Shown: piece after piece, positions 1 to 64,000 of the stretch | How the letters are laid out: each line of letters begins with the position of its first letter | How positions within the stretch are numbered: the stretch's first letter is position 1 | Origin: a bacterium | Lineage (GTDB): Bacteria; Planctomycetota; UBA8108; UBA1146 | NCBI GenBank assembly: GCA_029976805.1 | Contig: JAPOLY010000005.1 | Span: 1,353 to 65,352, forward strand | DNA: 64,000 nucleotides | Reading direction: 5' to 3' | Program-made: the position numbers and the translations under genes | Notes under the pieces: generated by a model | Told to the model about the DNA's origin: nothing | What the model saw: the letters and a program-made list of their open reading frames with translations, nothing else | Databases searched by the model: none

Positions 1-1
1 G

Positions 2-130
2 CACGGGGGAACCCTGCTTTTCATCATCGACAAGGACAAAAAGATTCGTTGGGAAGTCATTGATCCCATGTTCTGGGACAAGGGCCTCTACCGGTCGGTC
101 ATCCGCAGATTGCTCGCCGAGAGTTCCTGA
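2..130 (+). CDS. 3' end of a thioredoxin-fold redoxin/peroxiredoxin-like gene (partial, runs off window start)
   Basis: Frame-2 translation is ...GTLLFIIDKDKKIRWEVIDPMFWDKGLYRSVIRRLLAESS*. 'FIIDKDKKIRW' resembles the C-terminal beta-strand motif of AhpC/TSA/redoxin proteins. The stop is at 128-130. Confidence 0.4.
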   Translation, partial: HGGTLLFIIDKDKKIRWEVIDPMFWDKGLYRSVIRRLLAESS

Positions 131-135
131 ACACC

Positions 136-543
136 ATGGCTGACAAAAGAAGCGACTCCGAAAGCTCAAGGCCTTATGAAAAGCTCGTCCTTGTTTGCAC
201 TCAGGGGAAGAGCTGCCCACGCCAGGGCGGTGCAGAGATCTGCTCCAAACTCCGGGAGCAGGTTTTTCAGGCTGGCCAAAAGAACCGCATCCGCGTCGTC
301 AAATCCGGCTGTCTCGCCCAGTGCGGACACGGCCCCATCGTTGCAGTGGAGCCAGAAGGAGTCTGGTTTTCCGCAGTGGAAGCGGACCATTGCGAAAAAC
401 TGGCCGACTGGATCCTGAGCATGGGGCCCCTCCCTGAGGGACTGATCTTTGATCCCCCGGAGCAGGGCAAAAACATCCTTCCAGAGGCAGATTGGCGGAT
501 CCCTCCCCAAACCTCCGGAGAAGCCGGGAATTCGCCGATTTGA
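136..543 (+). CDS. thioredoxin-like [2Fe-2S] ferredoxin
   Basis: 135 aa with Cys pattern C-x5-C ... C-x3-C (CTQGKSC...GCLAQCGHGP), typical of the thioredoxin-like 2Fe-2S ferredoxin/NuoE fold. Confidence 0.6.
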   Translation: MADKRSDSESSRPYEKLVLVCTQGKSCPRQGGAEICSKLREQVFQAGQKNRIRVVKSGCLAQCGHGPIVAVEPEGVWFSAVEADHCEKLADWILSMGPLPEGLIFDPPEQGKNILPEADWRIPPQTSGEAGNSPI

Positions 544-701
544 GGCTTCCCGACAAGTCCCGGGAAACCTGCTGAATCCTGTCAGAATCTGTCCACAGAA
601 CACACCCCTGACGATATCCTTGGAGCCTGATGATCAGGGTACCGGTGACGTTACACCGTTGCCCCACCCATAACGCCGGGTCAATCCCGAGGAGAAGACA
701 G

Positions 702-2786
702 ATGAGTCAAGACATTACGCAGATGCGCAACATTGGCATCAGCGCCCACATCGACAGTGGCAAGACGACCCTCACTGAGAGGATCCTCTTCTACACCAAC
801 CGCATTCACTCCATCCATGAGGTGCGAGGCAAAGACGGCGTTGGAGCAACCATGGACTCCATGGAACTCGAACGTGAACGTGGTATCACGATTCAGTCCG
901 CTGCGACCTATCTGGAATGGAAAAACAAGCACATCAACATCATCGACACCCCGGGTCACGTCGACTTCACCGTGGAGGTGGAGCGTGCCCTTCGAGTGCT
1001 CGATGGAGCGATCCTCGTGCTCTGCTCCGTATCGGGAGTGCAGAGTCAGTCGATCACTGTTGACCGCCAGATGCGCCGTTACAACGTTCCGAGACTGGCC
1101 TTCGTCAACAAGTGCGACCGTACCGGTGCAGACCCCCTTCGCGTCTGTGACCAGTTGAGAGAAAAACTGCGCCTGAACTCCGTAATGTTCCAACTTCCCA
1201 TCGGATTGGAAAATGATCACGTAGGTGTCGTCGATCTGATCACGATGAAGGCGATCTACTTCGATGGCGACAATGGTGAAAACCTTCGCTACGAAGACAT
1301 CCCCGCTGACATGGCAGACGAAGCAGAAGAGCGTCGTGAAATGATGCTCGATGCCATCTCCATGTTCTCCGACGAATTGACGGAGGCGATGCTGGAGGAA
1401 AATGTCACCGAGGAGCTGATCATGGAGGCCACCCGCCGGGGTGTGATCTCTCTCGAGCTGTGTCCGGTGTTCTGTGGCTCCGCCTATAAGAACAAGGGTG
1501 TCCAGCCGCTCATGGATGCGGTCAACGCTTTCCTGCCAAGTCCGGTAGATATCAAGAACTACGCCATCAATCCGAAAAATGAAGAAGAGCGCCACGAAGT
1601 CACCAATAGCGAGGATGACCCGCTGCTCAGCTACGCCTTCAAATTGGAAGATGGTGCTTACGGTCAGCTGACCTACATCCGCATTTACCAGGGAAAACTG
1701 GTGAAAGGCGAGTTCGTCTACAACGCCCGCACCGATAAAAAAGTCAAGGTCGGACGTATCGTGCGAATGCACTCTGACGATATGGATGACATCGACGAAG
1801 CAGGCTCAGGAGACATCGTCGCTCTCTTCGGAATCGATTGTGCATCCGGTGATACCTTCCGCTCAGACGATACCGAGCTGGTACTCGACTCGATGCACGT
1901 TCCTGAGCCGGTGATTCACCTCGCCATCAATCCTGTCGACCGCAAGGCTTCCGACAACATGTCCAAGGCCCTTCAGCGCTTCACCAAGGAAGACCCCACT
2001 TTCCGCGTTCGTTTCGACGCGGTCAGCAGTGAGACCATTATCTCCGGTATGGGAGAACTTCACCTGGAGGTTTACGTCGAACGTATGAAGCGGGAATTCA
2101 AGGCAGAAGTGGAAGTCGGTGCTCCGCAGGTCGCCTACCGCGAGCGCATCACCTCACTGACAGAGTTCGATTTCACCCACAAAAAGCAGACCGGTGGATC
2201 GGGTCAGTTTGGCCGCATCATCGGAACGATGGGCCCCAATGAAGAGGGCACCTTCGAATTCGAAAGCAAAGTCACCGGTGGTAATGTCCCCCGCGAGTAC
2301 ATTCCTTCCGTCGAAAAAGGCTTCAATGCCAGTATCGACAAGGGACAGTTGATCGGCGCGCCTGTGGATGGTCTTTCCGTCGTGCTCAGTGACGGTAACT
2401 ACCACAACGTCGACTCCTCGGATATGGCCTTCCAGGCTGCGGCAAAGGGTTGCTTCCGCGAGTACTACATGAAGGGCAAGCCGGAGGTGCTCGAGCCGCT
2501 GATGAAAGTCAGCCTCGAAGGACCCAGTGAGTTCCAGGGCGACATGATCGGTACCCTGAACCAGCGTCGGGGTATTCTCACCGATACCTTCGATGAAGAC
2601 GGTTTCGTCCGCATCGAGGCCGATGTGCCGCTGGCGGAAATGTTCGGATATTCGACCACTCTTCGTTCTGCGACCCAGGGTAAAGCCGAGTTCACCATGG
2701 AGTTTGCTCGCTACTCCCCGGCACCGCGGGATGTTCAGGAAGAGTTGATCGCCGAGTACAAGAGGGAGCTGGAAGAGAAGAAGTAA
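702..2786 (+). CDS. fusA: elongation factor G paralog (EF-G2-like translational GTPase)
   Basis: G1 motif [17 protein letters not shown] and NKCDR motifs, full EF-G domain II-V length. The ATG at 702 is preceded by GAGGAGAAG. The gene is not in an str operon (it is flanked by a ferredoxin and an aldehyde dehydrogenase), and the N-terminus is divergent from canonical FusA. Confidence 0.9.
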
Positions 2787-2811
2787 TCTCTCCCGGATCT
2801 GAAATTCAAAA

Positions 2812-2852
2812 CGCCCGCAGGACCGATACGATCCTGCGGGCGTTTTTTTTGT
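2812..2852. terminator. rho-independent terminator (bidirectional, between convergent genes)
   Basis: CGCCCGCAGGAC-loop-GTCCTGCGGGCG stem followed by T8, and preceded by an A-run on the other strand. Confidence 0.7.
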
Positions 2853-2866
2853 TTGGACAGTCCTGA

Positions 2867-4426
2867 TCAGGGGCGAACGAAGGTCTCCACGGTTCGCTTG
2901 GATCCCTGCAGGGCGATCCGTTGTGAGTAAAGGTCCAGAGCCCGGAGACCTCCGAGCTCGGCTCCACCACCCGCTCTGCCCGGTCCCCCATGGAGAGAGG
3001 AAGGCAGTGCCAGTCCGGATCCCGGTGCCTGCGGTGCCATCTTTTCTGACCCCAAATAGAAGCGTCCACTGTAGGATCCTCCGCGTCGCAGAAAATCGTG
3101 GACCCAATCATCCGAGTCACTGTAAACGGAAGTCACCAACGTTCCGGCTCCACGACTGTTGAGACATGCTGCTGAGGCTGCGGATCCGTCGTACCTGCAG
3201 ATCGTCGACACGGGACCGAAGACTTCCAGATCATGAATCACGTCCGCCCCACCCTCGTCACGGGCTTCCAGAATCGTCGGAGCAAAGAAATAGCCTTTAC
3301 CTGCCTCTGCACCCACGCCGTCGCAGCGTTCACCATTGCCATGGATCACATCCGCGACCTCTTTCAGTTTGTTGACTCCATCGAGGACTGAACTCAACTG
3401 ATCCGCAGTGGCCAGGGGGCCCATGTTGACAGTTTCATCGTCGGGGCTGCCCGTCACCCTGCTCGACACTTCTTCAAGGAAGGACTCGACGAAAGCATCA
3501 CGACGCGAGTCCGGGACGAAGATTCGCCGCACTGCGGTGCACTTCTGGCCACTCTTCTGGGTGACCTCCCGCGCCACTTCCCTGACCATCAGGTTCCAGG
3601 TTTCCGACCCGGGCTCCACATCATCACCAAGGAACGCCGCGTTGAGGCTGTCCGCTTCGATATTGACGGGGACGGACTGGGACAGAAGATTTTCATGGGA
3701 GCGAATACGCAGGCCCGTATCAGCGGACCCGGTAAACGCGACGACATCCTGACCATTCAGGTGATTGAAAAGATCCCCCACCGAGCCACAGATCAGGCTC
3801 AGCACGCCATCCGGCAACACACCGGAATCGACGATGGCCTCGATGCAACGCTCGGTCACCAGACAGGTGCTCGAGGCGGGCTTGGTGATCACGGGCATTC
3901 CCGCAAGAATGGCGGCAGCCGCTTTTTCGGCAAAGCCCCATGCCGGAAAATTGAAGGCATTGATGTGGACGGCAACTCCATTGCGGGGAACCCGGGCATG
4001 ACGACCCCAGAACACGGAAGAGCGGCCCAATTGCTCGCCGTCACCATCCTCCAGGAAAGCCCCACTCCCCAACTCCTTGCCGAGGGCACCGTAGTGATAG
4101 AGGGTTCCCGATGCTCCGTCGATGTCAAACTTGGAATCCTTGCGGGTGGTTCCGCAGGATTTCATCGACAACTCCAGCAGTTCATCACGAATGGCATGGA
4201 TCGCTTTCGACATGCCGATCAGCAACTCACCCCGAGCTTCATGGGAGAGCTCTCTCAATGCAGATCCCCCCTGAACACGGGCATGCTGGACGACCTCCGC
4301 CATGTCCAGTCCCTCAGCGGAAACGCGAGCAAGAACTTCCTCTGTGGTGGGATCACGGAGTTCGACTCCCTTGTCCCCATCTGCAGCGTGCCAATTACCT
4401 GCCGCATAACTTCTGACGATTTTCAT
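2867..4426 (-). CDS. NAD(P)-dependent aldehyde dehydrogenase, PaaN/PaaZ-like ring-opening semialdehyde dehydrogenase family
   Basis: ALDH superfamily with catalytic Cys in GQKCTA context and a Rossmann GxGxxG region. The start is set at the MKIVRSY ATG (4426), preceded by GGGAGG. The subfamily call is inference. Confidence 0.7.
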   Translation of the reverse strand: MKIVRSYAAGNWHAADGDKGVELRDPTTEEVLARVSAEGLDMAEVVQHARVQGGSALRELSHEARGELLIGMSKAIHAIRDELLELSMKSCGTTRKDSKFDIDGASGTLYHYGALGKELGSGAFLEDGDGEQLGRSSVFWGRHARVPRNGVAVHINAFNFPAWGFAEKAAAAILAGMPVITKPASSTCLVTERCIEAIVDSGVLPDGVLSLICGSVGDLFNHLNGQDVVAFTGSADTGLRIRSHENLLSQSVPVNIEADSLNAAFLGDDVEPGSETWNLMVREVAREVTQKSGQKCTAVRRIFVPDSRRDAFVESFLEEVSSRVTGSPDDETVNMGPLATADQLSSVLDGVNKLKEVADVIHGNGERCDGVGAEAGKGYFFAPTILEARDEGGADVIHDLEVFGPVSTICRYDGSAASAACLNSRGAGTLVTSVYSDSDDWVHDFLRRGGSYSGRFYLGSEKMAPQAPGSGLALPSSLHGGPGRAGGGAELGGLRALDLYSQRIALQGSKRTVETFVRP

Positions 4427-4580
4427 TTGGGCCTCCCACACTTTCAGATCGGTGCCGGTTTTCAGGTGCCATTAGAAACACCGAAAGCGGGAGATTCCAC
4501 ACTTCCACGAAGAAGAGTTGCGGGGTTTTACTGCAATAGGTCTGGTTTAAGAACCGCGGAGAGTGAGATCTTCCGAAATC

Positions 4581-6692
4581 TCAGGGCAAACAGGGTCCCA
4601 GAGAGTCCTCCGTGGGATCCAGACCGTATCCGGGATAAGGATAGGGGATCGTTTCTCCGCCTGAGAAGAGATACGAGAGACTGTATATGGCATCACCAAT
4701 ATTCAGAATACCGTCGTCATTGGTGTCTGCCGCATCTGGACAGACAGAGGGAGCCCCGCCGATAAAAAGGTAATCGAGCATGAAAATGGCATCGGCAATG
4801 TTCACGGTCTGGTCGTAGGTCGCATCTCCCCTGACAAACAGGAATTGGGGCTGCTCTGAAACCAGAACCGTACCGGGTATGAAATAGGGCTCGAGGGCAA
4901 ATCCCCCTTCGATCGCATAAATCGTGTTGATCGGAGGAAAACCGATCCCGTTCGCAAAACTCAATTCGGTGGAACTGCCCAAAGGCAATCCAAAGGTGAC
5001 CTCGTAGTTCAGGGTACACAGAGTGTGATTGATCCCGGGATCCACAGTACGGCCGTCGAAGGGCGGCAAGGTATCGAAAATCACAGCCAGATAGAGGCTC
5101 GAATTCTCACCCTCATCGAAAATGTTTGAAATGATGAACTCGGGAGACAACTGGGCTGCCTGGGTACCGTCGATGGAAATTTCATTCATCTGCAAAAAGG
5201 TACCGTCGAATTCAACGCCGATCTGATAACCCTGCAGGGGATCGACATGTGTCCCGAGAACCGGGTGGTAAACCGGTTGACCACCGAAGACCGAGATATC
5301 CGCAAACATCATGTAGTTATCGGGAACTGTCACAACGACGGGCATGACTGTCTGTATCTGATCACTTCCACCCGGTCCCTCGACTGTCAGTGAAACCGTG
5401 TATTCCCCGGGCTCAGTGTAAGTGTGGAATCCAGAGGACGCAGTGCTGGTGGTTCCGTCACCTAAGTCCCAGAAGTGGCTGGCGATCATCCCGTTGCTGT
5501 TGCTCTCAAAATAAATTTGATGGGGCGCCACTCCATCATTCTCGGAGGAGATCACAAGCGAAGCCTCCGGAGCGGGAATGTTGTTCTGGTAGTGGATACT
5601 TCCATCGCTGCGCAGGGTGGCCATATGAACATTCGCCGCCACATCGAGACTCATGGAGTGATCCTCGGCTTCAATTCCGGTGTCCTCAGTCGTCAGGATC
5701 GTATCCGCCATACTGGCCAACCGAATCAAGCCTCCCTCAATCCATGTCGCTTTCCAGGATCCTTCAGCAATGGAGTCGAGTTTCAGATCCGTGATTGCCG
5801 CACCCGACTGGCGCTGACTTCCAATCTGATTCACAACTCCGACGTTGAGATCTGCATGAATGAAATGAATCACCGTCCCCGAGACTGCCACCAGATGCAG
5901 CGATCCATCAAGGAGCACAGAAGCGGCCCAATCTTCGGGAGTGAAACCGAAATCATGAAGTACAAGAGAGGGCCCCTGAGACAACTCATCGAGCACCGAG
6001 TACCGGAAGAGTCCCCCCTCGTTCCATAAAACCGCTCCCGATCCATTCCCCAATCGTGCGACCGCACAGGATGAACCGCTTCCCAGAGAAACTTCAGGAT
6101 TGCCTCCCAGACGGTAGAAGATCTCTTGCCCAGTCACGGAGGTTTCAATCCAGCTGCTCAGACAGGTTCCATTCACCAGGGAGGTCACCACAGGATCGTG
6201 AGCGTCGCCCAAGCCTGCACTGTACTGAACCGGCAACTCAAAACCTGAAGCAACACTCTGGGCCACGAAAATCGCTTGTTGCCCTGAAGGCAGGGGCAGG
6301 TCAAAAGCCATATGAATACTGGCCAGAGGTCCCTGCTTGTGAACGAGATCACCCAGGCCGGAAGGTGTATCAAAGACGGGGATCAACTGATTGCCCCCCA
6401 CCAACGACCCTCCAAAGAGAATCTGGGTGTCGGAGTGAGCACTGAAGGTCAAAAAGGGTGGCAGGCAACCGAGGCAGCTCTTGTCGACCTCGACAAAGGG
6501 TTGTTGCATTTGATACCCGGGAGGCGAAATCAATTCCGGCTCACTAAACTGGGCATGGAGTGAGGAGGCCGTCAGTGAGGTGATTCCCAGGACCAAAGCG
6601 ACCAGACAACGAGCCAAAAACCCCACCCTGCGGGCAGCGGAAGTGCGCTCTTGAGAGTCACTCTTGCGGACTATGGAAATCATCGATCGCAT
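4581..6692 (-). CDS. secreted protein with a PKD domain and the C-terminal RGD-dockerin-like/Cys-tail module
   Basis: Long signal peptide (…LVALVLGITSLTASSLHAQ), PKD motif (WDLGDGTTSTASSGFHTYTEPGEYTVSLTV), C-terminus ...VRGDATYDQTVNIADAIFMLDYLFIGG...DTNDDGILNIGDAIYSLSYLFSGG...LDPTEDSLGPCLP. Confidence 0.7.
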   Translation of the reverse strand: MRSMISIVRKSDSQERTSAARRVGFLARCLVALVLGITSLTASSLHAQFSEPELISPPGYQMQQPFVEVDKSCLGCLPPFLTFSAHSDTQILFGGSLVGGNQLIPVFDTPSGLGDLVHKQGPLASIHMAFDLPLPSGQQAIFVAQSVASGFELPVQYSAGLGDAHDPVVTSLVNGTCLSSWIETSVTGQEIFYRLGGNPEVSLGSGSSCAVARLGNGSGAVLWNEGGLFRYSVLDELSQGPSLVLHDFGFTPEDWAASVLLDGSLHLVAVSGTVIHFIHADLNVGVVNQIGSQRQSGAAITDLKLDSIAEGSWKATWIEGGLIRLASMADTILTTEDTGIEAEDHSMSLDVAANVHMATLRSDGSIHYQNNIPAPEASLVISSENDGVAPHQIYFESNSNGMIASHFWDLGDGTTSTASSGFHTYTEPGEYTVSLTVEGPGGSDQIQTVMPVVVTVPDNYMMFADISVFGGQPVYHPVLGTHVDPLQGYQIGVEFDGTFLQMNEISIDGTQAAQLSPEFIISNIFDEGENSSLYLAVIFDTLPPFDGRTVDPGINHTLCTLNYEVTFGLPLGSSTELSFANGIGFPPINTIYAIEGGFALEPYFIPGTVLVSEQPQFLFVRGDATYDQTVNIADAIFMLDYLFIGGAPSVCPDAADTNDDGILNIGDAIYSLSYLFSGGETIPYPYPGYGLDPTEDSLGPCLP

Positions 6693-7384
6693 CTGCCTAG
6701 TCCCTCCTCATGAGACCGGTTTCAAAACTTCAGGAGTAGTCGTCTGTTCTGACTGAAAGGCTCAAGCGTCAAATCCGCGGGACTCTTCGATACCCCGACA
6801 AAACGTGAGAACCACACACCTCTGCTTTAAAAAAGCCTGGAACGACACCTCAAGTTCCGAATGAATAATTCACTTTCCTATTGGACCATCGATCCCTACC
6901 GGGGGAAAGGCAGTAAAGCCCCGGTAAATCCGGCTCAAAACCACTGAAAATCAGGCTCTCTCGAAACGGTGGCAAGAAATGAACCGCACCGTCTCTAATG
7001 AGTCCTCGCATGCTCCTGCAGCGACTCCTGAAAACGCAGGGCGAAATGGACCCCCAATGAGCAAAAAATGCCGACTCCGAGGACCAGAGGACTCCTTGTG
7101 TTTCCGGCCGGAGTGGAATTCCAGCCTGCAGTCGGCGAAGCTCCGTCAGCAGTGGCTGGGCCCGACACGGGTGTTTTCGCTGGAAATGCCCCAGAGAGCC
7201 ATAGCAGCAAACTCAGGAGCACTGGAAGTGCAGATATCTTGAAGACGGTGACCTGTTTCACGGTGCTCCTTCCTGTTCACCATTTTACCGGTTGGGACCA
7301 GAACCGCTCGATAGAAACCCCCACCGGAGAGATACTTGAAGACAGTGGCAGTGGTGCTGCTCTTTTTGTGATCCGGGAGGCTCG

Positions 7385-8539
7385 ATGTCCTCGCACGAAA
7401 TCACCCGTAATCCGACACGTGCCGTACGCGTGGGTGACCGCGTCATTGGATCAGGTCACCCGATTCTGGTTCAGAGCATGTGCGCAACCCACACCACCGA
7501 TCTCGATGCCACCTGCCGACAGGTCGATGCCTTGTCAGCAGCAGGTGCAGGGATCGTGCGCCTCGCCGTCGACTCGAAAAAGGATGCCGAAGCAGCGATC
7601 GCTATCGCCGACAGGGTTCAAGCCCACATCTGCATCGATCTGCAGGAGAACTGGCGTCTCGCCGAGATACTCGCTCCCCATGTGGCAAAGATTCGCTACA
7701 ACCCGGGACACCTTCACCATCACGAAAAGAAGGTCCCTTGGCAGGAAAAGGTTCAACGCATTGCTGACTGGGCAGTCGCCTCTGATATCGCTCTGAGGAT
7801 TGGTGTCAACTGCGGGTCTGTTGATCCACTTCAAAAGGAAAAATGGCCCTCAGAGGACGACATTTCACCGCTGGTGGCCAGTGCACTCGAGCATTCCGAG
7901 TTTCTCGATTCCATCGGCTTTGAACGCTATGTCGTCTCCCTCAAGGATTCCAATCCGAACACAGTCATCGAGGCAAACCGCCGATTTGCCGAACAGAGAC
8001 CGGAGATTCCCCTGCACCTCGGGGTGACGGAGGCGGGATTGCCCCCTGACGGAGTCATCAAAACCCGGGTTGCCTTCGAGCAGTTGCTCTCCCGGGGGAT
8101 CGGTGACACCTTGCGGGTGTCATTGACTCTTCCCAATGAAGAAAAACATCAGGAGATCATCGAGGGCCAGAAAATCATCGATGATGTCTATGCCGGCAGG
8201 GTCCGCAGTGTGGTCCGTTACGAAACGAACGGGCCCAACATCATCTCGTGCCCCTCCTGCTCCAGGGTAGAGAACGGTGACTTCGTCAAGTTGGCCAAAG
8301 AGGTCAAGGAACTCTCCAAAGCCTACCAGGAACACTCCCTGACCATCGCCGTCATGGGCTGCCGGGTGAATGGACCCGGCGAAACCGATGATGCGGATCT
8401 GGGTCTCTGGTGTGCCCCCAGCTTCGTCAATCTCAAGCGCGGTGAGGAATCCCTCGGAGCGTATCCTTACGATGAAATTCTGGGAAAACTCCAGCAGGAG
8501 ATAGAAGGCCTGATCGAAAGTCGATCATCCACTTCCTGA
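7385..8539 (+). CDS. ispG: 4-hydroxy-3-methylbut-2-enyl diphosphate synthase (GcpE)
   Basis: Full-length GcpE/IspG signature ([13 protein letters not shown]..., CPSCSR Fe-S cysteines), GGGAGG RBS. Confidence 0.9.
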
Positions 8540-8561
8540 ACGGCGATTCCAAGAATTGAAC

Positions 8562-11147
8562 TCAGGGTTCGCAACCTTCATCGCAACACAGATCCCCCGC
8601 AGTCGGATCCACCCCGCAGACACCCGGTGCCGGAGGTGCAGATCCTCCAGAGAAAAGATGGGTCAGGAGTGCGACGGGGTCGGCAATATCGAGAACTTCG
8701 TCGTCATTGACATCCCCTGCATTGGCGCATTGAAGAGGACCTCCTGCGAACAAAAAATCCAGCAGTGCGATGGGATCGGCGACATTGATCAAACTGTCGG
8801 TATTGGCGTCCCCACGGACGAAGCGACCACTCACCCACCCGTCCGGAAACTGAACCACACTGACCGTGTTCCCTGATTGCGCGCCATAACCGAGGTTGGC
8901 GGCATAGATTTTGTCACCGGCAGGACTCGCGGCAATTCCAAAGGTGTAATCCCCCCCAACCGGAATGATCCTTTCGATGGCATCGATCATCGGCGGGGAG
9001 TTGGGGTCACCGACGATGTTGAAATCAGGAAGACGCACGATCGCCACATTGCCGAGACCCGCCCCCAACTCTCCTGGACCCGTGTTGGGGTGTCGACTGA
9101 ACCCCCAGTTGGTGACCGCAAGGTAGGAAGTATTTGGAACGAGGACCATCTCTTCCGGTCCGGTCCCGATACGAAGCCTGGCGACCACCTCTCTGGATTG
9201 ACGATCAATGACAGAGGCATGGTCCAGAGATCGATCGAAGCCGAAGTTGCCGACCAGCAGATGCTCTCCATTCTCGGTCAACGCGAGGGCTTGCGGGAAC
9301 TCATCCACGGCGATCGAAGTCGCGACGAGGGTGTCCACCGTGATTTCCCAAACCCTGACCCCCGTGGGGTCTGAAACGTAAACCAAATCCCCCTCCGGAG
9401 CGGCAATCATCTCACGGGGAGCACCAAGCCCCCCGACCTCGCCGAGCACCTGGTGTCCGGGAATCGACCACCGGGTCACTCGCCCGTCTCCAGCGGTGGC
9501 CACAAACAGCGATTGCCCATCCGGCGTAATCGCAAGTCCCAGAGGAGTCACCCCCAATGCGGGAAAAGAATCGATCAGATCGAGGGTCACCGGGTCGATA
9601 CATTCGATCCGGTCCGCCAGATAATTGACGATGTAGAGACGCGTGCCATCCGGAGTCAACGCCAGACGATAGGGGCCCGATGAAACCGGGATCGTCGCCT
9701 CCACCTCATCGGTGGCGAGATCGATCACGGAAAGAGAACTGCCACCCGCTGCCCCACTGAAGTTCGTGACGAAGAGTCGACCGATGCCGGCATGCAGGGC
9801 AAGCCCGATAGGCCCGGTGCCGACTTCGATGGGACTGGCGAGTTCGGAAGGATGATCCGGTGCACACGTCTCTCGCACGAGCAGGGAATACCCTCCGGAT
9901 TCTCCGCTGGCGTGTCCATCGATGACGATGGTGACCGTTTCACCTGCGGCCACGAATGTTGCCGGGATACGGGCACGTGTGGCATCGAGACCGCAACCGT
10001 CATCATTGCAGGCTCTGACATTGGCGTTGGTGGGCTCTGTGGAAACAGACGGGCAGGGGCCGCTGATCAGGGCGATCTCGGTATCAAAATCACTGCCACA
10101 ACTGTCGATTTCAATCCAGGTGTTCTGAGTCGCGGTGTAGCGATAGAAGTGTTCCGGCGCACCCGCAAAAACGAATTGGCACTGGTGCTCAAAACGGGAG
10201 ACTCCAGTGGTCACTCCAGCGACCTGAAAAGGCAGAGAGGGGATGACAAAAGCCTGTTCACACACCTCACCGGGCCCCGGTGGAGGAACCGCTGTTATCG
10301 TCCCCACCGCTTCACCGGAGTCGCTGATTCCGAAGCCATCGAAAACCACGAAATATTCGACCCCCTCCGTCACCATGAAAGAGAGGCGTGATCGCCAACC
10401 GTTCTCTCCGCAGGCATCGTCGCTGCAACCTATCGCGGTACCGGACCCTGCAGGTCCATTCTGGGATCCCGCCAGCGGGCAGTTCCCCTCGTAAACGTAG
10501 ACCTTGGTATCAAAATTGGAGTCACACAGATCGATACGAATCTCGCCCGTCTCTGCGGCGACAAATCGACGAACCACATCGGGAGCTCCGGTCACATCAA
10601 AAGGACAGGATTCGTTATAGTCGTCGACGGCCCCGATGGTCGAAACAGTGCCATTCCACGGGATCGAAATCATCTCTGCCTGCTCACAAAGGTCCGAGGG
10701 GGCCCTCTCCGAGATGCTCAGGTCATAACTTCCGCAGTCGGCAGCCCCGTAACCGTCAACCACCAGGAAATAGTCCACACCCGCCAGCAAGTCGACGTCG
10801 ACCAGTTGTGATCGCCAGCCGTTCACTCCGCAGGCGTCATCATTACAACCGGCGTACACTCCCGAATTTGAAACGGACGGGCAACTGCCTTCGTAAAGAT
10901 AGACCTTCGTATCAAAATCGGAGGAACAGAGATCGATGGTCACGGTGAGGTCCCTGTCGGGCGTGTAGCGATAAACGACGTCTCGTCCGCCGGTTGGATT
11001 AAACGGGCAGATTTCGTTGTAGTCGTCCAGTGCACCGCAGGTCTCACCGCTCCCCACAAAGGGAATCGCACCGATCACCGCTGCCGACGCACAGTCTTCT
11101 CCACCGACACCCTGGGCAGAGAGTATGCCAGGGCAACAAGCGGACAA
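8562..11147 (-). CDS. secreted protein: three PPC-like Cys-rich ~135 aa repeats, YVTN-type beta-propeller, C-terminal RGD-dockerin-like/Cys-tail module
   Basis: Three repeats of the form C..DDYNE.CPF...DVVYR....I.IDLC.S.FDTKVY.YEG.CP....GCNDDACG.NGWRS. Beta-propeller repeats (LYIVNYLADRIECID..., LFVATAGDGRVT...). C-terminus FVRGDANTDSLINVADPIALLDFLFAGG...DVNDDEVLDIADPVALLTHLFSGG...CGVDPTAGDLCC. The annotated TTG start lacks a signal peptide. An in-frame upstream extension does encode one (see findings). Confidence 0.7.
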   Translation of the reverse strand: MSACCPGILSAQGVGGEDCASAAVIGAIPFVGSGETCGALDDYNEICPFNPTGGRDVVYRYTPDRDLTVTIDLCSSDFDTKVYLYEGSCPSVSNSGVYAGCNDDACGVNGWRSQLVDVDLLAGVDYFLVVDGYGAADCGSYDLSISERAPSDLCEQAEMISIPWNGTVSTIGAVDDYNESCPFDVTGAPDVVRRFVAAETGEIRIDLCDSNFDTKVYVYEGNCPLAGSQNGPAGSGTAIGCSDDACGENGWRSRLSFMVTEGVEYFVVFDGFGISDSGEAVGTITAVPPPGPGEVCEQAFVIPSLPFQVAGVTTGVSRFEHQCQFVFAGAPEHFYRYTATQNTWIEIDSCGSDFDTEIALISGPCPSVSTEPTNANVRACNDDGCGLDATRARIPATFVAAGETVTIVIDGHASGESGGYSLLVRETCAPDHPSELASPIEVGTGPIGLALHAGIGRLFVTNFSGAAGGSSLSVIDLATDEVEATIPVSSGPYRLALTPDGTRLYIVNYLADRIECIDPVTLDLIDSFPALGVTPLGLAITPDGQSLFVATAGDGRVTRWSIPGHQVLGEVGGLGAPREMIAAPEGDLVYVSDPTGVRVWEITVDTLVATSIAVDEFPQALALTENGEHLLVGNFGFDRSLDHASVIDRQSREVVARLRIGTGPEEMVLVPNTSYLAVTNWGFSRHPNTGPGELGAGLGNVAIVRLPDFNIVGDPNSPPMIDAIERIIPVGGDYTFGIAASPAGDKIYAANLGYGAQSGNTVSVVQFPDGWVSGRFVRGDANTDSLINVADPIALLDFLFAGGPLQCANAGDVNDDEVLDIADPVALLTHLFSGGSAPPAPGVCGVDPTAGDLCCDEGCEP

Positions 11148-11230
11148 CAGAAGAAGACATGCGAAGCGAAAGAAACCGATGGGACCTCCAGAACCGAAAA
11201 TCGGGACTTCCCTATTCTACAGGGTGAAAT

Positions 11231-11272
11231 TTAAAAAAGGCTCCCGTGATCCTGCCGGATCACGGGAGCCTC
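11231..11272 (-). terminator. rho-independent terminator for the 11325..14621 gene
   Basis: On the minus strand, GGCTCCCGTGATCC-GGCA-GGATCACGGGAGCC followed by TTTTTTAAATTT. Confidence 0.55.
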
Positions 11273-11324
11273 CATGTCATGCCGAAGTCACTCGAACCTG
11301 TCAGGCCTGATCAGGGACACAGCA

Positions 11325-14300
11325 TTAAGGACACTGAGGGAACGAATCACAGCTCAGGACACTACCATTCGGATCGACCCCGCATACCGGGAACGGAGCC
11401 GCCGGGGGCGCCCCTCCAGCAAACAGGTATGACAGCAGGCTTACCGTATCCGCAATATTGGTCGCATCGTCATCGTTGACGTCAACCGCTGCAATGCAGA
11501 TCGGAGCTCCACTGCTGAAGAGGTAATCCAGAGAAGCCACGGCATCACTGATGTCGTGAGAACCGTCACCATTGATGTCGCCACGGACCCACTCCTGAAC
11601 GTTGCACTCGTCCGGCTCACCGTTATTGTCAGCGTCGGCACTCGTGCCGGACGCGATATCACAGCTGTCCGGAATACCGTTGGCGTTACAGTCTGCCACT
11701 GTGCCGTTGGCCACTTCACAACTGTCGAGAACGCCGCTGCTGTCACAGTCGTTCGCCGGGTCAGCCGAGATCTGACAGCTGTCCGGAGTCGAATCTCCGT
11801 CACAGTCCGTCTCCAGACCACCCACGAGGTCACAGACGTCCAGAGCACCATTCAGGTTGCAGTCCAGCGCGGCGTTGCCAGCGATCTGGCAGGAGTCGAG
11901 CTGGCCATTGAAATCGCAGTCCGGCGCGCCGGCTGCCAAATCACAGCTGTCGAGCTGACCGTTGCTGTCGCAGTCAGGGCCTGCAGTCTGATCGGCGTCA
12001 CAGTTGTTTGGAATGCCGTCACCGTCGATGTCATCGTCGCAGTCGTCGATGGTTCCGTCCTGGTCAGTGTCAACCTCACAGGCGTCCAGGTTGCCGTCAG
12101 TGTCACAGTCTGCCGCACCGGCAGCGAGATCACAAAGATCGGGCACACCATTGGTATCGCAGTCCGCCACACTGCCGTTGGCAGTGCTGCACTCATCCGG
12201 AATGTTATCGAAGTCACAGTCGATGCTGGTGCCGTTGGCAATGTCCTCTGCGTCCGGAGTTCCGTTGGCGTTGCAGTCGGCCACGCCGGAGCAATCCACG
12301 TCTTCGTATGCGAAGTCATCGATGGCGGCTTCCACGATGGAACCGGCACCAAGGTCTCCGACAATAAAGCGCATTTGCACCGTCGAGGTCAGCAAGACAA
12401 AGTCCGCCACGTTGAAGGAATGCTGGATCCAGCCACCGATGGTGTCCGGCCCAGTAGGACCGAGGAGTTCAACATTGGTCCAGTTGGCCAGGTCATCCGA
12501 AATCTGGATCGTCATGGTGTCGGCACCCGGGCTGGCCCCGGCATTGTTGGAATACCAGCGCCAGTAACTGATCACGGGGCTGCTGGCACCCAGCAGGTCC
12601 ATGACCGGGCTGTAGAGGGTGGTCTCTCCACCGTCGACGTCATTCTCACCCAGGGTTCCGCCCACACTTCCCTGACCGGTGAACCAGCAGTTGGTTCCCG
12701 CTGGGGAGTGATCCGCACCCGGCTGAGCAGTCGTGCCAATCGGTGCACCACGCTCCCAGATACCGGTGGTCGCCGTCGCCGGAGCACCCACGCTCCAGCC
12801 ACTGGCCACTTCGAAATCGGTGGTTTCCTCGGTGAGACCAAAGGCACTGACGCCGGTAGCAAGGGCACCACCTGTGGCTCCCTCAGGGTACGTCACGGTC
12901 TGGCCACCCGTGCTCTCGGCAACGATGTACCAGCCAAAGGTTTCCCCGCAGGGAATCGCCGGGAAGGTCATTTCGTAATTCAGTCCGCCGGTGGAAGCCA
13001 ACGGAATGGCCTGACTCCCGGCAGCGGTTTCCACCTGAAGAGACTCGGTTCCGGCAGCCACTGCCGATCCTGCCAACGGGGTGATGGTCACCGCAAAGGT
13101 TTCTCCACCCAAAGGATTGAAGATGGTTGGGTCGCCATTGGGAACCGCAATCGCCAGTGCAGCAGCCACGTCGATTTCGCAGGGAACCACTCCGGAAGGA
13201 GTATTGCCAACGGAAGCGTTCACTCCGTAAACGTGCACACCCGGCAATGCCGAGCTGTCCGTGTAAGAAGTGGACGATCCTGCAAGACTGGTCAACGGAG
13301 TTCCGTCACGGGTGATCTGAATGAGGTCATAGACTTCACCATTACCCCAGGAGAGATCCACACTCTCACCATTCTGGTTACAGGTGAGGCCAGTCACCGG
13401 AAGGGTGAAATCACCACTTGGCGCCAGAATCTCGACACTGGAACTGCCACCACCGGTGAAGTGATCCAGAGTGGCGGTCACAAGAGTCGGCGGAGCGTTC
13501 GCCACGAAACGGAAGCTGTGCATGGTGCCCCAGCGAATCGCGTGGGCATTCACATTCTGGGCTTCCGTCTGGGTGGACCAGCTCATGGTGCCCGCGCCCT
13601 GATTCGGCGTCCAGGCGAGGTTGCTGTAAGGCTCTCCACTATGGTACTCGGGGTGCGTGGAGTCGACACCGGTCAGGGTCACTCCCCCGGCCAGCGGGAA
13701 CTCAAAGGACTGAACATTGCGCGTCGAATCCATGTTGTAGATGGCATACTCGTAGGCGTGCTGGCCCGCACCCAAATCGGTGACACGGTAACCCATGATC
13801 ACGAGACCGTTCTCGGCGTCGAAGACTTCGACCAGGGTCACTTCAGGATCGAAATCTTGCCAGGCCTGAATTCCCGGCTGCTGACGCTGGGTGGTTCCGG
13901 TCAGGCTCATGTTGCGGTTGCCAGTCTGCCCGAAGGTCACTGTTCGGTAAGAGCAGTTGTTGTGGGAGTTGCCTGCGGCGGAGTCATCGACCGTCACGTA
14001 CTGGCCCTCGACGACGTAAATCGCCCCGGGGAATGCGCCATTGTCGATGTCATTGGTGGCCACCCGAAGTCGCTTGGAGGTGGCGTCGTTGATCAGACCC
14101 GAATTAATGATCGGGTACTGGAAGAGACCATTGGCGACATCAAAGACTTCCGAACGGGGACCAAGGCCACTCTGCTGACCATTCAGCCCGGAGGAGTAGG
14201 GGTCCGAACAGCCCACTCCAAGGAGTGAACCGGTTCCGGGGTTGATGCAACCGCACCCACAGACGTTACCGGTCAGGGCCAGGAAGCCATGCTTCAGCCA

Positions 14301-14621
14301 GCTCATGCCGATCTGTTCAAACTTGCCCTCATGCAGACGGTAAAGGTTCTGTCCGATCACCGGATGCTCGTTGGTGTTGGAAATCCACAGCAGAGGCTCG
14401 GTGCCAATATTGCACGAAGTGGTACCCACGCTGTAGGCGTGAAAACCTCCCGCCGCACCATAGTTGGAGGTGCCCACCAGATCACCGATGATCACATCGG
14501 TTCCGGTTCCACCCACACCTCCCTGGCCAGGATCACAAGGCTGTGCCTGAATCGGTGCCGTAAAAGAAAATGCTCCCAGAATGAGAGTGACGACGAGCGC
14601 CATTTTGCTGGTTTGATACAT
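11325..14621 (-). CDS. large secreted protein with ~12 tandem Cys/Asp-rich (DCxxNGxPDxCD) calcium-binding-type repeats and the C-terminal RGD-dockerin-like/Cys-tail module
   Basis: The start is placed at MYQTSKMALVVTLILGAFSFTAPIQAQ (AGGAG 10 nt upstream), which gives a signal peptide. The central region has repeats such as DCNANGTPDAEDIANG / DCDTNGVPDLCDLAAGAA / DCDSNGQLDSCDLAAGAP. C-terminus WVRGDINGDGSHDISDAVASLDYLFSSG...DVNDDDATNIADTVSLLSYLFAGG...CGVDPNGSVLSCDSFPQCP. Confidence 0.75.
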   Translation of the reverse strand: MYQTSKMALVVTLILGAFSFTAPIQAQPCDPGQGGVGGTGTDVIIGDLVGTSNYGAAGGFHAYSVGTTSCNIGTEPLLWISNTNEHPVIGQNLYRLHEGKFEQIGMSWLKHGFLALTGNVCGCGCINPGTGSLLGVGCSDPYSSGLNGQQSGLGPRSEVFDVANGLFQYPIINSGLINDATSKRLRVATNDIDNGAFPGAIYVVEGQYVTVDDSAAGNSHNNCSYRTVTFGQTGNRNMSLTGTTQRQQPGIQAWQDFDPEVTLVEVFDAENGLVIMGYRVTDLGAGQHAYEYAIYNMDSTRNVQSFEFPLAGGVTLTGVDSTHPEYHSGEPYSNLAWTPNQGAGTMSWSTQTEAQNVNAHAIRWGTMHSFRFVANAPPTLVTATLDHFTGGGSSSVEILAPSGDFTLPVTGLTCNQNGESVDLSWGNGEVYDLIQITRDGTPLTSLAGSSTSYTDSSALPGVHVYGVNASVGNTPSGVVPCEIDVAAALAIAVPNGDPTIFNPLGGETFAVTITPLAGSAVAAGTESLQVETAAGSQAIPLASTGGLNYEMTFPAIPCGETFGWYIVAESTGGQTVTYPEGATGGALATGVSAFGLTEETTDFEVASGWSVGAPATATTGIWERGAPIGTTAQPGADHSPAGTNCWFTGQGSVGGTLGENDVDGGETTLYSPVMDLLGASSPVISYWRWYSNNAGASPGADTMTIQISDDLANWTNVELLGPTGPDTIGGWIQHSFNVADFVLLTSTVQMRFIVGDLGAGSIVEAAIDDFAYEDVDCSGVADCNANGTPDAEDIANGTSIDCDFDNIPDECSTANGSVADCDTNGVPDLCDLAAGAADCDTDGNLDACEVDTDQDGTIDDCDDDIDGDGIPNNCDADQTAGPDCDSNGQLDSCDLAAGAPDCDFNGQLDSCQIAGNAALDCNLNGALDVCDLVGGLETDCDGDSTPDSCQISADPANDCDSSGVLDSCEVANGTVADCNANGIPDSCDIASGTSADADNNGEPDECNVQEWVRGDINGDGSHDISDAVASLDYLFSSGAPICIAAVDVNDDDATNIADTVSLLSYLFAGGAPPAAPFPVCGVDPNGSVLSCDSFPQCP

Positions 14622-14970
14622 TTGTGACGTGCTCCTCTGCATGTCGTTTGTCCGGTTACAGACGATCGAGAACAACTCGACCACTACCCTGATCCCGCCC
14701 GTCACACCCCGCTGAAAATTCCTGACGAGGTGCCACCTTCATGAATACTCACAGACGGCATGGTAATACCTTCGCCCATCATACCACTGGTGACACGAAT
14801 GGCACCGGTTCGCATGCTCTGAATGAGATCGGAAATCTGGTGGGGTTAACCCCGATAAAATCCGTCCGTCTCGGTAATTTTGCCATGAAGGTCCTCTTTA
14901 TTCGGCCAATCCTGTCCTCCTGAGGATGCAAGAGGAGCCAGACTGCCAAAACGAGGATCAGGAATTGAAA

Positions 14971-15000
14971 ATCCCCCCGATTCCGAAGAATCGGGGGGAT
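14971..15000 (-). terminator. terminator-like hairpin immediately downstream of tRNA-fMet
   Basis: ATCCCCCCGATTC-TTCG-GAATCGGGGGGAT perfect 13 bp stem. The minus-strand continuation is UUUUCAAUU. Confidence 0.35.
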
Positions 15001-15009
15001 CCGATATTT

Positions 15010-15085
15010 TGGTAGCGGGGGCAGGACTCGAACCTGCGACCTTCGGGTTATGAGCCCGACGAGCTGCCAACTGCTCCACCCCGCG
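15010..15085 (-). tRNA. initiator tRNA-fMet (anticodon CAT)
   Basis: The minus-strand sequence CGCGGGGTGGAGCAGTTGGCAGCTCGTCGGGCTCATAACCCGAAGGTCGCAGGTTCGAGTCCTGCCCCCGCTACCA is nearly identical in architecture to E. coli tRNA-fMet: three G-C pairs closing the anticodon stem, a 1:72 mismatch, and an encoded CCA end. Confidence 0.9.
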
Positions 15086-15180
15086 AAAATTCATTAGGCA
15101 AGAGAGGGAAAGTACGAAATCCGAGAGAGTCGGTCAAGATAACCCGAGAGGAAATCAGCAAAGTTCCAAACCCCGGATCC

Positions 15181-16275
15181 TCACGATTTACCCACAAACT
15201 CGTCAATCAGCCCCAGTAACTGCTCTGTGTCTGCCATGGAGATCGCTCCCATGTGAGTAATCCGGAAGGTTTTTTCCTTCAGATCACCGTAACCGTTAGA
15301 GAGGAACATGCCGTGCTCACGGAGGAATCCATTGAGATCGGCAATCGACATTCCACGCGTGTTTTCGATGCAGGTCAGGGAAACCGACTCATAACCCGGC
15401 TCTGCGAAAAGACCGAAGGAGTCTGTCGCCCATTCCCTTACGCGGTTCGCTTTTTGCTGATGAGCCCCAAACCAGGCATCTTCGTCAGCAAGAATCATCC
15501 GCAATCGATCCTTGAGTGCCTGCATGACCGCAATCGTCGGAGTACTTGGAGTCTGATGCTTTTTCCATGACTTGTGCATCGCCAGAACATCAAAGTACAT
15601 CCCCCGATTTTCAATGGTCTCAGCTCTCTCGAGAGCCCGCTCAGAAACCGCCAACAGTGCAAGGCCCGGAGGAATCGCCAGTGCCTTCTGACTGCCTGTC
15701 ACCAAATAGTCGATGGGCGGCAGGGAGTCGAAATGAATTGGCACAGCGCCGGCACTGGTGATGGCATCAACCAGGAGGAACACATCCGGAAAATCTGCCA
15801 CAACCTCGGCGATTTCGGCGAGGGGGTTCATGACTCCGGTACTCGTTTCATTGTGAACGATAGTGACCGCGTCATAGTCACCCTTGGACAATTCCTCCCG
15901 AACCAGTTCCGGCTTGACCGCTTGTCCCCAGGGAACGTCCACCCGGGTCGCATTTTTGCCGTTACTGGCGCAAACTTTGAAGAATCTCTGACTGAAAGCG
16001 CCATTCACGAAACAGAGGACATTTTCCCGAACTCCACAGCGTGCTGCAGTTTCCATTCCCCCGGTCCCCGAGGAGGTCAAGACATAGACAGGATCCTTCG
16101 TGCGGAACAGTCGCTGGGAGTTCGTGTGCAACTCCTCACCCAATACTGAAAATTCCGGTGCACGGTGGCCAATCATCGGGCGAGTCATCGCCTGAAGGAT
16201 AGAATCCTCGACTTCCACCGGTCCGGGAATGAACAGTCGGGGAACATCTCTTTGGGAATCTTCAGGATTTGACAT
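15181..16275 (-). CDS. class V aminotransferase (serine-pyruvate / alanine-glyoxylate aminotransferase family)
   Basis: PLP-dependent AGT/SGAT family motifs across the full length. GAGGAGG RBS. The start overlaps the upstream stop (TAATG). Confidence 0.8.
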   Translation of the reverse strand: MSNPEDSQRDVPRLFIPGPVEVEDSILQAMTRPMIGHRAPEFSVLGEELHTNSQRLFRTKDPVYVLTSSGTGGMETAARCGVRENVLCFVNGAFSQRFFKVCASNGKNATRVDVPWGQAVKPELVREELSKGDYDAVTIVHNETSTGVMNPLAEIAEVVADFPDVFLLVDAITSAGAVPIHFDSLPPIDYLVTGSQKALAIPPGLALLAVSERALERAETIENRGMYFDVLAMHKSWKKHQTPSTPTIAVMQALKDRLRMILADEDAWFGAHQQKANRVREWATDSFGLFAEPGYESVSLTCIENTRGMSIADLNGFLREHGMFLSNGYGDLKEKTFRITHMGAISMADTEQLLGLIDEFVGKS

Positions 16276-17450
16276 TACACATCCTCCTCATCGGTGTAAC
16301 GAACCACCATTCCGGTGGAAATTTTCGGCTCAAAAAAGGTGGTCTTCGGTGGAAAGACCTCTTGTGCCAGAGTTCTGCTCCAGAACTCTTCTTTCCCCAC
16401 AGGCGGAAGAAGGCAAAGTAATCCGTGCTCACTTCGATCCAAGTGCTCACGGGCAACAGGCTCAAGATGAGGAGTCGCCGGTGAACCCAGATCATCAAAC
16501 TCCCCGACAACATCCGCAAGCCTGCGGGCGAGTGTGGGCTGATCAAGATCGGGTCGAGTTTTCAGAGTCCACTCTTTGCCATTGCTGGCAACAAGACTCC
16601 ACTCCTCGCCTTCACCGTCATCCAAAACCTCGATGATCCGATCGGCAACCAGCTCCAAATCAGGGCCGTCGCCGGGTTTCCAACTCCAGATTCTGTGAGT
16701 CGGATGAATATGGAGACCTTCCTGACGAAGATCACCGATGAAAGAGAGAACAAAGCCCCCACCCACCAATTGATCGTCCCCGGAAAGTTCAATCGCCGTC
16801 GTATAGCGGTGATGCCCATCAGCCACTGCCGAAGGCAGGGGCTCCAAAGCCTCCTCGATGGCCCTGACATGATCGGGGTCATCGATTCGCCTCAGGGTGT
16901 GGACATCGCCCTTGAAGTCTTTGCTTTCAAAGACCAGCTCTCCTGCTTCAGGTCCGGCATCGACTCCCGCAAGGACTTCTTCCAGTCCCTCACAGGAGAG
17001 TTGAACGACACCGGTGTCGATGGTCGTCAATCGCGCCTGAGCAACCAGTCGAGCAACGGTATGCGGGCGAATTTCTTCGTGCCTTTCCACCCCTTCTCCC
17101 CATGGGCGAGCTTCCGCCACTGCGATCACCCCCTGCAAGAGAGAGGTCCCTCCGGCTCGATTGCCGTATCGAATGCTGTAACGATAGATCGCAGGTTTCT
17201 CCTCGTGAATGATGGTGCCCGCTTCCACGGCGGCTCTCATCGATTCTCCGCACTTGCGAAACACATTTTCGTCAGGAGTTACTCCGGGCTCATCGCCGAG
17301 GATCCAACGCACTGCGTTTTCCGGAGCATGATTCAGAAGTTGACCGTGCATTTCATCGGGAATCACATCATAGGGTGGACAGATTACTGCACCCGGGTCG
17401 ACCCGATCTGGGTTGGGGACAAATCCCCTGAACGCCTTCATCCTCGGCAT
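16275..17450 (-). CDS. DUF1015 family protein
   Basis: N-terminal MPRMKAFRGF...ICPPYDVIP matches the conserved DUF1015 N-terminus. It is translationally coupled to its neighbours. Confidence 0.7.
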   Translation of the reverse strand: MPRMKAFRGFVPNPDRVDPGAVICPPYDVIPDEMHGQLLNHAPENAVRWILGDEPGVTPDENVFRKCGESMRAAVEAGTIIHEEKPAIYRYSIRYGNRAGGTSLLQGVIAVAEARPWGEGVERHEEIRPHTVARLVAQARLTTIDTGVVQLSCEGLEEVLAGVDAGPEAGELVFESKDFKGDVHTLRRIDDPDHVRAIEEALEPLPSAVADGHHRYTTAIELSGDDQLVGGGFVLSFIGDLRQEGLHIHPTHRIWSWKPGDGPDLELVADRIIEVLDDGEGEEWSLVASNGKEWTLKTRPDLDQPTLARRLADVVGEFDDLGSPATPHLEPVAREHLDRSEHGLLCLLPPVGKEEFWSRTLAQEVFPPKTTFFEPKISTGMVVRYTDEEDV

Positions 17451-17453
17451 GTT

Positions 17454-18683
17454 TTACTCCTCCATGTTTGCGTAACAAATATTGAGAGCCTGCAAGGCAT
17501 AGGAGGTAGCCAGAACAGGGTCACCCTCCCACCAACGGTCTACAGGATTCGTCCACGAGCCGTCTTTTCCCTGGCGCTCAAGAAGAACCGTGGCAATCTC
17601 CCGCGCCCAGTCATGCGATTTGCCCTCGGCATCCACCAACTCCTTCTGCCCCAGAACCTCCAGGGTTCTGGCCATGACAGCCAGATAGTAGAAGTAGCCG
17701 GTCTGCCCGCGGGCAGGTTGTTCTGGGGTGGCCATTCCCGGGTTTTCTGTCACGGTCCAATTGCTGCTGATCCACTCCACGGCTGAAGTGACCCGCGGAT
17801 CATCTTTACCAAGCCCGGCATAAATCAGCGATTTCACAGCTGCGTAGGTCATCGAGCCATAGGAGGAAAAGGTCACTGCTCCAGCAGCATCCACCGTTTT
17901 CGCTGCTTTCGATTCGTCAGGGTGGTAGAAGAAACCACCATCTTCACTGGAGGCTTTTTTGACCCCATCGAGGACATCGTTGGAGGATTTTCGATTCTGG
18001 CATCTGGAAATGAAAACTTGAGCCCTCTTCCAGACATCCGAATCCTCGGTCAGTCCTGCAGCATGAAGGGCTTCCAGAGCCAACTGAGTATTACTCAAGT
18101 CCGGGCGACGATCACTGCCGTATCCGACACCACCATAGGAACCGGTGTGCTTCTTTCGATCGAATGCCACCGGTGTTGAATCTTCCGCACACTGAAGGCC
18201 TGCAACGTAATCACGCATTCGGGCGATGGCGTCCCGATAAAGGGGCTCCTTGCGGTTATGGTCCAATGCCGACAAGGCAAGGATGGCAATACTGGTCTTG
18301 TAGTTCATCAAGCCCTGACCCGGGATGTAAACGCCTCCGTCTTCTTGCTGTTGATCCAGCAAGGACTGCACCGCAGCCGTGACAAAAGGGCCATCCTTTT
18401 CACGGTAGGCACGGGGGGTATCAGCCAGGGCCTTGAGTACCATTCCGGTGATTCCCGGATCTCCTGCCATCGATCCCCACGAGCCGTCACTGCGCTGGTT
18501 GTCAATCAGCCAATTCGCTCCACGATCGATGGACTTTTTCAGTCCTGCTTTGTCGAGTCCTCTGGAGTCTTGTCCAAAAACCCCGATAGCAGGGCATACC
18601 AACATGAACAGCAAAATAAGGAGGCTTGAAAAGACAGGGACTCCCTTGTTCTTTTTGACAAAATGATGGTGGGTAACAGTCAT
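17454..18683 (-). CDS. secreted prenyltransferase / squalene-oxidase-repeat (terpenoid cyclase alpha-alpha toroid fold) protein
   Basis: Signal peptide/TM followed by repeated DGSWG / DGGF motifs (RSDGSWGS, QEDGGVY, GKDGSWTN) characteristic of squalene-hopene cyclase-type repeats. Confidence 0.6.
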   Translation of the reverse strand: MTVTHHHFVKKNKGVPVFSSLLILLFMLVCPAIGVFGQDSRGLDKAGLKKSIDRGANWLIDNQRSDGSWGSMAGDPGITGMVLKALADTPRAYREKDGPFVTAAVQSLLDQQQEDGGVYIPGQGLMNYKTSIAILALSALDHNRKEPLYRDAIARMRDYVAGLQCAEDSTPVAFDRKKHTGSYGGVGYGSDRRPDLSNTQLALEALHAAGLTEDSDVWKRAQVFISRCQNRKSSNDVLDGVKKASSEDGGFFYHPDESKAAKTVDAAGAVTFSSYGSMTYAAVKSLIYAGLGKDDPRVTSAVEWISSNWTVTENPGMATPEQPARGQTGYFYYLAVMARTLEVLGQKELVDAEGKSHDWAREIATVLLERQGKDGSWTNPVDRWWEGDPVLATSYALQALNICYANMEE

Positions 18684-19486
18684 TAGCGATTCTCCTCTAT
18701 CGTCTCTGGCTCATTGGAGCCTCTCCGGGGTAATTCCATGCGAATGGCGTCGGGATCAATCTCGCCCGGCAGGGCTTTTCGAATAGAAACCCTGACCGGT
18801 GGCGGCTCATTTCCATCTTTTTTCCAGGGCAGTACGTCCCCATAAGCAAAATAGTCTCCATCAGGGTAGGGCAATGCCAGCGGATTATCGAGGATTGCCC
18901 ACGGTCTGTGGCTCAGGGAAATCAACTCACCTGTCACCCTTGCCATGAACTCATCTTTTGGCTCAGCACCTTCCGGAGCTCCAGGTGGAGGGTCGAGAAG
19001 CAAAAAACCGGAACCGGTATAGGCAAATCCACAGCGCACCATTTCGCGCTCCATGGGAGCATTGATGATGCAATTTTCGGCTCTGATCCGACGGACGAAA
19101 TCACGGCCCTCTCCATCCTTCACCGGATAATGAAAATGGATGACCAATCTGTCGCCCCCAGTCAAACCACCCAGATCACGCTCTGATTCCGGACTTCGAC
19201 TTTCTTTCACTTCCATTAACATCAGCGCCGTCTGCAGATGCATGGGATCACAATCGACTGCAATCAGGCATTCATGGGACTTTGCTCCCGGAAGATTGAT
19301 CAGATATTCGACAAAACCCTGAGACATGTTGAAAAAGCCATCGAGATGAATCGTCCCAGTCGCCGCTTCAAATTGCACAGCCCCCAGGGCGACGGTTTCC
19401 CCCGGTTGAGACTCTGTTCCGGGAATAAGATCGACCGGGAGCCCACTCAAGGCTGTCGCCATGATGATGATGAGGCAACCGTTCAT
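18683..19486 (-). CDS. hypothetical secreted protein, first gene of a 4-gene minus-strand operon
   Basis: The start is taken at MNGCLIIIMATALSG, which is signal-like. No family was recognised. It ends with a TAATG overlap into the next gene. Confidence 0.4.
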   Translation of the reverse strand: MNGCLIIIMATALSGLPVDLIPGTESQPGETVALGAVQFEAATGTIHLDGFFNMSQGFVEYLINLPGAKSHECLIAVDCDPMHLQTALMLMEVKESRSPESERDLGGLTGGDRLVIHFHYPVKDGEGRDFVRRIRAENCIINAPMEREMVRCGFAYTGSGFLLLDPPPGAPEGAEPKDEFMARVTGELISLSHRPWAILDNPLALPYPDGDYFAYGDVLPWKKDGNEPPPVRVSIRKALPGEIDPDAIRMELPRRGSNEPETIEENR

Positions 19487-19823
19487 CTCTTCCCTTTCGC
19501 ATTTGATCAAATGCACAAAGTTCCCCCGAAGGGTTCTCGCGCATGAAATGGAAACTCTGGGTCCATAATCGCAAAATCCACGCCGTCTACCAGTCCCCCG
19601 GACCTCATTTCACAGACTCCCAGCCATATAGACGGGTCTCGATCAACAGCCGTTCCGGCAATAGGTTCCTGAGATCGGGCTTCCTTGCCACCCTGAGGGC
19701 CTCAACTTGCGTTTTGCAGGCGATTTGTATAGCCTTCTCAGGTGCCGACCGATTCGACCCTCGCTCAAATCAACCGGTTTTCCGGGGACATGGTTTCCCG
19801 GAATGCCCCTGCTTCGGAGACTG

Positions 19824-20975
19824 ATGGACCCCAAAAGGAACACTTCCCAGCCGGAATCTTCCTCCAGATGGAGCATCGTCCTCGAGGTCTCCGCCGGCAT
19901 CGTCCGGCTTCCCGTATCCCGTATCGATTCCAGGGAAGTACTCGTCGATTCGACGATTCGTCTTCAGGTGGGACAACGCTACGAATTGATCGTTGAGAGA
20001 CCGGATGGTCACGCTGAACTGATCCATGCGGAAGTTCTGCGCAGAAATGATGCAGGCCTTCTTTTACGCTGGAAACCGACTCACCCCCGGGAGCTCTCTG
20101 CACTCGAGCGTCTCTTTGGGGATGAAGAACAAAAAGCGCCCGAAAGTGGTGATCTCGAATCTGCATTGAGATCCCGCTCCCGATTGGTTCGCACCTCTGC
20201 CATCGCAGCACAACGGGACAGTGTCCGTGTTCTCAATCTTTCCGCCATCAAGGAATTGATTCAGGCCTCTGTGGATGAGGTGATCCGCGAGAGTGGACGC
20301 TCACTCGGTGAGGAGGAACTGCGCAGGCTTCGAGAAGAGTCTGAAAAAAGTTTTCAGGAAAAGCTGGCCGAGTTCCAGAACGAGAATGCAGACTTGCACT
20401 CTCACATCGAAAACCTGAATGCCAAACTGCAAAGAACCCAGGAACTCCTCGGCAGCGAAAAAGAACGGGAAGTTGCCCGCGACCGATTCGCATTGACACG
20501 CGAGAGCCTGCTGGAGCTGGAGTCGACGATGGATCGAATCGTCGACAAGGCGGCCGGTGCCCACCACCTTCCTGAAGAGGTGGGCCAGGAGATTCGGGAA
20601 GTGATTCAAAATTCTCTCGATCTTGAACGCTCCAGAGCGACAGATCGTGAAGAGAAAACCAGAAGTGAGAACATCGAGCTCCTCGAACGGAAAGTGCAGC
20701 GTCTGGCGAAGAATCTGGATGCTGCAAAAACCCAAAGAGACGAGGCTCTGGAAACCGCCCGCAGACTGGATCGCCGTGACTCCAATACGTCAGGAACAAG
20801 CACTTCCATTCCGGCGTTTTCATCCAGCCCGGCAGAAGACCCCAGTGGTCGTCGAAGGGCGCTGTTGGCCGACCTCGTTTCCGAAAATCGCCAACTTCGA
20901 CAGCAAATTGTAAAACAAGTACCTTCAGATCCCAAACGGGGGCATGATCCCCAGATTGAGAAGGATCTTGCCTGA
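19824..20975 (+). CDS. coiled-coil protein with an N-terminal beta-rich, PilZ-like(?) domain
   Basis: The start is set at MDPKRN (GGAG 5 nt upstream). The N-terminal ~110 aa is beta-rich. Residues ~150-380 are heptad-like, charged and coiled-coil (EELRRLREESEKSFQEKLAEFQNENADLHSHIENLNAKLQRTQELL...). The PilZ assignment is weak. Confidence 0.5.
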   Translation: MDPKRNTSQPESSSRWSIVLEVSAGIVRLPVSRIDSREVLVDSTIRLQVGQRYELIVERPDGHAELIHAEVLRRNDAGLLLRWKPTHPRELSALERLFGDEEQKAPESGDLESALRSRSRLVRTSAIAAQRDSVRVLNLSAIKELIQASVDEVIRESGRSLGEEELRRLREESEKSFQEKLAEFQNENADLHSHIENLNAKLQRTQELLGSEKEREVARDRFALTRESLLELESTMDRIVDKAAGAHHLPEEVGQEIREVIQNSLDLERSRATDREEKTRSENIELLERKVQRLAKNLDAAKTQRDEALETARRLDRRDSNTSGTSTSIPAFSSSPAEDPSGRRRALLADLVSENRQLRQQIVKQVPSDPKRGHDPQIEKDLA

Positions 20976-21018
20976 GCCATACTCGGCTTTCTGAAGAGTA
21001 AATCTGAGAGGACGATCG

Positions 21019-22047
21019 ATGAGTGAAACCGTATACGTGGGCATGGATCTCGGTACCAGCCGAACCTCCATCACTACTTCCACCGGAGTCAGAACCACGG
21101 TGTGGTCATATGTGGGCTACGCTCAGGACCACGTCAGCAAAAAGTTGCTCGGCGGCAGAGACAAGGTCTTCGGTGAGGAAGCGGTTCAAAACCGCATGGC
21201 GGTCGATCTGGTCCGCCCCCTCGACAAGGGTGTGATCCGTGAGGACGAGAATGCCAAGCGGGCAACCCGTGACCTGATCGAGCATATTCTTGAACAGGCT
21301 GAGATTCCTTCCGGAAGCACTGTCTATGGAGTCATCGGTGCACCGGCGGAAGCCAGCGTCGGATCCAAGGCCCACATTCTTGAAGCCGCATCCGAATTCA
21401 TGGACAGCATCATTGTCTGCTCTGAACCCTTCTCCGTAGCATACGGATTGGACTTCCTTTCCGACACACTCGTGATCGATATCGGAGCCGGAACCGTCGA
21501 CCTGTGCAGAGTGCATGGAACGATGCCGAAAGAAGACGACCAGAGAACCCACCATTTCGGCGGAGATGCCATCGACCAGCGCCTCTTCGACCTGATTCAG
21601 GAGAAGCACCCGGAAGCCCAGTTCTCGGTCAACATGGTGCGTGAAATCAAAGAGAACTTTGCCAGTGTGGGACGCCAGCAGGATGCAGTCATGGCCACCT
21701 TCCCGGTCAAAGGCAAGCCGACTGAGTTCGACATCACCGACCAGGTTCGTGAAGCCTGCATGGGTATCGTCCAACCGACGGTCGAAGCTCTCCAGGATCT
21801 GATTGCTACCTACGACCCCGAGTTCCAGCAGAAGATGCGCAACCATGTCCTCCTTGGTGGAGGCGGTAGTCAGATCACCGGTCTGGCCCGCGCGATGGAA
21901 GAAGCCCTCGTCGAGTACGGTGGAGGCAAGGTCAAGACTGTGGAAGAGCCACAATACGCTGGATCCAATGGTGCCTTGCGTATCGCTCTCGACATGCCGG
22001 AAGAGTTCTGGAAAGAGTTCATGGACAATCAAAAGGAAAATGCCTGA
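21019..22047 (+). CDS. MamK-family actin-like filament protein
   Basis: Actin-fold phosphate-1 motif VGMDLGTSRT. Extended similarity to MamK throughout (YVGYAQD, GAPAEAS, CSEPFSVAYGLDFL, LVIDIGAGTVDLCRVHG, EKHPEAQFSVNMVREIKENFASVG, LLGGGGSQITGLARAMEEAL, NGALRIALDMPEEFW). Confidence 0.75.
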   Translation: MSETVYVGMDLGTSRTSITTSTGVRTTVWSYVGYAQDHVSKKLLGGRDKVFGEEAVQNRMAVDLVRPLDKGVIREDENAKRATRDLIEHILEQAEIPSGSTVYGVIGAPAEASVGSKAHILEAASEFMDSIIVCSEPFSVAYGLDFLSDTLVIDIGAGTVDLCRVHGTMPKEDDQRTHHFGGDAIDQRLFDLIQEKHPEAQFSVNMVREIKENFASVGRQQDAVMATFPVKGKPTEFDITDQVREACMGIVQPTVEALQDLIATYDPEFQQKMRNHVLLGGGGSQITGLARAMEEALVEYGGGKVKTVEEPQYAGSNGALRIALDMPEEFWKEFMDNQKENA

Positions 22048-22068
22048 ACCACTTTCTCCGCAAAACAA

Positions 22069-22108
22069 AAGAGGCCGGAAGCGATTTTCGCTTCCGGCCT
22101 CTTTTTTT
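22069..22108. terminator. rho-independent terminator (bidirectional)
   Basis: GAGGCCGGAAGCG-ATTT-TCGCTTCCGGCCTC followed by T7, between convergent genes. Confidence 0.7.
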
Positions 22109-22126
22109 GTGACGAGAAGATGTGAT

Positions 22127-22963
22127 CTAGAGTGCTTCGCCGATCTTCGGTTTCGGAACAACGGTTTTATCCCCGGCAAGCCATGAACGGATCTCCCGAG
22201 CCTGGACCTTTCGCAAGGTAGGCTCAGCCTCCGCATCGAAAACGAAGTTGCCTGGAACCTTCGCACGTCTCTTGAGCCCGCCCCACGCAGCCTGGCGAAC
22301 GACTTCATCGGGGTCATCCAGAGCACTGGCCAAGAGGTCTAGGGAGCTCTGACGCGCATCCTCGGCGAATCCACAAACACACAAAAAGCGAACTTCTGAA
22401 TCTCGCTCGACGATAAAGCGATCCTGCAACGCATCAAACGCCACAGGAACGTTCATCGTCAGCAAAATCGAAGCGGCAGATCGGCGAGCCGTGACATTTC
22501 CCTCTGCAAGAACTGCAACGACAGGAGAGAGGGCATCGCTGCCATATTCGAGAAGGGCCGCCTCTATCAAATTGTCATCGACGACATTGCCTTCAGCCAG
22601 CATGGAGATCAGACGGGGCAATGCACGTTCATCTCCCTCTCTGGCCAAAATCATACAGATCACCCGTTTGGTACGGGCTCCAATAAAAGGGTCATCGAGT
22701 TCAGCGGCCAACAGGTTTCGCGTGATGATGGGAGCTTTGCTGAGGCTGAGAAGGATCCGGTCGAGAGCCCGCTTTTGAATGCTCTCATCGTAAGAGCCGA
22801 GATTCGGGATCAGGGTCGTATTGCGGATGTCCTCAAGAACATCTTCACGATCCGGTGTTTTATCGGGAGTCGAGCAGCCCACAGACAGTAGTACTGTGAG
22901 AGCCAATATCCAGCACAGTGAATACTGCACTCCTGTGAAGCCCTTGTCTCCGTCGACCATCGC
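22127..22963 (-). CDS. HEAT/PBS-lyase-repeat lipoprotein
   Basis: The start is taken at MVDGDKG...LTVLLSVGCS (lipobox). Repeated alpha-helical HEAT-like units (LISMLAEGNVVDDNLIEAALLEYGSDALSPVVAVLAEGNVTARRSAASILL). Confidence 0.55.
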   Translation of the reverse strand, partial: AMVDGDKGFTGVQYSLCWILALTVLLSVGCSTPDKTPDREDVLEDIRNTTLIPNLGSYDESIQKRALDRILLSLSKAPIITRNLLAAELDDPFIGARTKRVICMILAREGDERALPRLISMLAEGNVVDDNLIEAALLEYGSDALSPVVAVLAEGNVTARRSAASILLTMNVPVAFDALQDRFIVERDSEVRFLCVCGFAEDARQSSLDLLASALDDPDEVVRQAAWGGLKRRAKVPGNFVFDAEAEPTLRKVQAREIRSWLAGDKTVVPKPKIGEAL

Positions 22964-22995
22964 AAACCGCCTTTCGGCTGAGCTACGCAAACGGA

Positions 22996-25482
22996 TCAAA
23001 GCCCCTGAACCGGTCTGCTGGCAGAGGTGTTGAGATCTTCCCAACGCTCATCCAGAGTCTGAAGGCGCCCACCCAACTGATCGAGGGTCACCGTTCTTCT
23101 GGCAAAAGCAGAAAGGTCGTCCTCAAGGATGCCCAGCGGAATTTCACCGGAGATCATGGCCTCCTGAAGACGAACACTGAGGAACGTTGCAACCGACAGG
23201 AAATCAACCCCACGCTCGGACATTTTGGTCAGCAACTCAGAATATCCCAACTGAGTCAGGTCCCCTGCTGAGGGATACAGAATCTGATACTGCTCCTCGA
23301 GCAGATTCCTGAACTTGCCGTGCTGGTTCGCTTCACGTCCAAGTCCATCAATGAAGACAGCAAAATCCTGAAGGCTGTCCTTGTCGAAAGTCCTCAACAA
23401 GGAAATGGTTTCGTCTGAAAGGTCAGTTTCACCCCTCATGACGACCAGGTCCCCCTTCTCATAGAAGGTCTTCAACTTGTCGAAGGAAAGGCTGACCGCA
23501 TAGGGACTCGTGGGAACCACGATTTCCCTGCGAGGGGACACCACGTCATCGTAATCAAGGTCAGGATTCAGGCTTTTGATGTTTTCGACCAGAATTGCCG
23601 CCGCCTGGAAGAAGAGCTGACGCTCGTTCTTGGACCAGGTCGCAACCGACTTCTCCGGATGCCTGAGTTTGAGCATGCTCAGTTTCTCGGTCGCTTCCGG
23701 CAGATAATCTTCAAAAATCTTCAGGCGGCTGATGAGTTCGCGTTTCTTGACGATGCTCAGCAAGGTCAAGTCGACCACTTCAGCGCGGGAGAATCCCTCC
23801 ACCGGCGTTCTGCTGATGGGATCGAGTCCGACAAGGTCACGCCCTTTGAGAATGTAGCGATCATTGAAGAGCACACTGTTGCGAGTATCGAAGTGTCGAC
23901 TCTCTTTCGGAGTGGAAATGGGATCGACCCCATCTTCCGAAAGAATGTGCGGAGTCAGAACGATGATGATTTCAGAACGCTGTTTCTGGGAACTCTTGCG
24001 TCCGAAAAATCCTCCAATAACCGGAAGGTCGCCCAATCCGGGAATGGAATTTTTGGTATCGAATTCACTTTCCTTGATCAGACCACCAAGGATCAGGGGC
24101 CGATGGTTTTTAACCCTTGCCTGTCCCCTGAAATTCCGGGTCGCCACCTGCGGGATTCCCAGCAGGTCCTCCTCGAAGACCCGCTGTCTTCCTTGAAGAT
24201 TATTGACGGTGATATCGACCAGCATCGAGACTTCGTTTTCGTCATTACCACTGATTCGAGGCTTGACGACCAGAGTCGTACCGATGTGCTCAGTTCCAAC
24301 CTTGTTGGCATTCTCGACAAAGTTTCCACCACTGACGTCACGGACGACGTCGGTAGAGATGAAGGTTGGAATCTTTTCTCCAAGGTGAAGCTGACTCTGG
24401 CGATCGTCCAGCGCGTACAACTTGGGACGTGCTTTGATAATCGCGTCACCGTTGCGAACCAGTGCATGAACACCAGCAAGAAACTGGGAGGACAGAGCCT
24501 CGGCCGTGTCATCAAAGAGGAAAGAGAGACCCGATTGCTGAATGGGATTGAAATTGCTGCTGATCTCGGGAAGGGGTTCTCCCGGCAGAGGAGAGGCGAA
24601 ATTCACTACCGAATTGCGTTTTTCAAAGGCGAGTGTATCGACTCCCAGATCGGAAAGAGCGTCCGCTTCCAGTTCGATGATCTGCACCTCGATCATGATC
24701 TGCCTTGCGGGCACATCGATCATGGCAATGAATTCTTCAATCCGTTTCAGATCCTCATCCGTGCCCACCATCAGAATACGATTTCGTGTTTCCGTCGATG
24801 GTGATTCCTCAAAGGTCAGAGAGAGAGAAGCGTCTTCGATTCCAGTGCCCAACTTGACAGGGGGCAGTGAAATCGGGTCGACATGCGGGATCTCCAGAAC
24901 GTATGGGTATTCCGGAAGATCCCAGGATTGGAGCATCGTTCCGCTGGCAGCCTCATACTTTGAGTAGACCGCTTTCTCATATTTGCGGGTGATGGTCCTG
25001 TTTCCCTGTTTGACTGCGTCAGTCTTGACTTCCTCGGTTCGGTGATAGACCTGGCAAACCTTGCTGGCTGCCAGCGACTCCAGAACCAACTGGATTCCGG
25101 CATATTTGACCGTGATCGATTCCTGCTTGAGTCGATCCCGAATTCCCACCTGTTCAAAGCTGCGAATCGTTCTGATCAGCGATTCTGTAATTTCCTTTGT
25201 GCCATTGATCATCAGAGAGTTCTCACGGCCAGCAACACGACTGATGGTCTTGTCGTCGACAAACTTTTTCAGCCCTTGAGTGTCATTCAAAAACTGAAAC
25301 ACCTCATCGGTTTCAGCATGAAAAAGCTCGACAAAGGTGATGTTGGGGACCTGAGCGTCGGCAACTGGGACTTGGGCAAAGAAGGCCACGCACAAAGTGA
25401 GCACGATCCAACCGAAATTGAATCTTTCCCGTCTCTTACGACCGGGGTTGCTGACAAATGCGGACTTTTTGGAACGGTCCAT
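22996..25482 (-). CDS. secretin-family outer-membrane channel protein (GspD/PilQ-like) with a long N-terminal extension
   Basis: C-terminal secretin domain (LLGIPQVATRNFRGQARVKNHRPLILGGLIKE...IPGLGDLPVIGGFFGRK...SEIIIVLTPHIL) and a secretin-N-like domain (ILMVGTDEDLKRIEEFIAMIDVPARQIMIEVQIIEL). The start is at MDRSKK with an AGGAG/AAGGAAG RBS and a signal peptide (WIVLTLCVAFFAQVPVADAQ). Confidence 0.75.
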   Translation of the reverse strand: MDRSKKSAFVSNPGRKRRERFNFGWIVLTLCVAFFAQVPVADAQVPNITFVELFHAETDEVFQFLNDTQGLKKFVDDKTISRVAGRENSLMINGTKEITESLIRTIRSFEQVGIRDRLKQESITVKYAGIQLVLESLAASKVCQVYHRTEEVKTDAVKQGNRTITRKYEKAVYSKYEAASGTMLQSWDLPEYPYVLEIPHVDPISLPPVKLGTGIEDASLSLTFEESPSTETRNRILMVGTDEDLKRIEEFIAMIDVPARQIMIEVQIIELEADALSDLGVDTLAFEKRNSVVNFASPLPGEPLPEISSNFNPIQQSGLSFLFDDTAEALSSQFLAGVHALVRNGDAIIKARPKLYALDDRQSQLHLGEKIPTFISTDVVRDVSGGNFVENANKVGTEHIGTTLVVKPRISGNDENEVSMLVDITVNNLQGRQRVFEEDLLGIPQVATRNFRGQARVKNHRPLILGGLIKESEFDTKNSIPGLGDLPVIGGFFGRKSSQKQRSEIIIVLTPHILSEDGVDPISTPKESRHFDTRNSVLFNDRYILKGRDLVGLDPISRTPVEGFSRAEVVDLTLLSIVKKRELISRLKIFEDYLPEATEKLSMLKLRHPEKSVATWSKNERQLFFQAAAILVENIKSLNPDLDYDDVVSPRREIVVPTSPYAVSLSFDKLKTFYEKGDLVVMRGETDLSDETISLLRTFDKDSLQDFAVFIDGLGREANQHGKFRNLLEEQYQILYPSAGDLTQLGYSELLTKMSERGVDFLSVATFLSVRLQEAMISGEIPLGILEDDLSAFARRTVTLDQLGGRLQTLDERWEDLNTSASRPVQGL

Positions 25483-25696
25483 TTTCTTCCTTGCTCCTGC
25501 GAGTGAGACTGCGGGTCCACTTCGACAGATGGTCAGCCGATCTCTACACGCCAGAGAATAAACGGAGTTTCCCATTTTGAGTGGGAATCGACTCTCCAGC
25601 AGGCGATTTGTTTCGGCATTTCTACGAGAGTCGGCAGAGCCCGGATTGGGGCCCCTGCACAGGGTCGCAGTGCTCAAGATATCGATTATCGGCACG

Positions 25697-27886
25697 TTAT
25701 CTTCCATTCTCAACCAGAACCCAGCCACTCCAGCCAGAAACACGGTCAGTTGTCGATTTATCGCGAATCGACCTGCAGGCCTCTCTGAGAGCCTCTGCAG
25801 GCGAAATTCGGGCTCTGGCTGAGTCGATGAGATGGAGCGTTATTTGACGGGTCACTTCATCTTCGACAGGCCACAGTGACCCCAGAATCCCCTGACATCC
25901 CGCTTCCAAAACTGCTCGAGGAAAGCCTGCCAGATCATCAGATCCGGGCCCCCCAGCCAGTGCAGTCTCACAACCTGTGAGTAAAACGAGGCGACAGTCG
26001 GAAAGATTCCAGCCAGCCAAATTTCTCGCCAACAACTTTCCATCCGTGAAATTCTGGTCCGGAGTCAATCGAAGGGATGAGGATTGGGGGTCGCGTGGGT
26101 CGAAGTCCCCATGACACGCCAGGTGCAAGACCTTCTTGCCATGAAGTTGATCCCCAAGCCCGGTCACGGTCGCAGCCCCACCCGAGAGAACCATCGAGCT
26201 GGCCAATTTTTTGGCGACCGTCTCCCCCTCTGCTCTGGCACCGGGCAACCGGGCTTTTTCCGGGACATCGGGATCCACCAGAGACAACCAGTCTTCCGCT
26301 GGCAGGTATGAAAGCTCCCGTGAAGCGGACTTCAGATTCGGCAGCAGACTGACCGCGGTTCGATCCATCAGCGATCGTCCTGAGACGGGCAACATTCCCC
26401 AGGGAATTCTTCTCAACTCGTCCAACGGTACCAGCAACAATCTCTCAGTGACCGGCACCCCCGACCCGAACAACTTTGAGGAAATCCACGCCGCAGATTC
26501 GAGGTCTTTACCGCGACTGGAGTGAAGTCGGTTTATGAAGCCGACCAACTCACCCTTTTCACAATCCACAAGGCTCAACTTCCATAAACCTGCGTGGGTC
26601 GTCCATGTCAGCAATCGGGTTCCACAGTTCACCATGACCTGAACCGTGAAATCATCTCCCGCTTCCACTGCGAGAGCCTCGATCTGTTTGACATCAGGAG
26701 GGACTTCACCAGGATTGCGCACCCGCAGAAATTCTGAAGCATGCAGGGAAGCGAGGACTTCTCCGGATTGTGCCAAGAGTTCCGTCAACAGGAATGCGGG
26801 CTCTCGACGCTGGAACATGGCGGCGTGATCGGAACTGTATCGCAAGCGAATCTGTTCCACGGTCGCCACAGCAAGCCTGGCGTGCTCAATGGCGAGCGGG
26901 TATTCGCTCCGGAATTGATAAACTTTTGCCAGAGCCAGATCAGTCTTCCAGAGCGTCTCCAGATCACCCTTCAACTCCCGGGCAGATTCCACTGCCGTTC
27001 TCGTTTCTGTGAGCCAGCCTCTCGCTGCGGCGGTCTGTGATATTTCCACCAATGCCGCCGCAGCCAAAGCCCTGTCCCCGCTGGCTGTGGCTTTGTTCAA
27101 TGCACTGCGGGCATCATCCAACGATTGGATCAGGGCTTGCCGGCTTTCACCGGCATCGGAACTGCTCGAACTTTCTTCCCGTGCTCTTTTCGCTCTGTCA
27201 ATCAAGGCTCTCGTTTGAACCGGCGATCCTTCGGGAGCCAATTCAAAAGCGCGTGTGAGATCTCTTTTCGATCGGGGACCCTGAACACGATCAATCCTTG
27301 CAAAGACATCGAGAACGGAGGCATTCAACCGATACCACTCCGCTTCTTCTTCACGGTTCGTAGCGAAAGCCTTCAGTTCCTTCAGTTCCCGATAGGCAAC
27401 TATGGGATTTCCATCCCGCAAGTTTTTTGAGACCCGGTTCATGACCTCTTTGCGGCTTCCGCCGGTCGGATACCAGGGTTTCTGGTTCCAGTTTTGGATT
27501 GTCAGAAGATCGATCAAATCTCCCGACTCATTCCAGATTCTGGTGACGACTTGACCTTCAGGTACTCGACCGGGATCAGGCCCCCAAAGTTCCTCACCAC
27601 TGATTCCCAGATTCGCTTCCTTCCCATCCACATAGAAGGAAGCGAGACTGATTTCTGACTCTGCAGTTTTGAGGAGGACTTCCACACGACGGTCATCCCC
27701 GGATTCAGGTAAGTGAATATTGAAGAGCTCGCCCTCGATCAACGGTCGGTCGCCAGACAGTTCATCGATCAGTTGTGAAACAGACTGTGCATGTGAAGGG
27801 CTCGAAAATGCCACCAGAATGAGGCATGAGAAGAAAACCGGGGCTGAGCATTTCAGCAGATCCAAGAGGGTTGGACACCTGTTCAA
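25697..27886 (-). CDS. CHAT-domain (caspase-like) peptidase with an N-terminal TPR-like helical region, probably secreted
   Basis: C-terminal CHAT domain with His (HLACHGDF) and Cys (LVLLTGCETA) dyad. Helical repeats upstream. A signal-like hydrophobic segment (CSAPVFFSCLILVAFSSPSHAQ) is reached only from TTG starts near 27886/27865, so the exact start is uncertain. The ORF as drawn extends to 28015. Confidence 0.65.
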   Translation of the reverse strand: MNRCPTLLDLLKCSAPVFFSCLILVAFSSPSHAQSVSQLIDELSGDRPLIEGELFNIHLPESGDDRRVEVLLKTAESEISLASFYVDGKEANLGISGEELWGPDPGRVPEGQVVTRIWNESGDLIDLLTIQNWNQKPWYPTGGSRKEVMNRVSKNLRDGNPIVAYRELKELKAFATNREEEAEWYRLNASVLDVFARIDRVQGPRSKRDLTRAFELAPEGSPVQTRALIDRAKRAREESSSSSDAGESRQALIQSLDDARSALNKATASGDRALAAAALVEISQTAAARGWLTETRTAVESARELKGDLETLWKTDLALAKVYQFRSEYPLAIEHARLAVATVEQIRLRYSSDHAAMFQRREPAFLLTELLAQSGEVLASLHASEFLRVRNPGEVPPDVKQIEALAVEAGDDFTVQVMVNCGTRLLTWTTHAGLWKLSLVDCEKGELVGFINRLHSSRGKDLESAAWISSKLFGSGVPVTERLLLVPLDELRRIPWGMLPVSGRSLMDRTAVSLLPNLKSASRELSYLPAEDWLSLVDPDVPEKARLPGARAEGETVAKKLASSMVLSGGAATVTGLGDQLHGKKVLHLACHGDFDPRDPQSSSLRLTPDQNFTDGKLLARNLAGWNLSDCRLVLLTGCETALAGGPGSDDLAGFPRAVLEAGCQGILGSLWPVEDEVTRQITLHLIDSARARISPAEALREACRSIRDKSTTDRVSGWSGWVLVENGR

Positions 27887-28052
27887 AGACAGGTCATCTC
27901 TTGAATCAATTTGTGGCAGAACGGCCACTTTGGAAAAGGGCTTTTTCACTTCCCACAGGGAAGTGATCTTTGATCGGTAAATTTGGCGACTCCGAGATTG
28001 CTGCCGGGGCGGCAACCCGACACACCAAATATGCCGGAATCACAAAAAAACT

Positions 28053-29090
28053 TCAATCCCGGTCTGCGTCCACTGCAGGTGAACGGTTCATGCCATCCCA
28101 AACCACCGGAGCCGGCGTCACTTTCGCGAGATCGAAGTGGTCGATCAGGTCTTCTGGACGCAATTTTTGCCCCTCCGGTGCGAGACCACTCAGGCTCGCC
28201 AGGGTACCGACGATCTCCTCAGGCGTGACCCCCTGCCGGCGATAGTGGGCAAGGCTCGTATCTCCATGGCGCTTGGCCAATCGCAACCCATCCGGCCCCA
28301 CCAAAAGGGGGACATGAATAAAAGCCGGTGGGCTCCAACCCAGATATCGGTATAGGAGGATCTGACGCGGGGTTGAAGGGATCAGATCATCTGCTCTCAG
28401 CACTTCTGTCACCCCATCTGCGGCATCATCGACGACGACAGCCAACTGATAGGACGGGGTTCCATCTCGCTTTCGGAGAACAAAATCCCCCGCCAATGCC
28501 CCCTCCTCTTTCCCCCGAAACCCATCTTCAAAGGGAACCGAACCATCTTCGAGCCTCAATCTCAAGGCCGGATCCCTCCCCGTGGCACTTTTAGCCTCCT
28601 CGAGCGAGGACCACTGATCACGACAGGTACCGGGGTAGACCATCTCGGAAGGCGGCAGTTTCGATTCATGGGGAGCACTGGCCGCTTCCTCGATCTCCCT
28701 CCGCGTACAAACGCAGGGGTAGGCGACCTTCTGTTTGACCAACTCACTCAACGCCGCCTCATGATGCTGCCGAAACTGGCTCTGGATACGGATTTCATCG
28801 TCCCAGTCCAGGCCCAACCATTGCAAATCCTCGATGGCGGATTCCGTCGCCCCCTGTCGCACGCGTGGACCATCCAGATCCTCGATTCTCAAAAGCAATT
28901 TCCCGCCCTGCTTTCGCATCGACAGCCACGCAAACAAAAAGGAGCGGGCATTGCCCAAATGGAGAACACCGGTCGGACTGGGGGCGAGCCTGCCGACAGG
29001 AAGTGGACCGTTCTCACCCTTTATTGCGGGTTCAGACTGTGGCTCTTTTGCCGAATGCACTGAAAATTTTCCTCTCTCGGGCTCCACCAT
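28053..29090 (-). CDS. gluQ: glutamyl-Q tRNA(Asp) synthetase (truncated GluRS paralog)
   Basis: PSPTGxLHLGN class-I HIGH-type motif. It has a GluRS catalytic domain without an anticodon-binding domain (345 aa). CxC...C zinc-site residues are present. Confidence 0.75.
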   Translation of the reverse strand: MVEPERGKFSVHSAKEPQSEPAIKGENGPLPVGRLAPSPTGVLHLGNARSFLFAWLSMRKQGGKLLLRIEDLDGPRVRQGATESAIEDLQWLGLDWDDEIRIQSQFRQHHEAALSELVKQKVAYPCVCTRREIEEAASAPHESKLPPSEMVYPGTCRDQWSSLEEAKSATGRDPALRLRLEDGSVPFEDGFRGKEEGALAGDFVLRKRDGTPSYQLAVVVDDAADGVTEVLRADDLIPSTPRQILLYRYLGWSPPAFIHVPLLVGPDGLRLAKRHGDTSLAHYRRQGVTPEEIVGTLASLSGLAPEGQKLRPEDLIDHFDLAKVTPAPVVWDGMNRSPAVDADRD

Positions 29091-29588
29091 GGGCCGTCAA
29101 AGTGGGATCTTTCGTGGATTCCAGGTTTGGTGATATCATGGAGTTGTGGATCCGAACAGGGTCCCTCTGCAGGGTGACCTGCGGCGTGCGCAGGTACTGC
29201 GGAGTTTTGCGAGACTTTTTCCACTGGCAGGACGCTGCCAGTGAGGACGGTGCCCGGTTGTGGGTGTCACGTCCACGTGAGACCGGGAAACTCCAAACCA
29301 AGAAAGGAGGTGGTCCATTGATGATTGTCCGTGGCTCTATCAGGAGGTGGGTTCGTTAACCCGCGCCTCTGACGGGGGAAGCGGTGAATCCGCTTAATCC
29401 ACCTGGTAGAAACAGGGCCCGAAGGGAAAACCTTCGGGCCCTTCTTCTTTTTCCGGTGAGAGCAGTCCCTTTCTTGGCTCTCGCCAGACCCCCCTCCTGT
29501 CCTGCCCTCTATCCCTCTCTCCACTCCCGATCGATAAATTCCTTCCCATGGCTCGCCGTTAGGCTTGTTTCGGGGCATCCCTGTCGAC

Positions 29589-30767
29589 ATGATGGAAACA
29601 GTTCGTATTCACCGGGTTCTGAAACTTCCCCATGACGAGGAGCGGGTCACCTTGAGTGCCGAGACCAAGGCTCGACTGAAGAGCATCCAACTACTCCTCG
29701 AACGAATCCGCCATGCCGTCCGATTTGACGAGCTCAAGGAAAAACTGGGGAGCCTGGAAGAGAAGATGTCCGCCCAGGATTTCTGGGACGACCGGGAAGC
29801 CGCAGAGAAAATTATCCAGTCGATGAAGTCGACCAAGTCTTCGGTTCAGTCCATCGAGAAACTTGAACAGGGACTGGAAGACGTACAGGTCCTCATGGAG
29901 CTTGCGGAATCAGAGTCGGATGAAGAATCTCTGGAGGAAGCAGAATCGGAAACCCTGAGGCTTCAGGAAAGTGCAGAGAGCCTTGAGTTGAAAACGCTCC
30001 TCAATGGGAAATACGACCAGGCAAGCGCATACATCGAAATTCAGTCCGGTGCAGGTGGCACTGACGCCGCAGACTGGACCCTGATGGTTCAACGCATGTT
30101 CCTTCGCTGGGGTGAAAAACAGGGCTACAAAACCCAGATCATCGATGAACAGCACGGTGAAGAAGCCGGCCTCAAGTCATCCACGATCCACCTTTCAGGG
30201 GACTATGCATATGGCTACCTGCGTTCTGAATCCGGTGTGCACCGGATCGTTCGAATTTCCCCGTTCGACGCACAGGCACGCAGACAGACCGCATTTTGTT
30301 CCATTCGTGTCACACCGGAAACCGACAATACAGATGGCGTAGAAATCGTCGACTCTGACCTTCGCGTCGATACCTATCGTGCTAGCGGAGCTGGAGGCCA
30401 GCACGTGAACACGACCGACTCGGCGGTTCGCATCACTCACATGCCCACCGGGATCGTCGTCCAATGCCAAAATGAACGCAGTCAGCATGCCAACAAGGCC
30501 CAGGCTCTCAGGGTTCTCAAGGCAAGGATCATCGAGGTGCAGGAAGAAAAGCGGCGCGAAGAAATGAATGCCATCCAGGGTTCAAAAAGTGACATCGCTT
30601 TTGGCAGTCAGATCCGATCCTATGTCATGCACCCCTACAAGATGGTCAAAGACCATCGAACTGACCACGAAACCAGTAACGTCGATGCCGTACTCGACGG
30701 TGAATTGCAGCCTTTCATTGAGCATTGGTTGCGCCACAGAAACCGAACAGAAACGGAATCACAGTGA
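29589..30767 (+). CDS. prfB: peptide chain release factor 2 (encoded in a single frame, no programmed +1 frameshift)
   Basis: SPF tripeptide (RISPFD), GGQ motif (SGAGGQHVNTTDSAVRITH), and RF2-specific N-terminal domain. The region corresponding to the E. coli CUU-UGA-C shift site reads CGA TTT GAC with no stop. The start could alternatively be the TTG at 29565. Confidence 0.9.
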   Translation: MMETVRIHRVLKLPHDEERVTLSAETKARLKSIQLLLERIRHAVRFDELKEKLGSLEEKMSAQDFWDDREAAEKIIQSMKSTKSSVQSIEKLEQGLEDVQVLMELAESESDEESLEEAESETLRLQESAESLELKTLLNGKYDQASAYIEIQSGAGGTDAADWTLMVQRMFLRWGEKQGYKTQIIDEQHGEEAGLKSSTIHLSGDYAYGYLRSESGVHRIVRISPFDAQARRQTAFCSIRVTPETDNTDGVEIVDSDLRVDTYRASGAGGQHVNTTDSAVRITHMPTGIVVQCQNERSQHANKAQALRVLKARIIEVQEEKRREEMNAIQGSKSDIAFGSQIRSYVMHPYKMVKDHRTDHETSNVDAVLDGELQPFIEHWLRHRNRTETESQ

Positions 30768-30781
30768 AAGAGGAAATGATC

Positions 30782-32017
30782 ATGGAAACATTGGAAAATT
30801 CCGATCCCGACATCGCCGCCATCGTGACTCGCGAGGAGGAACGGCAGCGAAATGAGATCAACCTCATCGCCAGTGAAAACATCGTCAGTGAAGCGATCCT
30901 GACTGCCCAGGGATCCGTCTTGACCAACAAGTATGCTGAAGGCTACCCGGGTAAACGCTACTACGGGGGCTGCGAAGTGGTTGACGAAGCAGAAAATCTG
31001 GCACGGGATCGTGCAAAGGAACTCTTCGGTGCCGACCATGCCAATGTGCAGCCCCATTCAGGAACTCAGGCGAACATCGCTGCCTACTCTGCTCTTCTCA
31101 AACCGGGAGACAAGGTACTGGCGATGGATCTCGCCCACGGTGGACATCTTTCGCACGGTGCAAAGGTGAGCCTGACCGGCAAGGTCTACAACTTCACCCA
31201 CTATCCCGTCAATGCAGAAACTGAAACCATCGACATCGACGAGGTGCTGAAAATTGCCAAGGAGGTACAGCCCCAGCTGATTATTGCCGGTGCCAGTGCC
31301 TATCCTCGCGTGATCGACTTTGAGGCTTTCCGCAAGGTAGCGGATGAGGTGGAATCCAAATTCATGGTCGACATGGCACACATCGCCGGGTTGGTTGCCG
31401 CCGGCGTCCATCCCAGTCCTGTCCCCCATGCCGATGTCGTCACCACCACGACCCACAAAACTCTCAGAGGGCCGCGCAGCGGATTGATCCTCTGTCGCAA
31501 GAAATGGGCACGCAAAATTGACTCCGGAGTTTTCCCGGGAGATCAGGGTGGCCCGTTGATGCACCTGGTCGCTGCGAGAGCGGTCTGTTTCCGTGAAGCG
31601 ATGTCTGAAGAGTTCCGCGAATATGCCCGCAGTATTGTCACCAATGCTCAAAAACTTGGGCAGATCCTCATGGACGGCGGAGTTCGACTGGTCGCAGGAG
31701 GCACCGACAATCATATGGTGTTGGCGGACGTTCGCTCATTGGATCTGACGGGAGATATTGCGGAACGGGCTCTGGGTGAAGCTGGAATCGTCGTCAACAT
31801 GAACATGATTCCCCATGACCCGAATCCTCCCCTGAGACCCAGCGGAATCCGCATTGGAACTCCTACTGTCACCAGTCGGGGAATGGGAGATGTTGAGATC
31901 GAACGCATCGGCAGTTGGATTCTTGAAGTTCTCAAAAATCCGGAGGACACTTCACTCCATCGGAGCATTCGCTCTCAGGTCCGTGAAATGTGCGGAGAAT
32001 TCCCGACCAGAATCTGA
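30782..32017 (+). CDS. glyA: serine hydroxymethyltransferase
   Basis: Canonical SHMT sequence (YAEGYPGKRYYGGCE..., TTTTHKTLRGPRSG). AAGAGGA RBS. The start overlaps the prfB stop. Confidence 0.95.
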   Translation: METLENSDPDIAAIVTREEERQRNEINLIASENIVSEAILTAQGSVLTNKYAEGYPGKRYYGGCEVVDEAENLARDRAKELFGADHANVQPHSGTQANIAAYSALLKPGDKVLAMDLAHGGHLSHGAKVSLTGKVYNFTHYPVNAETETIDIDEVLKIAKEVQPQLIIAGASAYPRVIDFEAFRKVADEVESKFMVDMAHIAGLVAAGVHPSPVPHADVVTTTTHKTLRGPRSGLILCRKKWARKIDSGVFPGDQGGPLMHLVAARAVCFREAMSEEFREYARSIVTNAQKLGQILMDGGVRLVAGGTDNHMVLADVRSLDLTGDIAERALGEAGIVVNMNMIPHDPNPPLRPSGIRIGTPTVTSRGMGDVEIERIGSWILEVLKNPEDTSLHRSIRSQVREMCGEFPTRI

Positions 32018-32022
32018 TCCGT

Positions 32023-32093
32023 GTATCCGTCTCAAGACCCGTTTCCGTCTCAAGACCCGTTTCCGTCTCAAGACCCGTATCCGTCTCAAGACC
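32023..32093. repeat. tandem direct repeat, 4 x 18 bp (GT[A/T]TCCGTCTCAAGACCC) in convergent intergenic region
   Basis: Directly visible: gtatccgtctcaagaccc / gtttccgtctcaagaccc / gtttccgtctcaagaccc / gtatccgtctcaagacc. Each unit contains the mini inverted repeat GTCT-ca-AGAC. Confidence 0.85.
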
Positions 32094-33084
32094 TCTCGGA
32101 ACGGGACTGGATACCGATCGCCTGATGAACCGCTTCCATCGTCTCCTCGACGATGGGGCGGATCTTCCGTGCACCCTCCCTGAGAATCTCCTCAACCTTG
32201 TCTGGATCACTCTCCAGATTCGCCCTTGCAGTTCGTGCATCGGCGAAATGCTCAAGGAGGGCCTCAAAAAGTTCCTGCTTGGCGTGACCGTATCCATAAC
32301 CGATGCCTGTTGATCGCATCTTGTCCGCCATCTCGTCGACTTTTTCTTGCGGCGCTACCAACTTGTAGAGTTCATGGATCGTGTTGCCCTCGGGATCCTT
32401 GGGATCATCCACCCCCTGAGAATCGGTGACGATACCCATGATCTTTTTTCGAAGTTTTTTCTCCGGTTCAAAGATCCCCAGGTCATTCCCGTAGGATTTG
32501 CTCATCTTCTGGCCATCCACACCGGGAACCTTGGCAGCCTGTCCTTCAAGGATCAGTGGCTCAGGAAGTGGAAACACTTCGCCATACAGTTGATTGAATT
32601 TTCCTGCGATATCCCGGGTCACCTCTACGTGTTGCTTCTGATCCTGTCCCACCGGAACGCGATGGGATCGGACGATCAAAATGTCTGCAGCCATGAGACA
32701 TGGATAGGCGAAAAGACCATGATCCGCAGAAATTCCTTTTTCGACCTTGTCTTTATATGCATGACAACGCTCAAGGAGCCCCATCGGGGTCAGTGTCGAG
32801 AGAACCCAGGACAACTCACAAACCTCTGGAACATCTTCCTGCCGGTAAATCACCGCTTTTTCAGGATCGAGTCCCAAGGCCAAATAATCACAAGCAATAC
32901 CGAAAATGTTGTCGCGGAGTGTTTCGGCTTTTTTGACGGTGGTCAGGGCGTGGTAGGTGGCGATGAAGTAGTGCGCTCCGCCCTCCCTCTGGAGGTCGAT
33001 CCACTGGCGAACAGCACCGAAGTAGTTCCCCAGATGGATTCCCGAACTGGTCGGAGTCAATCCAGAGAGTGTGACCTGACTCAT
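32086..33084 (-). CDS. trpS: tryptophan--tRNA ligase
   Basis: HIGH-region variant (TPTSSGIHLGNYFGA) and KMSKS motif. Typical bacterial TrpRS length. The start is at MSQVTLSG. Confidence 0.9.
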   Translation of the reverse strand: MSQVTLSGLTPTSSGIHLGNYFGAVRQWIDLQREGGAHYFIATYHALTTVKKAETLRDNIFGIACDYLALGLDPEKAVIYRQEDVPEVCELSWVLSTLTPMGLLERCHAYKDKVEKGISADHGLFAYPCLMAADILIVRSHRVPVGQDQKQHVEVTRDIAGKFNQLYGEVFPLPEPLILEGQAAKVPGVDGQKMSKSYGNDLGIFEPEKKLRKKIMGIVTDSQGVDDPKDPEGNTIHELYKLVAPQEKVDEMADKMRSTGIGYGYGHAKQELFEALLEHFADARTARANLESDPDKVEEILREGARKIRPIVEETMEAVHQAIGIQSRSERS

Positions 33085-33323
33085 CGCTGATTCCCGTCCT
33101 TGGCTCTGTTTCTGTATCCGATACCCGGACAGGCCCGGGCACGGAGGCATTCCGAGGGTATCCCGAAGGATATGGCCCTAATCAGGAATCAGGGTACAGA
33201 AATCACCGCAGAACTCCAGAAAGACAGCAAAACTTGTCCCAAGAACTAATCTTGAGCAGAATGATCTCCCTTGATCGCCAAAGCCTAAATGCGGAAGATC
33301 CTGAATCGAATGAGGAGGCCCCC

Positions 33324-34169
33324 ATGGCGAAGACAACTTCAAAACCCCGTGGAAGTTTGATGCGGGCCTTCATTACCGGGTTGGCAACTCTGCTACCCAC
33401 GGTACTGACCATTATCATCATCACGGTCTCCTACAACTTCCTTGACGAGAAAATTGCACAACCGATCACAGGCCTGATCCGTAAAGGTTTCTCCTCCGAA
33501 ATCGCCAAAGAGTACTTTTGGAAAGACACCGTCAAGCTTCAGGATTGGCAACTGGATGAAGCCATCGATGACAGTGGCCTCCCGGAACGAGCCGGTGACA
33601 TTCCCTTCTCTCAGCAAGTTGAGCAAATCAGCCCAAACTGGCTTGGGTTCATCATCGCCATCTTCCTCGTGCTCGCTGTGGGTATTATCTTCCGTGGAGT
33701 CCTGGGAAGACAACTGCTGAAATTGATCGAAGGTCTGATCAAGCGCATCCCTTTCATCAAAATCATCTACCCGTATGCCAAACAGGTGACAGAGTTCTTC
33801 TTTGAGGAAAAAAACAAAATCGAATACGACACTGCAGTGGCAGTTCAGTATCCGAGAATGGGAATCTGGTCCCTTGGATTCGTGACCAGCAATGGATTCA
33901 AGACGATTCAGGAAAAGCATGGAGGCCCCATGGTCGCCATCTTCATCCCCTCCAGTCCCACGCCAATCACCGGATACACGATTCTGGTTCCCCGAGACGA
34001 GATCATTCCACTCGACTTGAGTGTCGACGAAGTACTGAGATTCACGATTTCAGGCGGGGTGATCGTGCCAACGGATGAGATTCCCCAAATGGGCTCTGCG
34101 CCCGATTTGAAGGGAACCGGAGATCTATCTGTGGACTCAAATTCTACAGAAGATGGCCCGAACGCTTGA
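33324..34169 (+). CDS. DUF502-family membrane protein
   Basis: The start is at MAKTTSK (GAGGAGG 6 nt upstream). An N-terminal TM helix (FITGLATLLPTVLTIIIITV) plus the conserved DUF502 core. Confidence 0.55.
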   Translation: MAKTTSKPRGSLMRAFITGLATLLPTVLTIIIITVSYNFLDEKIAQPITGLIRKGFSSEIAKEYFWKDTVKLQDWQLDEAIDDSGLPERAGDIPFSQQVEQISPNWLGFIIAIFLVLAVGIIFRGVLGRQLLKLIEGLIKRIPFIKIIYPYAKQVTEFFFEEKNKIEYDTAVAVQYPRMGIWSLGFVTSNGFKTIQEKHGGPMVAIFIPSSPTPITGYTILVPRDEIIPLDLSVDEVLRFTISGGVIVPTDEIPQMGSAPDLKGTGDLSVDSNSTEDGPNA

Positions 34170-34226
34170 CGGGAGAATCTTCCTGACTAGCATCAGGTTT
34201 CTGGAAATGCTGATTTGTCAAAGGGT

Positions 34227-34303
34227 CGGGCCGTAGCGCAGTTTGGTAGCGCGCCACGATGGGGCCGTGGAGGTCGGTGGTTCGAATCCACTCGGTCCGA
34301 CCA
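34227..34303 (+). tRNA. tRNA-Pro (anticodon GGG)
   Basis: CGGGCCGTAGCGCAGTTTGGTAGCGCGCCACGATGGGGCCGTGGAGGTCGGTGGTTCGAATCCACTCGGTCCGACCA has the cloverleaf with anticodon loop AUGGGGC, an encoded CCA, and close resemblance to the E. coli proL tRNA. Confidence 0.9.
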
Positions 34304-34403
34304 TACTTTTCAATCGCGACGTCTTTTTTGATCATGGTCGACTTGCCGATCATTCGGGATACCAGGCAACTGTTCGGCCAAATCCGGCAGTGAGGCATGA
34401 TCC

Positions 34404-35258
34404 GTGACTGACCCAGCCTCCACAGACTCAAGCCCCCCGAGTTCCCTTCCAAAGGACTCCCCTCATTCTGCTGAAGCCAGAGTGCCCCTGATTCATCGGG
34501 ATCAGGGAAGAACTGTGCATTACTTCGGGGATTCTCAGCCAATCCTCGAAAAACTGGGGTTCATGTCGGGTAAACCGTCTACTCCAGCTTATGAGCACTT
34601 GCCGGGAAGAACGCAGCACCCTGTCTATTCGATTTCAAAATCGGACAAGTTCATGTGGAAGTTATGCCGCCGTGGAGGATTTCTGTCCCGATTCAATCGA
34701 AAGACCTACTTTTCCACTCGGCGTTTCGTGGAGGAATTGGTCCTTTCTGATCGATTGCACAGATCAGGAATCCCGTCTTCAAGAGTGTTGGCATTTTCGG
34801 CAACACGAATGGGTCTCGGTTTCGAAGTCGCCCAAATCATCCAATTGGAAGAGAATGTCATTTCCATCAGCGATCTGCTGGGAATCAATAAAACACCTCC
34901 TGCCCGAACCCAGATTCGCAGCACAGGTGAGCTGATCCACCGCTTCCATAGCGCAGGCTTCCTCCATGGTGACCTCAATCTCATGAATATTATGGTCAAT
35001 GCAGATGCAAAGGCCCCGGTCAAATCGCTTCTGGTAGATCTGGATCCGGGCTCTGTACCGCCGGGTGCGAACAGGACAGGAAATCTCGCAAGACTGGCCC
35101 GTTCCTATGCGAAGATCCTCAACAAAGGAGGCTCTCGGCTCACAGCCGGTGACCGATTCAGGTTTCTTTACTGTGCAACCGGTGGAGATCGAAACCTGAT
35201 GAAAGCCGCCCTCAAGCAATGCCTCCCTTTTCTTCCGGAAAGTGAACACTCCCGTTGA
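34404..35258 (+). CDS. lipopolysaccharide kinase family protein (Kdo kinase KdkA / InaA-like)
   Basis: Protein-kinase-like fold with catalytic-loop HGDLNLMNIM and DLD motif (LLVDLDPG), as in KdkA/WaaP-family LPS kinases. Confidence 0.55.
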   Translation: MTDPASTDSSPPSSLPKDSPHSAEARVPLIHRDQGRTVHYFGDSQPILEKLGFMSGKPSTPAYEHLPGRTQHPVYSISKSDKFMWKLCRRGGFLSRFNRKTYFSTRRFVEELVLSDRLHRSGIPSSRVLAFSATRMGLGFEVAQIIQLEENVISISDLLGINKTPPARTQIRSTGELIHRFHSAGFLHGDLNLMNIMVNADAKAPVKSLLVDLDPGSVPPGANRTGNLARLARSYAKILNKGGSRLTAGDRFRFLYCATGGDRNLMKAALKQCLPFLPESEHSR

Positions 35259-36076
35259 AACCTGTTATTGGCTCCATCAACTTCCTGAATGCTGACCCTC
35301 TCTGTCTAAAACTGGAGGACGTGGATCATCGTTGGGAAGTTCTTCATGACCTCCCCAGCAATCTGGCAGCAAAATTGCGCCAGAAGCACTTGGACGTCGC
35401 ATTGGTTCCTCAGGTGGAAGCTTGCAGGTCAGAAGACTATCGAATTCTTCCTGGTCACTGCATCTCTTGTGATGGAGCAGTCGGATCGATTCTTCTCTTT
35501 GGTGACACTGAGTGGAAGAACCTACGAACTGTTTCGGTCGACAAGGCCAGTAATTCTTCAGTGGCACTGCTCTCTGTCTTGAGACATCTGGACGGATTGC
35601 CTCCTCTGGAAATCTCTGTTGGACAATCGGATCTCTCACCACTTGAATCGGATCACAAATCAGATTCGGTTCTCCTCATCGGAGATCCGGCATTGGAAAA
35701 TGCCCACTCTCCATACCCCCGCCATGATCTGGGAACGATGTGGAAGGAAAGGACCGGACTTCCCTTCGTATTTGCTGTGTGGCTGGCTCGACCTACGATC
35801 CCCCAATGGGTGGTGGATTCGATTCATGAATCAGCCCGGCAGGGACTCTCAAGTCGTAATTCAATTGCAAAGATCTACTGTCGGGAGAACCCTGGAGTCC
35901 TCGATTTGCCTTCCGCCCTGCATTACCTTCATGAAAACATTCGCTATGAACTGGGTGATCCACAGATAGAGGCACTGAGAGAGTTCCATCGCTTGCGTTG
36001 TGAGATGGACCCCAACCTCAATCCGCAATGGTCACCCCGATTCCTTACTGCAGATGAAATCGGTGACAAGTCATGA
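35255..36076 (+). CDS. MqnA/MqnD-family (futalosine-pathway menaquinone biosynthesis, chorismate dehydratase-like) protein
   Basis: Matches the VitK2_biosynth family: N-terminal VIGSINFLNADPL and C-terminal LLIGDPALE...DLGTMWKERTGLPFVFAVWLAR. Confidence 0.6.
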   Translation: MKPVIGSINFLNADPLCLKLEDVDHRWEVLHDLPSNLAAKLRQKHLDVALVPQVEACRSEDYRILPGHCISCDGAVGSILLFGDTEWKNLRTVSVDKASNSSVALLSVLRHLDGLPPLEISVGQSDLSPLESDHKSDSVLLIGDPALENAHSPYPRHDLGTMWKERTGLPFVFAVWLARPTIPQWVVDSIHESARQGLSSRNSIAKIYCRENPGVLDLPSALHYLHENIRYELGDPQIEALREFHRLRCEMDPNLNPQWSPRFLTADEIGDKS

Positions 36077-36927
36077 TTGAACTGACAGCCACGGTGATCA
36101 CCTTCAATGAAGAAGGCAACATCCGTGAATGTCTGGAATCCCTCAGTTGGGTTTCAACCATCATCGTTGTCGATTCAGGATCGACAGACAGAACCGTCGA
36201 GATTGCCCGAGAATACACAGATCACGTTCATGTGACCGACTGGCCTGGCCACGTTGAACAAAAGAACAGGGCAATCTCGCTCTCCAAGACGGACTGGATC
36301 ATCTCTCTCGATGCGGACGAGCGGGTTTCTGAAGAGCTTCGGGAAGAAATTATCCAGAACCTGCAAACCGAGCCTGAGGTTCCGGGTTTTTCAATGCCCA
36401 GGCGAACTTGGCATTTGGGTCAATGGATCCGAAATAGTGGCTGGTACCCGGATCGAAAGATTCGGGTTTTCAATCGACAAAAAGCTCACTGGGCGGGAAT
36501 GAATCCTCACGATCGAATTTCAATTCAAGGGACTCCCATGAAATTGAAAGGGGACCTGCTCCACTATTCATTCCGCGATCTTCATCATCACATTGAAGGA
36601 ATGGATTTCTTTACTGGCATTTCGGGCAAGGAAATGGACCTTCATGGAGTGGGAAGTCCACTGCTGGGAATGCTTCTCCGAGCTCCTTGGAGATTTTTCA
36701 GAATGCTGGTTCTTCAGAAAGGTTATCGGGATGGATTCGCCGGATTCATTCTGGCAGGCCTCGGGATGATCTATGTCTTCCTCAAATATGCTTGCCTCTG
36801 GGAGAGGCGCCAACTGAAGCGAAGGGGCCTCGATCCAGATTCCCAACCCAGGAATCATCGCGGCCCTGAATGGAAGCCCCCCAGAAAGCTGCCTCCTTCA
36901 CTGGTGAAATCCGGGGGCGACGGGTGA
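36073..36927 (+). CDS. family 2 glycosyltransferase
   Basis: GT2 N-terminal fold: VITFNEEGNIRECLESL...IIVVDSGSTDRT...ISLDADERV (DxD motif). Confidence 0.75.
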   Translation: MIELTATVITFNEEGNIRECLESLSWVSTIIVVDSGSTDRTVEIAREYTDHVHVTDWPGHVEQKNRAISLSKTDWIISLDADERVSEELREEIIQNLQTEPEVPGFSMPRRTWHLGQWIRNSGWYPDRKIRVFNRQKAHWAGMNPHDRISIQGTPMKLKGDLLHYSFRDLHHHIEGMDFFTGISGKEMDLHGVGSPLLGMLLRAPWRFFRMLVLQKGYRDGFAGFILAGLGMIYVFLKYACLWERRQLKRRGLDPDSQPRNHRGPEWKPPRKLPPSLVKSGGDG

Positions 36928-38036
36928 AAATTTTTCACCTGTTTTCAAACTACAAATTCACCGGGCCAGCAGACCTTGCACTTTTGTTGGCGAAATCTCA
37001 GCAGAACCTTGGCCACGAGGTCACCTTCTTCTGTGGTAACCCTCCCCTTGGATCTCCCAACCACCTTTCCGAGATTGCCACTGAGCGGGGATTAGATCCC
37101 CGTTCAGACCTGTTCTTGCCGAAGCATTTTCGATTAGGGCAATTTCTGAATGACTTCAAAACCCTCAAGCAACAGATCAAAGAAGAAAAGCCGGACTGGA
37201 TTCATTGCCACCTCCCCAGTGACCACCTCCTGGGTTGCCTGGTAAAAGAACCGCAATCCCCCCCCATCGTCAAAAGCCAATATGATCTGGATCCTGTAAA
37301 AAATTTACGCGGTAGATACTGTCGCTCCCGAACAGATCTGTGGATCACGCCCACCCCATCGGCCACTCGAAATCTGCACTCCTGGAAAATCAGTCAAAAC
37401 CGGATTTTGGAACACCCTCCCATCGTCGATCTCCTTCGCTTCCAACCTGAATCGAAAGAAACCCCGATCGCCAAGGAACAGGATTCGATACACATAGGAG
37501 TCGTGGCCAGAATGCAACATCACCGGCGATTCGCTGAGTTGATTCGGGGCTTCTCACTTGCTGCAAAGGAAAACCCTGCACTGCACCTGCACATACTCGG
37601 ACGCGGAACCCATCAGGACGAAGTTGCAAAAGAGCCTGCCAGACAAAGTGGCTTTACTGATCGTATCCACTTCCCGGGTTATCTGGATTCAGAGCTGTAC
37701 CCCGGTCAACTCGCTCAGATGGATATGCTGATCTTTCTGGTTCCGGGTTCGGATGGAACATGTCGTGCTGCCAGGGAAGCCATGGCCAGTGGAGTTCCGG
37801 TCATCGCCTCCCGACGTGGCTTGCTGCCTGAACTGATTCCGCCCAAGGCGGGACTTCTCCTGGAAAACGACTCACCCGAAGCCATCTCCCGGGCGATCCT
37901 GAAGTTGTCGCAGGAAACCGGGTTGAGAAGAGACCTCGCCGCCGGTGGGCGTGCCTATACCGAGTCTTTTTGCAATGCGGAGACTTTGTCCCACGCACTC
38001 GAGTCAGTGCTTCAGGGCAGAATCAGCACTATTTAG
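36924..38036 (+). CDS. family 4 (GT-B) glycosyltransferase
   Basis: GT1/GT4 C-terminal motif (FPGYLDSELYPGQ...DMLIFLVPGSDGTCRAAREAMASGVPVIASRRGLLPELI). The likely real start is the GTG at 36924 overlapping the upstream TGA (GTGA). The track ORF begins at 36870. Confidence 0.7.
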   Translation: MKIFHLFSNYKFTGPADLALLLAKSQQNLGHEVTFFCGNPPLGSPNHLSEIATERGLDPRSDLFLPKHFRLGQFLNDFKTLKQQIKEEKPDWIHCHLPSDHLLGCLVKEPQSPPIVKSQYDLDPVKNLRGRYCRSRTDLWITPTPSATRNLHSWKISQNRILEHPPIVDLLRFQPESKETPIAKEQDSIHIGVVARMQHHRRFAELIRGFSLAAKENPALHLHILGRGTHQDEVAKEPARQSGFTDRIHFPGYLDSELYPGQLAQMDMLIFLVPGSDGTCRAAREAMASGVPVIASRRGLLPELIPPKAGLLLENDSPEAISRAILKLSQETGLRRDLAAGGRAYTESFCNAETLSHALESVLQGRISTI

Positions 38037-38165
38037 GCAAAAATAGCCTTTTTCAGAGTTTTTCCTACAGATCACCAGTGCATGTGTCGAGGAATCCATT
38101 GGGCGGGAAGGACTCGCCCGTGGCCCCAGTGGCCTTGAAAGGCCTATGGCCAAAACCGAAAGGGT

Positions 38166-38744
38166 ATGGATATGAACAACGTCAACAACGGTCAAATTGC
38201 GACCAACAACATTAATAGTGTGATTTTCCCCACGGCTCGCGTCGTCAGTGGTCTCCTGGGTTTCTATGCCCTGTGCACCATTGCCACCAACTACACCGTG
38301 ACCAACAACTTTGACTTCAACGTGTTCTCCGGAATCGTCGCCATGGCTATGGTGATCTGTTTCTCGGTTTGCACTGCAAGTATGTGGAAGAACGGCTTCC
38401 AGGTCTTCTCTGGCAACGTCGATAACGTTGTTGAGGCCAACACCTTCTGGAACAAGCTTGCCAATGGCTTCATTGTTTCCTGCGTGGTCTTTACCGCTGG
38501 TGCCTTCATTAACAGTGCCGGCAGCTCCAACATCGTCAGCGCCCTGACCCCGGCCTTTTTCCCCTTCTTTATTGGCTTGTGCGCCTACTACACCTGCAAG
38601 ACGGTTGCAGCCGCTTGCGCCACGACCGCCACGGAGTGCACCGTCAATAACAACGCTGATGCTGTGGTGGCTAACAGCGTAAAAAGTGTCATGACTGACA
38701 TGAATGTCATTCAAGATACAAATGCAAAGACCTACACCTCCTGA
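38166..38744 (+). CDS. Cys-rich, Asn-rich tetraspan membrane protein of unknown function (compositionally atypical, own terminator)
   Basis: 192 aa with four hydrophobic helices containing 13 Cys (ALCTIATNY, VICFSVCTASMW, VSCVVFTAG, GLCAYYTCKTVAAACATTATEC). Asn-rich termini. GC content is visibly lower than the flanks. GAAAGGG RBS. Confidence 0.5.
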   Translation: MDMNNVNNGQIATNNINSVIFPTARVVSGLLGFYALCTIATNYTVTNNFDFNVFSGIVAMAMVICFSVCTASMWKNGFQVFSGNVDNVVEANTFWNKLANGFIVSCVVFTAGAFINSAGSSNIVSALTPAFFPFFIGLCAYYTCKTVAAACATTATECTVNNNADAVVANSVKSVMTDMNVIQDTNAKTYTS

Positions 38745-38775
38745 ATCGATACAGAATACAGTTCGTAAACTGCAA

Positions 38776-38812
38776 GCCTGTGGAGACTTACAAGTCTCCA
38801 CAGGCTTTTTTT
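38776..38812 (+). terminator. rho-independent terminator
   Basis: GCCTGTGGAGAC-TTACAA-GTCTCCACAGGC followed by T7. Confidence 0.75.
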
Positions 38813-38863
38813 CGTTGTGGCAGCCTCCACATTCACTCATGGCTGAATAACTTCATGAAGTCA

Positions 38864-38907
38864 TGTGATTTACAATGGTTGAATCACCGACTTTGTAATC
38901 CTATTCT
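38864..38907 (+). promoter_or_regulatory. putative sigma70-like promoter (TTGAAT-N17-TATTCT) overlapped by an inverted repeat GTGATT-N11-AATCAC, upstream of the giant adhesin gene
   Basis: AT-rich island in an otherwise GC-rich region. The hexamers and palindrome were read directly. No experimental support. Confidence 0.25.
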
Positions 38908-39056
38908 TGTGTCGTAACTGTTTTATTAACCCGCCTGATCGTTCAGGCAGGAAGTTTTGATTTATCTCTATGGGAGGTGTGTCCCCTGCACCCGTCAAAA
39001 GTGCACGTGGATTCTTCCATGGAACATGGATTCCCCTATTTTGCCCGGGAGAAGTT

Positions 39057-42000
39057 ATGTCTCAGCTCCTTCGTCATCGCCTTGCCACTTTGCTACTGGC
39101 GATTTTTGTATTGGTAACCGGTGTCTTTTGCAGCGACGTCACAGTTGCTGGTGATGCTGTGTTCGTGGATACCGCCCAAATCAAGGTTTACGGTGCACGC
39201 TCAGACTCAAATCTGGGTAAATCCGTATCCGGTGCCGGTGATGTCAACATGGATGGTTACAAAGACACCATTCTTGGAGCACCGGAAAATGACAACACCT
39301 CGGATGGTCGCAGGGGCCATGCCTACATCGTATTGGGTTCCCCCAATATCGAGACTGAAATCGACCTGAAGAACCCGACACCTGGTACCACGATTAAAAT
39401 CGTCGGTTCACATGCGGGAGACCTTCTCGGTTACTCGGTCTCCGATGCAGGAGACGTCAACGGTGACGGGATTTCCGACTTCCTGATCGGAGCCCCAAAT
39501 TCTTATGGAAGCGGTGGATCGGATGAGGACGGCAATGGACGTGCCTACCTGATCTATGGTTCAGCCAACCTTCCCTCTGTCATCCACGTCGGATCACTGG
39601 GTAGCCTCGGCGTCACCTTTATTGGTGGACAGGAATCGGGTCACTTTGGCTACTCTGTCAGTGGTGCTGGAGACTTCAACTCTGATGGATATGCCGATCT
39701 CCTGATCGGTGCGCCGGATGAGGAGCATGGATCTTCCAACAGCGGTGCCGCATACCTCATCTACGGGGGCATGCTCTCTGGAACCATCGATCTGAAATTC
39801 GGTCACTCTTCTGTGACACGCTTCAAAACCGGTGGCAACAGTGACAATGTCGGTCACTCCGTTGCTGACCTCGAAGACTTCGATGGTGACGGTCACGATG
39901 ACATCGCGATCACCGCCATGCGCCATCCTGACGACGGCGGTATTAACGCCGGACGGGTCTGGGTGGTTTATGGTGGAATGTCCACAGGACCCAACGTCAA
40001 CTTGAACAATCTCTCGGACTACGGTCTTTCCGGCACAAAAATTCGCGTTCCCGATGGTGACCATGAGCTGGGTCAATCTGTCGCTGGAGCAGGGGATGCC
40101 GACAACGACGGTGATTCCGAGATTTTGATCAGCCGTTCCCTTCACGATCAGGATCCCACCACTTTGCAGACGATTGCCTATCTGGTGCGTGGATCCGCTG
40201 ATCGCCCGGCAACGATTCATCTCGGTCAGGGTGGTCCAGGCATCACTGCCTACAAAACCCTTTTCGACAATGATGAAGATGGCCAGACGGTTCACGGTAT
40301 CTATGACCACTCTGGAGATGGCCTTGACGATCACATCGTTGGTATCCCGAGAACCGTGATTCTTGAGCAGGAAAAAGGCAGCGCTCATCGCGTCAATGGT
40401 GGACAGGATCTTGGAGCCAATGAAGTGCTCGATCTTCACCAGCAGGAAGGCAGAGCCTACCTGGGAGTCCATGACAACCAGTCCGTGGGACGTTCCGTGG
40501 GTGGAGTTGGTGATATCAACGACGACCGCGCCAACGACCTCGTCATCGGTGCCCCTGGTGCCAGTCCTTACGGTCGTTTCCGTGCCGGTGTTGCCTACTT
40601 CTTCCTCGGCAAGGAACTCCGTTCACCGAATCAGGTTCAAACCAGTGCAGTCGGTCAGGTTGTGACCGTCACTTGGAACAATCGGGCCGTTTACGACACC
40701 GTTGAGTTGTTCCGTGATGGCATGCTGTTGGCCACACTTCCTGGTGATACTGAAACCTACACCGACTCAAATGTGGCCTACGGGGATCACACCTACAGAG
40801 TCCGCGGAAATCGCAGACACATCACGACCGTTAAAAAGTCGAGCATGATTCGTGTACTGACGCCGATTTCCAACTTCGAGTGCACCTCTCAGGGTCGCAA
40901 TGTGACCCTCGAGTGGCATAACAACGACAACTACTCTTCCACGGATGTCTATCGTGACGGAAACCTGATTGCGACCACTCCAGGTGGCGCCCAGTCTTAC
41001 TCCGATATCGACGTTTCGTATGGCCCCCATACCTACACCCTTGTGTCGCGTGGAGACCGAAGCGAAACCTTGCCGACCCACTGCATGATCAATGTCTTGC
41101 AGCCCCCTTACCTGCCCAGCTGTTTTGCTGAGCCAAACCCGGTCAGCAATGATGTGGAAGCCACCATTAACTGGACCAATGGCCCTGACACGATTTATGA
41201 AAACATCCGTATCTTCCGGGACGATCAGCTTCGCGCCACGATCTCCGGAACAGCGGTCACCTACACAGAAGTGCTTCCCGAGCCGGGAACCTACACCTAC
41301 TCCGTGCAAGGTGTCGATGACTCTGGGCGTGCACTCAGTGACAAGATCTACTGTGAAGTCGTCGATCCGATCGCACCGAAAGCTTTGGAGTGCAGCTCCA
41401 TCGGCCAGATCGCATTCTTCAACTGGGTTAATACCGACGCTTACGACACGATCATCATTGAGTTTGGCCCCGCGGATGGTTCGCAACCTCCGGTGAATCT
41501 GGCCACTCTTGCCGGTAACACCCAGTCCTACCAGACGACTGTGGCTGCCCCGGGTGAGTACACCGTATGTATTCGCGGTGAAAGCCTGATGGATCCCAAC
41601 TCGCCGAACTTCGGTCAGTCCAGCAGGATCTGCTGCACCCTTTCCGTTCCCTACCCTCTGGCAAACCTGACTTCGTCAGCCCAGGGTCAAGTCGTGAATC
41701 TGGAATGGGAAAATGGCGGTGAGTATGACACCATCGAAATCCTTCGGGATGGTCTCTTCCTTGCAAGCATCAGTGGTCACCTGACCAACTACACTGACAA
41801 CGCAGTTCCCTTCGGACTTCGGGAGTACACTCTGAGAGCCAAGCTGCGTCAGGGTGTGACCGACGATATCAGCACCTCTATCACGGTGTTGCGTTCTCCC
41901 GAGAACTTCACCTGCCGTGGTGAAGCAGATCAGGTTCGCCTGAACTGGACCAACCCACTTCCCAGCTACAGCGATATCGACATTTACAGGGATGGGCAGC

Positions 42001-45000
42001 ACCTGACGAGCGTCTCCGGTGACGATATGGAGTACATCGATGCTCCTCTGAGCCCGGGATCCTTCAGTTACTCCATCAAGGCACGTCTTGGAAGCAGCAC
42101 CAGTGATTCTTCCGATTGCGATACGGTGATTCCTGAGCCGATCAACACGGTTGGAACTGGGCTTCTGAATGGTCGCAACGTACTGATCACCTGGGCTAAC
42201 CCGGTGACGGAAGCCACTTCGGTGCGCCTCTTCCGCGATGGCAATGAGATTGCTTCGCTTCCGCCGACCACCACTGCATTCCTTGATCCGGATCTTTTAG
42301 TCGGAACCTACACCTACTGTGTGCGGGCAGAGATTGATGATAACTACAGCAGTCTTTCCTGTGCAGATGCCATCGTCCCGGCTCCGCCGAATGACATCAC
42401 CTGCACTGTTGATAACGCTGTCACCACGGTCACTTGGACCAACGGTGAACTCTACGACAACATCATCATCATGCGTGATGGTGGAACTATCGAAGAAGAA
42501 ATCGCCGGTGATGCCAGTTCTTACGTCGATAACAATCCAGGGCCAGGACCTCACCTTTATCAGGTCTTCGGGCGCATCGGCGACTTCGTCTCCGAAAGCC
42601 TCGACTGCCAGGTCATCGTGCCTTATCCGCCGGCGCAGCTCGTCTGCACTCTGGCGAATGGCACGGATTCGGTCTTGAGTTGGATCAACACCGAGCCTTC
42701 CACAAGCATCCTGATCTACAGGGACGGAGTTCAAATCGCTGAAGTGGCACCGGATGCCGGTGGATACACGGATGCGGGTGTTGCTCCGGCCACCTACACC
42801 TACTGTGTGGTCAATGTCTTTGCCCATGCTCCGGGTTCCAAGACCAGTGCGCCGACCTGCTGCGACCTGGTTGTTCCGGCACCGCCGACCAATCTCACCT
42901 GCCTCTCCGTTTCCGGAGACGTGGAGTTGGCATGGGTCAACAATGATGCCTACGAAACCCTGACCCTGCGTCGTGATGGCAACGTCATTGCGGAGTTGGA
43001 TGGAACCAGCACCTCGTACACCGATCCGCTGGTCACTCCTGGGAATCACATGTACTCCATTGCCGGAACGATCCTGGGCAATACCTCCACTTACGATTCC
43101 TGCATGGAAGATGTGCCTGCAGCGATTACGGACCTCTCCTTGAGTTCCTTCGCTGATACCGTGACTCTCAACTGGAATCACAGTGGACCCGGCGATGAAG
43201 TGGTCATCGCCCGTGACGGCACCGTGATCGCCACTTTGAGCAGCTCTGAGACCACCTACACCGATACGGGCCTTGCTGCCGGTGATTACGAGTACTGCCT
43301 GACGATGACCATCGGTGACGGTACCAGCCCGACCGTTTGCGGATTCATTCACGTTCTTGCAAATCCGAGTGACCTCAGTTGTGTCTCCGCTGCCGGCTTC
43401 GTTAATCTTTCATGGACCAACAACGACGCCTACGACAATCTGGTCATCGAGCGCGATGGAACCTTGCTGGCGATCCTGTCCGGAACAGACACCAGCTACA
43501 CCGACGGCAGCGCCGCGGTGGGCCTGCGTTCCTACACCCTCCGTGGTGAGACCTCGACCAGCATCAGTGGTAATGACAGCTGCACCGTCGACCACTTCCT
43601 TACGGCACCGGGTAACCTCAGTTGCTCCGTGACTGCCGGAGAAGCCGACCTTTCGTGGACCAATGGTGACACCTACGAAAGCATCGTCGTCAGCCGCGAT
43701 GGCACCCTTCTCGAGATTCTTCCGGGAGATGTCACCAGCTACCATGATGCCACCATCGTTTATGGATCCCGTTCCTACTCCCTGGTGGCAACCGGTGGCA
43801 GTATCGAAAGTGATCCGACCAGCTGTGGCCTCGAAGTTCCGGCCATGCCTATGGACCTCGCCTCCAGCACCCTCGACGACACCGTTACCCTGACCTGGAC
43901 CCTTGCGGCACCGGGTGAGGCTCAGACAGTGACACGCGATGGAGCTGTGATCGCCACCATCGGTGGTGGTATGACGATGTTCACCGACACCCCGGGACCG
44001 GGCACCTACGAATACTGTGTGACCAACTCCATCGGCGGCAATACCAGTGCCACTGTGTGTACCGCTGCCAGAGTGCTCGCCAACATGACCGGATTCTCCT
44101 GCAGCTCCGCTGCCGGTCTGGTCACCATCACCTGGACCAACAACGACACCTACGGTGCCCTGTTGCTGGAGCGGGACGGCGAAAAACTGGCCAGCCTCAA
44201 TGGTGATACCAGTTCCTACGTCGATACCACTGCAGATACCGGCAACCACACCTACGAGTTGACTGCTTCTGTGGAGACGGAAAACACCACCAGTGGAACC
44301 TCCACCTGTACCGTGCTTCACGAGTTGGCTCCGGTCTCCGACCTGGCCTGCTCCGTCACCGCCGGTGAAGTCGATCTTTCCTGGAACGTCAACGACACCT
44401 ACGAGTCGATCAGCCTGAGCCGTGACGGTGAGTTCCTCGCCCTTCTCTCCGGAGATGCGACCTCTTACCACGATGCGGACGCGCTGGCCTTTGGTGCTCA
44501 CACCTACTCTCTGGTGGCTGCTGCCGGCTCTATCGAAAGTGATGCGACCAGTTGCACCGTCGAGGTTCCGTCCACTCCCGAGAATCTGGTTTGCACCCTT
44601 TCGAATGGTGCTCAGGTTCAGTTGAGCTGGGATCTTCCGGCTGCCGGCAGTTCCGTCAGCATCTTCCGGGATGGTGCCCTGATCGACACTCTGGGTGGAT
44701 CAGCCACGAGTTACACCGACACTCCGGGTTCGGGGGTCTACACCTACTCCGTAGTCAACAACAGTGCCGACGGTACTTCACCGGCGACCTCTTGTGACAT
44801 CGTCGTTCCGGTGCCGCTGTCCGGCCTCGGTTGCACGACCATCGGTGACGGTAACATTCTCACGTGGACGAATGGTGAAACTTACGACTCCATTGCCGTC
44901 TACCGCAATGGTGAGAAGATCGGTGCCGCCAATGGAGGAACCGAGTCCTTCACCGACTTCCCGCTGGATGCCGGAACCTACGACTACGACCTGATCGCCA

Positions 45001-45569
45001 GCATCGGTACCTCCGAGACGGCTCCGGTCTCTTGCTCTGTCACGATCCTGCCGCCACCGATCAATCTTGCGTGCACTTTCTACGGTGCACCGATCAACCT
45101 GAACTGGGTCAACACTGCCAACTACACGACGATTCACATCGAGCGTAACGGGGTACTTCTGGCCTCGATTTCCGGCAATGCCACCCAGTACCAGGACATC
45201 GTTCCGGTGGAAGGTGACTACAGCTACGTGATCTATGGTGAGCATGCCGACGGTGTCACCACCTCGACCACCTGCTCCGGATACGTCAAGCGCTTCCTCA
45301 GGGGTGATGCCAACAGCGACACCAACTGCGATATCGCTGACGGTATCTGGGTCCTGAACTGGCTCTTCATCGGAGGACAGGAGCCGACCTGTTACGACTC
45401 CGCGGACTTCGACGATAACGGACTCGTCACCATTGGCGACGCCATGCTGATGATCTTCTACTACCTGCACGCTGAGGGTATGCCGAGCATGCCTCCCGCG
45501 AACAACTACCCGGAGCCGGGTCTCGACCCGACCGACGACACTCTCGACTGTATTGATTCGCCCTACTAG
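39057..45569 (+). CDS. giant secreted adhesin-like protein: 7 FG-GAP repeats (integrin-alpha-type beta-propeller), ~19 tandem ~88 aa Ig/FN3-like domains, C-terminal RGD-dockerin-like/Cys-tail module
   Basis: Signal peptide MSQLLRHRLATLLLAIFVLVTGVFCSDVTVAG. FG-GAP motifs (GDVNMDGYKDTILGAP, GDVNGDGISDFLIGAP, GDFNSDGYADLLIGAP, GDINDDRANDLVIGAP ...). Repeated domain consensus L.W.N...YD.I.I.RDG..IA.L.G..TSYTD.....G.H.Y.L. The C-terminus is FLRGDANSDTNCDIADGIWVLNWLFIGG...DFDDNGLVTIGDAMLMIFYYL...LDPTDDTLDC. Confidence 0.85.
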   Translation: MSQLLRHRLATLLLAIFVLVTGVFCSDVTVAGDAVFVDTAQIKVYGARSDSNLGKSVSGAGDVNMDGYKDTILGAPENDNTSDGRRGHAYIVLGSPNIETEIDLKNPTPGTTIKIVGSHAGDLLGYSVSDAGDVNGDGISDFLIGAPNSYGSGGSDEDGNGRAYLIYGSANLPSVIHVGSLGSLGVTFIGGQESGHFGYSVSGAGDFNSDGYADLLIGAPDEEHGSSNSGAAYLIYGGMLSGTIDLKFGHSSVTRFKTGGNSDNVGHSVADLEDFDGDGHDDIAITAMRHPDDGGINAGRVWVVYGGMSTGPNVNLNNLSDYGLSGTKIRVPDGDHELGQSVAGAGDADNDGDSEILISRSLHDQDPTTLQTIAYLVRGSADRPATIHLGQGGPGITAYKTLFDNDEDGQTVHGIYDHSGDGLDDHIVGIPRTVILEQEKGSAHRVNGGQDLGANEVLDLHQQEGRAYLGVHDNQSVGRSVGGVGDINDDRANDLVIGAPGASPYGRFRAGVAYFFLGKELRSPNQVQTSAVGQVVTVTWNNRAVYDTVELFRDGMLLATLPGDTETYTDSNVAYGDHTYRVRGNRRHITTVKKSSMIRVLTPISNFECTSQGRNVTLEWHNNDNYSSTDVYRDGNLIATTPGGAQSYSDIDVSYGPHTYTLVSRGDRSETLPTHCMINVLQPPYLPSCFAEPNPVSNDVEATINWTNGPDTIYENIRIFRDDQLRATISGTAVTYTEVLPEPGTYTYSVQGVDDSGRALSDKIYCEVVDPIAPKALECSSIGQIAFFNWVNTDAYDTIIIEFGPADGSQPPVNLATLAGNTQSYQTTVAAPGEYTVCIRGESLMDPNSPNFGQSSRICCTLSVPYPLANLTSSAQGQVVNLEWENGGEYDTIEILRDGLFLASISGHLTNYTDNAVPFGLREYTLRAKLRQGVTDDISTSITVLRSPENFTCRGEADQVRLNWTNPLPSYSDIDIYRDGQHLTSVSGDDMEYIDAPLSPGSFSYSIKARLGSSTSDSSDCDTVIPEPINTVGTGLLNGRNVLITWANPVTEATSVRLFRDGNEIASLPPTTTAFLDPDLLVGTYTYCVRAEIDDNYSSLSCADAIVPAPPNDITCTVDNAVTTVTWTNGELYDNIIIMRDGGTIEEEIAGDASSYVDNNPGPGPHLYQVFGRIGDFVSESLDCQVIVPYPPAQLVCTLANGTDSVLSWINTEPSTSILIYRDGVQIAEVAPDAGGYTDAGVAPATYTYCVVNVFAHAPGSKTSAPTCCDLVVPAPPTNLTCLSVSGDVELAWVNNDAYETLTLRRDGNVIAELDGTSTSYTDPLVTPGNHMYSIAGTILGNTSTYDSCMEDVPAAITDLSLSSFADTVTLNWNHSGPGDEVVIARDGTVIATLSSSETTYTDTGLAAGDYEYCLTMTIGDGTSPTVCGFIHVLANPSDLSCVSAAGFVNLSWTNNDAYDNLVIERDGTLLAILSGTDTSYTDGSAAVGLRSYTLRGETSTSISGNDSCTVDHFLTAPGNLSCSVTAGEADLSWTNGDTYESIVVSRDGTLLEILPGDVTSYHDATIVYGSRSYSLVATGGSIESDPTSCGLEVPAMPMDLASSTLDDTVTLTWTLAAPGEAQTVTRDGAVIATIGGGMTMFTDTPGPGTYEYCVTNSIGGNTSATVCTAARVLANMTGFSCSSAAGLVTITWTNNDTYGALLLERDGEKLASLNGDTSSYVDTTADTGNHTYELTASVETENTTSGTSTCTVLHELAPVSDLACSVTAGEVDLSWNVNDTYESISLSRDGEFLALLSGDATSYHDADALAFGAHTYSLVAAAGSIESDATSCTVEVPSTPENLVCTLSNGAQVQLSWDLPAAGSSVSIFRDGALIDTLGGSATSYTDTPGSGVYTYSVVNNSADGTSPATSCDIVVPVPLSGLGCTTIGDGNILTWTNGETYDSIAVYRNGEKIGAANGGTESFTDFPLDAGTYDYDLIASIGTSETAPVSCSVTILPPPINLACTFYGAPINLNWVNTANYTTIHIERNGVLLASISGNATQYQDIVPVEGDYSYVIYGEHADGVTTSTTCSGYVKRFLRGDANSDTNCDIADGIWVLNWLFIGGQEPTCYDSADFDDNGLVTIGDAMLMIFYYLHAEGMPSMPPANNYPEPGLDPTDDTLDCIDSPY

Positions 45570-45595
45570 GCCTTCATCCCGTTGAGATCTTGTCA

Positions 45596-45636
45596 AATCC
45601 CCCCGCCGTATTGAGACGGCGGGGGGATTTTTTTTG
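45596..45636 (+). terminator. rho-independent terminator
   Basis: ATCCCCCCGCCGT-loop-ACGGCGGGGGGAT followed by T8. Confidence 0.75.
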
Positions 45637-45788
45637 CGTCCTCAACCGGTTCAATCCAACCTATCGGGGTGCCGGATTCCGGCTCTCAGGTTATGCTTAT
45701 TTCCGAGGGCAGGGCATGGCCAGCAGGTCTCTTCAGACCCTCAGTCAGAACTTCGAAACATCGCCTGAAACTGCATTGAAAGCGGCAA

Positions 45789-46199
45789 ATGATCACCGGA
45801 ACCGGCATACCCACTGGAACGGAAGAACGAGCACCAGGATCCTATGGACCCGTCTGCTCCCAGTGTCCCGTTCGCTCCGGTTGCCTCAAAATCTGTGATC
45901 TGGTCGAAAATGTGATCCCCAGCATGGAGAAAGGGCGGGTCGACGCTGAGGACCTCCCTCGCCTGTATATGGGGATTCGTACCGTGAATGTTCTCCTCGA
46001 AAACACCCACCTGCTGACTGACCGGCAGCAGCAAGTTGTCCAGCTTTACTATCGTGAAGCCATGCAGCAGCAGGAAATTGCCCAACGCCTGAAAGTCACT
46101 CAACAGGCTGTGGCAGATGCCCTGGTCCGTGCTCGTCGAGCTGTGGGAAAACACTTTGGCAACCGCGAACTCGCCCGCAACACTCGCTCTGGAACCTGA
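45789..46199 (+). CDS. small regulator: 4-Cys cluster plus sigma-70 region-4-type HTH (no region 2)
   Basis: CSQCPVRSGCLKIC (CxxC...CxxxC), followed by LTDRQQQVVQLYYREAMQQQEIAQRLKVTQQAVADALVRARRAV, which matches sigma-70 region 4.2 / LuxR-like HTH. The start is uncertain (weak RBS). Confidence 0.45.
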   Translation: MITGTGIPTGTEERAPGSYGPVCSQCPVRSGCLKICDLVENVIPSMEKGRVDAEDLPRLYMGIRTVNVLLENTHLLTDRQQQVVQLYYREAMQQQEIAQRLKVTQQAVADALVRARRAVGKHFGNRELARNTRSGT

Positions 46200-46596
46200 T
46201 CTGGCGGCTTTTTCAGGTTAAAGGCCTGATTTCGGCAAGTTTTCCCTGAGTTCAGGCAAGCCCCCCCACTCACTTCCTGTGCCGATTGACACCGGTCCTT
46301 CCCCGGCTAGAATTAAAGATCGGTACCACTGTCAGAGTGAACAAAGTGATTCTCAGGTCTTGAGTCTCCCCAATTTTGGCCCGGTGTCTTCTTTTCAGAG
46401 AAGGTCATTCGTATCCACTGGGGAAACATGTTCAGACCCGGTTCCGGTAACCAACCTGCGGAGAATCCGGTTCGCTTCCGACTGTATTCACCATTTTTCG
46501 TCGGGTGAGCCCAATCCCGACCTTTTCCGCTCCGAACCCTGAGTGGTTCGCATGCGGGGCCTCCCATGAGGTAATTCTCGAGGAAAGAGTGTTCAC

Positions 46597-48747
46597 ATGT
46601 TGCACACCAAAGATTCGATTATCGGTCTTCGATCTTCCGAATTTGCGACCATGAACCGTTGGCTACTGCTGGCGCTGATCCTGATCGTCGGTTCGGTGCA
46701 AAACCAGGCCTCGGCACAGGTGTTCTGTGATCCTGCCAATCCGACTTACGGAACCTGCTTTCTGCAGACAGGAACATTCAGCGGTGACCTTCCCTTTGCG
46801 GTGACCCTGATCCCTGCCACCAACGATCTTTACGTGGCGGATTATCTCAGTGGTGTTTTCTACCGCTACGACGCTCTTGACCTCGCCGCAGCGGCAGAAA
46901 ACTTGGCCTGCCCCAAAGGCCCTGCCACCTACCTCGGGATGGCTTTTTCTGTTCTCGACAACAACCTTTACTGGATCGTCAATGATCAGGGAAGCCTGCT
47001 GCTGGTGGTCTCCAGCCTTGGAGGAAGCTTCATCTCTGAAACCGAGTTGACTCCTCCTTCCGGAACGACCGCCCTCTCGGGACTGACCTGGTTCCCGTCA
47101 ACAAATACTCTTTGGACCAATGACTTTGAAAATGATCAGTACCTCGAGATGAACATGGACGGTTCCTTCACCGGAAACTCCTTCGGAAACCCCCAATCCT
47201 CGGGAGCTGCAGGCGCCTTTGGACTGGGACTTTCGGTCGCTCAGGACATCCTTACTTTTGAGTTCTTCTTTGACCTCCCGGTCGGCCCACCTTCTGCAAA
47301 CCGCACAAGCCTGGTCGAGCGTGTCAATTCGAACGGTGAATCCCAGGGCCTCTCATTCCCGCTGGCCAGCATCAATAACCTGAGTGGCTGGATCACCGGA
47401 ATCGCCTGGGCTCCCCAGGGTTCTGCTGCGGAATCCCCCAGTAACTTCCTCCTCGATCTCACCAATCGGGTGATCGTCGAGGTTCCGGTTCCCAACCCGC
47501 CCGCCCCTTCCATAACCTCTGTCGATTGCACCGCTGACAGCTCCAACGATGTCACTCTCAGCTGGACCAATCCCCTCGCCTACGATCAGGTTGAGATCTT
47601 CAGGGACGGAACCCTGATCTCCACCCTCGGCCCTGGAGGCGATACGTTCCTGGACGAGGATCTCGAGCCGGGGAGCTACAGTTACGAAGTCGTTCCCTTC
47701 CCTGCAGGAGCCAGTTCCGGATTGCCTGCCGCAACATGTGAGCTGGTAGTCGGGTTCGGCAGGCTTCTGGGAGAGGTGGCTCACTCCGGAACTGCACCGG
47801 GTGGCGCAGACGTCATCGAATCAACGAATCAGTTGATCGTTGCCGATTCCAGTGGACTGACCGCATGGTTCTACCAGAAAGACCTCACCCCTCTCTCCAC
47901 CAGCATCCCGGGCCCTTACAGCAGTGCCCAATCCCTCGCTGGTATCGCCGCCGATGGCGACGACAATTTGGCTTGGCTGACGGAGAGCGGAGATCTGAGA
48001 ATCACCGACTTGAGTGGAACCGAAACAGCGGCATTCGCTCTGGCCCTGAACCCCGGCGCCGTTTTGGGTGGCCTGACCTGGTCTGCTCAGATGGAAAGCT
48101 GGCTGACAGTCAACCTTGCTGAGGGTCTGATCCTGAAAATCAATACCGACGGTACTCTCGAAGAAGTCCCCGCTGCACTTCCCACAGGAATGTCTGCGGC
48201 CTCCTTCTTCGGCGGAATCGCCTCCCGTGCAGGTTCCACCAATGTCTATGATCTGGCATTCGGAGCCCTCAACAGTGGCGGTGTCACTCGCCTCGAAAGA
48301 TTCGTGGGGAATACCCCGGTCGGACTGGGATTCGATCTCACGCCCAGCGTCAACTCCGGAGATATTCGTGGGCTCGCAGCCACTGCGAACGGGCCCTTCA
48401 ACTTCCCGGTGACCTACGTGGTCGGTCGCGACTCTGGAACCATCACCATGCTCTCTGGAGATCTCAGTGGTACCGGATCAGACTTCGTTCGCGGGGACGC
48501 GGTGGCAGATGGATCCCTGAACCTTCTCGATGCCACCGAAATGCTGCTTCAACTTTTCCAGTTACAGGACAGCCTTTGCCTCGATTCACTCGACGCCAAT
48601 GACGATGGAGCTTTCAACATTGCGGATCCCCTGCTCCTGCTGGACTACCTTTTCTCCGGCGGCACTCCGATTTCCGATCCTTCGGGAGTGTGTGGAGAAG
48701 ATCCGACGGTCGACAATCTGACCTGCCAGGAGTTCCCCGGCTGCTAA
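46597..48747 (+). CDS. secreted protein with one Ig/FN3-like domain of the giant-protein repeat type and the C-terminal RGD-dockerin-like/Cys-tail module
   Basis: GAGGAAAGAG RBS. Long signal peptide (...MNRWLLLALILIVGSVQNQASAQ). Internal domain VTLSWTNPLAYDQVEIFRDGTLISTLGPGGDTFLDEDLEPGSYSYEV. C-terminus FVRGDAVADGSLNLLDATEMLLQLF...DANDDGAFNIADPLLLLDYLFSGG...CGEDPTVDNLTCQEFPGC. Confidence 0.7.
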   Translation: MLHTKDSIIGLRSSEFATMNRWLLLALILIVGSVQNQASAQVFCDPANPTYGTCFLQTGTFSGDLPFAVTLIPATNDLYVADYLSGVFYRYDALDLAAAAENLACPKGPATYLGMAFSVLDNNLYWIVNDQGSLLLVVSSLGGSFISETELTPPSGTTALSGLTWFPSTNTLWTNDFENDQYLEMNMDGSFTGNSFGNPQSSGAAGAFGLGLSVAQDILTFEFFFDLPVGPPSANRTSLVERVNSNGESQGLSFPLASINNLSGWITGIAWAPQGSAAESPSNFLLDLTNRVIVEVPVPNPPAPSITSVDCTADSSNDVTLSWTNPLAYDQVEIFRDGTLISTLGPGGDTFLDEDLEPGSYSYEVVPFPAGASSGLPAATCELVVGFGRLLGEVAHSGTAPGGADVIESTNQLIVADSSGLTAWFYQKDLTPLSTSIPGPYSSAQSLAGIAADGDDNLAWLTESGDLRITDLSGTETAAFALALNPGAVLGGLTWSAQMESWLTVNLAEGLILKINTDGTLEEVPAALPTGMSAASFFGGIASRAGSTNVYDLAFGALNSGGVTRLERFVGNTPVGLGFDLTPSVNSGDIRGLAATANGPFNFPVTYVVGRDSGTITMLSGDLSGTGSDFVRGDAVADGSLNLLDATEMLLQLFQLQDSLCLDSLDANDDGAFNIADPLLLLDYLFSGGTPISDPSGVCGEDPTVDNLTCQEFPGC

Positions 48748-48765
48748 TATTGCGATCGCTGACGA

Positions 48766-48804
48766 AAAAAGCCCCTCTCCGGGTCACCGGAGAGGGGCTT
48801 TTTT
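48766..48804. terminator. rho-independent terminator (bidirectional)
   Basis: AAGCCCCTCTCCGG-GTCA-CCGGAGAGGGGCTT followed by T8. An A-run precedes it on the opposite strand. Confidence 0.75.
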
Positions 48805-48820
48805 TTGGGCTCTTTCCCCC

Positions 48821-49837
48821 TCAGGGAAGAAGCGATTCGACCAGCAAGGGAAGTGAAACATCATAGCGATACTGGATCGAGGAATGATCGTCATCAAACT
48901 CCTCATACCGATGATCGATCCCATGATTCTCCAACCTTGAGGCCATGATTCTGGCTCCATGGTGCAAGCGATATTGATCACGGAAACCGCAGTCCAGGTA
49001 CAACAGGTTCAGGGATTTCAGGGACTCTGCATGTCGGGAGACCATCTCTACCGGATCCCACCGAAGCCAGTTCTGCCAGCGTTTTTCGATCAACTCTCCG
49101 GTCTTCGGATCAAAGGGCAGCTGGATTCGTTCCGGGTTATCCGTATCAGGGTCATAGAATGCACAGAGAGCCAAGGTCATCAGCGTCATGATGTCACTGC
49201 CACGATACTTGACCTTTCCGCTGATCTTTTTGAGGAACGCTGCGGGGTCACCATCAAATCGTCTCAAGGTATCGACGGCCGGGGGAAAATCGGGCACACA
49301 TGCATAGGGAAAATAAAGATCCCCACTATGGCAGGCGATGCTCCCCCAAACGTCTGCATGCATCATCCCATGGACCAGTGCGCCGTAGCCTCCCGAAGAA
49401 AATCCGAAGAGCCCCCGGTGGTTGCGTCCAGGGAGAGTACGGAAATGCTGATCAATCCACGGAACCAATTCTTGCGTCAGGTAACTCGCCCACGGGCCCA
49501 CTGCCGGGGAGTCGATGTATTGGTTTCCACCCAGAGCAGTAAATCCATCAGGCATGACGACGATCGCTGGTTTCATTTCACCAGTACCCACAAGTCGATC
49601 GAGACGCTCCGGAAGGTTTTCGTTGAAGCCGTCCCAATTGAGCGATTTCAGACCACTGGAAGTATAGGCAGCAAGATAAACCAGAACCGGATAACGATCC
49701 GGCGTCTCCCCGTATCCCGGAGGAGTCCAGACGGCGACTTTTCGGTCACAAGAATCGCCCCGTGGATTGTTCGACAGCAATTCTGAGTGATGCTCCCTCA
49801 CTTCAACACTTCCGCGTTGCCCATCATATTTGAGCAC
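48821..49837 (-). CDS. alpha/beta-hydrolase esterase (enterochelin-esterase / S-formylglutathione-hydrolase-like 'putative esterase' family)
   Basis: GFSSGG nucleophile-elbow motif (GLFGFSSGGYGAL), the conserved acid and His regions. GTG start. Confidence 0.6.
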   Translation of the reverse strand: MLKYDGQRGSVEVREHHSELLSNNPRGDSCDRKVAVWTPPGYGETPDRYPVLVYLAAYTSSGLKSLNWDGFNENLPERLDRLVGTGEMKPAIVVMPDGFTALGGNQYIDSPAVGPWASYLTQELVPWIDQHFRTLPGRNHRGLFGFSSGGYGALVHGMMHADVWGSIACHSGDLYFPYACVPDFPPAVDTLRRFDGDPAAFLKKISGKVKYRGSDIMTLMTLALCAFYDPDTDNPERIQLPFDPKTGELIEKRWQNWLRWDPVEMVSRHAESLKSLNLLYLDCGFRDQYRLHHGARIMASRLENHGIDHRYEEFDDDHSSIQYRYDVSLPLLVESLLP

Positions 49838-49990
49838 TTCACCCGTCCTTTCCGAATGTGTGTCTGGCCTGACGGCCCCGAGGGGTTAGAATCTCTCTTC
49901 TGCCCCCCGGGGGCAAGCCTGTGGGTTTTCGTCTTTGAGGCGGGCCTGCCACCACCTGTTCCTGAACATGAGGAAGGGATCCCTGAGATC

Positions 49991-51712
49991 ATGAGCGAAA
50001 CTGCCTATCCAAGAGAATTTCTGGCTGCCGAATTTGCAGCAGACAGCATCGAGTCCATCGAAGCAGCCTACCAACAGCTTCTTGACCGGGACATCTCGAC
50101 CCGCGAAGCCCTGGAGCAGTGGTGCCGGGACTGGAGTGAACTCGACTCCTGCGTTGCCGAAGAGAGCTCCAGACGATACGTGAAAAACACCTGCTTCACC
50201 GACGATCCGGAGGTGAAGGCCCGATTCATGGAGTGGCTCAAGGACATCTCACCCAGCCTGAAAAAAATCAGCTTTGAGATGGATCGCAAGTTTATGGCCT
50301 CTCCCGCGATCAGCGAACTCGACAGCGAAGAGTTCGGAATGTGGATCCGATCGGTCAAAAACAGTGTCGAACTCTTTCGGGAAGAAAACATCCCGTTGCA
50401 GACCGAGGAAAAAGAACTCGACGCAAAATATGATGAAGTGATCGGTGCAATGACCATCGATTTTGACGGAGAAACCCGAACTTTGCCTTACATGGGCCGG
50501 ATTCTCGAAGAAACCGATCGCGATCGCAGAGAGCAGGCATTCCGGGCCGTCAACGAGCGCATTCTCCAGGACGAAGAACAGATCCAGACCATCTTCGATC
50601 GCCAACTGGAGTTGCGCCACCAGATGGCTCTCAACTGCGGTATGGACAACTACCGGACCCTGCGATTCCGCCAACTGGAGCGCTTCGATTATGGACCGGA
50701 AGAGTGCCTCCAGTTTCACGATTCCATCGAAAAAGTCGTACTTCCATTGATCCGGGAGAGAACTGAGCGTCGCCGTGAGCAAATGGGTCTCGACAAACTT
50801 CGCCCGTGGGACAGTGCCGTTGACCCGCTTGGCCGCTCTCCCCTTCGTCCGCTGGAGAAGGGGACAGAGTTGATCGACGGGTGCCGTCAGGTCTTCGGCA
50901 AGGTCCACCCTGACCTCGAGGGAATGTTCAACATTCTCATCGATGGTGACCTGCTCGATTTGGACTCCCGCAAGGGCAAGGCACCGGGTGGTTATCAGGC
51001 CTGTTTCCATGAGATCCGCAAGCCCTTCATCTTCATGAATGCAGCCGGCAAACAGGGAGATGTGGAAACATTGCTCCACGAGGGAGGGCATGCCTTCCAT
51101 TCAATTGAGGCCCGCGACCACTCCCTGATCGCCAATCGCAGTGCCCCCATCGAATATTGTGAAGTCGCTTCGATGGCGATGGAGTTGCTGGGTGCTCCCC
51201 ACCTCAATGTTTTCTATGGTGACGGAGACGAAGTAACCCGAGCCCGTATCGATCATCTGGAAGGCATCATTAGTCTGTTCCCCTGGGTGGCGATGATCGA
51301 CTCCTTCCAGCACTGGCTCTACACCCATCCGGGCCACAGCCGGGACGAGCGTCGTAAAACCTGGTTGGGAATCATGGATCGCTTCGGAACAGGTCAGATC
51401 GACTGGACCGGTCTGGAAGAGATCCGCGCCCACCGCTGGATGCGACAGTCCCACCTCTTCGGGGTCCCCTTCTATTATGTCGAATACGCCATCGCCCAGT
51501 TGGGTGCATTGCAAGTCTGGAGAAATCATCGGAACGATGCAGACGAAGCGATTCGTCTCTATCGTAATGGCCTCTCCAAAGGCAACACTGTGACTCTTCC
51601 CCAACTCTATGAGGAGACGGGGATCCGTTTTGACTTCTCCTTTGAGAATCTGTCGGACCTGATTGGAATGGTCCGCGAAGAAATTGAAAATCTGGAAGGC
51701 GCAGGAGTCTAG
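49991..51712 (+). CDS. pepF: M3-family oligoendopeptidase F
   Basis: HEXXH zinc motif (HEGGHAFH) in M3B context, ~570 aa core. The start is at MSETAYP, with an AGGAAGGGA RBS. Confidence 0.8.
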   Translation: MSETAYPREFLAAEFAADSIESIEAAYQQLLDRDISTREALEQWCRDWSELDSCVAEESSRRYVKNTCFTDDPEVKARFMEWLKDISPSLKKISFEMDRKFMASPAISELDSEEFGMWIRSVKNSVELFREENIPLQTEEKELDAKYDEVIGAMTIDFDGETRTLPYMGRILEETDRDRREQAFRAVNERILQDEEQIQTIFDRQLELRHQMALNCGMDNYRTLRFRQLERFDYGPEECLQFHDSIEKVVLPLIRERTERRREQMGLDKLRPWDSAVDPLGRSPLRPLEKGTELIDGCRQVFGKVHPDLEGMFNILIDGDLLDLDSRKGKAPGGYQACFHEIRKPFIFMNAAGKQGDVETLLHEGGHAFHSIEARDHSLIANRSAPIEYCEVASMAMELLGAPHLNVFYGDGDEVTRARIDHLEGIISLFPWVAMIDSFQHWLYTHPGHSRDERRKTWLGIMDRFGTGQIDWTGLEEIRAHRWMRQSHLFGVPFYYVEYAIAQLGALQVWRNHRNDADEAIRLYRNGLSKGNTVTLPQLYEETGIRFDFSFENLSDLIGMVREEIENLEGAGV

Positions 51713-51756
51713 TCAGACCTGCGCCCATGATTCGGAACTGAAGAAATGAGGTCTTC

Positions 51757-52512
51757 ATGAAACAGGTGTCGCTCAATCGCTTCACCCTTCTCCTGCCAGC
51801 ATTGTTGGCAGTGCTGATTCCCCTTCTCGCCCAAGGGGACGAGCCCGCAGGCGAAAAGAAAATGCAGAAAATGGACTCTGCCGTGGCCCAGGTCGCCAAG
51901 TTCATTGACAAGAACATCGCTGATAAAAAGATCAACAAGGAGGTCGCCGGCTGGAAAAGTCGACTTCCCAAGTTCCCTACTGTGGAATTCACTCCAGGAG
52001 CCACTTACGTCTGGAAGCTGAAGACCAACAAGGGGGACATCGAAGTCGCCTTCATGCCGGATGTGGCCCCCAATCATGTGGCCAATTTCCTCTACCTCAC
52101 CCAATTGGGGTTCTTTGACGGCCTTAAATTCCATCGGGTCATCACCGGCTTCATGGCTCAGGGTGGTTGCCCACAAGGCTCCGGAAGAGGAGATCCCGGT
52201 TACCGTTTCATGGGGGAGTACTCTCCGAGTGTCAAACACACCACCAAGGGATTGCTCTCTATGGCCAATGCCGGTGCGGGAACCGACGGCAGTCAGTTCT
52301 TCCTGACCTTTGTTCCTACCCCCTGGCTGGACAACAAGCACACCATCTTCGGAAAAATGAGATCAGGTGACGAAACCCTCAAAAAGCTGGAGGCCGCAGG
52401 CAGCCGCGGAGGCCGCCCGTCCGAAGAGTTGAAAATTATCAAGGCGTCCATCGCTGTTGAGCCCGCAAAGGCTCCGGTGAAAAAGGAAACCCCCAAGAAA
52501 GAAGGAAGTTGA
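51757..52512 (+). CDS. secreted cyclophilin-type peptidyl-prolyl cis-trans isomerase
   Basis: Signal peptide ([17 protein letters not shown]) plus cyclophilin core ([15 protein letters not shown]...GSQFFLTF...HTIFGKM). Confidence 0.85.
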
Positions 52513-52513
52513 A

Positions 52514-53098
52514 GTGAGCACTTCTGAAAAAAATATCATGGCGATGCGTGAAGCCATCGAAACCATGAACATCGATACCGGATCTGACGGCTGGAAAACT
52601 TCTCTACCGATGTTTCCTGAAGTCGAAATCGACGCGGACGCTGAGATCTTCTGGGTTCTGGAAACCAATCATGGCAATTTGAAAATCCGCCTGATGCCGG
52701 ACGTTGCCCCCAATCACGTACGCAATGTGATGTACCTCACCGAATTGGGATTCTACGACGACCTGACCTTTCACCGGGTGATCACCGGTTTCATGGCTCA
52801 GGGTGGCTGCCCGGAGGGCACCGGAATGGGTGGTCCCGGCTATCGTTTTGCCGGAGAGTTCTCCCCCAATGCCCGTCACGATCGTCGCGGATTGCTGTCG
52901 ATGGCCAATGCCGGTCCGAATACCGACGGAAGCCAGTTCTTCATTACCTTCACCCCCACTCCGCATCTGGATGACAACCACACCATCTACGGAGAAGTGG
53001 TCGAAGGTCATCCCACTTTGGAAGCCCTCGAAGGTCGGGGTTCTGGACACGGCGGAACCAGTGAGCCTCTGCTGATGGTCAAGGCCAGCATTCAGTAA
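52514..53098 (+). CDS. cytoplasmic cyclophilin-type peptidyl-prolyl cis-trans isomerase (tandem paralog)
   Basis: Same cyclophilin core ([15 protein letters not shown]...GSQFFITF...HTIYGEV) without a signal peptide. The start is 2 nt after the upstream stop. Confidence 0.85.
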
Positions 53099-53121
53099 TG
53101 AATCCGAACCTTGCCTGAAGA

Positions 53122-53160
53122 AAGAGCCCGTTTTCCCATAGGAAAACGGGCTCTTTTTAT
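53122..53160. terminator. rho-independent terminator (bidirectional)
   Basis: AAAGAGCCCGTTTTCC-CATA-GGAAAACGGGCTCTTT followed by TTTAT, with an A-run on the other side. Confidence 0.7.
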
Positions 53161-53186
53161 TTCAACATCACCGACGGGTCTGCCCC

Positions 53187-53807
53187 TCAGTTCATACGAT
53201 CATCATGTGGTAATTGGCTCCAGACTCGAAGGTTCGAATCACTGGACTGATTCAACAGACGATTCCAAAGATCGTCCCGAGCTCCAGACAGCAGGTCGTC
53301 TCCGCTGGTCCGAATCATGACCCAGACCGATTCCAATAACTCCGACTCAAGTTGCCCTGCTTCCCACCCTGAATAGCCACGGAAGAAGTGAAGCCTGTCT
53401 TCAGAAATGTGCTGAGCCGATACCGCTTCCACCGTTTCCTCAAAGTCAGAAGGCTGGTGTACCCCGGGTAATAACTCCCTGCCGTCTGGCAGAACAATTT
53501 CAGTCGTTGAAGATCCAGAAGTATCAATCAGACAAAAAGCCTGATCTGTTCCCACAGGCCCCCCCGTCAGAAAGTGACTTTTCAGTTCCGATCCGCTGAT
53601 CAACTTCGACATCATCGAACGGTGATCTTCAGGAACAGGGTGGTTGAGGACCAGGCCCGAAGTTCCCAGTCCTTCCTCATGATCGGTGAGCAGAATGACC
53701 GTGCGATAGAAATTGGGGTCCATTGGAATCATGGGCGAAGCAATCAGGCAGTTTCCCGGTTCAATCTGATCACAAACCTTCACCATTTTGACTCCCGTTA
53801 CCATCAA
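53187..53807 (-). CDS. YqgE/AlgH-family (UPF0301/DUF179) protein
   Basis: NFYRTVILLTDHEEGLGTSGLVLNHP matches the DUF179 signature (NF..SV.LL..H...GA.GL.LNRP). The exact start among several in-frame Met is uncertain. Confidence 0.6.
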   Translation of the reverse strand: MMVTGVKMVKVCDQIEPGNCLIASPMIPMDPNFYRTVILLTDHEEGLGTSGLVLNHPVPEDHRSMMSKLISGSELKSHFLTGGPVGTDQAFCLIDTSGSSTTEIVLPDGRELLPGVHQPSDFEETVEAVSAQHISEDRLHFFRGYSGWEAGQLESELLESVWVMIRTSGDDLLSGARDDLWNRLLNQSSDSNLRVWSQLPHDDRMN

Positions 53808-53832
53808 GGCCCCGAATCCATGACACTTTACA

Positions 53833-54519
53833 TCATGGAGACAACATCTCTTCCTGTAACCGGTATCGCAATCCCACCAGCGAGATCAAATCGCGGCGAT
53901 TATGCAGGTAGATCGGCTCGATCACCTCAAAGGGGGCTCCTTCCCGCAAGTCCTGAAATCGCAAGGGAGCCTCGGATCCTGGAACATCCGCTTCGCACCG
54001 GGGTAACCCCAGTAATCGCTCTTCCGCTGTAACAAGACGACAATCGGGCCACGTGCGACGATACTTTTTCCTGACCAGTGGTAGCAGGTCCCTCGAAATC
54101 AATGGGCATTCAGAATCCAGCTGATGCCACTTCCAGCGTTGACAAAGAAATGGAAGATCAAAACCATCTCCGTTGTAGGTCACGATTTCGCGAAACTCCG
54201 CCATTTTATCTCGCAAGCGTTTCAACTGCCGACGCTCACTGGCTGCATCACCGGCATACCATTGGGACAGGTGCAGAACCGTTCCTTTCCGGTAGAGAAA
54301 TCCGATCATGGCGGCCAAAGAACGTGACGCTCTCAAACCCGTTGTCTCCAGATCGAGAAACATGACATCCTCGGGGGTTTGATTCAGAACTTCAGGTGAT
54401 ACGACCCCCTCCAGATCGACTTCCACATCTTCAGGAATCGTTGGCGAAAAAAAATGAGTGTTTTTTTTGGGCTGGAGCTTTTGAATCACCCGTCGGAGCC
54501 TCTGCTTCCCCTGTTTCAT
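53833..54519 (-). CDS. RNase-H-like DEDDh 3'-5' exonuclease, YprB/MrfB-like
   Basis: Exo motifs MFLDLETTG (I), YNGDGFDLPFL (II), YLHNRRDL (III, H-x4-D). The ATGA overlap with the upstream helicase gene indicates translational coupling. Confidence 0.6.
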   Translation of the reverse strand: MKQGKQRLRRVIQKLQPKKNTHFFSPTIPEDVEVDLEGVVSPEVLNQTPEDVMFLDLETTGLRASRSLAAMIGFLYRKGTVLHLSQWYAGDAASERRQLKRLRDKMAEFREIVTYNGDGFDLPFLCQRWKWHQLDSECPLISRDLLPLVRKKYRRTWPDCRLVTAEERLLGLPRCEADVPGSEAPLRFQDLREGAPFEVIEPIYLHNRRDLISLVGLRYRLQEEMLSP

Positions 54520-57029
54520 CCGCGATTCCCCCGTGACGTCAATCGTGCCACCTTTCGTATCTTGCGTTCCACCCGTTCATCCAATGCTGGTGCAGGAGGT
54601 TTGAGAGGAGACTCTACAGGTGCGGGTACTCCATGGAGTTCAGGTTTATAGGGCTCCAATCCCAACAACCGATGCAACAGCCAGCGTGTTGCCTCCTTCG
54701 GGTAGGGATACTCCATCACTTCCGATTCGAGAGAAGATTCGATTCGCGACGCTCCTGGCAAAACACAGGAAGGACAACCCGCCACACAGGGGCATTCGAC
54801 TACCGCTTCGAGAACATCTTTGAGGATTTCCCCATGTTGTTCATGACCAAGCTCTGAATAGCCGATTCCGCCCGGATAAAGATCAAAGATATGGATCAGA
54901 TTGTCGTCGACATGATGATCGATATCCCCAGGGTCACACATTGCCCGAATGGCCAACAAATCCCTGAACAGACGGGCAACACCGTGCATTCCGGACCGCA
55001 GGAAACCGGGGCCATGCTCTTCCGATTGCATGACGGTCTCCCTGTCCAGCGAGATTTCATGACTGACCGTATCCAGCTCGAGGGGAGGGAGATGGACTTC
55101 ACCGTATCCAATGTTCTCCGTCGAATGAAAGCGGACCTTTTTATAGCCGGTCAACCTCGTTCGGATCTCCACTTCTGCCAGACGAATACGCGCTCCACAG
55201 ACTTCACGGGTATCCCATTCCTCTGTGACAGTGACCCGTTTCTGGGTCAGTACTTGAGTATAGTAACCGGTCTTCGTTCTGCGGATCTTGACCAGACAGT
55301 TCACATGATCCATCTCCTCAACGATAAATGTCTCTGTTCGATGAATGTAGATAGCACCTTCATAGAGGCTCAACATCGCTGCGACATAATCAAGTTCTCC
55401 GACGATGTTGTCAGGGCCGAGTTCAAGGATTGTGAAGTTCTCTTCACTTGCGGTGCGCAACTTGACCTGTGTCGCAGGATACTCCTCCCGGGCGAGATAC
55501 CAGGCTCCCCCTTCCTCCCGCAGGCGTTTCTCCTCCTGCAAGACGGTACACATGGCGGTCACACCGGGGCCAAGAAGATCATCATCCGCTGAGGTCAGTG
55601 GCAACTCATAGGCTGCACAAATCAAATGTCGCGCCACGATGTAGGGGTTGTCTGTTTCAATCACTGCGTTTTCTGGCGAGCTCCCGAACAGACTCTCCGG
55701 ATGACGAACAAACCACTGATCGATGGGGTCATTGCCCGCAATCATGAAGACCAGTGATTCCCCATGTCGGCGTCCTGCTCTGCCCGCCTGCTGCATGAAC
55801 GAACAGACACTCCCCGGCCAACCGACGATGATGCAACCATCGAGTCCGCCTACGTCGATTCCCACTTCCAGTGCACTGGTTGAAACCACACCGCCCAATT
55901 CTCCATCGAACAGCGAAGACTCAATTCGACGTCTTTCCGTCGGCAGGTAACCAGCACGGTAAGGTTCAATCTTGCTGGCAACTTCCTCACGATCACTGGC
56001 TCCACGCGCCCTCTCGCGTATATAGCGCAAGATCAGTTCCACATTGTTGCGGGTGCGGGCAAAACAGATGGTTCTCAATCCCCGCCGAACCAGTTCCGGC
56101 AATAGTCTGACCGCCACCGAGGTGGGCCCCCTCCGGGTCAGGGTTCCATCGGTGCGCTCAACCACGGGTGGATTCCATAACACCACCTCCTTGTGACCGC
56201 GGGGTGAACCATCGTCTTCAATGACGCTGACATCCCGGCCGATCAGTCGCCCGACATGCTCTCCCGGATTGCGAATCGTCGCACTCGCAGCGATGAAGAC
56301 CGGGTCGGAACCGTGGTGCCGACAGATTCGCCGCAACCTTCGGATCACAGAGGAAACGTGGGACCCGAAGATGCCACGCAAGGTATGCACTTCATCGAGA
56401 ACGACATAGCGCAAGTTGGCAAAGAGCGCCCCCCATCCCCCATGGTTGGGAAGAATGGAAGCGTGCAACATATCCGGGTTGGTCAGAATAATCCGACCGG
56501 AACGGCGCAATCGACGACGCATTGTGGGCTCCGTGTCGCCATCGTAGATCCCGGTCTCCAATTGCAGACCCATCCCATCGATGACTCCACGCAAATGTCG
56601 ATGCTGATCCTGGGAGAGCGCCTTGGTCGGATAGAGCAACAATGCATGCGCTCCCGGATCACGGACCATCGCATCGATCACCGGCAACGTACAACACAGG
56701 GTTTTGCCACTGGCAGTCGACGAGGCAATCACCACATCTTCGCCGGCAAGAGTTCGGGAGATGGATTGGGCTTGATGCCGATACAGGGGCCAGGTACCGG
56801 ATTTCTGCAAATGTTCAAGAATGCGTGAATCCAGTGGAGGGGCCTCCTCCGCAGGAACCGCATCCCGGGCTGGCAAGGTCTGCCGCGCCACCAACTCTTC
56901 AGCGGAACCCAATCGGGCTTCCACATCCGACAACACTTCGAGAGGAGTGGGTGCCTCATGAAGGGCCGAGTCATGAAGAGGATTTCTGAGGGGTTTTCGG
57001 AGTGGATTTCTTCGGGGTCTGGTTTCCAA
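54516..57029 (-). CDS. DEXH-box helicase with C-terminal DUF1998 zinc-binding domain, YprA/MrfA (Lhr-like) family
   Basis: Walker A (SSTASGKTL), DEVH box (VVLDEVH), helicase motifs III-VI (SATIRNP, QQAGRAGRR), and a C-terminal four-Cys cluster (CPCVAGCPSC) typical of the MrfA Zn-binding DUF1998 domain. Confidence 0.75.
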   Translation of the reverse strand: METRPRRNPLRKPLRNPLHDSALHEAPTPLEVLSDVEARLGSAEELVARQTLPARDAVPAEEAPPLDSRILEHLQKSGTWPLYRHQAQSISRTLAGEDVVIASSTASGKTLCCTLPVIDAMVRDPGAHALLLYPTKALSQDQHRHLRGVIDGMGLQLETGIYDGDTEPTMRRRLRRSGRIILTNPDMLHASILPNHGGWGALFANLRYVVLDEVHTLRGIFGSHVSSVIRRLRRICRHHGSDPVFIAASATIRNPGEHVGRLIGRDVSVIEDDGSPRGHKEVVLWNPPVVERTDGTLTRRGPTSVAVRLLPELVRRGLRTICFARTRNNVELILRYIRERARGASDREEVASKIEPYRAGYLPTERRRIESSLFDGELGGVVSTSALEVGIDVGGLDGCIIVGWPGSVCSFMQQAGRAGRRHGESLVFMIAGNDPIDQWFVRHPESLFGSSPENAVIETDNPYIVARHLICAAYELPLTSADDDLLGPGVTAMCTVLQEEKRLREEGGAWYLAREEYPATQVKLRTASEENFTILELGPDNIVGELDYVAAMLSLYEGAIYIHRTETFIVEEMDHVNCLVKIRRTKTGYYTQVLTQKRVTVTEEWDTREVCGARIRLAEVEIRTRLTGYKKVRFHSTENIGYGEVHLPPLELDTVSHEISLDRETVMQSEEHGPGFLRSGMHGVARLFRDLLAIRAMCDPGDIDHHVDDNLIHIFDLYPGGIGYSELGHEQHGEILKDVLEAVVECPCVAGCPSCVLPGASRIESSLESEVMEYPYPKEATRWLLHRLLGLEPYKPELHGVPAPVESPLKPPAPALDERVERKIRKVARLTSRGNRG

Positions 57030-57204
57030 ATCAGCTCTCTTTCAATCAGATACGGCGGCAACGACGTCGACCGGGGACCCTAACATAACCCTAACAAAAG
57101 TTCCAGATCCCCCTGAAACGCCTCCCTGAGGTTGTGTTTGGTAAATCTTTGCTGTTCCGGTATCGTGATCCACAGGGGACCGCACCGCTGGAAATTGGGG
57201 AATC

Positions 57205-58437
57205 TTGAAGCTGAATACACCTGCTACGCCGACCCAACGAACCTCTTCTGGCGGCCTTTGCCAGTCACTGATCGGTTTGCTGATTCTGGTTCTGAGTGGC
57301 TGCGGTGGTGGGCCGGACCCTCGTACTGAACCCGTCAATCCGATCCCTCTTGTCGAATTTGAATCTTTGCTGCAACGGGGAAAAACCTATCAGGCACGGG
57401 CACTGATCGAACCCTTCGCCAGCCCGGAGCAAGCGAACAGCATCCGCGGTATCGCCAGACTCGGCCTCGGTCGATGTGATCTGGCCGACAAGCGCTACGA
57501 GGACAGCCTGCTGCATTTGGACAAGGCCAGACGGCTATTGCCACCGGGACCGGATCAGGCGCAGGCACGATTCTATTTGGGGGTCGCCTATCTGCGCACC
57601 AAATCGGTGATGAGCGCTCTGAATCATCTGGAGGCAGCGTTTGCAGGGGTCAGTAACAGCGATCTGAAGAAACGATCCGCCTATCTGATCGTTCGGACTC
57701 AGGATGAGTTGGGAGATCCTGTCTCCACTCTTTATCGCGAAGCTTCCGCCGGAACCTATTACAGTGAATATTCCGGAATCTGGTCGCAACCGGCCCCGGT
57801 TGTCGCCCAACCTCCCGTCGAGACGACACCACGGGAGATCACTCCCAAACCGGAGGTACGCCGACTTACCCCACCACCACTACGCCTGCTGAAACGACAG
57901 CAATGGAACGCTCGACCGGTTCGAATTTCCTCGGTCAATCCGATGAGTCGGCCCTTCCGCATCACCGTTCACCACACTGCCGATCAGGAGAGCCTCTCCT
58001 CCATCAGTCAGAGTGATCCCCGTGAATACCTGAAAATTCTTCAGCGTCACTGTCAGAACAATCTTGACTGGGGAGACCTTGGATATCACTTCCTGATCAG
58101 CAAGGACGGTCGAATCTGGGAGGGGCGGCCGATGAAATACCAGGGAGCCCATGCGGGAAATCCCACACTCAACAGGGGAAACATCGGTATCGCCCTCATA
58201 GGCAATTTCGATCACACCAAGCCGAGTACCGCACAGGTCCGCAGCCTCCAAAATCTTCTGGCCAGCCTCTGTGACCTGTACCGGATCCAGCCTTCAAAGA
58301 TCTTTGGCCATGGCGACCTCAAAACCACCGGTTGCCCGGGCAGACACTTGAGTTCCATTCTCCGCGAGCTGGTGCGCAAACTCGAAAACAGTCACCTGTC
58401 ACGTCGAAAAGACAGATTTGATTCAAAATCCCGCTGA
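57205..58437 (+). CDS. lipoprotein N-acetylmuramoyl-L-alanine amidase (Amidase_2/PGRP fold) with N-terminal TPR-like region
   Basis: Lipobox LVLSGCGG. C-terminal amidase_2 motifs (ITVHHTAD, GYHFLISKDGRIWEGR, GAHAGNPTLNRGNIGIALIGNF, GHGDLKTTGCPG). Confidence 0.75.
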   Translation: MKLNTPATPTQRTSSGGLCQSLIGLLILVLSGCGGGPDPRTEPVNPIPLVEFESLLQRGKTYQARALIEPFASPEQANSIRGIARLGLGRCDLADKRYEDSLLHLDKARRLLPPGPDQAQARFYLGVAYLRTKSVMSALNHLEAAFAGVSNSDLKKRSAYLIVRTQDELGDPVSTLYREASAGTYYSEYSGIWSQPAPVVAQPPVETTPREITPKPEVRRLTPPPLRLLKRQQWNARPVRISSVNPMSRPFRITVHHTADQESLSSISQSDPREYLKILQRHCQNNLDWGDLGYHFLISKDGRIWEGRPMKYQGAHAGNPTLNRGNIGIALIGNFDHTKPSTAQVRSLQNLLASLCDLYRIQPSKIFGHGDLKTTGCPGRHLSSILRELVRKLENSHLSRRKDRFDSKSR

Positions 58438-59656
58438 TCCTCCATCCCGTCCCTGCATCGCTCCTCAAGTTCTTGAAGAGTTGGCAAGGGAATACGGAAC
58501 TCCTCTCTACATTCTGAACCTCGACATCGTTGATCAACAATGGAGCAAGCTCTCAGCCTTCGATTCGATTCGATATGCCCAAAAGGCCCACTCGGGATTA
58601 CACCTGTTGAAATGGCTCGCCAAAAAGAACGCTCACGTCGATGCCGTCTCGGGCACGGAGGTTCTCAAGGCGATCCATGCCGGATTCCCGGTTGAACACA
58701 TCGAACTGGCGACCGATGTTCTCGACCGGAGATCCCTGAAAGTGATCGAAGAACATGAAGTTCGTGTGAACATCGGCACTCTCAGTATGATCCCGGAGCT
58801 CGCCTCCACTCCCTGCAGAGAGTGCACCCTGCGAATCAATCCAGGGTTCGGTGGAGGCCATGATCAGAAGGTGACCACCGGAGGCTCCGCTTCCAAGCAC
58901 GGCATCTGGTGGGAGCAGCTTCCTCAGGCCTATGAAATGGCAGACGCGAATAACCTGACCGTCACCGGACTGCACATGCACATTGGCTCAGGGGTGACTC
59001 TCGATCTTCTTGAAAAGCAGATCGGGTTTATGCAGGGCTGCCTCTACGATGCTCCGGACTCAGTATCGAGGATCTCCACCGGAGGAGGACTCCCTATCCC
59101 CTACCAACCTCATGAAACGGAATTCTCCGTCGAGCAATGGAGCCAAACCTGGCTCGAGGCCAGAAACCGTTGGCAAGTCGACCTCGACAGACCGATTCAT
59201 CTGGAAGTGGAACCGGGCAGATTCCTGGTCGCTCAGGCAGGAATCCTCATCACGGAAGTCAGAGGAACCAAATCGACTCCTGATCATGACTGGATCATGG
59301 TCGATGCAGGATTCCACACTCTGGCACGTCCTCTCCTTTACGGGGCCTATCATGAGGTGGTGGCACTTCGAAAAACCTCAGGAAAATCCTGGCCCCAGCT
59401 GGTTGCCGGCCCCCTTTGTGAATCAGGGGATGTCCTCACCACCGGGCCATCAGGCGAGTTGCAACCGCGACACTTGCCCAGACAGGAACCCGGAGATTAC
59501 CTCGCTCTTCTTGATGTCGGGGCTTACGGAATATCCATGGCCAGCGGCTACAACGGGTTTGAATTACCTGCAGAGGTGACCTTCGAAGAGGGCCAACCCC
59601 GTCTGACTCGAGCTCGTCAAACACCCCAGGAACAGTGGATTCAGGAACTCTCCTGA
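58418..59656 (+). CDS. lysA: PLP-dependent Orn/DAP/Arg decarboxylase family 2 enzyme, probably diaminopimelate decarboxylase
   Basis: TIM-barrel and C-terminal beta domain motifs (YAQKA, HMHIGSG, EPGRFLVAQAG, CESGD). The start overlaps the amidase end by 20 nt, so the true start may be later. Confidence 0.7.
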   Translation: MIQNPADPPSRPCIAPQVLEELAREYGTPLYILNLDIVDQQWSKLSAFDSIRYAQKAHSGLHLLKWLAKKNAHVDAVSGTEVLKAIHAGFPVEHIELATDVLDRRSLKVIEEHEVRVNIGTLSMIPELASTPCRECTLRINPGFGGGHDQKVTTGGSASKHGIWWEQLPQAYEMADANNLTVTGLHMHIGSGVTLDLLEKQIGFMQGCLYDAPDSVSRISTGGGLPIPYQPHETEFSVEQWSQTWLEARNRWQVDLDRPIHLEVEPGRFLVAQAGILITEVRGTKSTPDHDWIMVDAGFHTLARPLLYGAYHEVVALRKTSGKSWPQLVAGPLCESGDVLTTGPSGELQPRHLPRQEPGDYLALLDVGAYGISMASGYNGFELPAEVTFEEGQPRLTRARQTPQEQWIQELS

Positions 59657-59772
59657 TAACTCCAGCCTTTGGCAAAGCCAGGGGCTGCAGTCGGTATTTA
59701 CCGGCGGCTCACAAATGGGTAAGTTGATGGCCAGTGGAAGACTAATCCCGTTCAAACGGACAGGAGGTGTTT

Positions 59773-60033
59773 ATGATCTTCGGTTTCTTTGGAAAAAAGA
59801 AGCGAGAAGAAGAGCGACGCAAGAATGAACAGCTGCGCCGTGAGTTCAAGATCGAAAAAGAAGCTCTGGAAACCGAGCTGGAGTTGCTCGAAAAGAAACT
59901 CAACGTCGAATTGGAATCGCAAGAGGGTGACCGTACCACCACGCTCAGTCGATACCCCAGACGTATCGTAGAGTTGCGAATTCGCATCGATGCCATCAAT
60001 CGCAAGATTGAGAAAATCGTCGATCCCGACTGA
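59773..60033 (+). CDS. small highly charged coiled-coil protein
   Basis: AGGAGG RBS 5 nt upstream of the ATG. 86 aa, KKKREEERRKNEQLRREFKIEKEALETELELLEKKLN... No family recognised. Confidence 0.35.
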   Translation: MIFGFFGKKKREEERRKNEQLRREFKIEKEALETELELLEKKLNVELESQEGDRTTTLSRYPRRIVELRIRIDAINRKIEKIVDPD

Positions 60034-60036
60034 GAA

Positions 60037-60324
60037 CTATTCCGCCTTTTGATCCGATTCAGATTCATCTTTCCCGCGGTAGGCATTGCGCCTGCGGGCG
60101 TACTCTCCAGCAGTCATGCCAAAGGTACTTTCCACATCTCCCTTTTCTCCGATGACATTTTCGTGGATTCGCTCCAGAAAAGGAACGCACCAGCCACAAC
60201 CGGTTCCCGCACCGAAACACTCTGAAAGCTGGGAAGGTTTCACCGGGCGCGTCTGGCGGGTGAAATTGACCAACTTCCTCATCGATACGTGGAAGCAATA
60301 GCAAACTTTGTCATCGAGTTTCAC
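60037..60324 (-). CDS. BFD-like [2Fe-2S]-binding domain protein
   Basis: Cys pattern CYC...C-x2-GxGCGWC (VCYCFHV...CFGAGTGCGWC) characteristic of bacterioferritin-associated-ferredoxin-like domains. Confidence 0.55.
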   Translation of the reverse strand: MKLDDKVCYCFHVSMRKLVNFTRQTRPVKPSQLSECFGAGTGCGWCVPFLERIHENVIGEKGDVESTFGMTAGEYARRRNAYRGKDESESDQKAE

Positions 60325-60493
60325 GGGTCACCCCTCCACTGGCTTCATGACTCCAGAATCGCAAATCCCCTGAACTGAGCAGATTTGGACTGAATGATGG
60401 CCGGGCAGCAGCGGTTTTCTGAAACCCGAACCGAATCACCGGTATCATGACGGAAGGAAATCGGTGTTGAAACCACCCTGAGAAGGAAGAGCG

Positions 60494-61543
60494 ATGAATC
60501 CACCCAACATCAAAGTTGATCTCCGCTCCGATACGGTCACCCATCCGACAGAGGAGATGCTCGAGGCGATGAGAACCGCCCCCCTCGGAGACGATGTCAT
60601 GGGTGAAGACCCGACCATCAATCTTCTGGAAGAGGAAAGTGCTCAACTGCTCGGCAAGGAAGCAGCCATCTTCGTCCCCTCCGGAACCATGGCCAACAGC
60701 ATCGCCATTGGAGCCCAGACCCGACCCGGTGATGAAATCCTGCTCATGGAAGACAGTCATATCTTTCTTTATGAAGCGGGAGGATCCTCCCGCCTGTGGG
60801 GTGTTCATCCACGTCCCATCTCTTCAACCGATGGCTGTCTCACTGCTGAGGACATCGACTCCCGGATTCGCCCCGATGATCCCCACCAACCGATCACTTC
60901 AATGGTCTGCCTTGAAAATACGCACAACATGGCAGGTGGAATTGTCGTCTCCCCGGAACAGATGGCACCCGTGATTGCGACGGCCAAAAAGCACTCATTG
61001 CGATTGCATCTGGATGGTGCCCGTCTTTTTCATGCTCAGGCAGCCCTCGGTATCCCCGCTTCCGACTTGGTGAAAGACTTCGATTCCATTTCCTTCTGTC
61101 TGTCAAAAGGTCTTTCATGCCCCGTCGGTTCCATCCTGTGTGGTGACCAGAAGACGATTGCGGAAGCTCACCGACTGCGCAAACTGCTCGGAGGTGGAAT
61201 GCGTCAGGCTGGAGTGTTGGCGGCAGCAGGCCGGGTGGCTCTGGCAGAGAGTGTTCCACGCCTCAAGGATGATCATCGAAGATGTCAGATTCTTGCAGAG
61301 GGTCTCGCAAACTTGCCGGGAATCGAGGTCTCCCCGAACCCCACCCATTCGAATATCGTTTTCATTCGCAAGGCGGGTTCGACTGCAGAGGACTACGACC
61401 GACACCAGACCTCCCTCGAGGAACGGGGCGTCCAGGTCTTCAGTATCGGCCCTCGGGGCTTACGGGCGGTGGTTCACCGTCAAATCGACGATGTGGCGAT
61501 AGAACGTGCCCTGGAGGCTTTTTCAGCCGAATTTCAGTCCTGA
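60494..61543 (+). CDS. ltaE: low-specificity L-threonine aldolase
   Basis: DLRSDTVT N-terminus, PLP-lysine region, and overall Beta_elim_lyase/threonine aldolase similarity. Confidence 0.8.
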
Positions 61544-61786
61544 TTCCTTTCCGAACCCTCACTCCTTCCGGGTACTGAAGGGGTGGAGATGGAGAGTCTC
61601 CAGTCCCCTGAGGCCTCGGCCGAGGGGGTTGAGGTGGTGCCGACCCGGAACCGGCGAATTCCGGGAGCATGGTATACTCCTTCAGCGATTCTTTTGGCCC
61701 TTTGGGCCTCTTTGGTTCGTTTCGCCCGCCGGTCGATTTACAGCACTGGTCGATTCACCTTGCTGGTCGATTCAAAAGGAGTGGAC

Positions 61787-62407
61787 ATGTGCCCTGCTGC
61801 TGAAAAGCCTGACTCTGAAGCCGGAGCCGAGGAGAACGATGACATCCGTCTCGTTCGCCTGGCGATGGCCGGAGACACACAGGCCTTTACCCAGCTGGCA
61901 GAGAACATCGCACCACTGCTCCTCGGAATGGCCCGCAGAAAGGTCGGACGGGAAGACGCAGAGGATCTTGCACAGGAGGCGATGCTTCACCTGTGGAAAT
62001 CACTGCCGAACCTTCGTGAGCCCCAGGCATTCTATGGCTGGCTTTCCAGACTGCTGCGCAATCGTGCGCACCGTTGGATTGAGCGCCGGCAACGGAAAAC
62101 CGTGGTCCTCGAGGAGGCCCGTCACGAACTGTTGCTCAGGGCCCAAACCCGTACCGACCAACAGGATTTCACCGACGCCGGTGAATCCGAATCGCGGGAA
62201 TGGCTCGACCAGCTTCCGGATGAGATGCGCCTCGCACTCACCTGGAAGTACGTGGATGGTCTCGATTACGACACCATCGGCGAAAGACTCTCCCTCTCCT
62301 TTCATCAGGTCGATTACCTGATGCGCCGGGCCCGAAAAGCCCTGAAGTCGCTTCTCGACCAACGGGAAACCGCCCGTCGGGATCTTTCGAATGGAGGCCG
62401 AGGATGA
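61787..62407 (+). CDS. ECF-type RNA polymerase sigma factor
   Basis: Region 2 (LAQEAMLHLWKSLPNLREPQAFYGWLSRLLRNRA) and region 4 (LALTWKYVDGLDYDTIGERLSLSFHQVDYLMRRARKAL). AAGGAG RBS. The start is at MCPAAEKP. The track ORF begins earlier at 61583. Confidence 0.8.
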   Translation: MCPAAEKPDSEAGAEENDDIRLVRLAMAGDTQAFTQLAENIAPLLLGMARRKVGREDAEDLAQEAMLHLWKSLPNLREPQAFYGWLSRLLRNRAHRWIERRQRKTVVLEEARHELLLRAQTRTDQQDFTDAGESESREWLDQLPDEMRLALTWKYVDGLDYDTIGERLSLSFHQVDYLMRRARKALKSLLDQRETARRDLSNGGRG

Positions 62408-63093
62408 GTGCCGATTCTCTCTTTTCACTGCAAAGCTGCCCCACCATCGTCGAGGCATTGCCCCGATTTATCGATGGCGAATCTGGACCGACCGAAGAGA
62501 TTCGGGTGGCCCAGCATCTCGAGCGTTGCAGTCGTTGTCGCAAACAGCATGACCATATGGTGCAAGAGTGGAAAGACACCCTCGCTGTCATCCATGGTGA
62601 CCCGAGCACTGAAACCCGAACCTGGGTCAAAGACATCACCTCTGCTCTACCTCAGCAGGAGGAACCGGTCACGACCGATGAAAGTCCGGTCACCCTTTCT
62701 GCTCCTGCGACGGTGCCCGGCCCGGGCTCTGGTCGCTGGGCCAGCGTGGCCGCCTCCCTGTTACTCGCCCTCTTCCTCTTCCCCGGAACTGAAAAGACCC
62801 CCTCTCCCAGCGGAACTGAATCTGCTCCCGTTGCCCTGACCCTCATCCGCGGAGACGTCGATGCCAGTGGCAAACTGGATTGGCGAGACGTTCAGGGGCT
62901 GATCGATTTCCTGCAGGAAGATGGACCGGAACCGCGCTGCATTGCTGCCGGTGACTTTGACGAGGATGGAGAGATCACCATCGATGATTCGGTTTTGGCT
63001 CTTTCACACCTCACCGAAGGGGCCGGACTCGATTCCACCATTCTTTACTCCCAAACAGTGGATTCCCTGCCCTGCTTTGAACACTGCCCCTGA
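62404..63093 (+). CDS. zinc-finger anti-sigma factor whose periplasmic domain is the RGD-dockerin-like/Cys-tail module
   Basis: ATGA overlap with the sigma gene. zf-HC2 motif (HLERCSRCRKQHDHM). Single TM (WASVAASLLLALFLFPG). Extracytoplasmic LIRGDVDASGKLDWRDVQGLIDFL...DFDEDGEITIDDSVLALSHL...DSLPCFEHCP. Confidence 0.7.
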   Translation: MSADSLFSLQSCPTIVEALPRFIDGESGPTEEIRVAQHLERCSRCRKQHDHMVQEWKDTLAVIHGDPSTETRTWVKDITSALPQQEEPVTTDESPVTLSAPATVPGPGSGRWASVAASLLLALFLFPGTEKTPSPSGTESAPVALTLIRGDVDASGKLDWRDVQGLIDFLQEDGPEPRCIAAGDFDEDGEITIDDSVLALSHLTEGAGLDSTILYSQTVDSLPCFEHCP

Positions 63094-63112
63094 GACCCGG
63101 AGATCCCCGACC

Positions 63113-64000
63113 ATGCTTCCGAAGAGCCTGCTTCTGCTGACGATCGCCTTGCCACTGTGGATCTTCCACAGCCCGGTGGATGAATCTGTTGCAGCAAGCT
63201 CCAGATCCCCGGTCCATGTCGACGAGGAAAAACCCTTTGTTCTTCTCGCCACAGTCCACAACTTCGGCTACGTCGAACCCTGTGGCTGACCCAAGAGAAA
63301 GATCAAGCTCGGCAGTCTGTCGCGGCGACTCACTTACCTGAACTCACTGAAAGCCCAGGGCATCGAACCGTGCATCGTTGACGGTGGAGACTGGCTCTTT
63401 CACCTCAACAAGTTGCGCTCCAATCCACTGGTCATGAAACAAATGGACGAAAAAGCCAAATTGCTCATCGATGCCTACAACCGCTTTGGAACCGCAGCGG
63501 TCTGCCTGGGTGAGCACGATATGGCTTTGGGTCTCGATCGCCTTCTCGAGTTGGCGAAGGAACTCAAATTTCCACTCCTCTGTGCCAACATGACCCTCAA
63601 GGATGGAACACGCCCCTTTGGGGGAAGCACCATTGTCGATAGTCAGGGTCGTAAAGTTCTTCTGGTTGGTGCCATCCAGATCCCCAACGAGCGTTTTATC
63701 GGCAAACATTGTCCAGACGCACAATTTACCGATCCCTACGAAGCGATCAAAAAAGAGATCGACCAATCCAGAGGAAAGTTTGATCTGTGTGTCGTCCTCG
63801 GTCATATCGATCGTCGGGATGTGGATCGACTCGCAGCGGAGGTTCCGGGAATTGACGTCATCGTCGAACCCCACTCCCATGACCGGACAGAAATCACCTG
63901 GATCACCGAGGACATCAAAACCGGTCTTCATGAGGGAACGGTTCTCCTCAAGCCCAGTGGTCAGGGTTCCGAATTTGCCAGAGCTGATCTCTGGTTCCGA
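63113..64000 (+). pseudogene. 5'-nucleotidase/metallophosphoesterase (UshA/CapA-like) gene interrupted by an in-frame TGA at 63287; continues off the window
   Basis: A signal peptide ORF (MLPKSLLLLTIALPLWIFHSP...VEPCG*) is followed in the same frame by IVDGGDWLF, LGEHDMALG, PLLCANMTLKDG, GRKVLLVGAI, which are metallophosphoesterase/5'-NT N-domain motifs. No start codon follows the stop for ~140 nt. Confidence 0.5.

What the first reader, a model, noticed from the sequence alone, without database searches (positions are those of the whole stretch)
19824..22047. MamK-family actin homolog paired with a coiled-coil partner in a genome with no other magnetosome genes in view
The 342 aa protein aligns along its whole length with MamK. 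All actin-fold motifs are present, as are MamK-specific stretches such as CSEPFSVAYGLDFL and EKHPEAQFSVNMVREIKENFASVG. It lies immediately downstream, on the same strand, of a 383 aa protein that is mostly coiled-coil after a small beta-rich N-terminal domain. No mamAB-type genes are nearby. An actin-like filament plus a coiled-coil adaptor is the minimal architecture of a positioning cytoskeleton. Its cargo here is unknown. Outside magnetotactic bacteria, MamK-like proteins are largely uncharacterised.
Basis: partly seen in the sequence, partly recalled or inferred. Interest (0 to 1): 0.6.

Follow-up and report, generated by a model that had tools for sequence, protein, structure and literature searches.

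The report
MamK-like actin with conserved PilZ-fold partner
An uncultured marine planctomycete carries a two-gene operon for an actin-like filament protein related to the magnetosome protein MamK, but not a magnetosome gene, together with an undescribed helical partner; the pair is kept together in dozens of species, so it is probably a dedicated cytoskeletal module whose task is unknown.

Summary
Window 21019-22047(+) encodes a 342 aa actin-fold ATPase. Its best matches are MamK: NCBIfam MamK 403.7 bits against a cut-off of 400, and PDB MamK at E 7e-76, aligned end to end. Window 19824-20975(+) encodes a 383 aa partner with an N-terminal beta-barrel followed by long helices. The 64 kb window contains no magnetosome genes.

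New findings:
- The actin belongs to its own tight clade (100% bootstrap), separate from the magnetosome MamK clade and from BeeR. At least 459 genome stretches carry it, almost all from Planctomycetota MAGs.
- The partner is an unannotated family. It has a PilZ-fold N-domain without the c-di-GMP motifs, a variable linker and a conserved helical core of about 260 aa.
- The partner lies directly upstream on the same strand in 63 of 74 informative loci. In 7 more, a protein carrying only its C-terminal module lies downstream. The flanking genes are not conserved.
- The operon ends in a strong hairpin terminator.

Best reading (inferred, not shown): an ATP-driven filament with a dedicated partner that binds it and couples it to a signal or a cellular site. 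This is a new variant of the bacterial actin-plus-partner theme. The closest precedents are MamK, saltatorellin and BeeR.

The parts
19824..20975 (+). Partner gene (383 aa). PilZ-fold N-domain at about aa 17-98, a short linker, then a conserved helical core at about aa 105-365. The core ends in the module I-x-LLERK-V-x-RLA ... RD, and then RRRALLADLVSENRQLR.
   Evidence: ORF; no Pfam or NCBIfam hit; AF2 secondary structure; Foldseek hits to PilZ domains of Alg44, BcsA, YcgR and PA4608; core conserved at about 250 bits in distant loci; homologues all 'hypothetical protein'.
19873..20117 (+). PilZ-fold beta-barrel plus C-terminal helix (aa 17-98) of the partner. RxxxR is absent and D/NxSxxG is degenerate (RIDSREV).
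20976..21018 (+). 43-nt intergenic spacer with GAGAGGA 8 nt before the actin ATG. It contains no terminator-like hairpin, which is consistent with co-transcription.
   Evidence: The spacer is 3-200 nt in most related loci.
21019..22047 (+). Actin-fold ATPase (342 aa) of the MamK-like superfamily, in a distinct planctomycetal clade.
22054..22118 (.). Inverted repeat with 31-nt arms, 87% complementary, a 3-nt loop and a flanking T-run. It starts 7 nt after the actin stop codon and lies between convergent genes. It is a likely bidirectional intrinsic terminator that closes the two-gene operon.
   Evidence: I1. The consensus scan missed it.

Best explanation
This is a chromosomal two-gene operon (partner, then actin, then terminator) of an uncultured marine Planctomycetota bacterium.

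Shown:
- Gene 2 encodes an actin-fold ATPase with all nucleotide-binding and catalytic motifs. Its closest characterised relative is MamK.
- It belongs to a separate, strongly conserved clade found in several hundred genomes, mostly Planctomycetota, and is not associated with magnetosome genes.
- Gene 1 encodes an undescribed family made of a degenerate PilZ-fold N-domain, a linker of variable length and a conserved helical core of about 260 aa.
- The two genes are co-inherited as a unit across species, including as duplicated pairs within one MAG.

Inferred:
- The actin polymerises with ATP into dynamic MamK-type filaments.
- The partner binds these filaments through its conserved C-terminal helical module. 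This is the only part retained in every gene-order variant.
- The partner self-associates through its long helices.
- Its N-terminal PilZ-fold domain acts as an input or targeting domain. One lineage has two receiver domains in its N-terminal region, where no PilZ-like domain was detected.
- Filament assembly or attachment is thereby tied to a signal or to a cellular site.

The cargo or cellular process served is not encoded next to the pair and remains unknown.
For: Identity of the actin:
- NCBIfam MamK 403.7 bits (cut-off 400), BeeR 223.6 (cut-off 530), MreB 65 (cut-off 293).
- PDB MamK at E 7e-76 with one 1-aa gap; BeeR at 2.8e-40 with many indels.
- Motifs invariant in the family.
- Even a weak AF2 model ranks MamK above BeeR above MreB.

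Separate clade:
- 38% identity to AMB-1 MamK, against 66-99% within the family.
- In the NJ bootstrap, family plus P0172 gets 100%, the MamK core 79% and BeeR 97%.

Spread: 459 confirmed stretches in species-representative genomes, and the best 80 are nearly all Planctomycetota MAGs.

Pairing:
- The partner HMM hits the ORF directly upstream on the same strand in 63 of 74 informative loci. In 3 more the upstream hit is weak or truncated, and in 7 a protein with the C-terminal module lies downstream.
- Flanks are unrelated outside the close clade.
- 148 neighbouring proteins fall into 113 Pfam families, none recurring more than 5 times.
- Actin and partner distances correlate, r = 0.86.
- Four MAGs carry two pairs.

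Partner anatomy: PilZ fold, motifs absent, two REC domains in the L029 partner.

Operon signals: SD motif, no internal terminator, strong hairpin after the actin gene.

Not a magnetosome locus.

Precedent: a MamK-like protein of a non-magnetotactic planctomycete forms filaments in E. coli and in M. gryphiswaldense (10.1101/817700).
Against: - No experiment or complex prediction links the two proteins physically. Operon conservation and correlated divergence are also expected from shared descent.
- The heptad test was not significant and the partner model has pTM 0.26, so dimeric coiled-coil formation is unproven.
- One locus with ample upstream DNA (L074) has no detectable partner.
- The PilZ-fold domain lacks known ligand motifs, so a 'signal input' role is speculative.
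- Filament formation by this clade was not tested, and orthology to saltatorellin could not be checked.
- The tree is distance-based (NJ) and its deep branching is unresolved.
Confidence: 0.6

Rival explanations
1. The partner is mainly a regulator of filament dynamics (a nucleator, bundler, stabiliser or turnover factor, as MamJ/LimJ are for MamK) rather than an adaptor to a cargo or site.
For: The conserved helical core is long, about 260 aa, and co-diverges with the actin. No third conserved gene that could be a cargo lies next to the pair. Sensory-type N-domains (PilZ fold, REC) fit a regulated switch.
Against: Nothing here separates regulator from adaptor, and the two roles are not exclusive. 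The N-domain is kept in most lineages, which suggests a second binding function.
Confidence: 0.25
2. It is an ordinary magnetosome mamK, and the magnetosome gene cluster lies elsewhere in the genome.
For: The NCBIfam MamK model is passed, though barely. Magnetosome clusters have been reported in some Planctomycetota MAGs (PMC7602337, as listed; 10.1101/682252).
Against: The window is 64 kb of housekeeping genes with no mam-type families. About 60 related loci have no recurrent mam-type neighbours. The clade is separate from MTB MamK. The gene occurs in 459 species-level genome stretches, far more than the few planctomycetal MTB reported.
Confidence: 0.03
3. It is a divergent MreB that works in cell-wall elongation and shape, as most database annotations say ('rod shape-determining protein').
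For: Pfam MreB_Mbl is passed, 70.5 bits against a cut-off of 27. Most source annotations call the homologues MreB or rod shape-determining protein.
Against: NCBIfam MreB models score 53-65 bits against cut-offs of 293-366. Identity to E. coli MreB (sequence recalled from memory) is 21%, against 38% to MamK. No mreC, mreD, rodA or pbp2 genes lie next to it in the window or the related loci. Foldseek ranks MamK and BeeR above all MreB structures.
Confidence: 0.05
4. It is a ParM/Alp-type DNA segregation system (actin plus adaptor plus centromere) on a mobile element.
For: A two-gene actin-plus-partner layout resembles parMR. There are weak Pfam hits to ParM and Alp7A domains.
Against: The partner has no DNA-binding domain and lies upstream of the actin, not downstream. 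There are no iterated repeats upstream. The context is housekeeping chromosomal genes with even GC. Sequence conservation is at the level of a phylum, not of a plasmid.
Confidence: 0.03
5. The two genes are neighbours that are co-transcribed but functionally independent.
For: No direct interaction evidence exists.
Against: Adjacency survives across more than 60 species while every other neighbour changes. It also survives gene-order inversion and duplication of the pair.
Confidence: 0.04

Closest known systems
MamK (magnetosome actin-like protein; PDB 5LJV, 5LJW, 5JYG)
   Same: Best sequence and fold match. It aligns end to end with one 1-aa gap and keeps all ATPase motifs, including the SEPF catalytic Glu and DxGxG. 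It passes the NCBIfam MamK-family model.
   Different: Only 38% identical to AMB-1 MamK. It sits in a separate clade. No magnetosome genes occur in the window or the related loci. Its partner is unrelated to MamJ, MamY or the Mad coiled-coil proteins as far as Pfam and NCBIfam can tell.
Saltatorellin (MamK-like actin of Saltatorellus, Planctomycetota; bioRxiv 10.1101/817700)
   Same: A MamK-like actin in a non-magnetotactic member of the same phylum. It forms filaments heterologously and its function is unknown.
   Different: The paper does not contain the words 'coiled' or 'PilZ'.
BeeR (Verrucomicrobiota three-stranded tubular actin; PDB 8R2N; PMC11929497)
   Same: A MamK-related actin of non-magnetotactic PVC bacteria with unknown function. 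It is the second-best PDB match, E 2.8e-40.
   Different: BeeR model score is 223.6 against a cut-off of 530. Identity is 32%, with several indels. The window protein lacks BeeR's hallmark disordered N-terminal extension of 30-50 aa. The BeeR clade is separate, with 97% bootstrap.
PilZ-domain adaptor proteins (PF07238; e.g. Alg44, YcgR, MapZ, and non-binding PilZ proteins)
   Same: The partner's N-domain has the PilZ beta-barrel plus helix fold. Foldseek gives E 4e-4 to 1e-3 and target-normalised TM of about 0.6 to Alg44, CeSA and PA4608.
   Different: There is no Pfam PilZ hit. RxxxR is absent and D/NxSxxG is degenerate or replaced by EISxxG. Fusion to a conserved helical core that is linked to an actin gene has not been described, to my knowledge and in the searched literature.
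Coiled-coil plus actin network of deep-branching MTB (Mad20/23/25/26 with MamK/Mad28; PMC12748827)
   Same: Conceptually parallel: helical or coiled-coil proteins that work with MamK-type actins.
   Different: That system lies in a magnetosome context. No sequence relation to the partner was detected or could be tested here.

Membership tests
MamK family (NCBIfam NF040964) | Whole-protein HMM score at or above the curated cut-off | tested here: met
   403.7 bits against a cut-off of 400, a borderline pass.
MamK family | Full-length collinear alignment with structurally solved MamK, and conserved ATPase motifs | tested here: met
   E 7e-76, residues 5-336 against 12-343, one 1-aa gap. Motifs invariant.
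Magnetosome MamK (orthologue in the strict sense) | Encoded within, or together with, a magnetosome gene cluster (mamAB-type genes) | tested here: not met
   No mam-type Pfam families in the 64 kb window, and none recurrent among 148 neighbours of related loci. The rest of the genome was not available.
Magnetosome MamK (orthologue in the strict sense) | Phylogenetic placement inside the clade of MTB MamK proteins | tested here: not met
   The window family forms its own clade with 100% bootstrap. The MamK core (AMB-1 MamK, MamK-like, P0187) is a separate clade with 79%. The tree is NJ only and the deep order is unresolved.
MamK family | ATP-dependent polymerisation into double-stranded, non-staggered filaments | not testable with these tools
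   Needs biochemistry or cryo-EM.
BeeR (NCBIfam NF053558) | HMM score at or above the cut-off, and a disordered N-terminal extension of 30-50 aa | tested here: not met
   223.6 bits against 530. The protein starts 4 residues before the first strand.
MreB (NCBIfam PRK13927, TIGR00904) | HMM score at or above the cut-off | tested here: not met
   65 against 293 bits and 53 against 366 bits. Only the broad Pfam MreB_Mbl model is passed.
Saltatorellin | Orthology to the Saltatorellus ferox Poly30 MamK-like protein | not testable with these tools
   The sequence was not retrievable.
PilZ domain (PF07238) | PilZ fold: a six-strand beta-barrel followed by a helix | tested here: met
   AF2 strands 17-83 and helix 88-98. 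Foldseek top hits are PilZ domains.
PilZ domain (PF07238) | Pfam HMM match | tested here: not met
   No Pfam family at E <= 0.01.
PilZ domain (c-di-GMP receptor type) | RxxxR and D/NxSxxG c-di-GMP-binding motifs | tested here: not met
   No RxxxR before the barrel within the real N-termini. The window has RIDSREV, and some lineages have EISxxG.
ParMRC-type segregation module | DNA-binding adaptor encoded downstream of the actin, plus centromere-like repeats | tested here: not met
   The partner is upstream and has no DNA-binding domain. No direct repeats in 19450-19900.

The most novel reading that the evidence does not exclude
The pair is the core of a widespread actin-based cytoskeleton of FtsZ-less Planctomycetota, and of some Verrucomicrobiota, of the saltatorellin type. 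In this reading a signal-responsive partner (PilZ-fold or receiver input) controls where or when MamK-like filaments act, for example in division, budding, membrane invagination or shape change. The magnetosome MamK would then be one specialised offshoot of a broader, older family of organelle- or membrane-positioning actins.
Probability: 0.15. Interest if true: 0.85.

Novelty: new variant of a known kind. Interest (0 to 1): 0.55.

Why it matters
Planctomycetota lack FtsZ, and the way they divide and shape their membranes is unresolved (stated in PMC11032199). This actin-like protein is 65-99% identical across hundreds of mostly uncultured members and is locked to a dedicated, previously unannotated partner, which makes it a concrete candidate for a cytoskeletal function.

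The result also shows that public annotation of this clade is inconsistent and misleading. Most homologues are called 'rod shape-determining protein MreB' and a few are called 'MamK family'. It further shows that mamK-based marker approaches for magnetotactic bacteria must exclude this large clade.

The partner defines a new architecture, PilZ fold plus conserved helical core. That gives an experimental handle through interaction mapping, localisation and ligand tests.

Tried and rejected
- **Third homologue search.** I ran it with a broadened partner profile (A3), hoping to find named organisms. Word-sharing coiled-coil candidates swamped it, and it returned only 49 'hypothetical' proteins.
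- **Rosetta-stone fusion.** Long MamK-like proteins of 700-1232 aa exist, but their N-terminal extensions do not match the partner HMM and have no Pfam domain.
- **AF2 of the actin.** The 17-sequence alignment gave a poor model, pLDDT 62. I used its Foldseek ranking only as a consistency check.
- **Coiled-coil test.** A crude heptad-periodicity score did not exceed shuffles, so I call the region 'helical' and treat 'coiled coil' as unproven.
- **Saltatorellin.** I looked for the primer-derived termini (MTDITTD......YWEQLK) among the fetched proteins and ORFs and found nothing.
- **Link to the secretin.** I considered a type IV pilus or secretin link, because a secretin, a HEAT lipoprotein and a CHAT protein lie downstream. 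I rejected it because that synteny is confined to the closest clade, L001-L019/L020.
- **ParMRC-like system.** Rejected: no repeats and no DNA-binding domain.
- **Consensus promoter and terminator scan.** It gave nothing above the shuffled expectation. The real terminator hairpin was found by the repeat search.
Full report
**1. What is at the coordinates**

Two same-strand ORFs occupy 19824-22047. The downstream one is 21019-22047, 342 aa, with an ATG preceded by GAGAGGA. The upstream one is 383 aa from the ATG at 19824. A mechanical ORF extends to a TTG at 19707, but homologues from other genomes begin at the position of the ATG. The two ORFs are 43 nt apart, with no hairpin between them.

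Seven nucleotides after the actin stop codon there is an inverted repeat at 22054-22118. It has 31-nt arms, is 87% complementary, has a 3-nt loop and is flanked by a T-run. It lies between this gene and the convergent gene at 22127-23044(-). The anatomy is therefore a two-gene operon closed by a likely bidirectional terminator.

A longer antisense ORF (21106-22326, 406 aa) overlaps the actin gene. It is a by-product of composition, because only the sense frame has homologues.

**2. The actin-like protein**

- Pfam gives only superfamily-level hits: MreB_Mbl 70.5 bits, Salactin, Actin.
- NCBIfam is more discriminating: MamK family 403.7 bits (cut-off 400), BeeR 223.6 (cut-off 530), MreB 65 (cut-off 293).
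- Against all PDB sequences, the only hits are MamK and BeeR. MamK (5LJW, 5JYG, 5LJV) scores E 7e-76 over residues 5-336 with a single one-residue gap. BeeR (8R2N) scores E 2.8e-40 with several indels.
- The phosphate-1 (DLGTS), SEPF, DxGxGT and GGGGS motifs are invariant in a 17-sequence family alignment.
- An AF2 model from that shallow alignment was poor (pLDDT 62). Its Foldseek ranking was nevertheless MamK, then BeeR, then MreB, then eukaryotic actin.

**3. It is not the magnetosome MamK**

- Identity to Magnetospirillum magneticum AMB-1 MamK is 38% over trimmed columns. That is no higher than to many other MamK-like cluster representatives. Identity within its own family is 66-99%.
- An exhaustive HMMER search of 1.84 billion cluster representatives found 172 clusters at E <= 1e-30.
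The window family plus one Verrucomicrobiota-labelled representative (P0172) forms a clade with 100% bootstrap.
- The clade containing AMB-1 MamK, the AMB-1 MamK-like protein (P0244) and P0187 has 79% support. BeeR and its relatives have 97%. A clade of long forms (700-1232 aa) has 100%. The order among these clades is unresolved.
- Names retrieved for representatives confirm that the MamK-core neighbourhood holds annotated magnetosome proteins. Examples are P0211 'Magnetosome protein MamK' and P0192 'MamK family ... Deltaproteobacteria bacterium TL4'.
- Pfam scans of 37 ORFs across the 64 kb window (the two focal proteins plus 35 others) show EF-G, IspG, GluRS, RF2, SHMT, TrpRS, menaquinone and LPS enzymes, a secretin, a CHAT protein and similar. 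None of the hallmark magnetosome families appears. GC content is even across the window.

**4. Distribution**

A scan of one genome per GTDB species with two family-specific peptides (TVWSYVGY, VIGAPAEAS) returned 459 confirmed stretches. The 80 best (62-99% identity) are nearly all Planctomycetota MAGs from marine, freshwater, groundwater and sediment samples. A small group is labelled Verrucomicrobia.

L001-L003 are 99% identical to the window protein, so the window is a marine Planctomycetota MAG-type genome of the 'TMED53/MCMED-G47' kind. Source annotations for the family are inconsistent: mostly 'rod shape-determining protein (MreB)', occasionally 'MamK family actin-like protein'.

**5. 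The partner**

The partner has no Pfam or NCBIfam hit and no sequence relative in PDB. All database homologues are 'hypothetical protein'.

- *Model.* AF2 with a 25-sequence alignment gives a six-strand beta-barrel (aa 17-83) plus a helix (88-98), followed by helices covering about 111-365. The model has pLDDT 70.6, above 90 in the long helices, and pTM 0.26, as expected for an elongated protein.
- *Fold.* Foldseek against PDB matches the N-domain to PilZ domains: Alg44, BcsA, CeSA, YcgR, PA4608, MapZ and MotI. The best E-values are about 1e-4 to 1e-3, and target-normalised TM is about 0.6.
- *Motifs.* The c-di-GMP motifs are missing. There is no RxxxR ahead of the barrel. At the D/NxSxxG position the window has RIDSREV, and some lineages have EISxxG. 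It is thus a PilZ-fold domain of the non-canonical kind. PilZ proteins of that kind are known, from my own knowledge, to act as protein-protein adaptors.
- *Helical core.* The helical part is not generic coiled coil. HMM positions of about 105-370 score around 250 bits in distant genomes, where the N-domain scores only 10-30 bits and a linker of up to about 250 aa intervenes.
- *Conserved signatures*: VRVLNxSTIKxLIQxAV, ERKRLLEEAExxFxERL, ADQFTVSDAG, LDxEREKI, IxLLERKVxRLAxSL...ERD and, after a Gly-rich break, DDPxKxRKLALLKELxxxNRxxR.
- *Coiled coil.* A crude heptad test did not beat shuffles. I therefore describe the region as helical and coiled-coil-like.

**6. The pairing is conserved**

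An HMM of the partner was searched against all ORFs of the 80 loci. Six loci have too little upstream DNA to judge. The other 74 break down as follows:

| Situation in the locus | Loci (of 74) |
|---|---|
| Strong partner directly upstream, same strand | 63 |
| Weak or contig-truncated match upstream | 3 |
| 466-aa protein with only the C-terminal module directly downstream (Verrucomicrobia-labelled group L043-L048 and L050) | 7 |
| No partner detected (L074) | 1 |

- Beyond the closest clade (L001-L019) the flanking genes are unrelated.
- 148 neighbouring proteins from the distant loci fall into 113 Pfam families. None recurs more than five times and none is a magnetosome hallmark.
- Four MAGs carry two copies of the actin. 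In three of them both copies have a full partner upstream; in the fourth, L062's partner ORF is cut off by the contig end.
- Pairwise divergences of actin and partner core correlate, r = 0.86, with 0 of 999 Mantel permutations reaching that value. This is expected from co-inheritance and is not proof of contact. The actin evolves about half as fast, with mean p-distance 0.28 against 0.56.
- In one lineage (L029, a 2.16 Mb MAG chromosome) the partner ORF is 1149 aa and carries two receiver domains (Pfam Response_reg, best stretch at aa 213-324) upstream of the core.

**7. Mechanism**

Shown: an intact actin-type ATPase closest to MamK; a dedicated, co-inherited partner with a PilZ-fold N-domain and a conserved helical core; operon organisation; and no magnetosome context.

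Inferred:
- The actin forms ATP-dependent, dynamic MamK-type filaments. The near-gapless collinearity with MamK and the filament-forming MamK-like protein of Saltatorellus (10.1101/817700) make this likely.
- The partner binds the filament through its C-terminal helical module, the only part present in all gene-order variants.
- Its long helices mediate self-association.
- The exchangeable sensory-type N-domain (PilZ fold, or REC) supplies regulation or targeting.

Whether the partner is an adaptor to a cargo or site, or chiefly a regulator of filament dynamics, cannot be decided here. No candidate cargo gene is linked.

**8. Comparison with known systems**

- It works like MamK with MamJ or the Mad coiled-coil proteins (PMC12748827), or like other bacterial actin-plus-partner pairs.
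- It is a member of the MamK-like superfamily, with a borderline pass of the NCBIfam model. It fails the two tests for a magnetosome MamK, context and clade.
- It is not BeeR: the score is below cut-off, there is no N-terminal extension, and it sits in a separate clade.
- It is not MreB.
- Saltatorellin is the most probable close relative, but this could not be tested.
- MamK homologues in non-magnetotactic genomes had been noted before (10.1101/682252).
- The partner family and the conserved pair appear undescribed. The searched literature returned nothing that combines PilZ, actin-like proteins and Planctomycetota, and the Saltatorellota preprint contains neither 'coiled' nor 'PilZ'.

**9. 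Verdict**

The finding is a real and widespread two-gene cytoskeletal module, mainly planctomycetal. It is a new variant of the bacterial actin-plus-partner theme, with a new partner family and an unknown cellular role.

Interest is moderate to fairly high (0.55). The existence of non-MTB MamK-like actins is known. The tight, phylum-scale coupling to a PilZ-fold helical partner is new, and it makes function testable in a phylum whose FtsZ-less cell biology is an open problem.

Noticed in passing
Proteins P0183-P0210 (not in the window): A well-supported clade (100% bootstrap) of MamK-like proteins of 520-1232 aa. The actin domain is C-terminal, and the N-terminus is a 190-900 aa E/K/S-rich extension that starts with a short conserved helical segment. 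The extension has no Pfam domain and no match to the partner HMM. It might be a fused, MamJ-like acidic adaptor.
   Followed up: partly
L029:4496-7945 (CP070682, 'bacterium bin676' chromosome): The partner ORF here is 1149 aa and carries two response-regulator receiver domains upstream of the conserved helical core. This suggests that phosphorylation input replaces or supplements the PilZ-fold domain. The ORF start was not verified.
   Followed up: partly
L043-L048 and L050 (MAGs labelled Verrucomicrobia or 'Akkermansia'): The gene order differs here. In most of these loci a 1185-aa DUF7133/HEAT/cytochrome-c protein and a 530-aa unknown protein lie upstream of the actin. A 466-aa Arg-rich protein carrying only the partner's C-terminal module lies directly downstream of it, followed by a LysM/DUF1376 protein. 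The actin is still 64% identical to the window protein. The 'Akkermansia muciniphila' and 'Kuenenia' record titles look like mislabelled MAGs.
   Followed up: partly
L022/L025, L023/L033, L026/L059, L021/L062: Four MAGs each carry two paralogous copies of the actin on different contigs. In three of them both copies have a full partner upstream; L062's partner ORF is cut off by the contig end. The unit therefore seems to duplicate as a whole.
   Followed up: partly
Partner N-domains of many loci (e.g. L055, L036, L068, L026, L028, L025, L030, L027): A C-x-C motif (e.g. QCVC, QCHC, DCTC, PCDC, DCQC, ECHC, TCWC) sits on or just before the first strand of the PilZ-fold domain in many lineages. It is absent in the window's own clade. 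A metal or redox role is possible.
   Followed up: no
window 21106-22326 (-): A 406-aa antisense ORF overlaps the whole actin gene and is longer than it. A naive longest-ORF gene caller would pick the wrong strand here, as my first greedy pass did.
   Followed up: yes
window 22127-28015 (-) and L001-L020: A HEAT-repeat protein (305 aa), a 915-aa secretin with a long N-terminal region, and a 772-aa CHAT-domain protein form a conserved block convergent to the actin operon. The block is found only in the close clade.
   Followed up: partly
L042, L053, L058, L060, L063, L065, L075, L077, L080 (downstream of the actin, opposite strand): A recurring trio of small genes: a roughly 300-aa protein with a weak CAP_N-CM hit, a roughly 155-aa protein, and a roughly 230-aa FHA-domain protein. 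In some loci a 1300-1800-aa protein follows. This is lineage-specific synteny next to the pair.
   Followed up: no
window 38970-45569 (+): A 2199-aa protein with FG-GAP repeats and a rhamnogalacturonan-lyase-like beta domain. Two large proteins have little or no Pfam match: 11325-14705(-), 1126 aa, with none, and 8562-11147(-), 861 aa, with only a sub-threshold YNCE beta-propeller hit. Homologues of these two recur near the actin pair in several distant loci (L023, L028, L031, L035, L059, L072).
   Followed up: no

Follow-up and report, generated by a model that had tools for sequence, protein, structure and literature searches.

Exported proteins with a shared dockerin-like C-terminal domain are encoded beside a small Cys4-HTH protein in an uncultured marine Planctomycetota lineage

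In the stretch of DNA analysed here (the window, 64,000 nucleotides), the gene of a 136-aa Cys4-HTH protein stands together with adjacent genes whose products end in a common dockerin-like C-terminal domain (CTD), and this combination is the conserved core of the neighbourhood. The window belongs to an uncultured marine Planctomycetota MAG lineage, and identical proteins recur in many Planctomycetota MAGs. Our preferred reading, to which we assign a probability of roughly 0.55, is that exported binding proteins tagged with the CTD form a set under local regulation, in which the Cys4-HTH protein would play the regulatory role; the figure applies jointly to this reading and to a chromosomal neighbourhood inherited vertically in the lineage. 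The four plus-strand open reading frames of the original prediction were confirmed (Table 1; the giant's frame is 38970-45569 in its longest form), and its picture of exported, modular, binding-type proteins is supported as well.

Table 1. Features of the region, in window coordinates
Feature	Position	Strand	Basis
192-aa membrane protein, four hydrophobic segments	38166..38744	+	Cys/Asn counts, hydropathy, homologues
Terminator after 192-aa gene, 15-bp stem and U-tract	38774..38814 (hairpin 38774-38807)	+	dG -27.4 kcal/mol, z -6.9
Sigma-70-like promoter of giant gene, TTGAAT-17-TATTCT	38879..38907	+	conservation
Giant exported protein, 2170 aa (most likely start)	39057..45569	+	longest ORF from 38970; start conservation, Pfam, repeat profile
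FG-GAP region, seven Ca-loop-type repeats	39234..40616	+	Pfam and motif reading
19 tandem ~83-aa FN3-like modules	40629..45299	+	repeat profile
Dockerin-like CTD of giant	45279..45566	+	Dockerin_1 17.3 bits (below cut-off 22.9); iterated local profile E = 2.6e-31; consensus
Terminator after giant gene	45595..45638 (hairpin 45595-45630)	+	dG -30.7 kcal/mol, z -5.5
136-aa Cys4-HTH protein	45789..46199	+	Pfam, conservation, structure comparison
C-x2-C-x5-C-x3-C motif, residues 23-36	45855-45896	+	within 136-aa protein
Sigma-70 region-4 / YlxM-like HTH	46014-46142	+	within 136-aa protein
Sigma-70-like promoter of 716-aa gene, TTGACA-16-TAGAAT	46286..46313	+	consensus scan, 11/12
5' leader of 716-aa gene, about 280 nt	46320..46596	+	relatives: about 110-530 nt
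716-aa exported protein	46597..48747	+	AF2, Foldseek, profiles
Beta-propeller 1 of 716-aa protein	46744-47496	+	AF2/Foldseek
FN3-like module of 716-aa protein	47512-47754	+	module profile E = 1.3e-15
Beta-propeller 2 of 716-aa protein	47764-48456	+	AF2/Foldseek
Dockerin-like CTD of 716-aa protein	48469-48744	+	profile matches solved dockerins, best E = 9.4e-5
Terminator 3' of 716-aa gene, A-run/U-run flanks	48766..48797	.	dG -36.2 kcal/mol, z -7.7

From N to C terminus, the giant protein consists of a signal peptide, an FG-GAP region, 19 FN3-like modules and the dockerin-like CTD. Its start most likely lies at 39057 and not at 38970, because this position is favoured by a conserved GGGAGAAG ribosome-binding site, by the signal peptide and by the gene callers' start in all MAGs, and the earlier length of 2199 aa should probably give way to 2170 aa. 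The predicted FG-GAP region with seven repeats is borne out by Pfam (E = 1.4e-26; 92 bits, cut-off 22.1) and by seven visible D-x-D/N-x-D-G repeats, read as GD.N.DG..D motifs, and it would presumably fold into a 7-bladed propeller. There are exactly 19 tandem modules with domain E-values of 1e-23 to 1e-36 each, a pairwise identity of 21-62% and the consensus L.C....V.L.W.N...Y..I.I.RDG..IA.L.G..TSYTD.....G.Y.Y., and the orthologues of the giant carry 18-21 copies. The number of copies agrees with the original prediction, but its Ig assignment was rejected, since the profile matches FN3-like chains (2w1n 1e-4, 3mpc 4e-4, Tencon 5e-3), and each copy measures ~83 aa; no Pfam model covers these repeats.

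The 716-aa protein is built in the order signal peptide, propeller, FN3-like module, propeller and CTD. Its AF2 model has a mean pLDDT of 75, mostly about 85-95 in the first beta domain, and in the second about 85-94 up to residue 520 and about 63-85 in the last third; Foldseek relates this model to the tandem propellers of LRP6, Sevenless and ROS1 (E = 1e-13 to 1e-17), and the homologues are all annotated 'hypothetical protein'. One further module copy had been predicted here and is indeed present, but the domain exchange with the giant that it was taken to imply is not upheld: the module occurs in 716-aa orthologues of lineages that have no giant, and it shares 19-39% identity with the giant's copies. 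In the 5' leader, for which Rfam gives no match, a small hairpin stands immediately 5' of the conserved CGAGGAAAGA ribosome-binding region.

Both large proteins thus end in one ~92-aa domain, which the original prediction had overlooked. It is dockerin-like with a double Ca-loop and carries in addition a conserved Cys-containing extension, ..CG.DPT.D.L.C; against Pfam Dockerin_1 the two large proteins score 17.3 and 19.5 bits, below the cut-off of 22.9. The CTD genes gather around the Cys4-HTH gene: across 51 species-level loci their density is 0.3-0.7 per kb at up to 1.5 kb from it versus 0 at 6-10 kb. Where the Cys4-HTH protein is most divergent (29 loci, 46-64% identity), the nearest edge falls at most 1.5 kb upstream for 24 CTD genes (in 41 kb), 13 lie at most 1.5 kb downstream (in 39 kb) and none is found at 6-10 kb (in about 108 kb); since these loci share ancestry, the counts are not independent events. 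At four loci (L057/L009, L043, L051 and L061) the available sequence is long enough but contains no adjacent CTD gene. The products encoded beside the Cys4-HTH gene are signal-peptide proteins with propellers and FN3-like, PKD and cupredoxin-like domains, and they look non-enzymatic.

Among the relatives compared, synteny extends over the entire neighbourhood, with its glycosyltransferases, esterase, M3 peptidase and cyclophilins, wherever the Cys4-HTH protein keeps 64% identity or more; at 64% or less (L036 and the loci beyond it) neither the giant nor the 192-aa protein is present. The genes of these two are present or absent together and are confined to group A; in sister lineages other genes fill their slot, and relatives that have neither retain the Cys4-HTH gene with a 716-aa homologue or with other CTD proteins. 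Moreover, a 716-aa family gene lies directly 3' of the Cys4-HTH gene in all group A/B loci with enough downstream sequence, and also in 12 more distant loci whose flanks differ (L011, L037, L041, L042, L044-L048, L050, L054 and L062). These two genes are linked well beyond general synteny, and the 716-aa protein is the most constant partner of the Cys4-HTH protein. The latter, encoded once per genome record (a 9.2-Mb chromosome included), is better conserved than anything else in the neighbourhood and not an orphan regulator inserted into an adhesin locus, as had been proposed; the proposed linkage holds in relatives for it and the 716-aa gene, but the four genes are not conserved as a single unit.

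It might be argued that nothing functional lies behind such adjacency, the Cys4-HTH protein being general or autoregulatory and the gene order simply inherited in a CTD-rich clade. In fact all the loci are related and come from a single phylum, three further CTD genes lie far away in the window at 4581-14705, distant members of the Cys4-HTH family stand in unrelated surroundings (short metagenome contigs, beside a LexA/CI-like repressor), and no operator common to the giant and 716-aa promoters was found in the aligned promoter regions. However, the adjacency is kept through four distinct, rearranged architectures, with orientation changes and complete turnover of the flanking genes, and the CTD genes drop sharply to zero beyond 6 kb, so we hold this explanation to be unlikely.

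As for the 136-aa protein itself, its description as a Cys4 cluster with a region-4-only HTH stands: Sigma70_r4 matches residues 76-118 (E = 6e-9), and a profile search of the protein finds no sigma region 2, hence it is not a sigma factor. The Cys4 motif, kept in 23/23 distant family members sampled, is followed by a conserved LPSME.GRVD.EDLPRLY segment, and no library models this pairing. The HTH of ~50 aa exceeds the Pfam cut-offs for Sigma70_r4, Sigma70_r4_2 and UPF0122. The closest solved structures are UPF0122 proteins (1s7o/1xsv) and sigma region 4, and 1s7o as well as region 4 of SigD, SigE and SigL can be superposed on its fold; in the AF2 model the HTH reaches a pLDDT of about 90, while the Cys region is below 50 and unreliable.

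These likenesses raise another possibility, namely that the protein is not a transcription factor but an export-machinery accessory akin to YlxM, or a mimic of RNA polymerase or sigma region 4, whose place beside genes of large secreted proteins reflects a targeting role or sigma competition. Both the sequence and the structure comparison put 1s7o and 1xsv on top, YlxM binds Ffh and SRP RNA in Streptococcus mutans (PMC8546722), the partner genes beside the 136-aa gene all encode signal-peptide proteins, and in group D the gene is convergent to PilM/GspL-like and GspK-like genes. The UPF0122 score of 35.5 bits passes the Pfam cut-off of 22.7, but the match is limited to profile positions 15-61 of 101, that is, the HTH part, and sigma region 4 is matched equally well by the same HTH. 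Against the NCBIfam YlxM model the protein reaches 39.5 bits where 80 are required, neither ffh nor ftsY is adjacent to its gene, and YlxM is not known to have a Cys4 module. We regard this alternative as quite improbable.

The 192-aa protein (190 aa if Met3 is the start) has the predicted four hydrophobic segments and Asn-rich composition (13%, enriched at both ends), but 8 Cys and not 13, with 6 invariant across the family. Its 13 homologues, at 42-96% identity and with invariant PTARV..G.LGF.ALCTIATNY and FPF motifs, are limited to this lineage; Pfam, NCBIfam and PDB give no match, and neither this nor the 136-aa protein has a housekeeping homologue. The order GT4 - 192-aa gene - giant is constant in homologous loci, and the protein, a companion specific to the lineage, never occurs without the giant; its gene might just as well close the glycosyltransferase operon upstream, from which the terminator scan finds no terminator separating it. 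The lower GC once attributed to this gene is not seen: its GC of 0.511 matches the values of the genes upstream (0.50-0.53) and a GC3 as high as its 0.70 is reached by no other gene of the region, thus there is no compositional sign of acquisition.

The promoter predicted at 38864-38907 does contain the TTGAAT-17-TATTCT element, in which CTTG and TAT.CTTG are kept in 15/15 aligned loci while the flanks diverge, and which the consensus promoter scan missed. Before the 716-aa gene the hexamers are identical in 19/21 distinct group A intergenic sequences (TAAAAT in the other 2), and most more distant loci have TTGAC[A/T]-16/17-TATACT before the homologue; here too the surrounding intergenic sequence diverges. 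Relatives keep a hairpin after the giant gene, at the same place but with other stem sequences, and the terminator 3' of the 716-aa gene, located between it and a convergent esterase gene (48821-49837, minus), is probably bidirectional. A terminator for each gene had been expected; three strong ones are present, but no significant structure follows the Cys4-HTH gene (z = 0.2). The three terminators and two conserved promoters do split the region into separate units, and the giant and 192-aa genes could be a lineage-specific insertion given their joint presence and the other genes in the sister slot; nevertheless, an adhesion island that is self-contained and horizontally acquired, with four separately transcribed genes and two embedded orphan regulators, is very improbable, and as a four-gene unit largely refuted, by the synteny with housekeeping flanks down to about 64% identity of the Cys4-HTH protein, the composition of the 192-aa gene, the persistence of the Cys4-HTH and 716-aa genes where the other two are missing, and the terminator lacking after the Cys4-HTH gene.

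Under the preferred reading of a locally regulated CTD set, the core would be a small cytoplasmic Cys4-HTH protein with neighbouring genes for Sec-exported CTD proteins, the slot upstream being variable (here the 2170-aa giant) and the downstream partner constant (the 716-aa protein). The CTD may tether or sort proteins of the giant and 716-aa types at the cell surface. An FN3 module is typically about 3.5 nm long, and at that length, if the CTD is the anchor, the giant would be a stalk projecting very roughly 60-70 nm with its FG-GAP head distal. The Cys4-HTH protein would bind DNA and tune transcription of the flanking CTD genes, more likely as a repressor or modulator than as an activator because the 716-aa promoter is near-consensus, and its Cys4 site would be a metal site (Zn or Fe-S), perhaps one that senses redox or metal status.

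Several known systems resemble parts of this set. The 136-aa protein has its HTH in common with stand-alone proteins of the sigma-70 region 4, UPF0122 (YlxM) and GerE types, but differs in the Cys4 module with LPSME.GRVD.EDLPRLY, the score below the NCBIfam YlxM cut-off and the absence of an ffh neighbour. In its predicted fold, where an FN3-like domain separates two propellers, the 716-aa protein recalls the tandem YWTD/NHL-like ectodomains of LRP6 and Sevenless/ROS1, a likeness of fold only (8-16% identity, whole-chain TM 0.2-0.3), and unlike them it is bacterial with a dockerin-like tail. Giant bacterial adhesins of the integrin-alpha type with FG-GAP and FN3 domains share with the giant a 7-repeat Ca-loop head, ~19 beta-sandwich modules, signal-peptide export and a single large gene with its own promoter and terminator; however, the giant's candidate anchor is the C-terminal dockerin-like domain and not LPXTG, T1SS-RTX, an autotransporter or T9SS, and its repeat family falls outside all Pfam models. 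Finally, non-cellulosomal dockerin-bearing surface proteins are represented by the hypothetical 'planctosome' of freshwater Planctomycetes (Nemodlikiaceae; PMC6461901), among others. Unlike there, no cohesin was found here in the sequence analysed and there is no peptidase cargo, the tail is under the Pfam dockerin cut-off in the window proteins and bears the extra Cys-containing extension, and that study describes no link with a Cys4-HTH gene; what both have in common are signal-peptide proteins of ~2000 aa with repeated beta-sandwich modules and cohesin/dockerin-type modules, no carbohydrate-active enzyme domains, and an origin in planktonic Planctomycetota.

The locus is real and well delimited, and what is conserved in it is a unit formed by the gene of the 136-aa Cys4-HTH protein (for short, the regulator) together with adjacent genes for exported binding proteins that share a C-terminal domain (CTD), the 2170-aa giant protein and the 192-aa membrane protein being the lineage-specific occupant of a variable slot. 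All four plus-strand reading frames of the original prediction are present as it stated, and its observations were largely right; its reading of them as a horizontally transferred island with orphan regulators does not hold, since the neighbourhood is syntenic and the composition neutral. The genes flanking the locus are ordinary, namely DUF502, Kdo-type kinase, MqnA-like, GT2 and GT4 genes upstream, and a minus-strand esterase, an M3 peptidase and two cyclophilins downstream. Many NCBI metagenome-assembled genomes (MAGs) labelled Planctomycetota carry the 136-aa and 192-aa proteins in identical form. Together with the provenance of the related loci described below, this makes an uncultured marine planctomycete the source.

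Positions of the locus features and of other genes in the window
Feature	Positions	Strand
703-aa PKD protein, CTD at end	4581-6692	minus
861-aa propeller-like protein, CTD at end	8562-11147	minus
1126-aa protein, one FN3-like module, CTD at end	11325-14705	minus
Actin-like protein, 342 aa	21019-22047	plus
Secretin	22996-25743	minus
CHAT-domain protein	25697-28015	minus
HEAT-repeat protein		
192-aa membrane protein	38166-38744	plus
Giant-gene promoter, TTGAAT-17-TATTCT	38879-38907	
Giant protein, 2170 aa	39057-45569	plus
Regulator, 136 aa	45789-46199	plus
716-aa gene promoter, TTGACA-16-TAGAAT	46286-46313	
716-aa gene leader	46320-46596	
716-aa protein	46597-48747	plus
Amidase_2 family and beta-eliminating lyase family	57205-58437, 60494-61543	

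The four proteins were compared with 51 species-level loci, all from MAGs of marine or other uncultured Planctomycetota, and iterated profiles were run over all reading frames of those loci; four architectures were revealed, which we distinguish by the identity of the regulator. In architecture A (regulator at least 64% identical) the order GT4, 192-aa gene, giant, regulator, 716-aa gene and esterase is found, and as the housekeeping flanks are conserved too, this is plain synteny. In B (57-64%; L036, L038 and L040) GT4 and esterase are kept and the giant and 192-aa genes are absent, their slot being taken by a PKD and CTD protein in L038 and L040 and by a 276-aa dockerin-scoring CTD protein on the opposite strand in L036. 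In C (50-59%) two or three small CTD genes, one of them cupredoxin-like, diverge from the regulator, which is followed by a 716-aa homologue, the flanks being otherwise different. In D (46-53%) a single CTD gene of 365-405 aa diverges from the regulator, and no 716-aa homologue is present in these loci. The D regulator (L052, L053, L055, L056, L058-L060 and L063) is about 110 aa long and lies convergent to a conserved four-gene series, which encodes proteins of 180 aa, about 615 aa (PilM/GspL-like), about 410 aa and about 670 aa (GspK-like); these resemble genes for type II secretion or for the assembly of pili. In another related locus, L011, an Amidase_2 gene and one for a beta-eliminating lyase (13581-16836) come after the regulator/716-aa pair; in the window, members of both families are found 8-12 kb downstream of it, a remnant of long-range synteny that has outlasted the loss of the genes in between.

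The adjacency of regulator and CTD genes can be expressed as a density. Among the 29 loci with the most divergent regulators, measured by nearest edge, CTD genes number 0.59 per kb within 1.5 kb upstream of the regulator, 0.33 within 1.5 kb downstream, 0.20 at 1.5-3 kb upstream and 0.07 at 3-4.5 kb upstream, and there are none at 6-10 kb on both sides (about 108 kb examined). The association is thus strong, in loci that are phylogenetically non-independent, and it is not exclusive, because four loci with enough sequence (L057/L009, L043, L051 and L061) have no adjacent CTD gene, and because three further CTD genes lie about 31 kb from the regulator in the window itself, so that these genes are not confined to its neighbourhood.

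The CTD, which the original prediction had overlooked, is the ~92-residue C-terminus common to the giant and the 716-aa protein. Against Dockerin_1 (PF00404) the two tails score 17.3 and 19.5 bits respectively, both below the gathering cut-off of 22.9 bits, and some homologous tails in related loci exceed it or come close to it, at 24.0 (L046), 23.6 (L044) and 22.6 bits (L036); the family profile matches solved dockerins, with 2y3n_B as the best (9.4e-5), followed by 2b59_B and 1daq. The consensus from an iterated local profile reads F.RGDANSDGKLDISDAI.LLNYLF.G....C.DAADVNDDG..NIADAI.LL.YLF.GG..P..P...CG.DPT.D.L.C, in which two D-x-N/D-x-D-G..(D/N)I.D loops are each followed by a helix ending in LL.YLF. 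This pattern corresponds to the duplicated EF-hand-like calcium-binding loop and helix by which type I dockerins are defined. Among the proteins scanned (part of the 64-kb window and the 10-kb flanks of related loci), none matched Cohesin.

For the giant gene, a conserved GGGAGAAG precedes the ATG at 39057 and the gene calls in all MAGs use this start; the most likely start is therefore there, and the predicted frame of 2199 aa is present but would then encode 2170 aa with a signal peptide at its N-terminus. FG-GAP membership (the integrin-alpha-type propeller) was taken as a score above the gathering cut-off together with repeated calcium-loop motifs, about seven per full propeller. The giant scores 92.3 bits against a cut-off of 22.1 (PF01839, E = 1.4e-26) and seven D-x-D/N-x-D-G repeats can be read in it, which places it among FG-GAP repeat proteins, a seven-bladed propeller being the probable reading of the motifs. 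The "about 19" Ig modules are exactly 19 tandem modules of ~83 aa (domain E-values 1e-23 to 1e-36), and they appear FN3-like rather than Ig. FN3 membership was taken as a match to an FN3 sequence model or as a seven-strand beta-sandwich fold: a profile of 20 modules matches the solved FN3-like chains 2w1n (1e-4), 3mpc (4e-4) and Tencon (5e-3), and AF2 models the 716-aa protein's copy as all-beta. In Pfam there is no fn3 match and no model covering the modules, with weak matches to the RGI_lyase beta-sheet domain in 5 of the 20. The giant joins the FG-GAP/FN3-type surface proteins as a new member and ends in a dockerin-like tail. Its orthologues (L012, L024, L027 and the window) have 18-21 modules in 2086-2411 aa, and so the array expands and contracts between species.

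The 716-aa protein is modelled by AF2 (mean pLDDT 75) as a propeller, an FN3-like module, a second propeller and the tail; Foldseek relates it to tandem-propeller ectodomains such as LRP6 and Sevenless/ROS1, and no catalytic domain was detected in it. Its module (E = 1.3e-15) shares 19-39% identity with the copies in the giant and is also found in the 716-aa orthologues of lineages without the giant, so it is ancestral and gives no evidence of recent exchange, against the domain exchange that had been proposed. As for the 192-aa protein, its four hydrophobic segments and asparagine richness (13%) are borne out, with 8 cysteines (six invariant) in place of 13; nothing was found for it in Pfam, NCBIfam or a PDB profile search. 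Its supposed lower GC, which had been taken to suggest horizontal acquisition, is at 0.511 equal to that of the upstream genes (0.50-0.53), and its GC3 of 0.70 is a local maximum, so this suggestion is rejected.

Three sites at gene 3' ends have the GC-rich hairpin directly followed by a U-tract that is expected of a Rho-independent terminator, and all are strong (dG -27.4, -30.7 and -36.2 kcal/mol; z -6.9, -5.5 and -7.7). The hairpin after the giant gene is kept there in relatives though the stem sequences differ, and the third lies between convergent genes, with A- and U-runs on its sides. After the regulator gene there is no terminator (folding z = 0.2), so the description of four units, each with its own terminator, is inaccurate in this respect. 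Neither was a terminator found between GT4 and the 192-aa gene, which may close the overlapping operon that precedes it. Two sigma-70-like promoters stand out by their conservation from the diverging intergenic DNA around them. The one upstream of the giant gene is kept in 15 loci and falls within the promoter originally predicted there. For the 716-aa gene promoter, 21 distinct group A intergenic sequences were compared: 19 share the same hexamers and two have TAAAAT instead, and most of the more distant loci have TTGAC[A/T]-16/17-TATACT. The 716-aa leader is about 280 nt here and about 110-530 nt in relatives (the equivalents in L016-L036), and it has no Rfam match; its alignment is too divergent for a reliable consensus structure, and only a short hairpin recurs, with differing stems, directly before the conserved CGAGGAAAGA ribosome-binding region; this may be a translational or stability element. 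With a permissive threshold over 37500-49500, Rfam gave only weak matches, to terminator hairpins. Upstream of the regulator, the alignment of relatives shows the conserved giant-gene terminator and no clear common promoter or operator.

The regulator consists, as predicted, of only a four-cysteine cluster and a region-4 HTH: C-x2-C-x5-C-x3-C at residues 23-36, a conserved LPSME.GRVD.EDLPRLY, and an HTH matching Sigma70_r4 (residues 76-118), Sigma70_r4_2 and UPF0122, for which alone AF2 is confident. No region 2 was found, the 75 residues before region 4 carrying the Cys4 motif, so it is not a sigma factor, and its score of 34.3 bits against TIGR02937 falls below the cut-off of 42.9. A ZAS domain, which has an H-x3-C-x2-C motif in an anti-sigma helical bundle, was also rejected, there being no conserved His before the cysteines and no match to an anti-sigma family. 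Scanning 1.84 billion representative proteins in full with HMMER puts the family at 120 clusters (E <= 1e-10), and all four cysteines are kept in 23 of 23 distant members sampled; the site is probably a metal ligand, and its spacing presumably recalls the central motif of SPASM-type Fe-S domains. Distant members (P0117 type; regulator-family profile E = 1e-23) on the metagenome contigs L067-L069 have as neighbours an ATPase-like frame, a metallophosphoesterase and a LexA/CI-like S24 repressor; these three contigs carry no CTD gene, at 1-2.8 kb too little to generalise. The wider family may also occur in mobile-element-like contexts. Several proteins of ~700-2850 aa (P0116, P0125, P0128, P0187 and others) match the HTH profile in 5-9 separate stretches and appear, from these matches, to be tandem arrays of region-4-like HTH units.

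The 136-aa protein is most likely a local transcriptional regulator, as its HTH fold, its single copy and its tight, rearrangement-resistant adjacency suggest. It would act on the transcription of the neighbouring CTD genes, more probably by repressing or modulating it than by activating it, given how close the promoter of the 716-aa gene comes to the consensus. Alternatively it could be a YlxM-like export accessory, YlxM being known to bind Ffh and SRP RNA in S. mutans (PMC8546722). The nearest solved structures are the UPF0122 proteins 1s7o and 1xsv, besides sigma region 4, and the protein passes Pfam UPF0122 (35.5 vs 22.7 bits) solely over profile positions 15-61 of 101; as a YlxM equivalog it is rejected (NCBIfam NF045758, 39.5 bits against a cut-off of 80), and the genes examined here and in related loci include no ffh near the regulator. 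It could also be a mimic of region 4. Finally the adjacency to CTD genes might be inherited without function, set against its persistence through rearrangement.

Returning to the local regulator, our broader reading, to which we give a probability of only about 0.25, is that the Cys4-HTH protein is a dedicated metal- or redox-sensing controller (or the YlxM-like accessory) of a planctomycetal surface-display system, where the dockerin-derived CTD with its Cys-containing extension, previously undescribed, would be the sorting or anchoring tag for a changing cargo of propeller, FN3-like, PKD and cupredoxin-like binding proteins, the giant being one lineage-specific cargo. Elsewhere in the window, a divergent actin-like protein (MreB_Mbl 1.5e-19, Salactin 4e-16, also Volactin) is encoded near a secretin, a HEAT-repeat protein and a CHAT-domain protein. 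The neighbours of the secretin are an aminotransferase, DUF1015, a cyclase-like protein and the actin-like and HEAT-repeat proteins, and no type II secretion operon was found beside it.

Planktonic marine Planctomycetota are abundant and uncultured, and their particle attachment and polymer capture are poorly understood. The locus supplies a widely conserved set of genes whose exported products can be recognised by their C-terminal tag, a candidate regulator in single copy whose Cys4 module is covered by no library model, and two conserved promoters. If the CTD serves to sort or anchor proteins, one could predict from sequence what these planctomycetes display at their surface; if the link between regulator and CTD is non-functional, the gain is that the annotation of a large adhesin-like gene and of those around it has been corrected. 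No account of the Cys4-HTH family turned up in the literature, and its coupling to CTD genes, conserved and putatively functional, is undescribed as well. The closest published concept, a hypothetical cohesin/dockerin "planctosome", comes from freshwater Planctomycetes (PMC6461901); it has cohesins and peptidase cargo, neither of which was found here.

Follow-up and report, generated by a model that had tools for sequence, protein, structure and literature searches.

A planctomycete type I dockerin variant with a predicted disulfide-stapled tail at the C-terminus of six proteins in one 64-kb stretch of DNA

Six otherwise unrelated proteins encoded in a single stretch of 64,000 nucleotides from a contig of a marine planctomycete (the window hereafter) have been suggested to end with the same module of about 85 amino acids, raising the question of whether this module is a C-terminal sorting signal, a docking device or a calcium-binding domain acting without a partner. 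The carriers are listed below, with signal-peptide-like N-termini judged by eye on the translated sequences.

38970-45569, + strand: carrier CDS, 2,170-2,199 aa (likely start 39057), signal peptide, FG-GAP repeats and RGI_lyase-like beta-sheet domains
4581-6692, − strand: carrier CDS, 703 aa, with a signal peptide, a PKD domain at aa 373-451, a module resembling cohesins and the dockerin variant
8562-11147, − strand: carrier CDS, at least 861 aa, YVTN-type beta-propeller, true start probably upstream of the listed TTG
11325-14621, − strand: carrier CDS, 1,098 aa, signal peptide, Cys/Asp-rich, with only a sub-threshold Dockerin_1 match in Pfam
46597-48747, + strand: carrier CDS, 716 aa, signal peptide, without a Pfam domain
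62404-63093, + strand: carrier CDS, anti-sigma factor, 229 aa, with zf-HC2 (aa 12-46), one hydrophobic segment at roughly aa 112-129, an approximately 18-aa linker and the dockerin variant

Alignment of the C-termini bore out that all six CDSs share one module, 83-91 aa in length and C-terminal in every case. An HMM of the six copies, searched against all six-frame stop-to-stop ORFs of the window, recovered exactly these six carriers at E-values from 1e-30 to 4e-40 and no seventh copy, the best remaining match among these ORFs being at E ~5. The domain scans likewise agree with the proposal that the module is portable and not catalytic, its secreted carriers being otherwise unrelated: they include the PKD protein, the YVTN beta-propeller, the FG-GAP giant and others. 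The copies are as follows.

4584-4838, − strand: dockerin-variant module, 85 aa, 2-Cys type
8565-8822, − strand: dockerin-variant module, 86 aa, 4-Cys type with an additional Cys
11328-11591, − strand: dockerin-variant module, 88 aa, 4-Cys type, the copy used for the AlphaFold model
45294-45566, + strand: dockerin-variant module, 91 aa, ending the FG-GAP giant, with a tail of the one-disulfide "2-Cys" type and an additional Cys in a loop
48484-48744, + strand: dockerin-variant module, 87 aa, 4-Cys type
62842-63090, + strand: divergent dockerin-variant module, 83 aa, 3 Cys, without CGxDPT, on the anti-sigma factor

The original prediction was placed at 45300-45569, which is the copy on the FG-GAP giant protein. 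The C-terminus formed by the module at 48484-48744 is identical to that of P0021, a protein from an NCBI Planctomycetota MAG. Invariant among the six copies are R-G-D, a linker Cys, several Asp and one tail Leu. Pairwise identity to the first copy is only 28-47%, indicating that duplication of the module is old rather than recent. The cysteine-bearing tail motif proved less uniform than had been claimed, as the anti-sigma copy is without CGxDPT and the copies of the CDSs at 4581 and 38970 are without the first and last tail Cys.

The proposal that the module is dockerin-like, with two calcium loops, was upheld by profile matches to solved structures, by ligand conservation and by the predicted fold. 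A type I dockerin (PF00404) is built from two tandem repeats of about 22 residues, in each of which an EF-hand-like loop (D-x-[ND]-x-[DNS]-G-x-x-x-[ILV]-x-D) precedes a helix, and both repeats are present in alignments A1 and A2. Profile A1 matched solved type I dockerins in the PDB (2y3n_B, E 2.7e-6; 1daq, 7.9e-6; 2mte, 9e-6), the other matches being dockerins together with a few EF-hand proteins at weak E-values. The calcium ligands of the first loop (D11/N13/D15/D22) and of the second (D43/N45/D47/D54) are each found in 84-114 of 114 sequences. The AlphaFold model of the module at 11328-11591 (pLDDT 92.9, pTM 0.84, with the tail blocks at 85-86) places helices at residues 20-32 and 52-64, and the credible Foldseek matches of this model are all dockerins (probability 1.0, target-normalised TM ~0.7-0.8).

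It had been allowed at the outset that the module might prove to be an already named domain, and this is true of its core, which is Pfam PF00404 and exceeds the gathering threshold (22.9 bits) in many relatives (e.g. 134 bits in P0122 and 64.7 bits in P0132), but does not do so in the window copies, two of which score 17.5 and 18.5 bits while the other four give no match. Precomputed PF00404 annotation is attached to 34 of the 120 listed hits. At E <= 1e-10 the family counts 30,299 representatives, corresponding to about 30,000 clusters at 50% identity, and almost all of these come from MAGs of marine and groundwater Planctomycetota. Related genome loci were retrieved with an 8-sequence alignment and the best 80 were used, 68 of which are labelled Planctomycet*. 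The module is a lineage-specific, planctomycetal version of the type I dockerin carrying an extra tail that is predicted to be stapled, with a PF00404 core that is already known.

The predicted partner of a dockerin is a cohesin, and the suggested search for a co-occurring partner gene found cohesins in the family, fused to the same polypeptides as the modules. Pfam Cohesin is matched above its gathering threshold in P0126, P0130, P0133, P0138 and P0186, all of which carry dockerin modules, and cohesin-like modules occur in 101 of the 150 top representatives. In the window together with the 80 loci, 35 of 36 cohesin-like ORFs also bear a dockerin, 146 of 181 dockerin-carrying ORFs are without a cohesin, and cohesin-only anchoring proteins are almost never seen. 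Within the window itself, there is a single candidate.

4848-5333, − strand: divergent cohesin-like module, 162 aa, adjoining the dockerin on its upstream side in CDS 4581-6692, the window's only candidate cohesin

Taken by itself, this segment matched no Pfam family, PF00963 included, and nothing in the PDB by phmmer at E <= 10, and a homologue search with it recovered only a fragment of the same protein. It was matched at E 6e-4 by a seed profile made from Pfam-positive proteins and at E 4.5e-20 by an iterated profile trained without window sequences, and hhalign to the seed alignment gave 61% probability (E 7.9e-5). Direct comparison linked it to L067 (1.7e-14) and L055 (1.7e-12) by blastp and, by phmmer, to P0175 (2.5e-24) and, in P0186, to the cohesin region that Pfam recognises (1.4e-3). 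The planctomycetal cohesin-like family to which it belongs is itself homologous to cohesins: 36 of the 37 PDB matches of its profile A4 are cohesins (best E 5e-11), and PF00963 is matched by 8 of its 47 members. A single-sequence AlphaFold model of the cohesin-like module with its dockerin reached a pLDDT of 30.2, which is too low for fold assignment.

We consider it likely, with a probability of roughly 0.7, that the module is a Planctomycetota variant of the type I dockerin with a disulfide-stapled tail and that it plugs into cohesins. According to this model, the carriers would be exported through Sec, and the module would fold in the oxidising, calcium-containing envelope or at the exterior, with the pair of EF-hand (F-hand) repeats continuing into a Pro-rich tail, about 25 residues long, that turns back onto the N-terminal [F/W]-x-R-G-D. 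The dockerin would then plug non-covalently into cohesin modules. Given that the cohesins of this lineage appear nearly always to be fused to dockerins (...Coh-Doc, Doc-Coh-Doc and alternating arrays), cargo and adaptors would assemble into chains or networks resembling a "planctosome"-type complex. Four of the window proteins would serve as cargo only, whereas the protein of CDS 4581-6692 would combine a cohesin-like socket with a plug.

A possible but rather unlikely alternative is that the module works independently of a partner, as a calcium-dependent stabiliser, as a sensor of calcium or redox state, or by binding a non-protein ligand of the envelope (polysaccharide, LPS or peptidoglycan), with cohesins being relevant to a subset of proteins only. 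Dockerin folding depends on calcium, which this alternative can accommodate, as it can the majority of carriers without a cohesin and the lack of cohesin-only anchors in the loci surveyed. It is also favored by the anti-sigma copy, which is divergent, has an odd number of cysteines and has no cohesin within 10 kb in three orthologous loci. However, the tight and repeated fusion of cohesins to the same dockerin variant is hard to explain without an interaction, and an excess of plugs over sockets is what cellulosome logic would lead one to expect.

The anti-sigma factor deserves separate consideration, as its dockerin variant is its only extracytoplasmic domain. Its gene is preceded directly by a sigma gene (Sigma70_r2, r4_2), the two sharing 4 nt where the sigma stop meets the anti-sigma start, an arrangement also seen in L081 and L082.

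61787-62407, + strand: ECF-type sigma-70 factor (regions 2 and 4), in a longest ORF from 61583, the start at 61787 being deduced from orthologue lengths

A Pfam scan of the anti-sigma factor gave only PF13490 (zf-HC2), which at 34.7 bits clears its threshold of 22.2, and Dockerin_1 at a score below threshold, with RsgI_N absent. The N-terminal H-x3-C-x2-C zinc finger, the single membrane segment and the adjacent ECF sigma gene are those of a ZAS-type anti-sigma factor, for which sigma binding is predicted. The fusion was found in 12 orthologues, down to 44% identity, in which the dockerin is the best-conserved part of the protein. It is not a common arrangement in the family, as searches by the H-x3-C-x2-C motif and by phmmer found none in the other 175 module ORFs or in 270 proteins; the fusion represents one orthologous group. 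Neither a cohesin gene nor a further dockerin gene lies within 10 kb of the sigma/anti-sigma pair in L081 and L082. We infer that this dockerin may act as a sensor domain through which transcription would respond to docking status, or to whether the envelope is intact in its calcium or redox state. A TGA-containing gene that lies downstream in the same direction is the first candidate for a target of the sigma factor.

The Pro/Cys tail was originally proposed to be a sorting, processing or attachment site. Its conservation is strong among the 114 sequences (P72 in 112, G77 in 111, D79 in 111, T81 in 104, L85 in 103 and C87 in 109), and the linker Cys is found in all 114. The Cys of the "CG" motif and the last Cys tend to be present or absent together (92/0/4/18; Fisher p 1.8e-17, a value that overstates independence because the co-variation was counted on related sequences), a pattern that fits intradomain disulfide pairs. 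The linker Cys is predicted to pair with the Cys of the "LxC" motif and so pin the tail, and in the 4-Cys form a second pair would join the "CG" Cys to the last Cys. DSSP assigned residues 7 and 77 of the model as its only two bridge residues, placing the tail adjacent to the N-terminus. The 2-Cys and 4-Cys types were also considered as markers of scaffold and cargo proteins, and showed no significant link to cohesin presence (odds ratio 2.3, p 0.087).

If a sortase-, exosortase- or T9SS-like machine recognised the tail and cut it or attached it covalently, the module would be expected at free C-termini of diverse secreted proteins with a well conserved motif, and to a large extent this is what was seen: it is terminal in 6 of 6 window proteins, and the same is true of 114 of 120 fragment hits and, within the related loci, of 159 of 191 modules. 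The claim that it is strictly terminal thus holds in these sets and fails family-wide, because many relatives have internal and N-terminal copies. In the 150 multi-copy relatives with the best scores, 318 of 455 modules are internal or N-terminal, and most of these retain the tail, with 224 extending into the tail region of the profile and 151 showing the G-x-D-x-T...C motif. The tail is therefore a conserved extension of the dockerin domain rather than a signal that requires a free C-terminus. Exosortase, sortase and rhombosortase signals combine a motif with a transmembrane segment and a basic cluster; by contrast, the window copies and fragment hits end 0-10 residues past the last Cys, with no membrane anchor, hydrophobic run or basic cluster after the tail. 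A T9SS CTD is a strictly C-terminal beta-sandwich of about 80-100 aa, whereas our model is a helical EF-hand pair with a confidently modelled, folded-back tail, and no NCBIfam sorting-domain model matched the carriers. In addition, one carrier is an inner-membrane anti-sigma factor. These results, along with the cysteine co-variation, do not support the proposed processing or attachment site and make a covalent sorting signal improbable. Use of R-G-D as an integrin-type adhesion motif for eukaryotic hosts or prey is scarcely credible despite its presence in 110-111 of 114 family members, since G-D starts the first calcium loop as in classical dockerins (D being loop position 1), the motif lies within the folded domain adjoining the tail in the model, and it is kept in the anti-sigma factor, a protein turned towards the envelope and not towards a host.

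Dockerin-cohesin assembly is textbook biology of cellulose-degrading Firmicutes, and under the favored cohesin-docking reading the same plug-and-socket logic would operate in a very large and poorly annotated planctomycete family, all window copies of which fall below the Pfam threshold. A profile extended by the tail would give names to thousands of surface proteins now labelled "hypothetical", and complete inventories of plugs and sockets could be drawn up for each genome. To our knowledge, classical bacterial dockerins are without a disulfide-fixed clasp; the stapled version predicts a dockerin adapted to an oxidising envelope, and could give sturdier connectors for synthetic biology. The dockerin-bearing anti-sigma factor offers a handle on what the assemblies are for and on how cells monitor them. 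A wider proposal is that Cys-stapled dockerins and fused cohesins form a self-assembling envelope network across Planctomycetota, with Doc-Coh-Doc and Coh-Doc proteins as multivalent connectors and the membrane-tethered anti-sigma dockerin reading network occupancy or integrity. We regard this as speculative and unlikely, although, if true, it would represent the first pathway in which a cohesin-dockerin interaction gates signalling across a membrane.

Among known systems, PEP-CTERM/exosortase, LPXTG/sortase, GlyGly-CTERM, MYXO-CTERM and the T9SS CTD resemble the module as recurrent, portable C-terminal elements on unrelated secreted proteins of one genome, and differ from it in that it has a helical EF-hand fold, internal and tandem copies, no transmembrane helix or basic tail and no NCBIfam match. 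The closer likeness is to the cellulosomal type I dockerin-cohesin pairs of clostridia and ruminococci (PF00404/PF00963; PDB 1ohz, 2ccl, 2y3n, 5nrk), which share the duplicated calcium-loop-plus-helix repeats, the C-terminal placement on diverse secreted cargo and the location of cohesins in scaffold-like proteins. In the planctomycete module these features are joined by a Pro/Cys tail some 25 aa long, for which one or two disulfides are predicted, by an invariant linker Cys and by a fixed Arg before G-D, and the window copies stay below the Pfam threshold. Its cargo is not cellulases, its cohesins are almost always dockerin-fused (Coh-Doc, Doc-Coh-Doc), and its host is diderm, with no SLH or sortase anchor seen.

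An intramolecular clasp, in which an N-terminal aromatic residue contacts C-terminal Pro-containing residues, has been reported to stabilise calcium-bound dockerin (Slutzki et al. 2013, PMC3821032). In our model, [F/W]-x-RGD similarly adjoins the P-x-P-[F/Y]-P-x-C-G tail through the 7/77 bridge, although the planctomycete version has a much longer conserved tail that is predicted to be disulfide-fixed. The anti-sigma factor recalls the RsgI-type anti-sigma-I factors of Clostridium thermocellum, membrane proteins that carry an extracytoplasmic module borrowed from an extracellular assembly system and are encoded next to an alternative sigma factor (PMC6582324, PMC10328401). The window protein also bears an assembly-system module outside the membrane, with its sigma gene adjacent. 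It differs in pairing zf-HC2 (ZAS-type) with an ECF sigma rather than RsgI_N with sigma-I, in having a dockerin as candidate sensor rather than a carbohydrate-binding module, and in having no evident autoproteolytic periplasmic domain, and it is not a member of the RsgI family.

Finally, a cohesin/dockerin "planctosome" has been proposed for freshwater Nemodlikiaceae, as a hypothetical complex of few proteins in one family (Andrei et al. 2019, PMC6461901). The parts of that account available to us do not mention the Cys-stapled tail, the family scale, the Coh-Doc fusion rule or a dockerin-bearing anti-sigma factor. As far as those parts describe it, the planctosome and the system presented here are alike in having planctomycete cohesins and dockerins that have no connection with cellulose degradation, cargo that includes M12B reprolysin-type peptidases (compare the Reprolysin-TIG-Coh-Doc protein of the L055 locus), and adaptors with both dockerin and cohesin.

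The prediction that six CDSs share one C-terminal module was borne out by alignment and profile searching. The module is 83-91 residues in length and forms the C-terminal end of all six CDSs originally named, and a MAFFT alignment of the copies showed a mean column identity of 53%, with R-G-D, a linker Cys, several Asp and one tail Leu invariant in 6/6. An HMM built from the six copies and run against all stop-to-stop ORFs in six frames of the window returned exactly six matches (E 1e-30 to 4e-40); the next-best match had an E-value of about 5, and no further copy was found. Pairwise identities among the copies are 28-47%, indicating that they are old and shuffled rather than recently duplicated.

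Module copies in the window
4584-4838, minus strand: copy on CDS 4581-6692
8565-8822, minus strand: copy on CDS 8562-11147
11328-11591, minus strand: copy on CDS 11325-14621
45294-45566, plus strand: copy on CDS 38970-45569
48484-48744, plus strand: copy on CDS 46597-48747
62842-63090, plus strand: copy on anti-sigma CDS 62404-63093

Signal-peptide-like N-termini were read by eye on 5/6 carriers, and the sixth is the membrane anti-sigma factor. The carriers are scattered through the window and interspersed with housekeeping genes, the remainder being ordinary chromosome (EF-G, GcpE, RF, SHMT, TrpRS, secretin, glycosyltransferases and similar). In CDS 8562-11147, the first ATG/GTG/TTG lies inside the hydrophobic core of an apparent signal peptide (...GFFRFACLLLLSACCPGILSAQ|G; window 11147-11216, minus strand) with no canonical start codon further upstream in the open frame, and this may reflect a non-canonical start or a sequence error at that place. 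The gene for a 772 aa CHAT-domain protein overlaps at its end with a secretin gene (PF00263; window 22996-28015, minus strand), and an actin/MreB-like gene (21019-22047) lies upstream beside two ORFs without a Pfam match; none of these genes has an evident link to the dockerin carriers.

By fold and by profile, the core of the module is homologous to type I dockerins. Pfam Dockerin_1 matched two of the six window copies below threshold (17.5 and 18.5 bits vs 22.9) and the other four not at all, even sub-threshold, and a scan of the window carriers found no NCBIfam model for the module. The six-copy profile matched solved type I dockerins (2y3n_B with E 2.7e-6, also 1daq and 2mte) over positions 10-71 only, leaving the tail outside the match. 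An AlphaFold2 model of the 11325 copy, based on a 114-sequence family alignment, reached a pLDDT of 92.9 and a pTM of 0.84 with the two expected helices at 20-32 and 52-64, and credible Foldseek matches in PDB were dockerins only (probability 1.0, target-normalised TM 0.7-0.8, 54-72 aligned columns). The EF-hand loop ligand positions D11/N13/D15/D22 and D43/N45/D47/D54 are kept in nearly all family members, and the 'RGD' represents the G-D opening the first calcium loop with a family-specific Arg in front. The module is predicted to work like type I dockerins.

The tail consensus of the 114 sequences is P-x-P-[FY]-P-x-C-G-x-D-P-T-x-D-x-L-x-C-x4-5-C, in which P72 is kept in 112, G77 in 111, D79 in 111, T81 in 104, L85 in 103 and C87 in 109, and the linker Cys is present in 114/114. 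In 92 sequences the 'CG' Cys occurs together with the last Cys, and in 18 neither is found; four sequences have the last Cys only and none has the CG Cys only (Fisher p 1.8e-17, which is not a true probability as the sequences are related). The simplest reading of this co-occurrence would be a pair of disulfides (linker-LxC and CG-last) and a subtype with just one. Of the window copies, those on 8562, 11325 and 46597 are of 4-Cys type and those on 4581 and 38970 of 2-Cys type; the anti-sigma copy, with three Cys, lacks the CGxDPT that had been described. The tail was modelled with a pLDDT of 85-86, and the only two bridge residues of the model are 7 (the aromatic before RGD) and 77 (the G of CG).

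A strictly terminal position describes the six window copies, but not the family as a whole. The strongest evidence here is an exhaustive search of cluster representatives, in which some proteins hold the whole module 2-12 times, including tandem copies each retaining the tail (e.g. P0121, P0125 and P0129). In the 150 best representatives, a set enriched for multi-copy proteins, 318/455 modules are separated from the C-terminus by more than 20 residues. Among these 318 internal modules, 224 extend to the tail part of the profile and 151 retain the G-x-D-x-T...C motif. Neither a hydrophobic nor a basic segment is present after the tail in the window copies or the family fragment sequences. Because internal and tandem copies keep the tail and no such segment follows it, a sorting or processing signal needing a free C-terminus is unlikely, and the suggested role of the tail as a processing or attachment site is not sustained. 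The tail is an integral part of the domain.

A candidate cohesin-like partner co-occurs with the module, a possibility the original prediction had raised. Pfam Cohesin domains above the gathering threshold were found in five homologous proteins (P0126, 46.2 bits; P0130, 55.5; P0133, 28.3; P0138, 37.6; P0186, 58.0), in each case between Cys-tailed dockerin copies, and P0130 reads signal peptide-Doc-Coh-Doc-Coh-Doc-Coh-Doc (Doc, dockerin; Coh, cohesin or cohesin-like). A profile seeded from inter-dockerin segments and iterated on the related loci, with window sequences excluded, identified 36 cohesin-like ORFs in the window and 80 loci, 35 of which also carry a dockerin, usually as C-terminal (Coh)1-3-Doc with almost no linker or as Doc-Coh-Doc. 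The locus-derived alignment gave 37 PDB matches, 36 being cohesins (best E 5e-11); 8/47 of its members match Pfam Cohesin on their own. Cohesin-like modules are present in 101/150 best representatives. No cohesin-only anchoring protein was seen in the window and 80 loci. Among the cargo of related loci are an M12B reprolysin peptidase and PhoX. Small Doc-Coh-Doc proteins (380-440 aa) and arrays in which Doc alternates with Coh are common in loci of related Planctomycetota (L028, L031, L052, L053, L059; P0121-P0270), and they often sit among several clustered dockerin genes (L028 has 9 modules within 20 kb). Such trivalent connectors could polymerise.

Within the window, one segment between the PKD domain and the dockerin resembles these modules:
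4848-5333, minus strand: cohesin-like segment, about aa 460-615 of CDS 4581-6692
It scored E 6e-4 with the seed profile and 4.5e-20 with the iterated one, and matched cohesin-like modules of L067 (1.7e-14), L055 (1.7e-12) and P0175 (2.5e-24) and, weakly, the Pfam-positive cohesin region of P0186 (1.4e-3) by blastp or phmmer. Alignment of the single sequence to the seed alignment by hhalign gave a probability of 61% (E 7.9e-5); on its own the segment has no Pfam recognition and no PDB match. We assign it as cohesin-like with moderate confidence, and the window would thus hold six plugs and one candidate socket.

The family is large. Searching representatives of clusters at 50% identity with the 114-sequence profile gave 56,479 matches at E <= 1e-3; the number falls to 30,299 with a cutoff of 1e-10 and to 4,512 with one of 1e-30. 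Solved classical dockerins, scored against the window-derived profile rather than this one, reached about 30 bits or less, a score that would be expected to miss those thresholds in a library of that size. A GTDB genome scan with the peptide pattern FxRGDANxDG confirmed at least 507 loci; 68 of the best 80 of these are labelled Planctomycet*, from marine, groundwater and sediment MAGs. The 12 from MAGs not labelled Planctomycetota include L078 (341 kb contig, Nanoarchaeota), L012 (Parcubacteria), L043 (Patescibacteria), L011/L019/L041 (Bacillota MAG 7) and L050/L071 (Omnitrophota), and may be misbinned or mislabelled, or may point to a distribution that is genuinely wider. NCBI Planctomycetota MAG proteins also match the window, P0021 being identical to the C-terminus of CDS 46597-48747. 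Across the window and 80 loci (1.27 Mb), 181 ORFs carry a total of 191 modules, and the densest 20 kb locus has 9 of them, so that six copies per 64 kb are typical of these genomes.

In anti-sigma CDS 62404-63093, a zf-HC2 domain (34.7 bits) is followed by a single hydrophobic segment (about aa 112-129); some 18 linker residues then lead to the dockerin, the only extracytoplasmic domain. An ECF sigma gene lies upstream with a 4-nt overlap. This architecture is kept in 12 full-length homologues down to 44% identity. Their linker and membrane region drift, and the dockerin is the most conserved part: RGD, the linker Cys, the two calcium loops and a terminal L-P-C-x3-C-P are invariant in it. Gene order around the sigma/anti-sigma pair is conserved in two distant loci (L081, L082). 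The absence of any other anti-sigma/dockerin fusion among sampled carriers indicates that the fusion is a single orthologous group specific to this lineage. RsgI factors have carbohydrate-binding modules as their sensors, and by analogy the dockerin is most likely the sensor and could bind a cohesin. Alternatively, since dockerin folding is calcium-dependent, it could report loss of calcium or disulfide integrity. Of its three invariant Cys, one is the linker Cys and two form a C-x3-C right at the C-terminal end; with the 'CG' Cys, elsewhere the predicted partner of the last Cys, missing, one thiol may be unpaired and possibly forms a redox-sensitive or intermolecular site.

Next downstream of the anti-sigma factor, and co-directional with it, lies a gene interrupted by TGA.
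63113-64000, plus strand: gene with TGA at 63287-63289
L081 10721-12187: orthologue
L082 10702-12165: orthologue
It is one reading frame with a single in-frame TGA (...GY[VI]EPCG-TGA-PKRKIKLGSLSRR...), and both distant loci are nearly identical to it across the TGA with its flanks and for about 36 nt beyond. Gene callers there divide the orthologues in two, an ORF of 56-57 aa and, in the same frame, a 'Cytochrome_C554' ORF of 417 aa. About 18 nt past the TGA a conserved hairpin begins, with no compensatory changes seen among the window, L081 and L082. Judged from sequence, the TGA may encode selenocysteine, as Cys-Gly-Sec, in a secreted protein of the cytochrome family.

Some relatives are already named 'dockerin type I repeat-containing protein' by NCBI, and PMC6461901 reports non-cellulosomal dockerins and cohesins in Planctomycetes and proposes a 'planctosome' for freshwater members, which the M12B reprolysin cargo echoes. 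The Cys-stapled tail, the Coh-Doc fusion rule and the dockerin-bearing anti-sigma factor are seemingly undescribed in the literature searchable here, which does not in itself prove priority. As modelled, the tail is reminiscent of the dockerin 'intramolecular clasp' (PMC3821032), in a long form that would be held covalently. From classical dockerins the module differs by its predicted stapled tail, its fixed Arg and invariant linker Cys, the fused Coh-Doc architecture and the host phylum.
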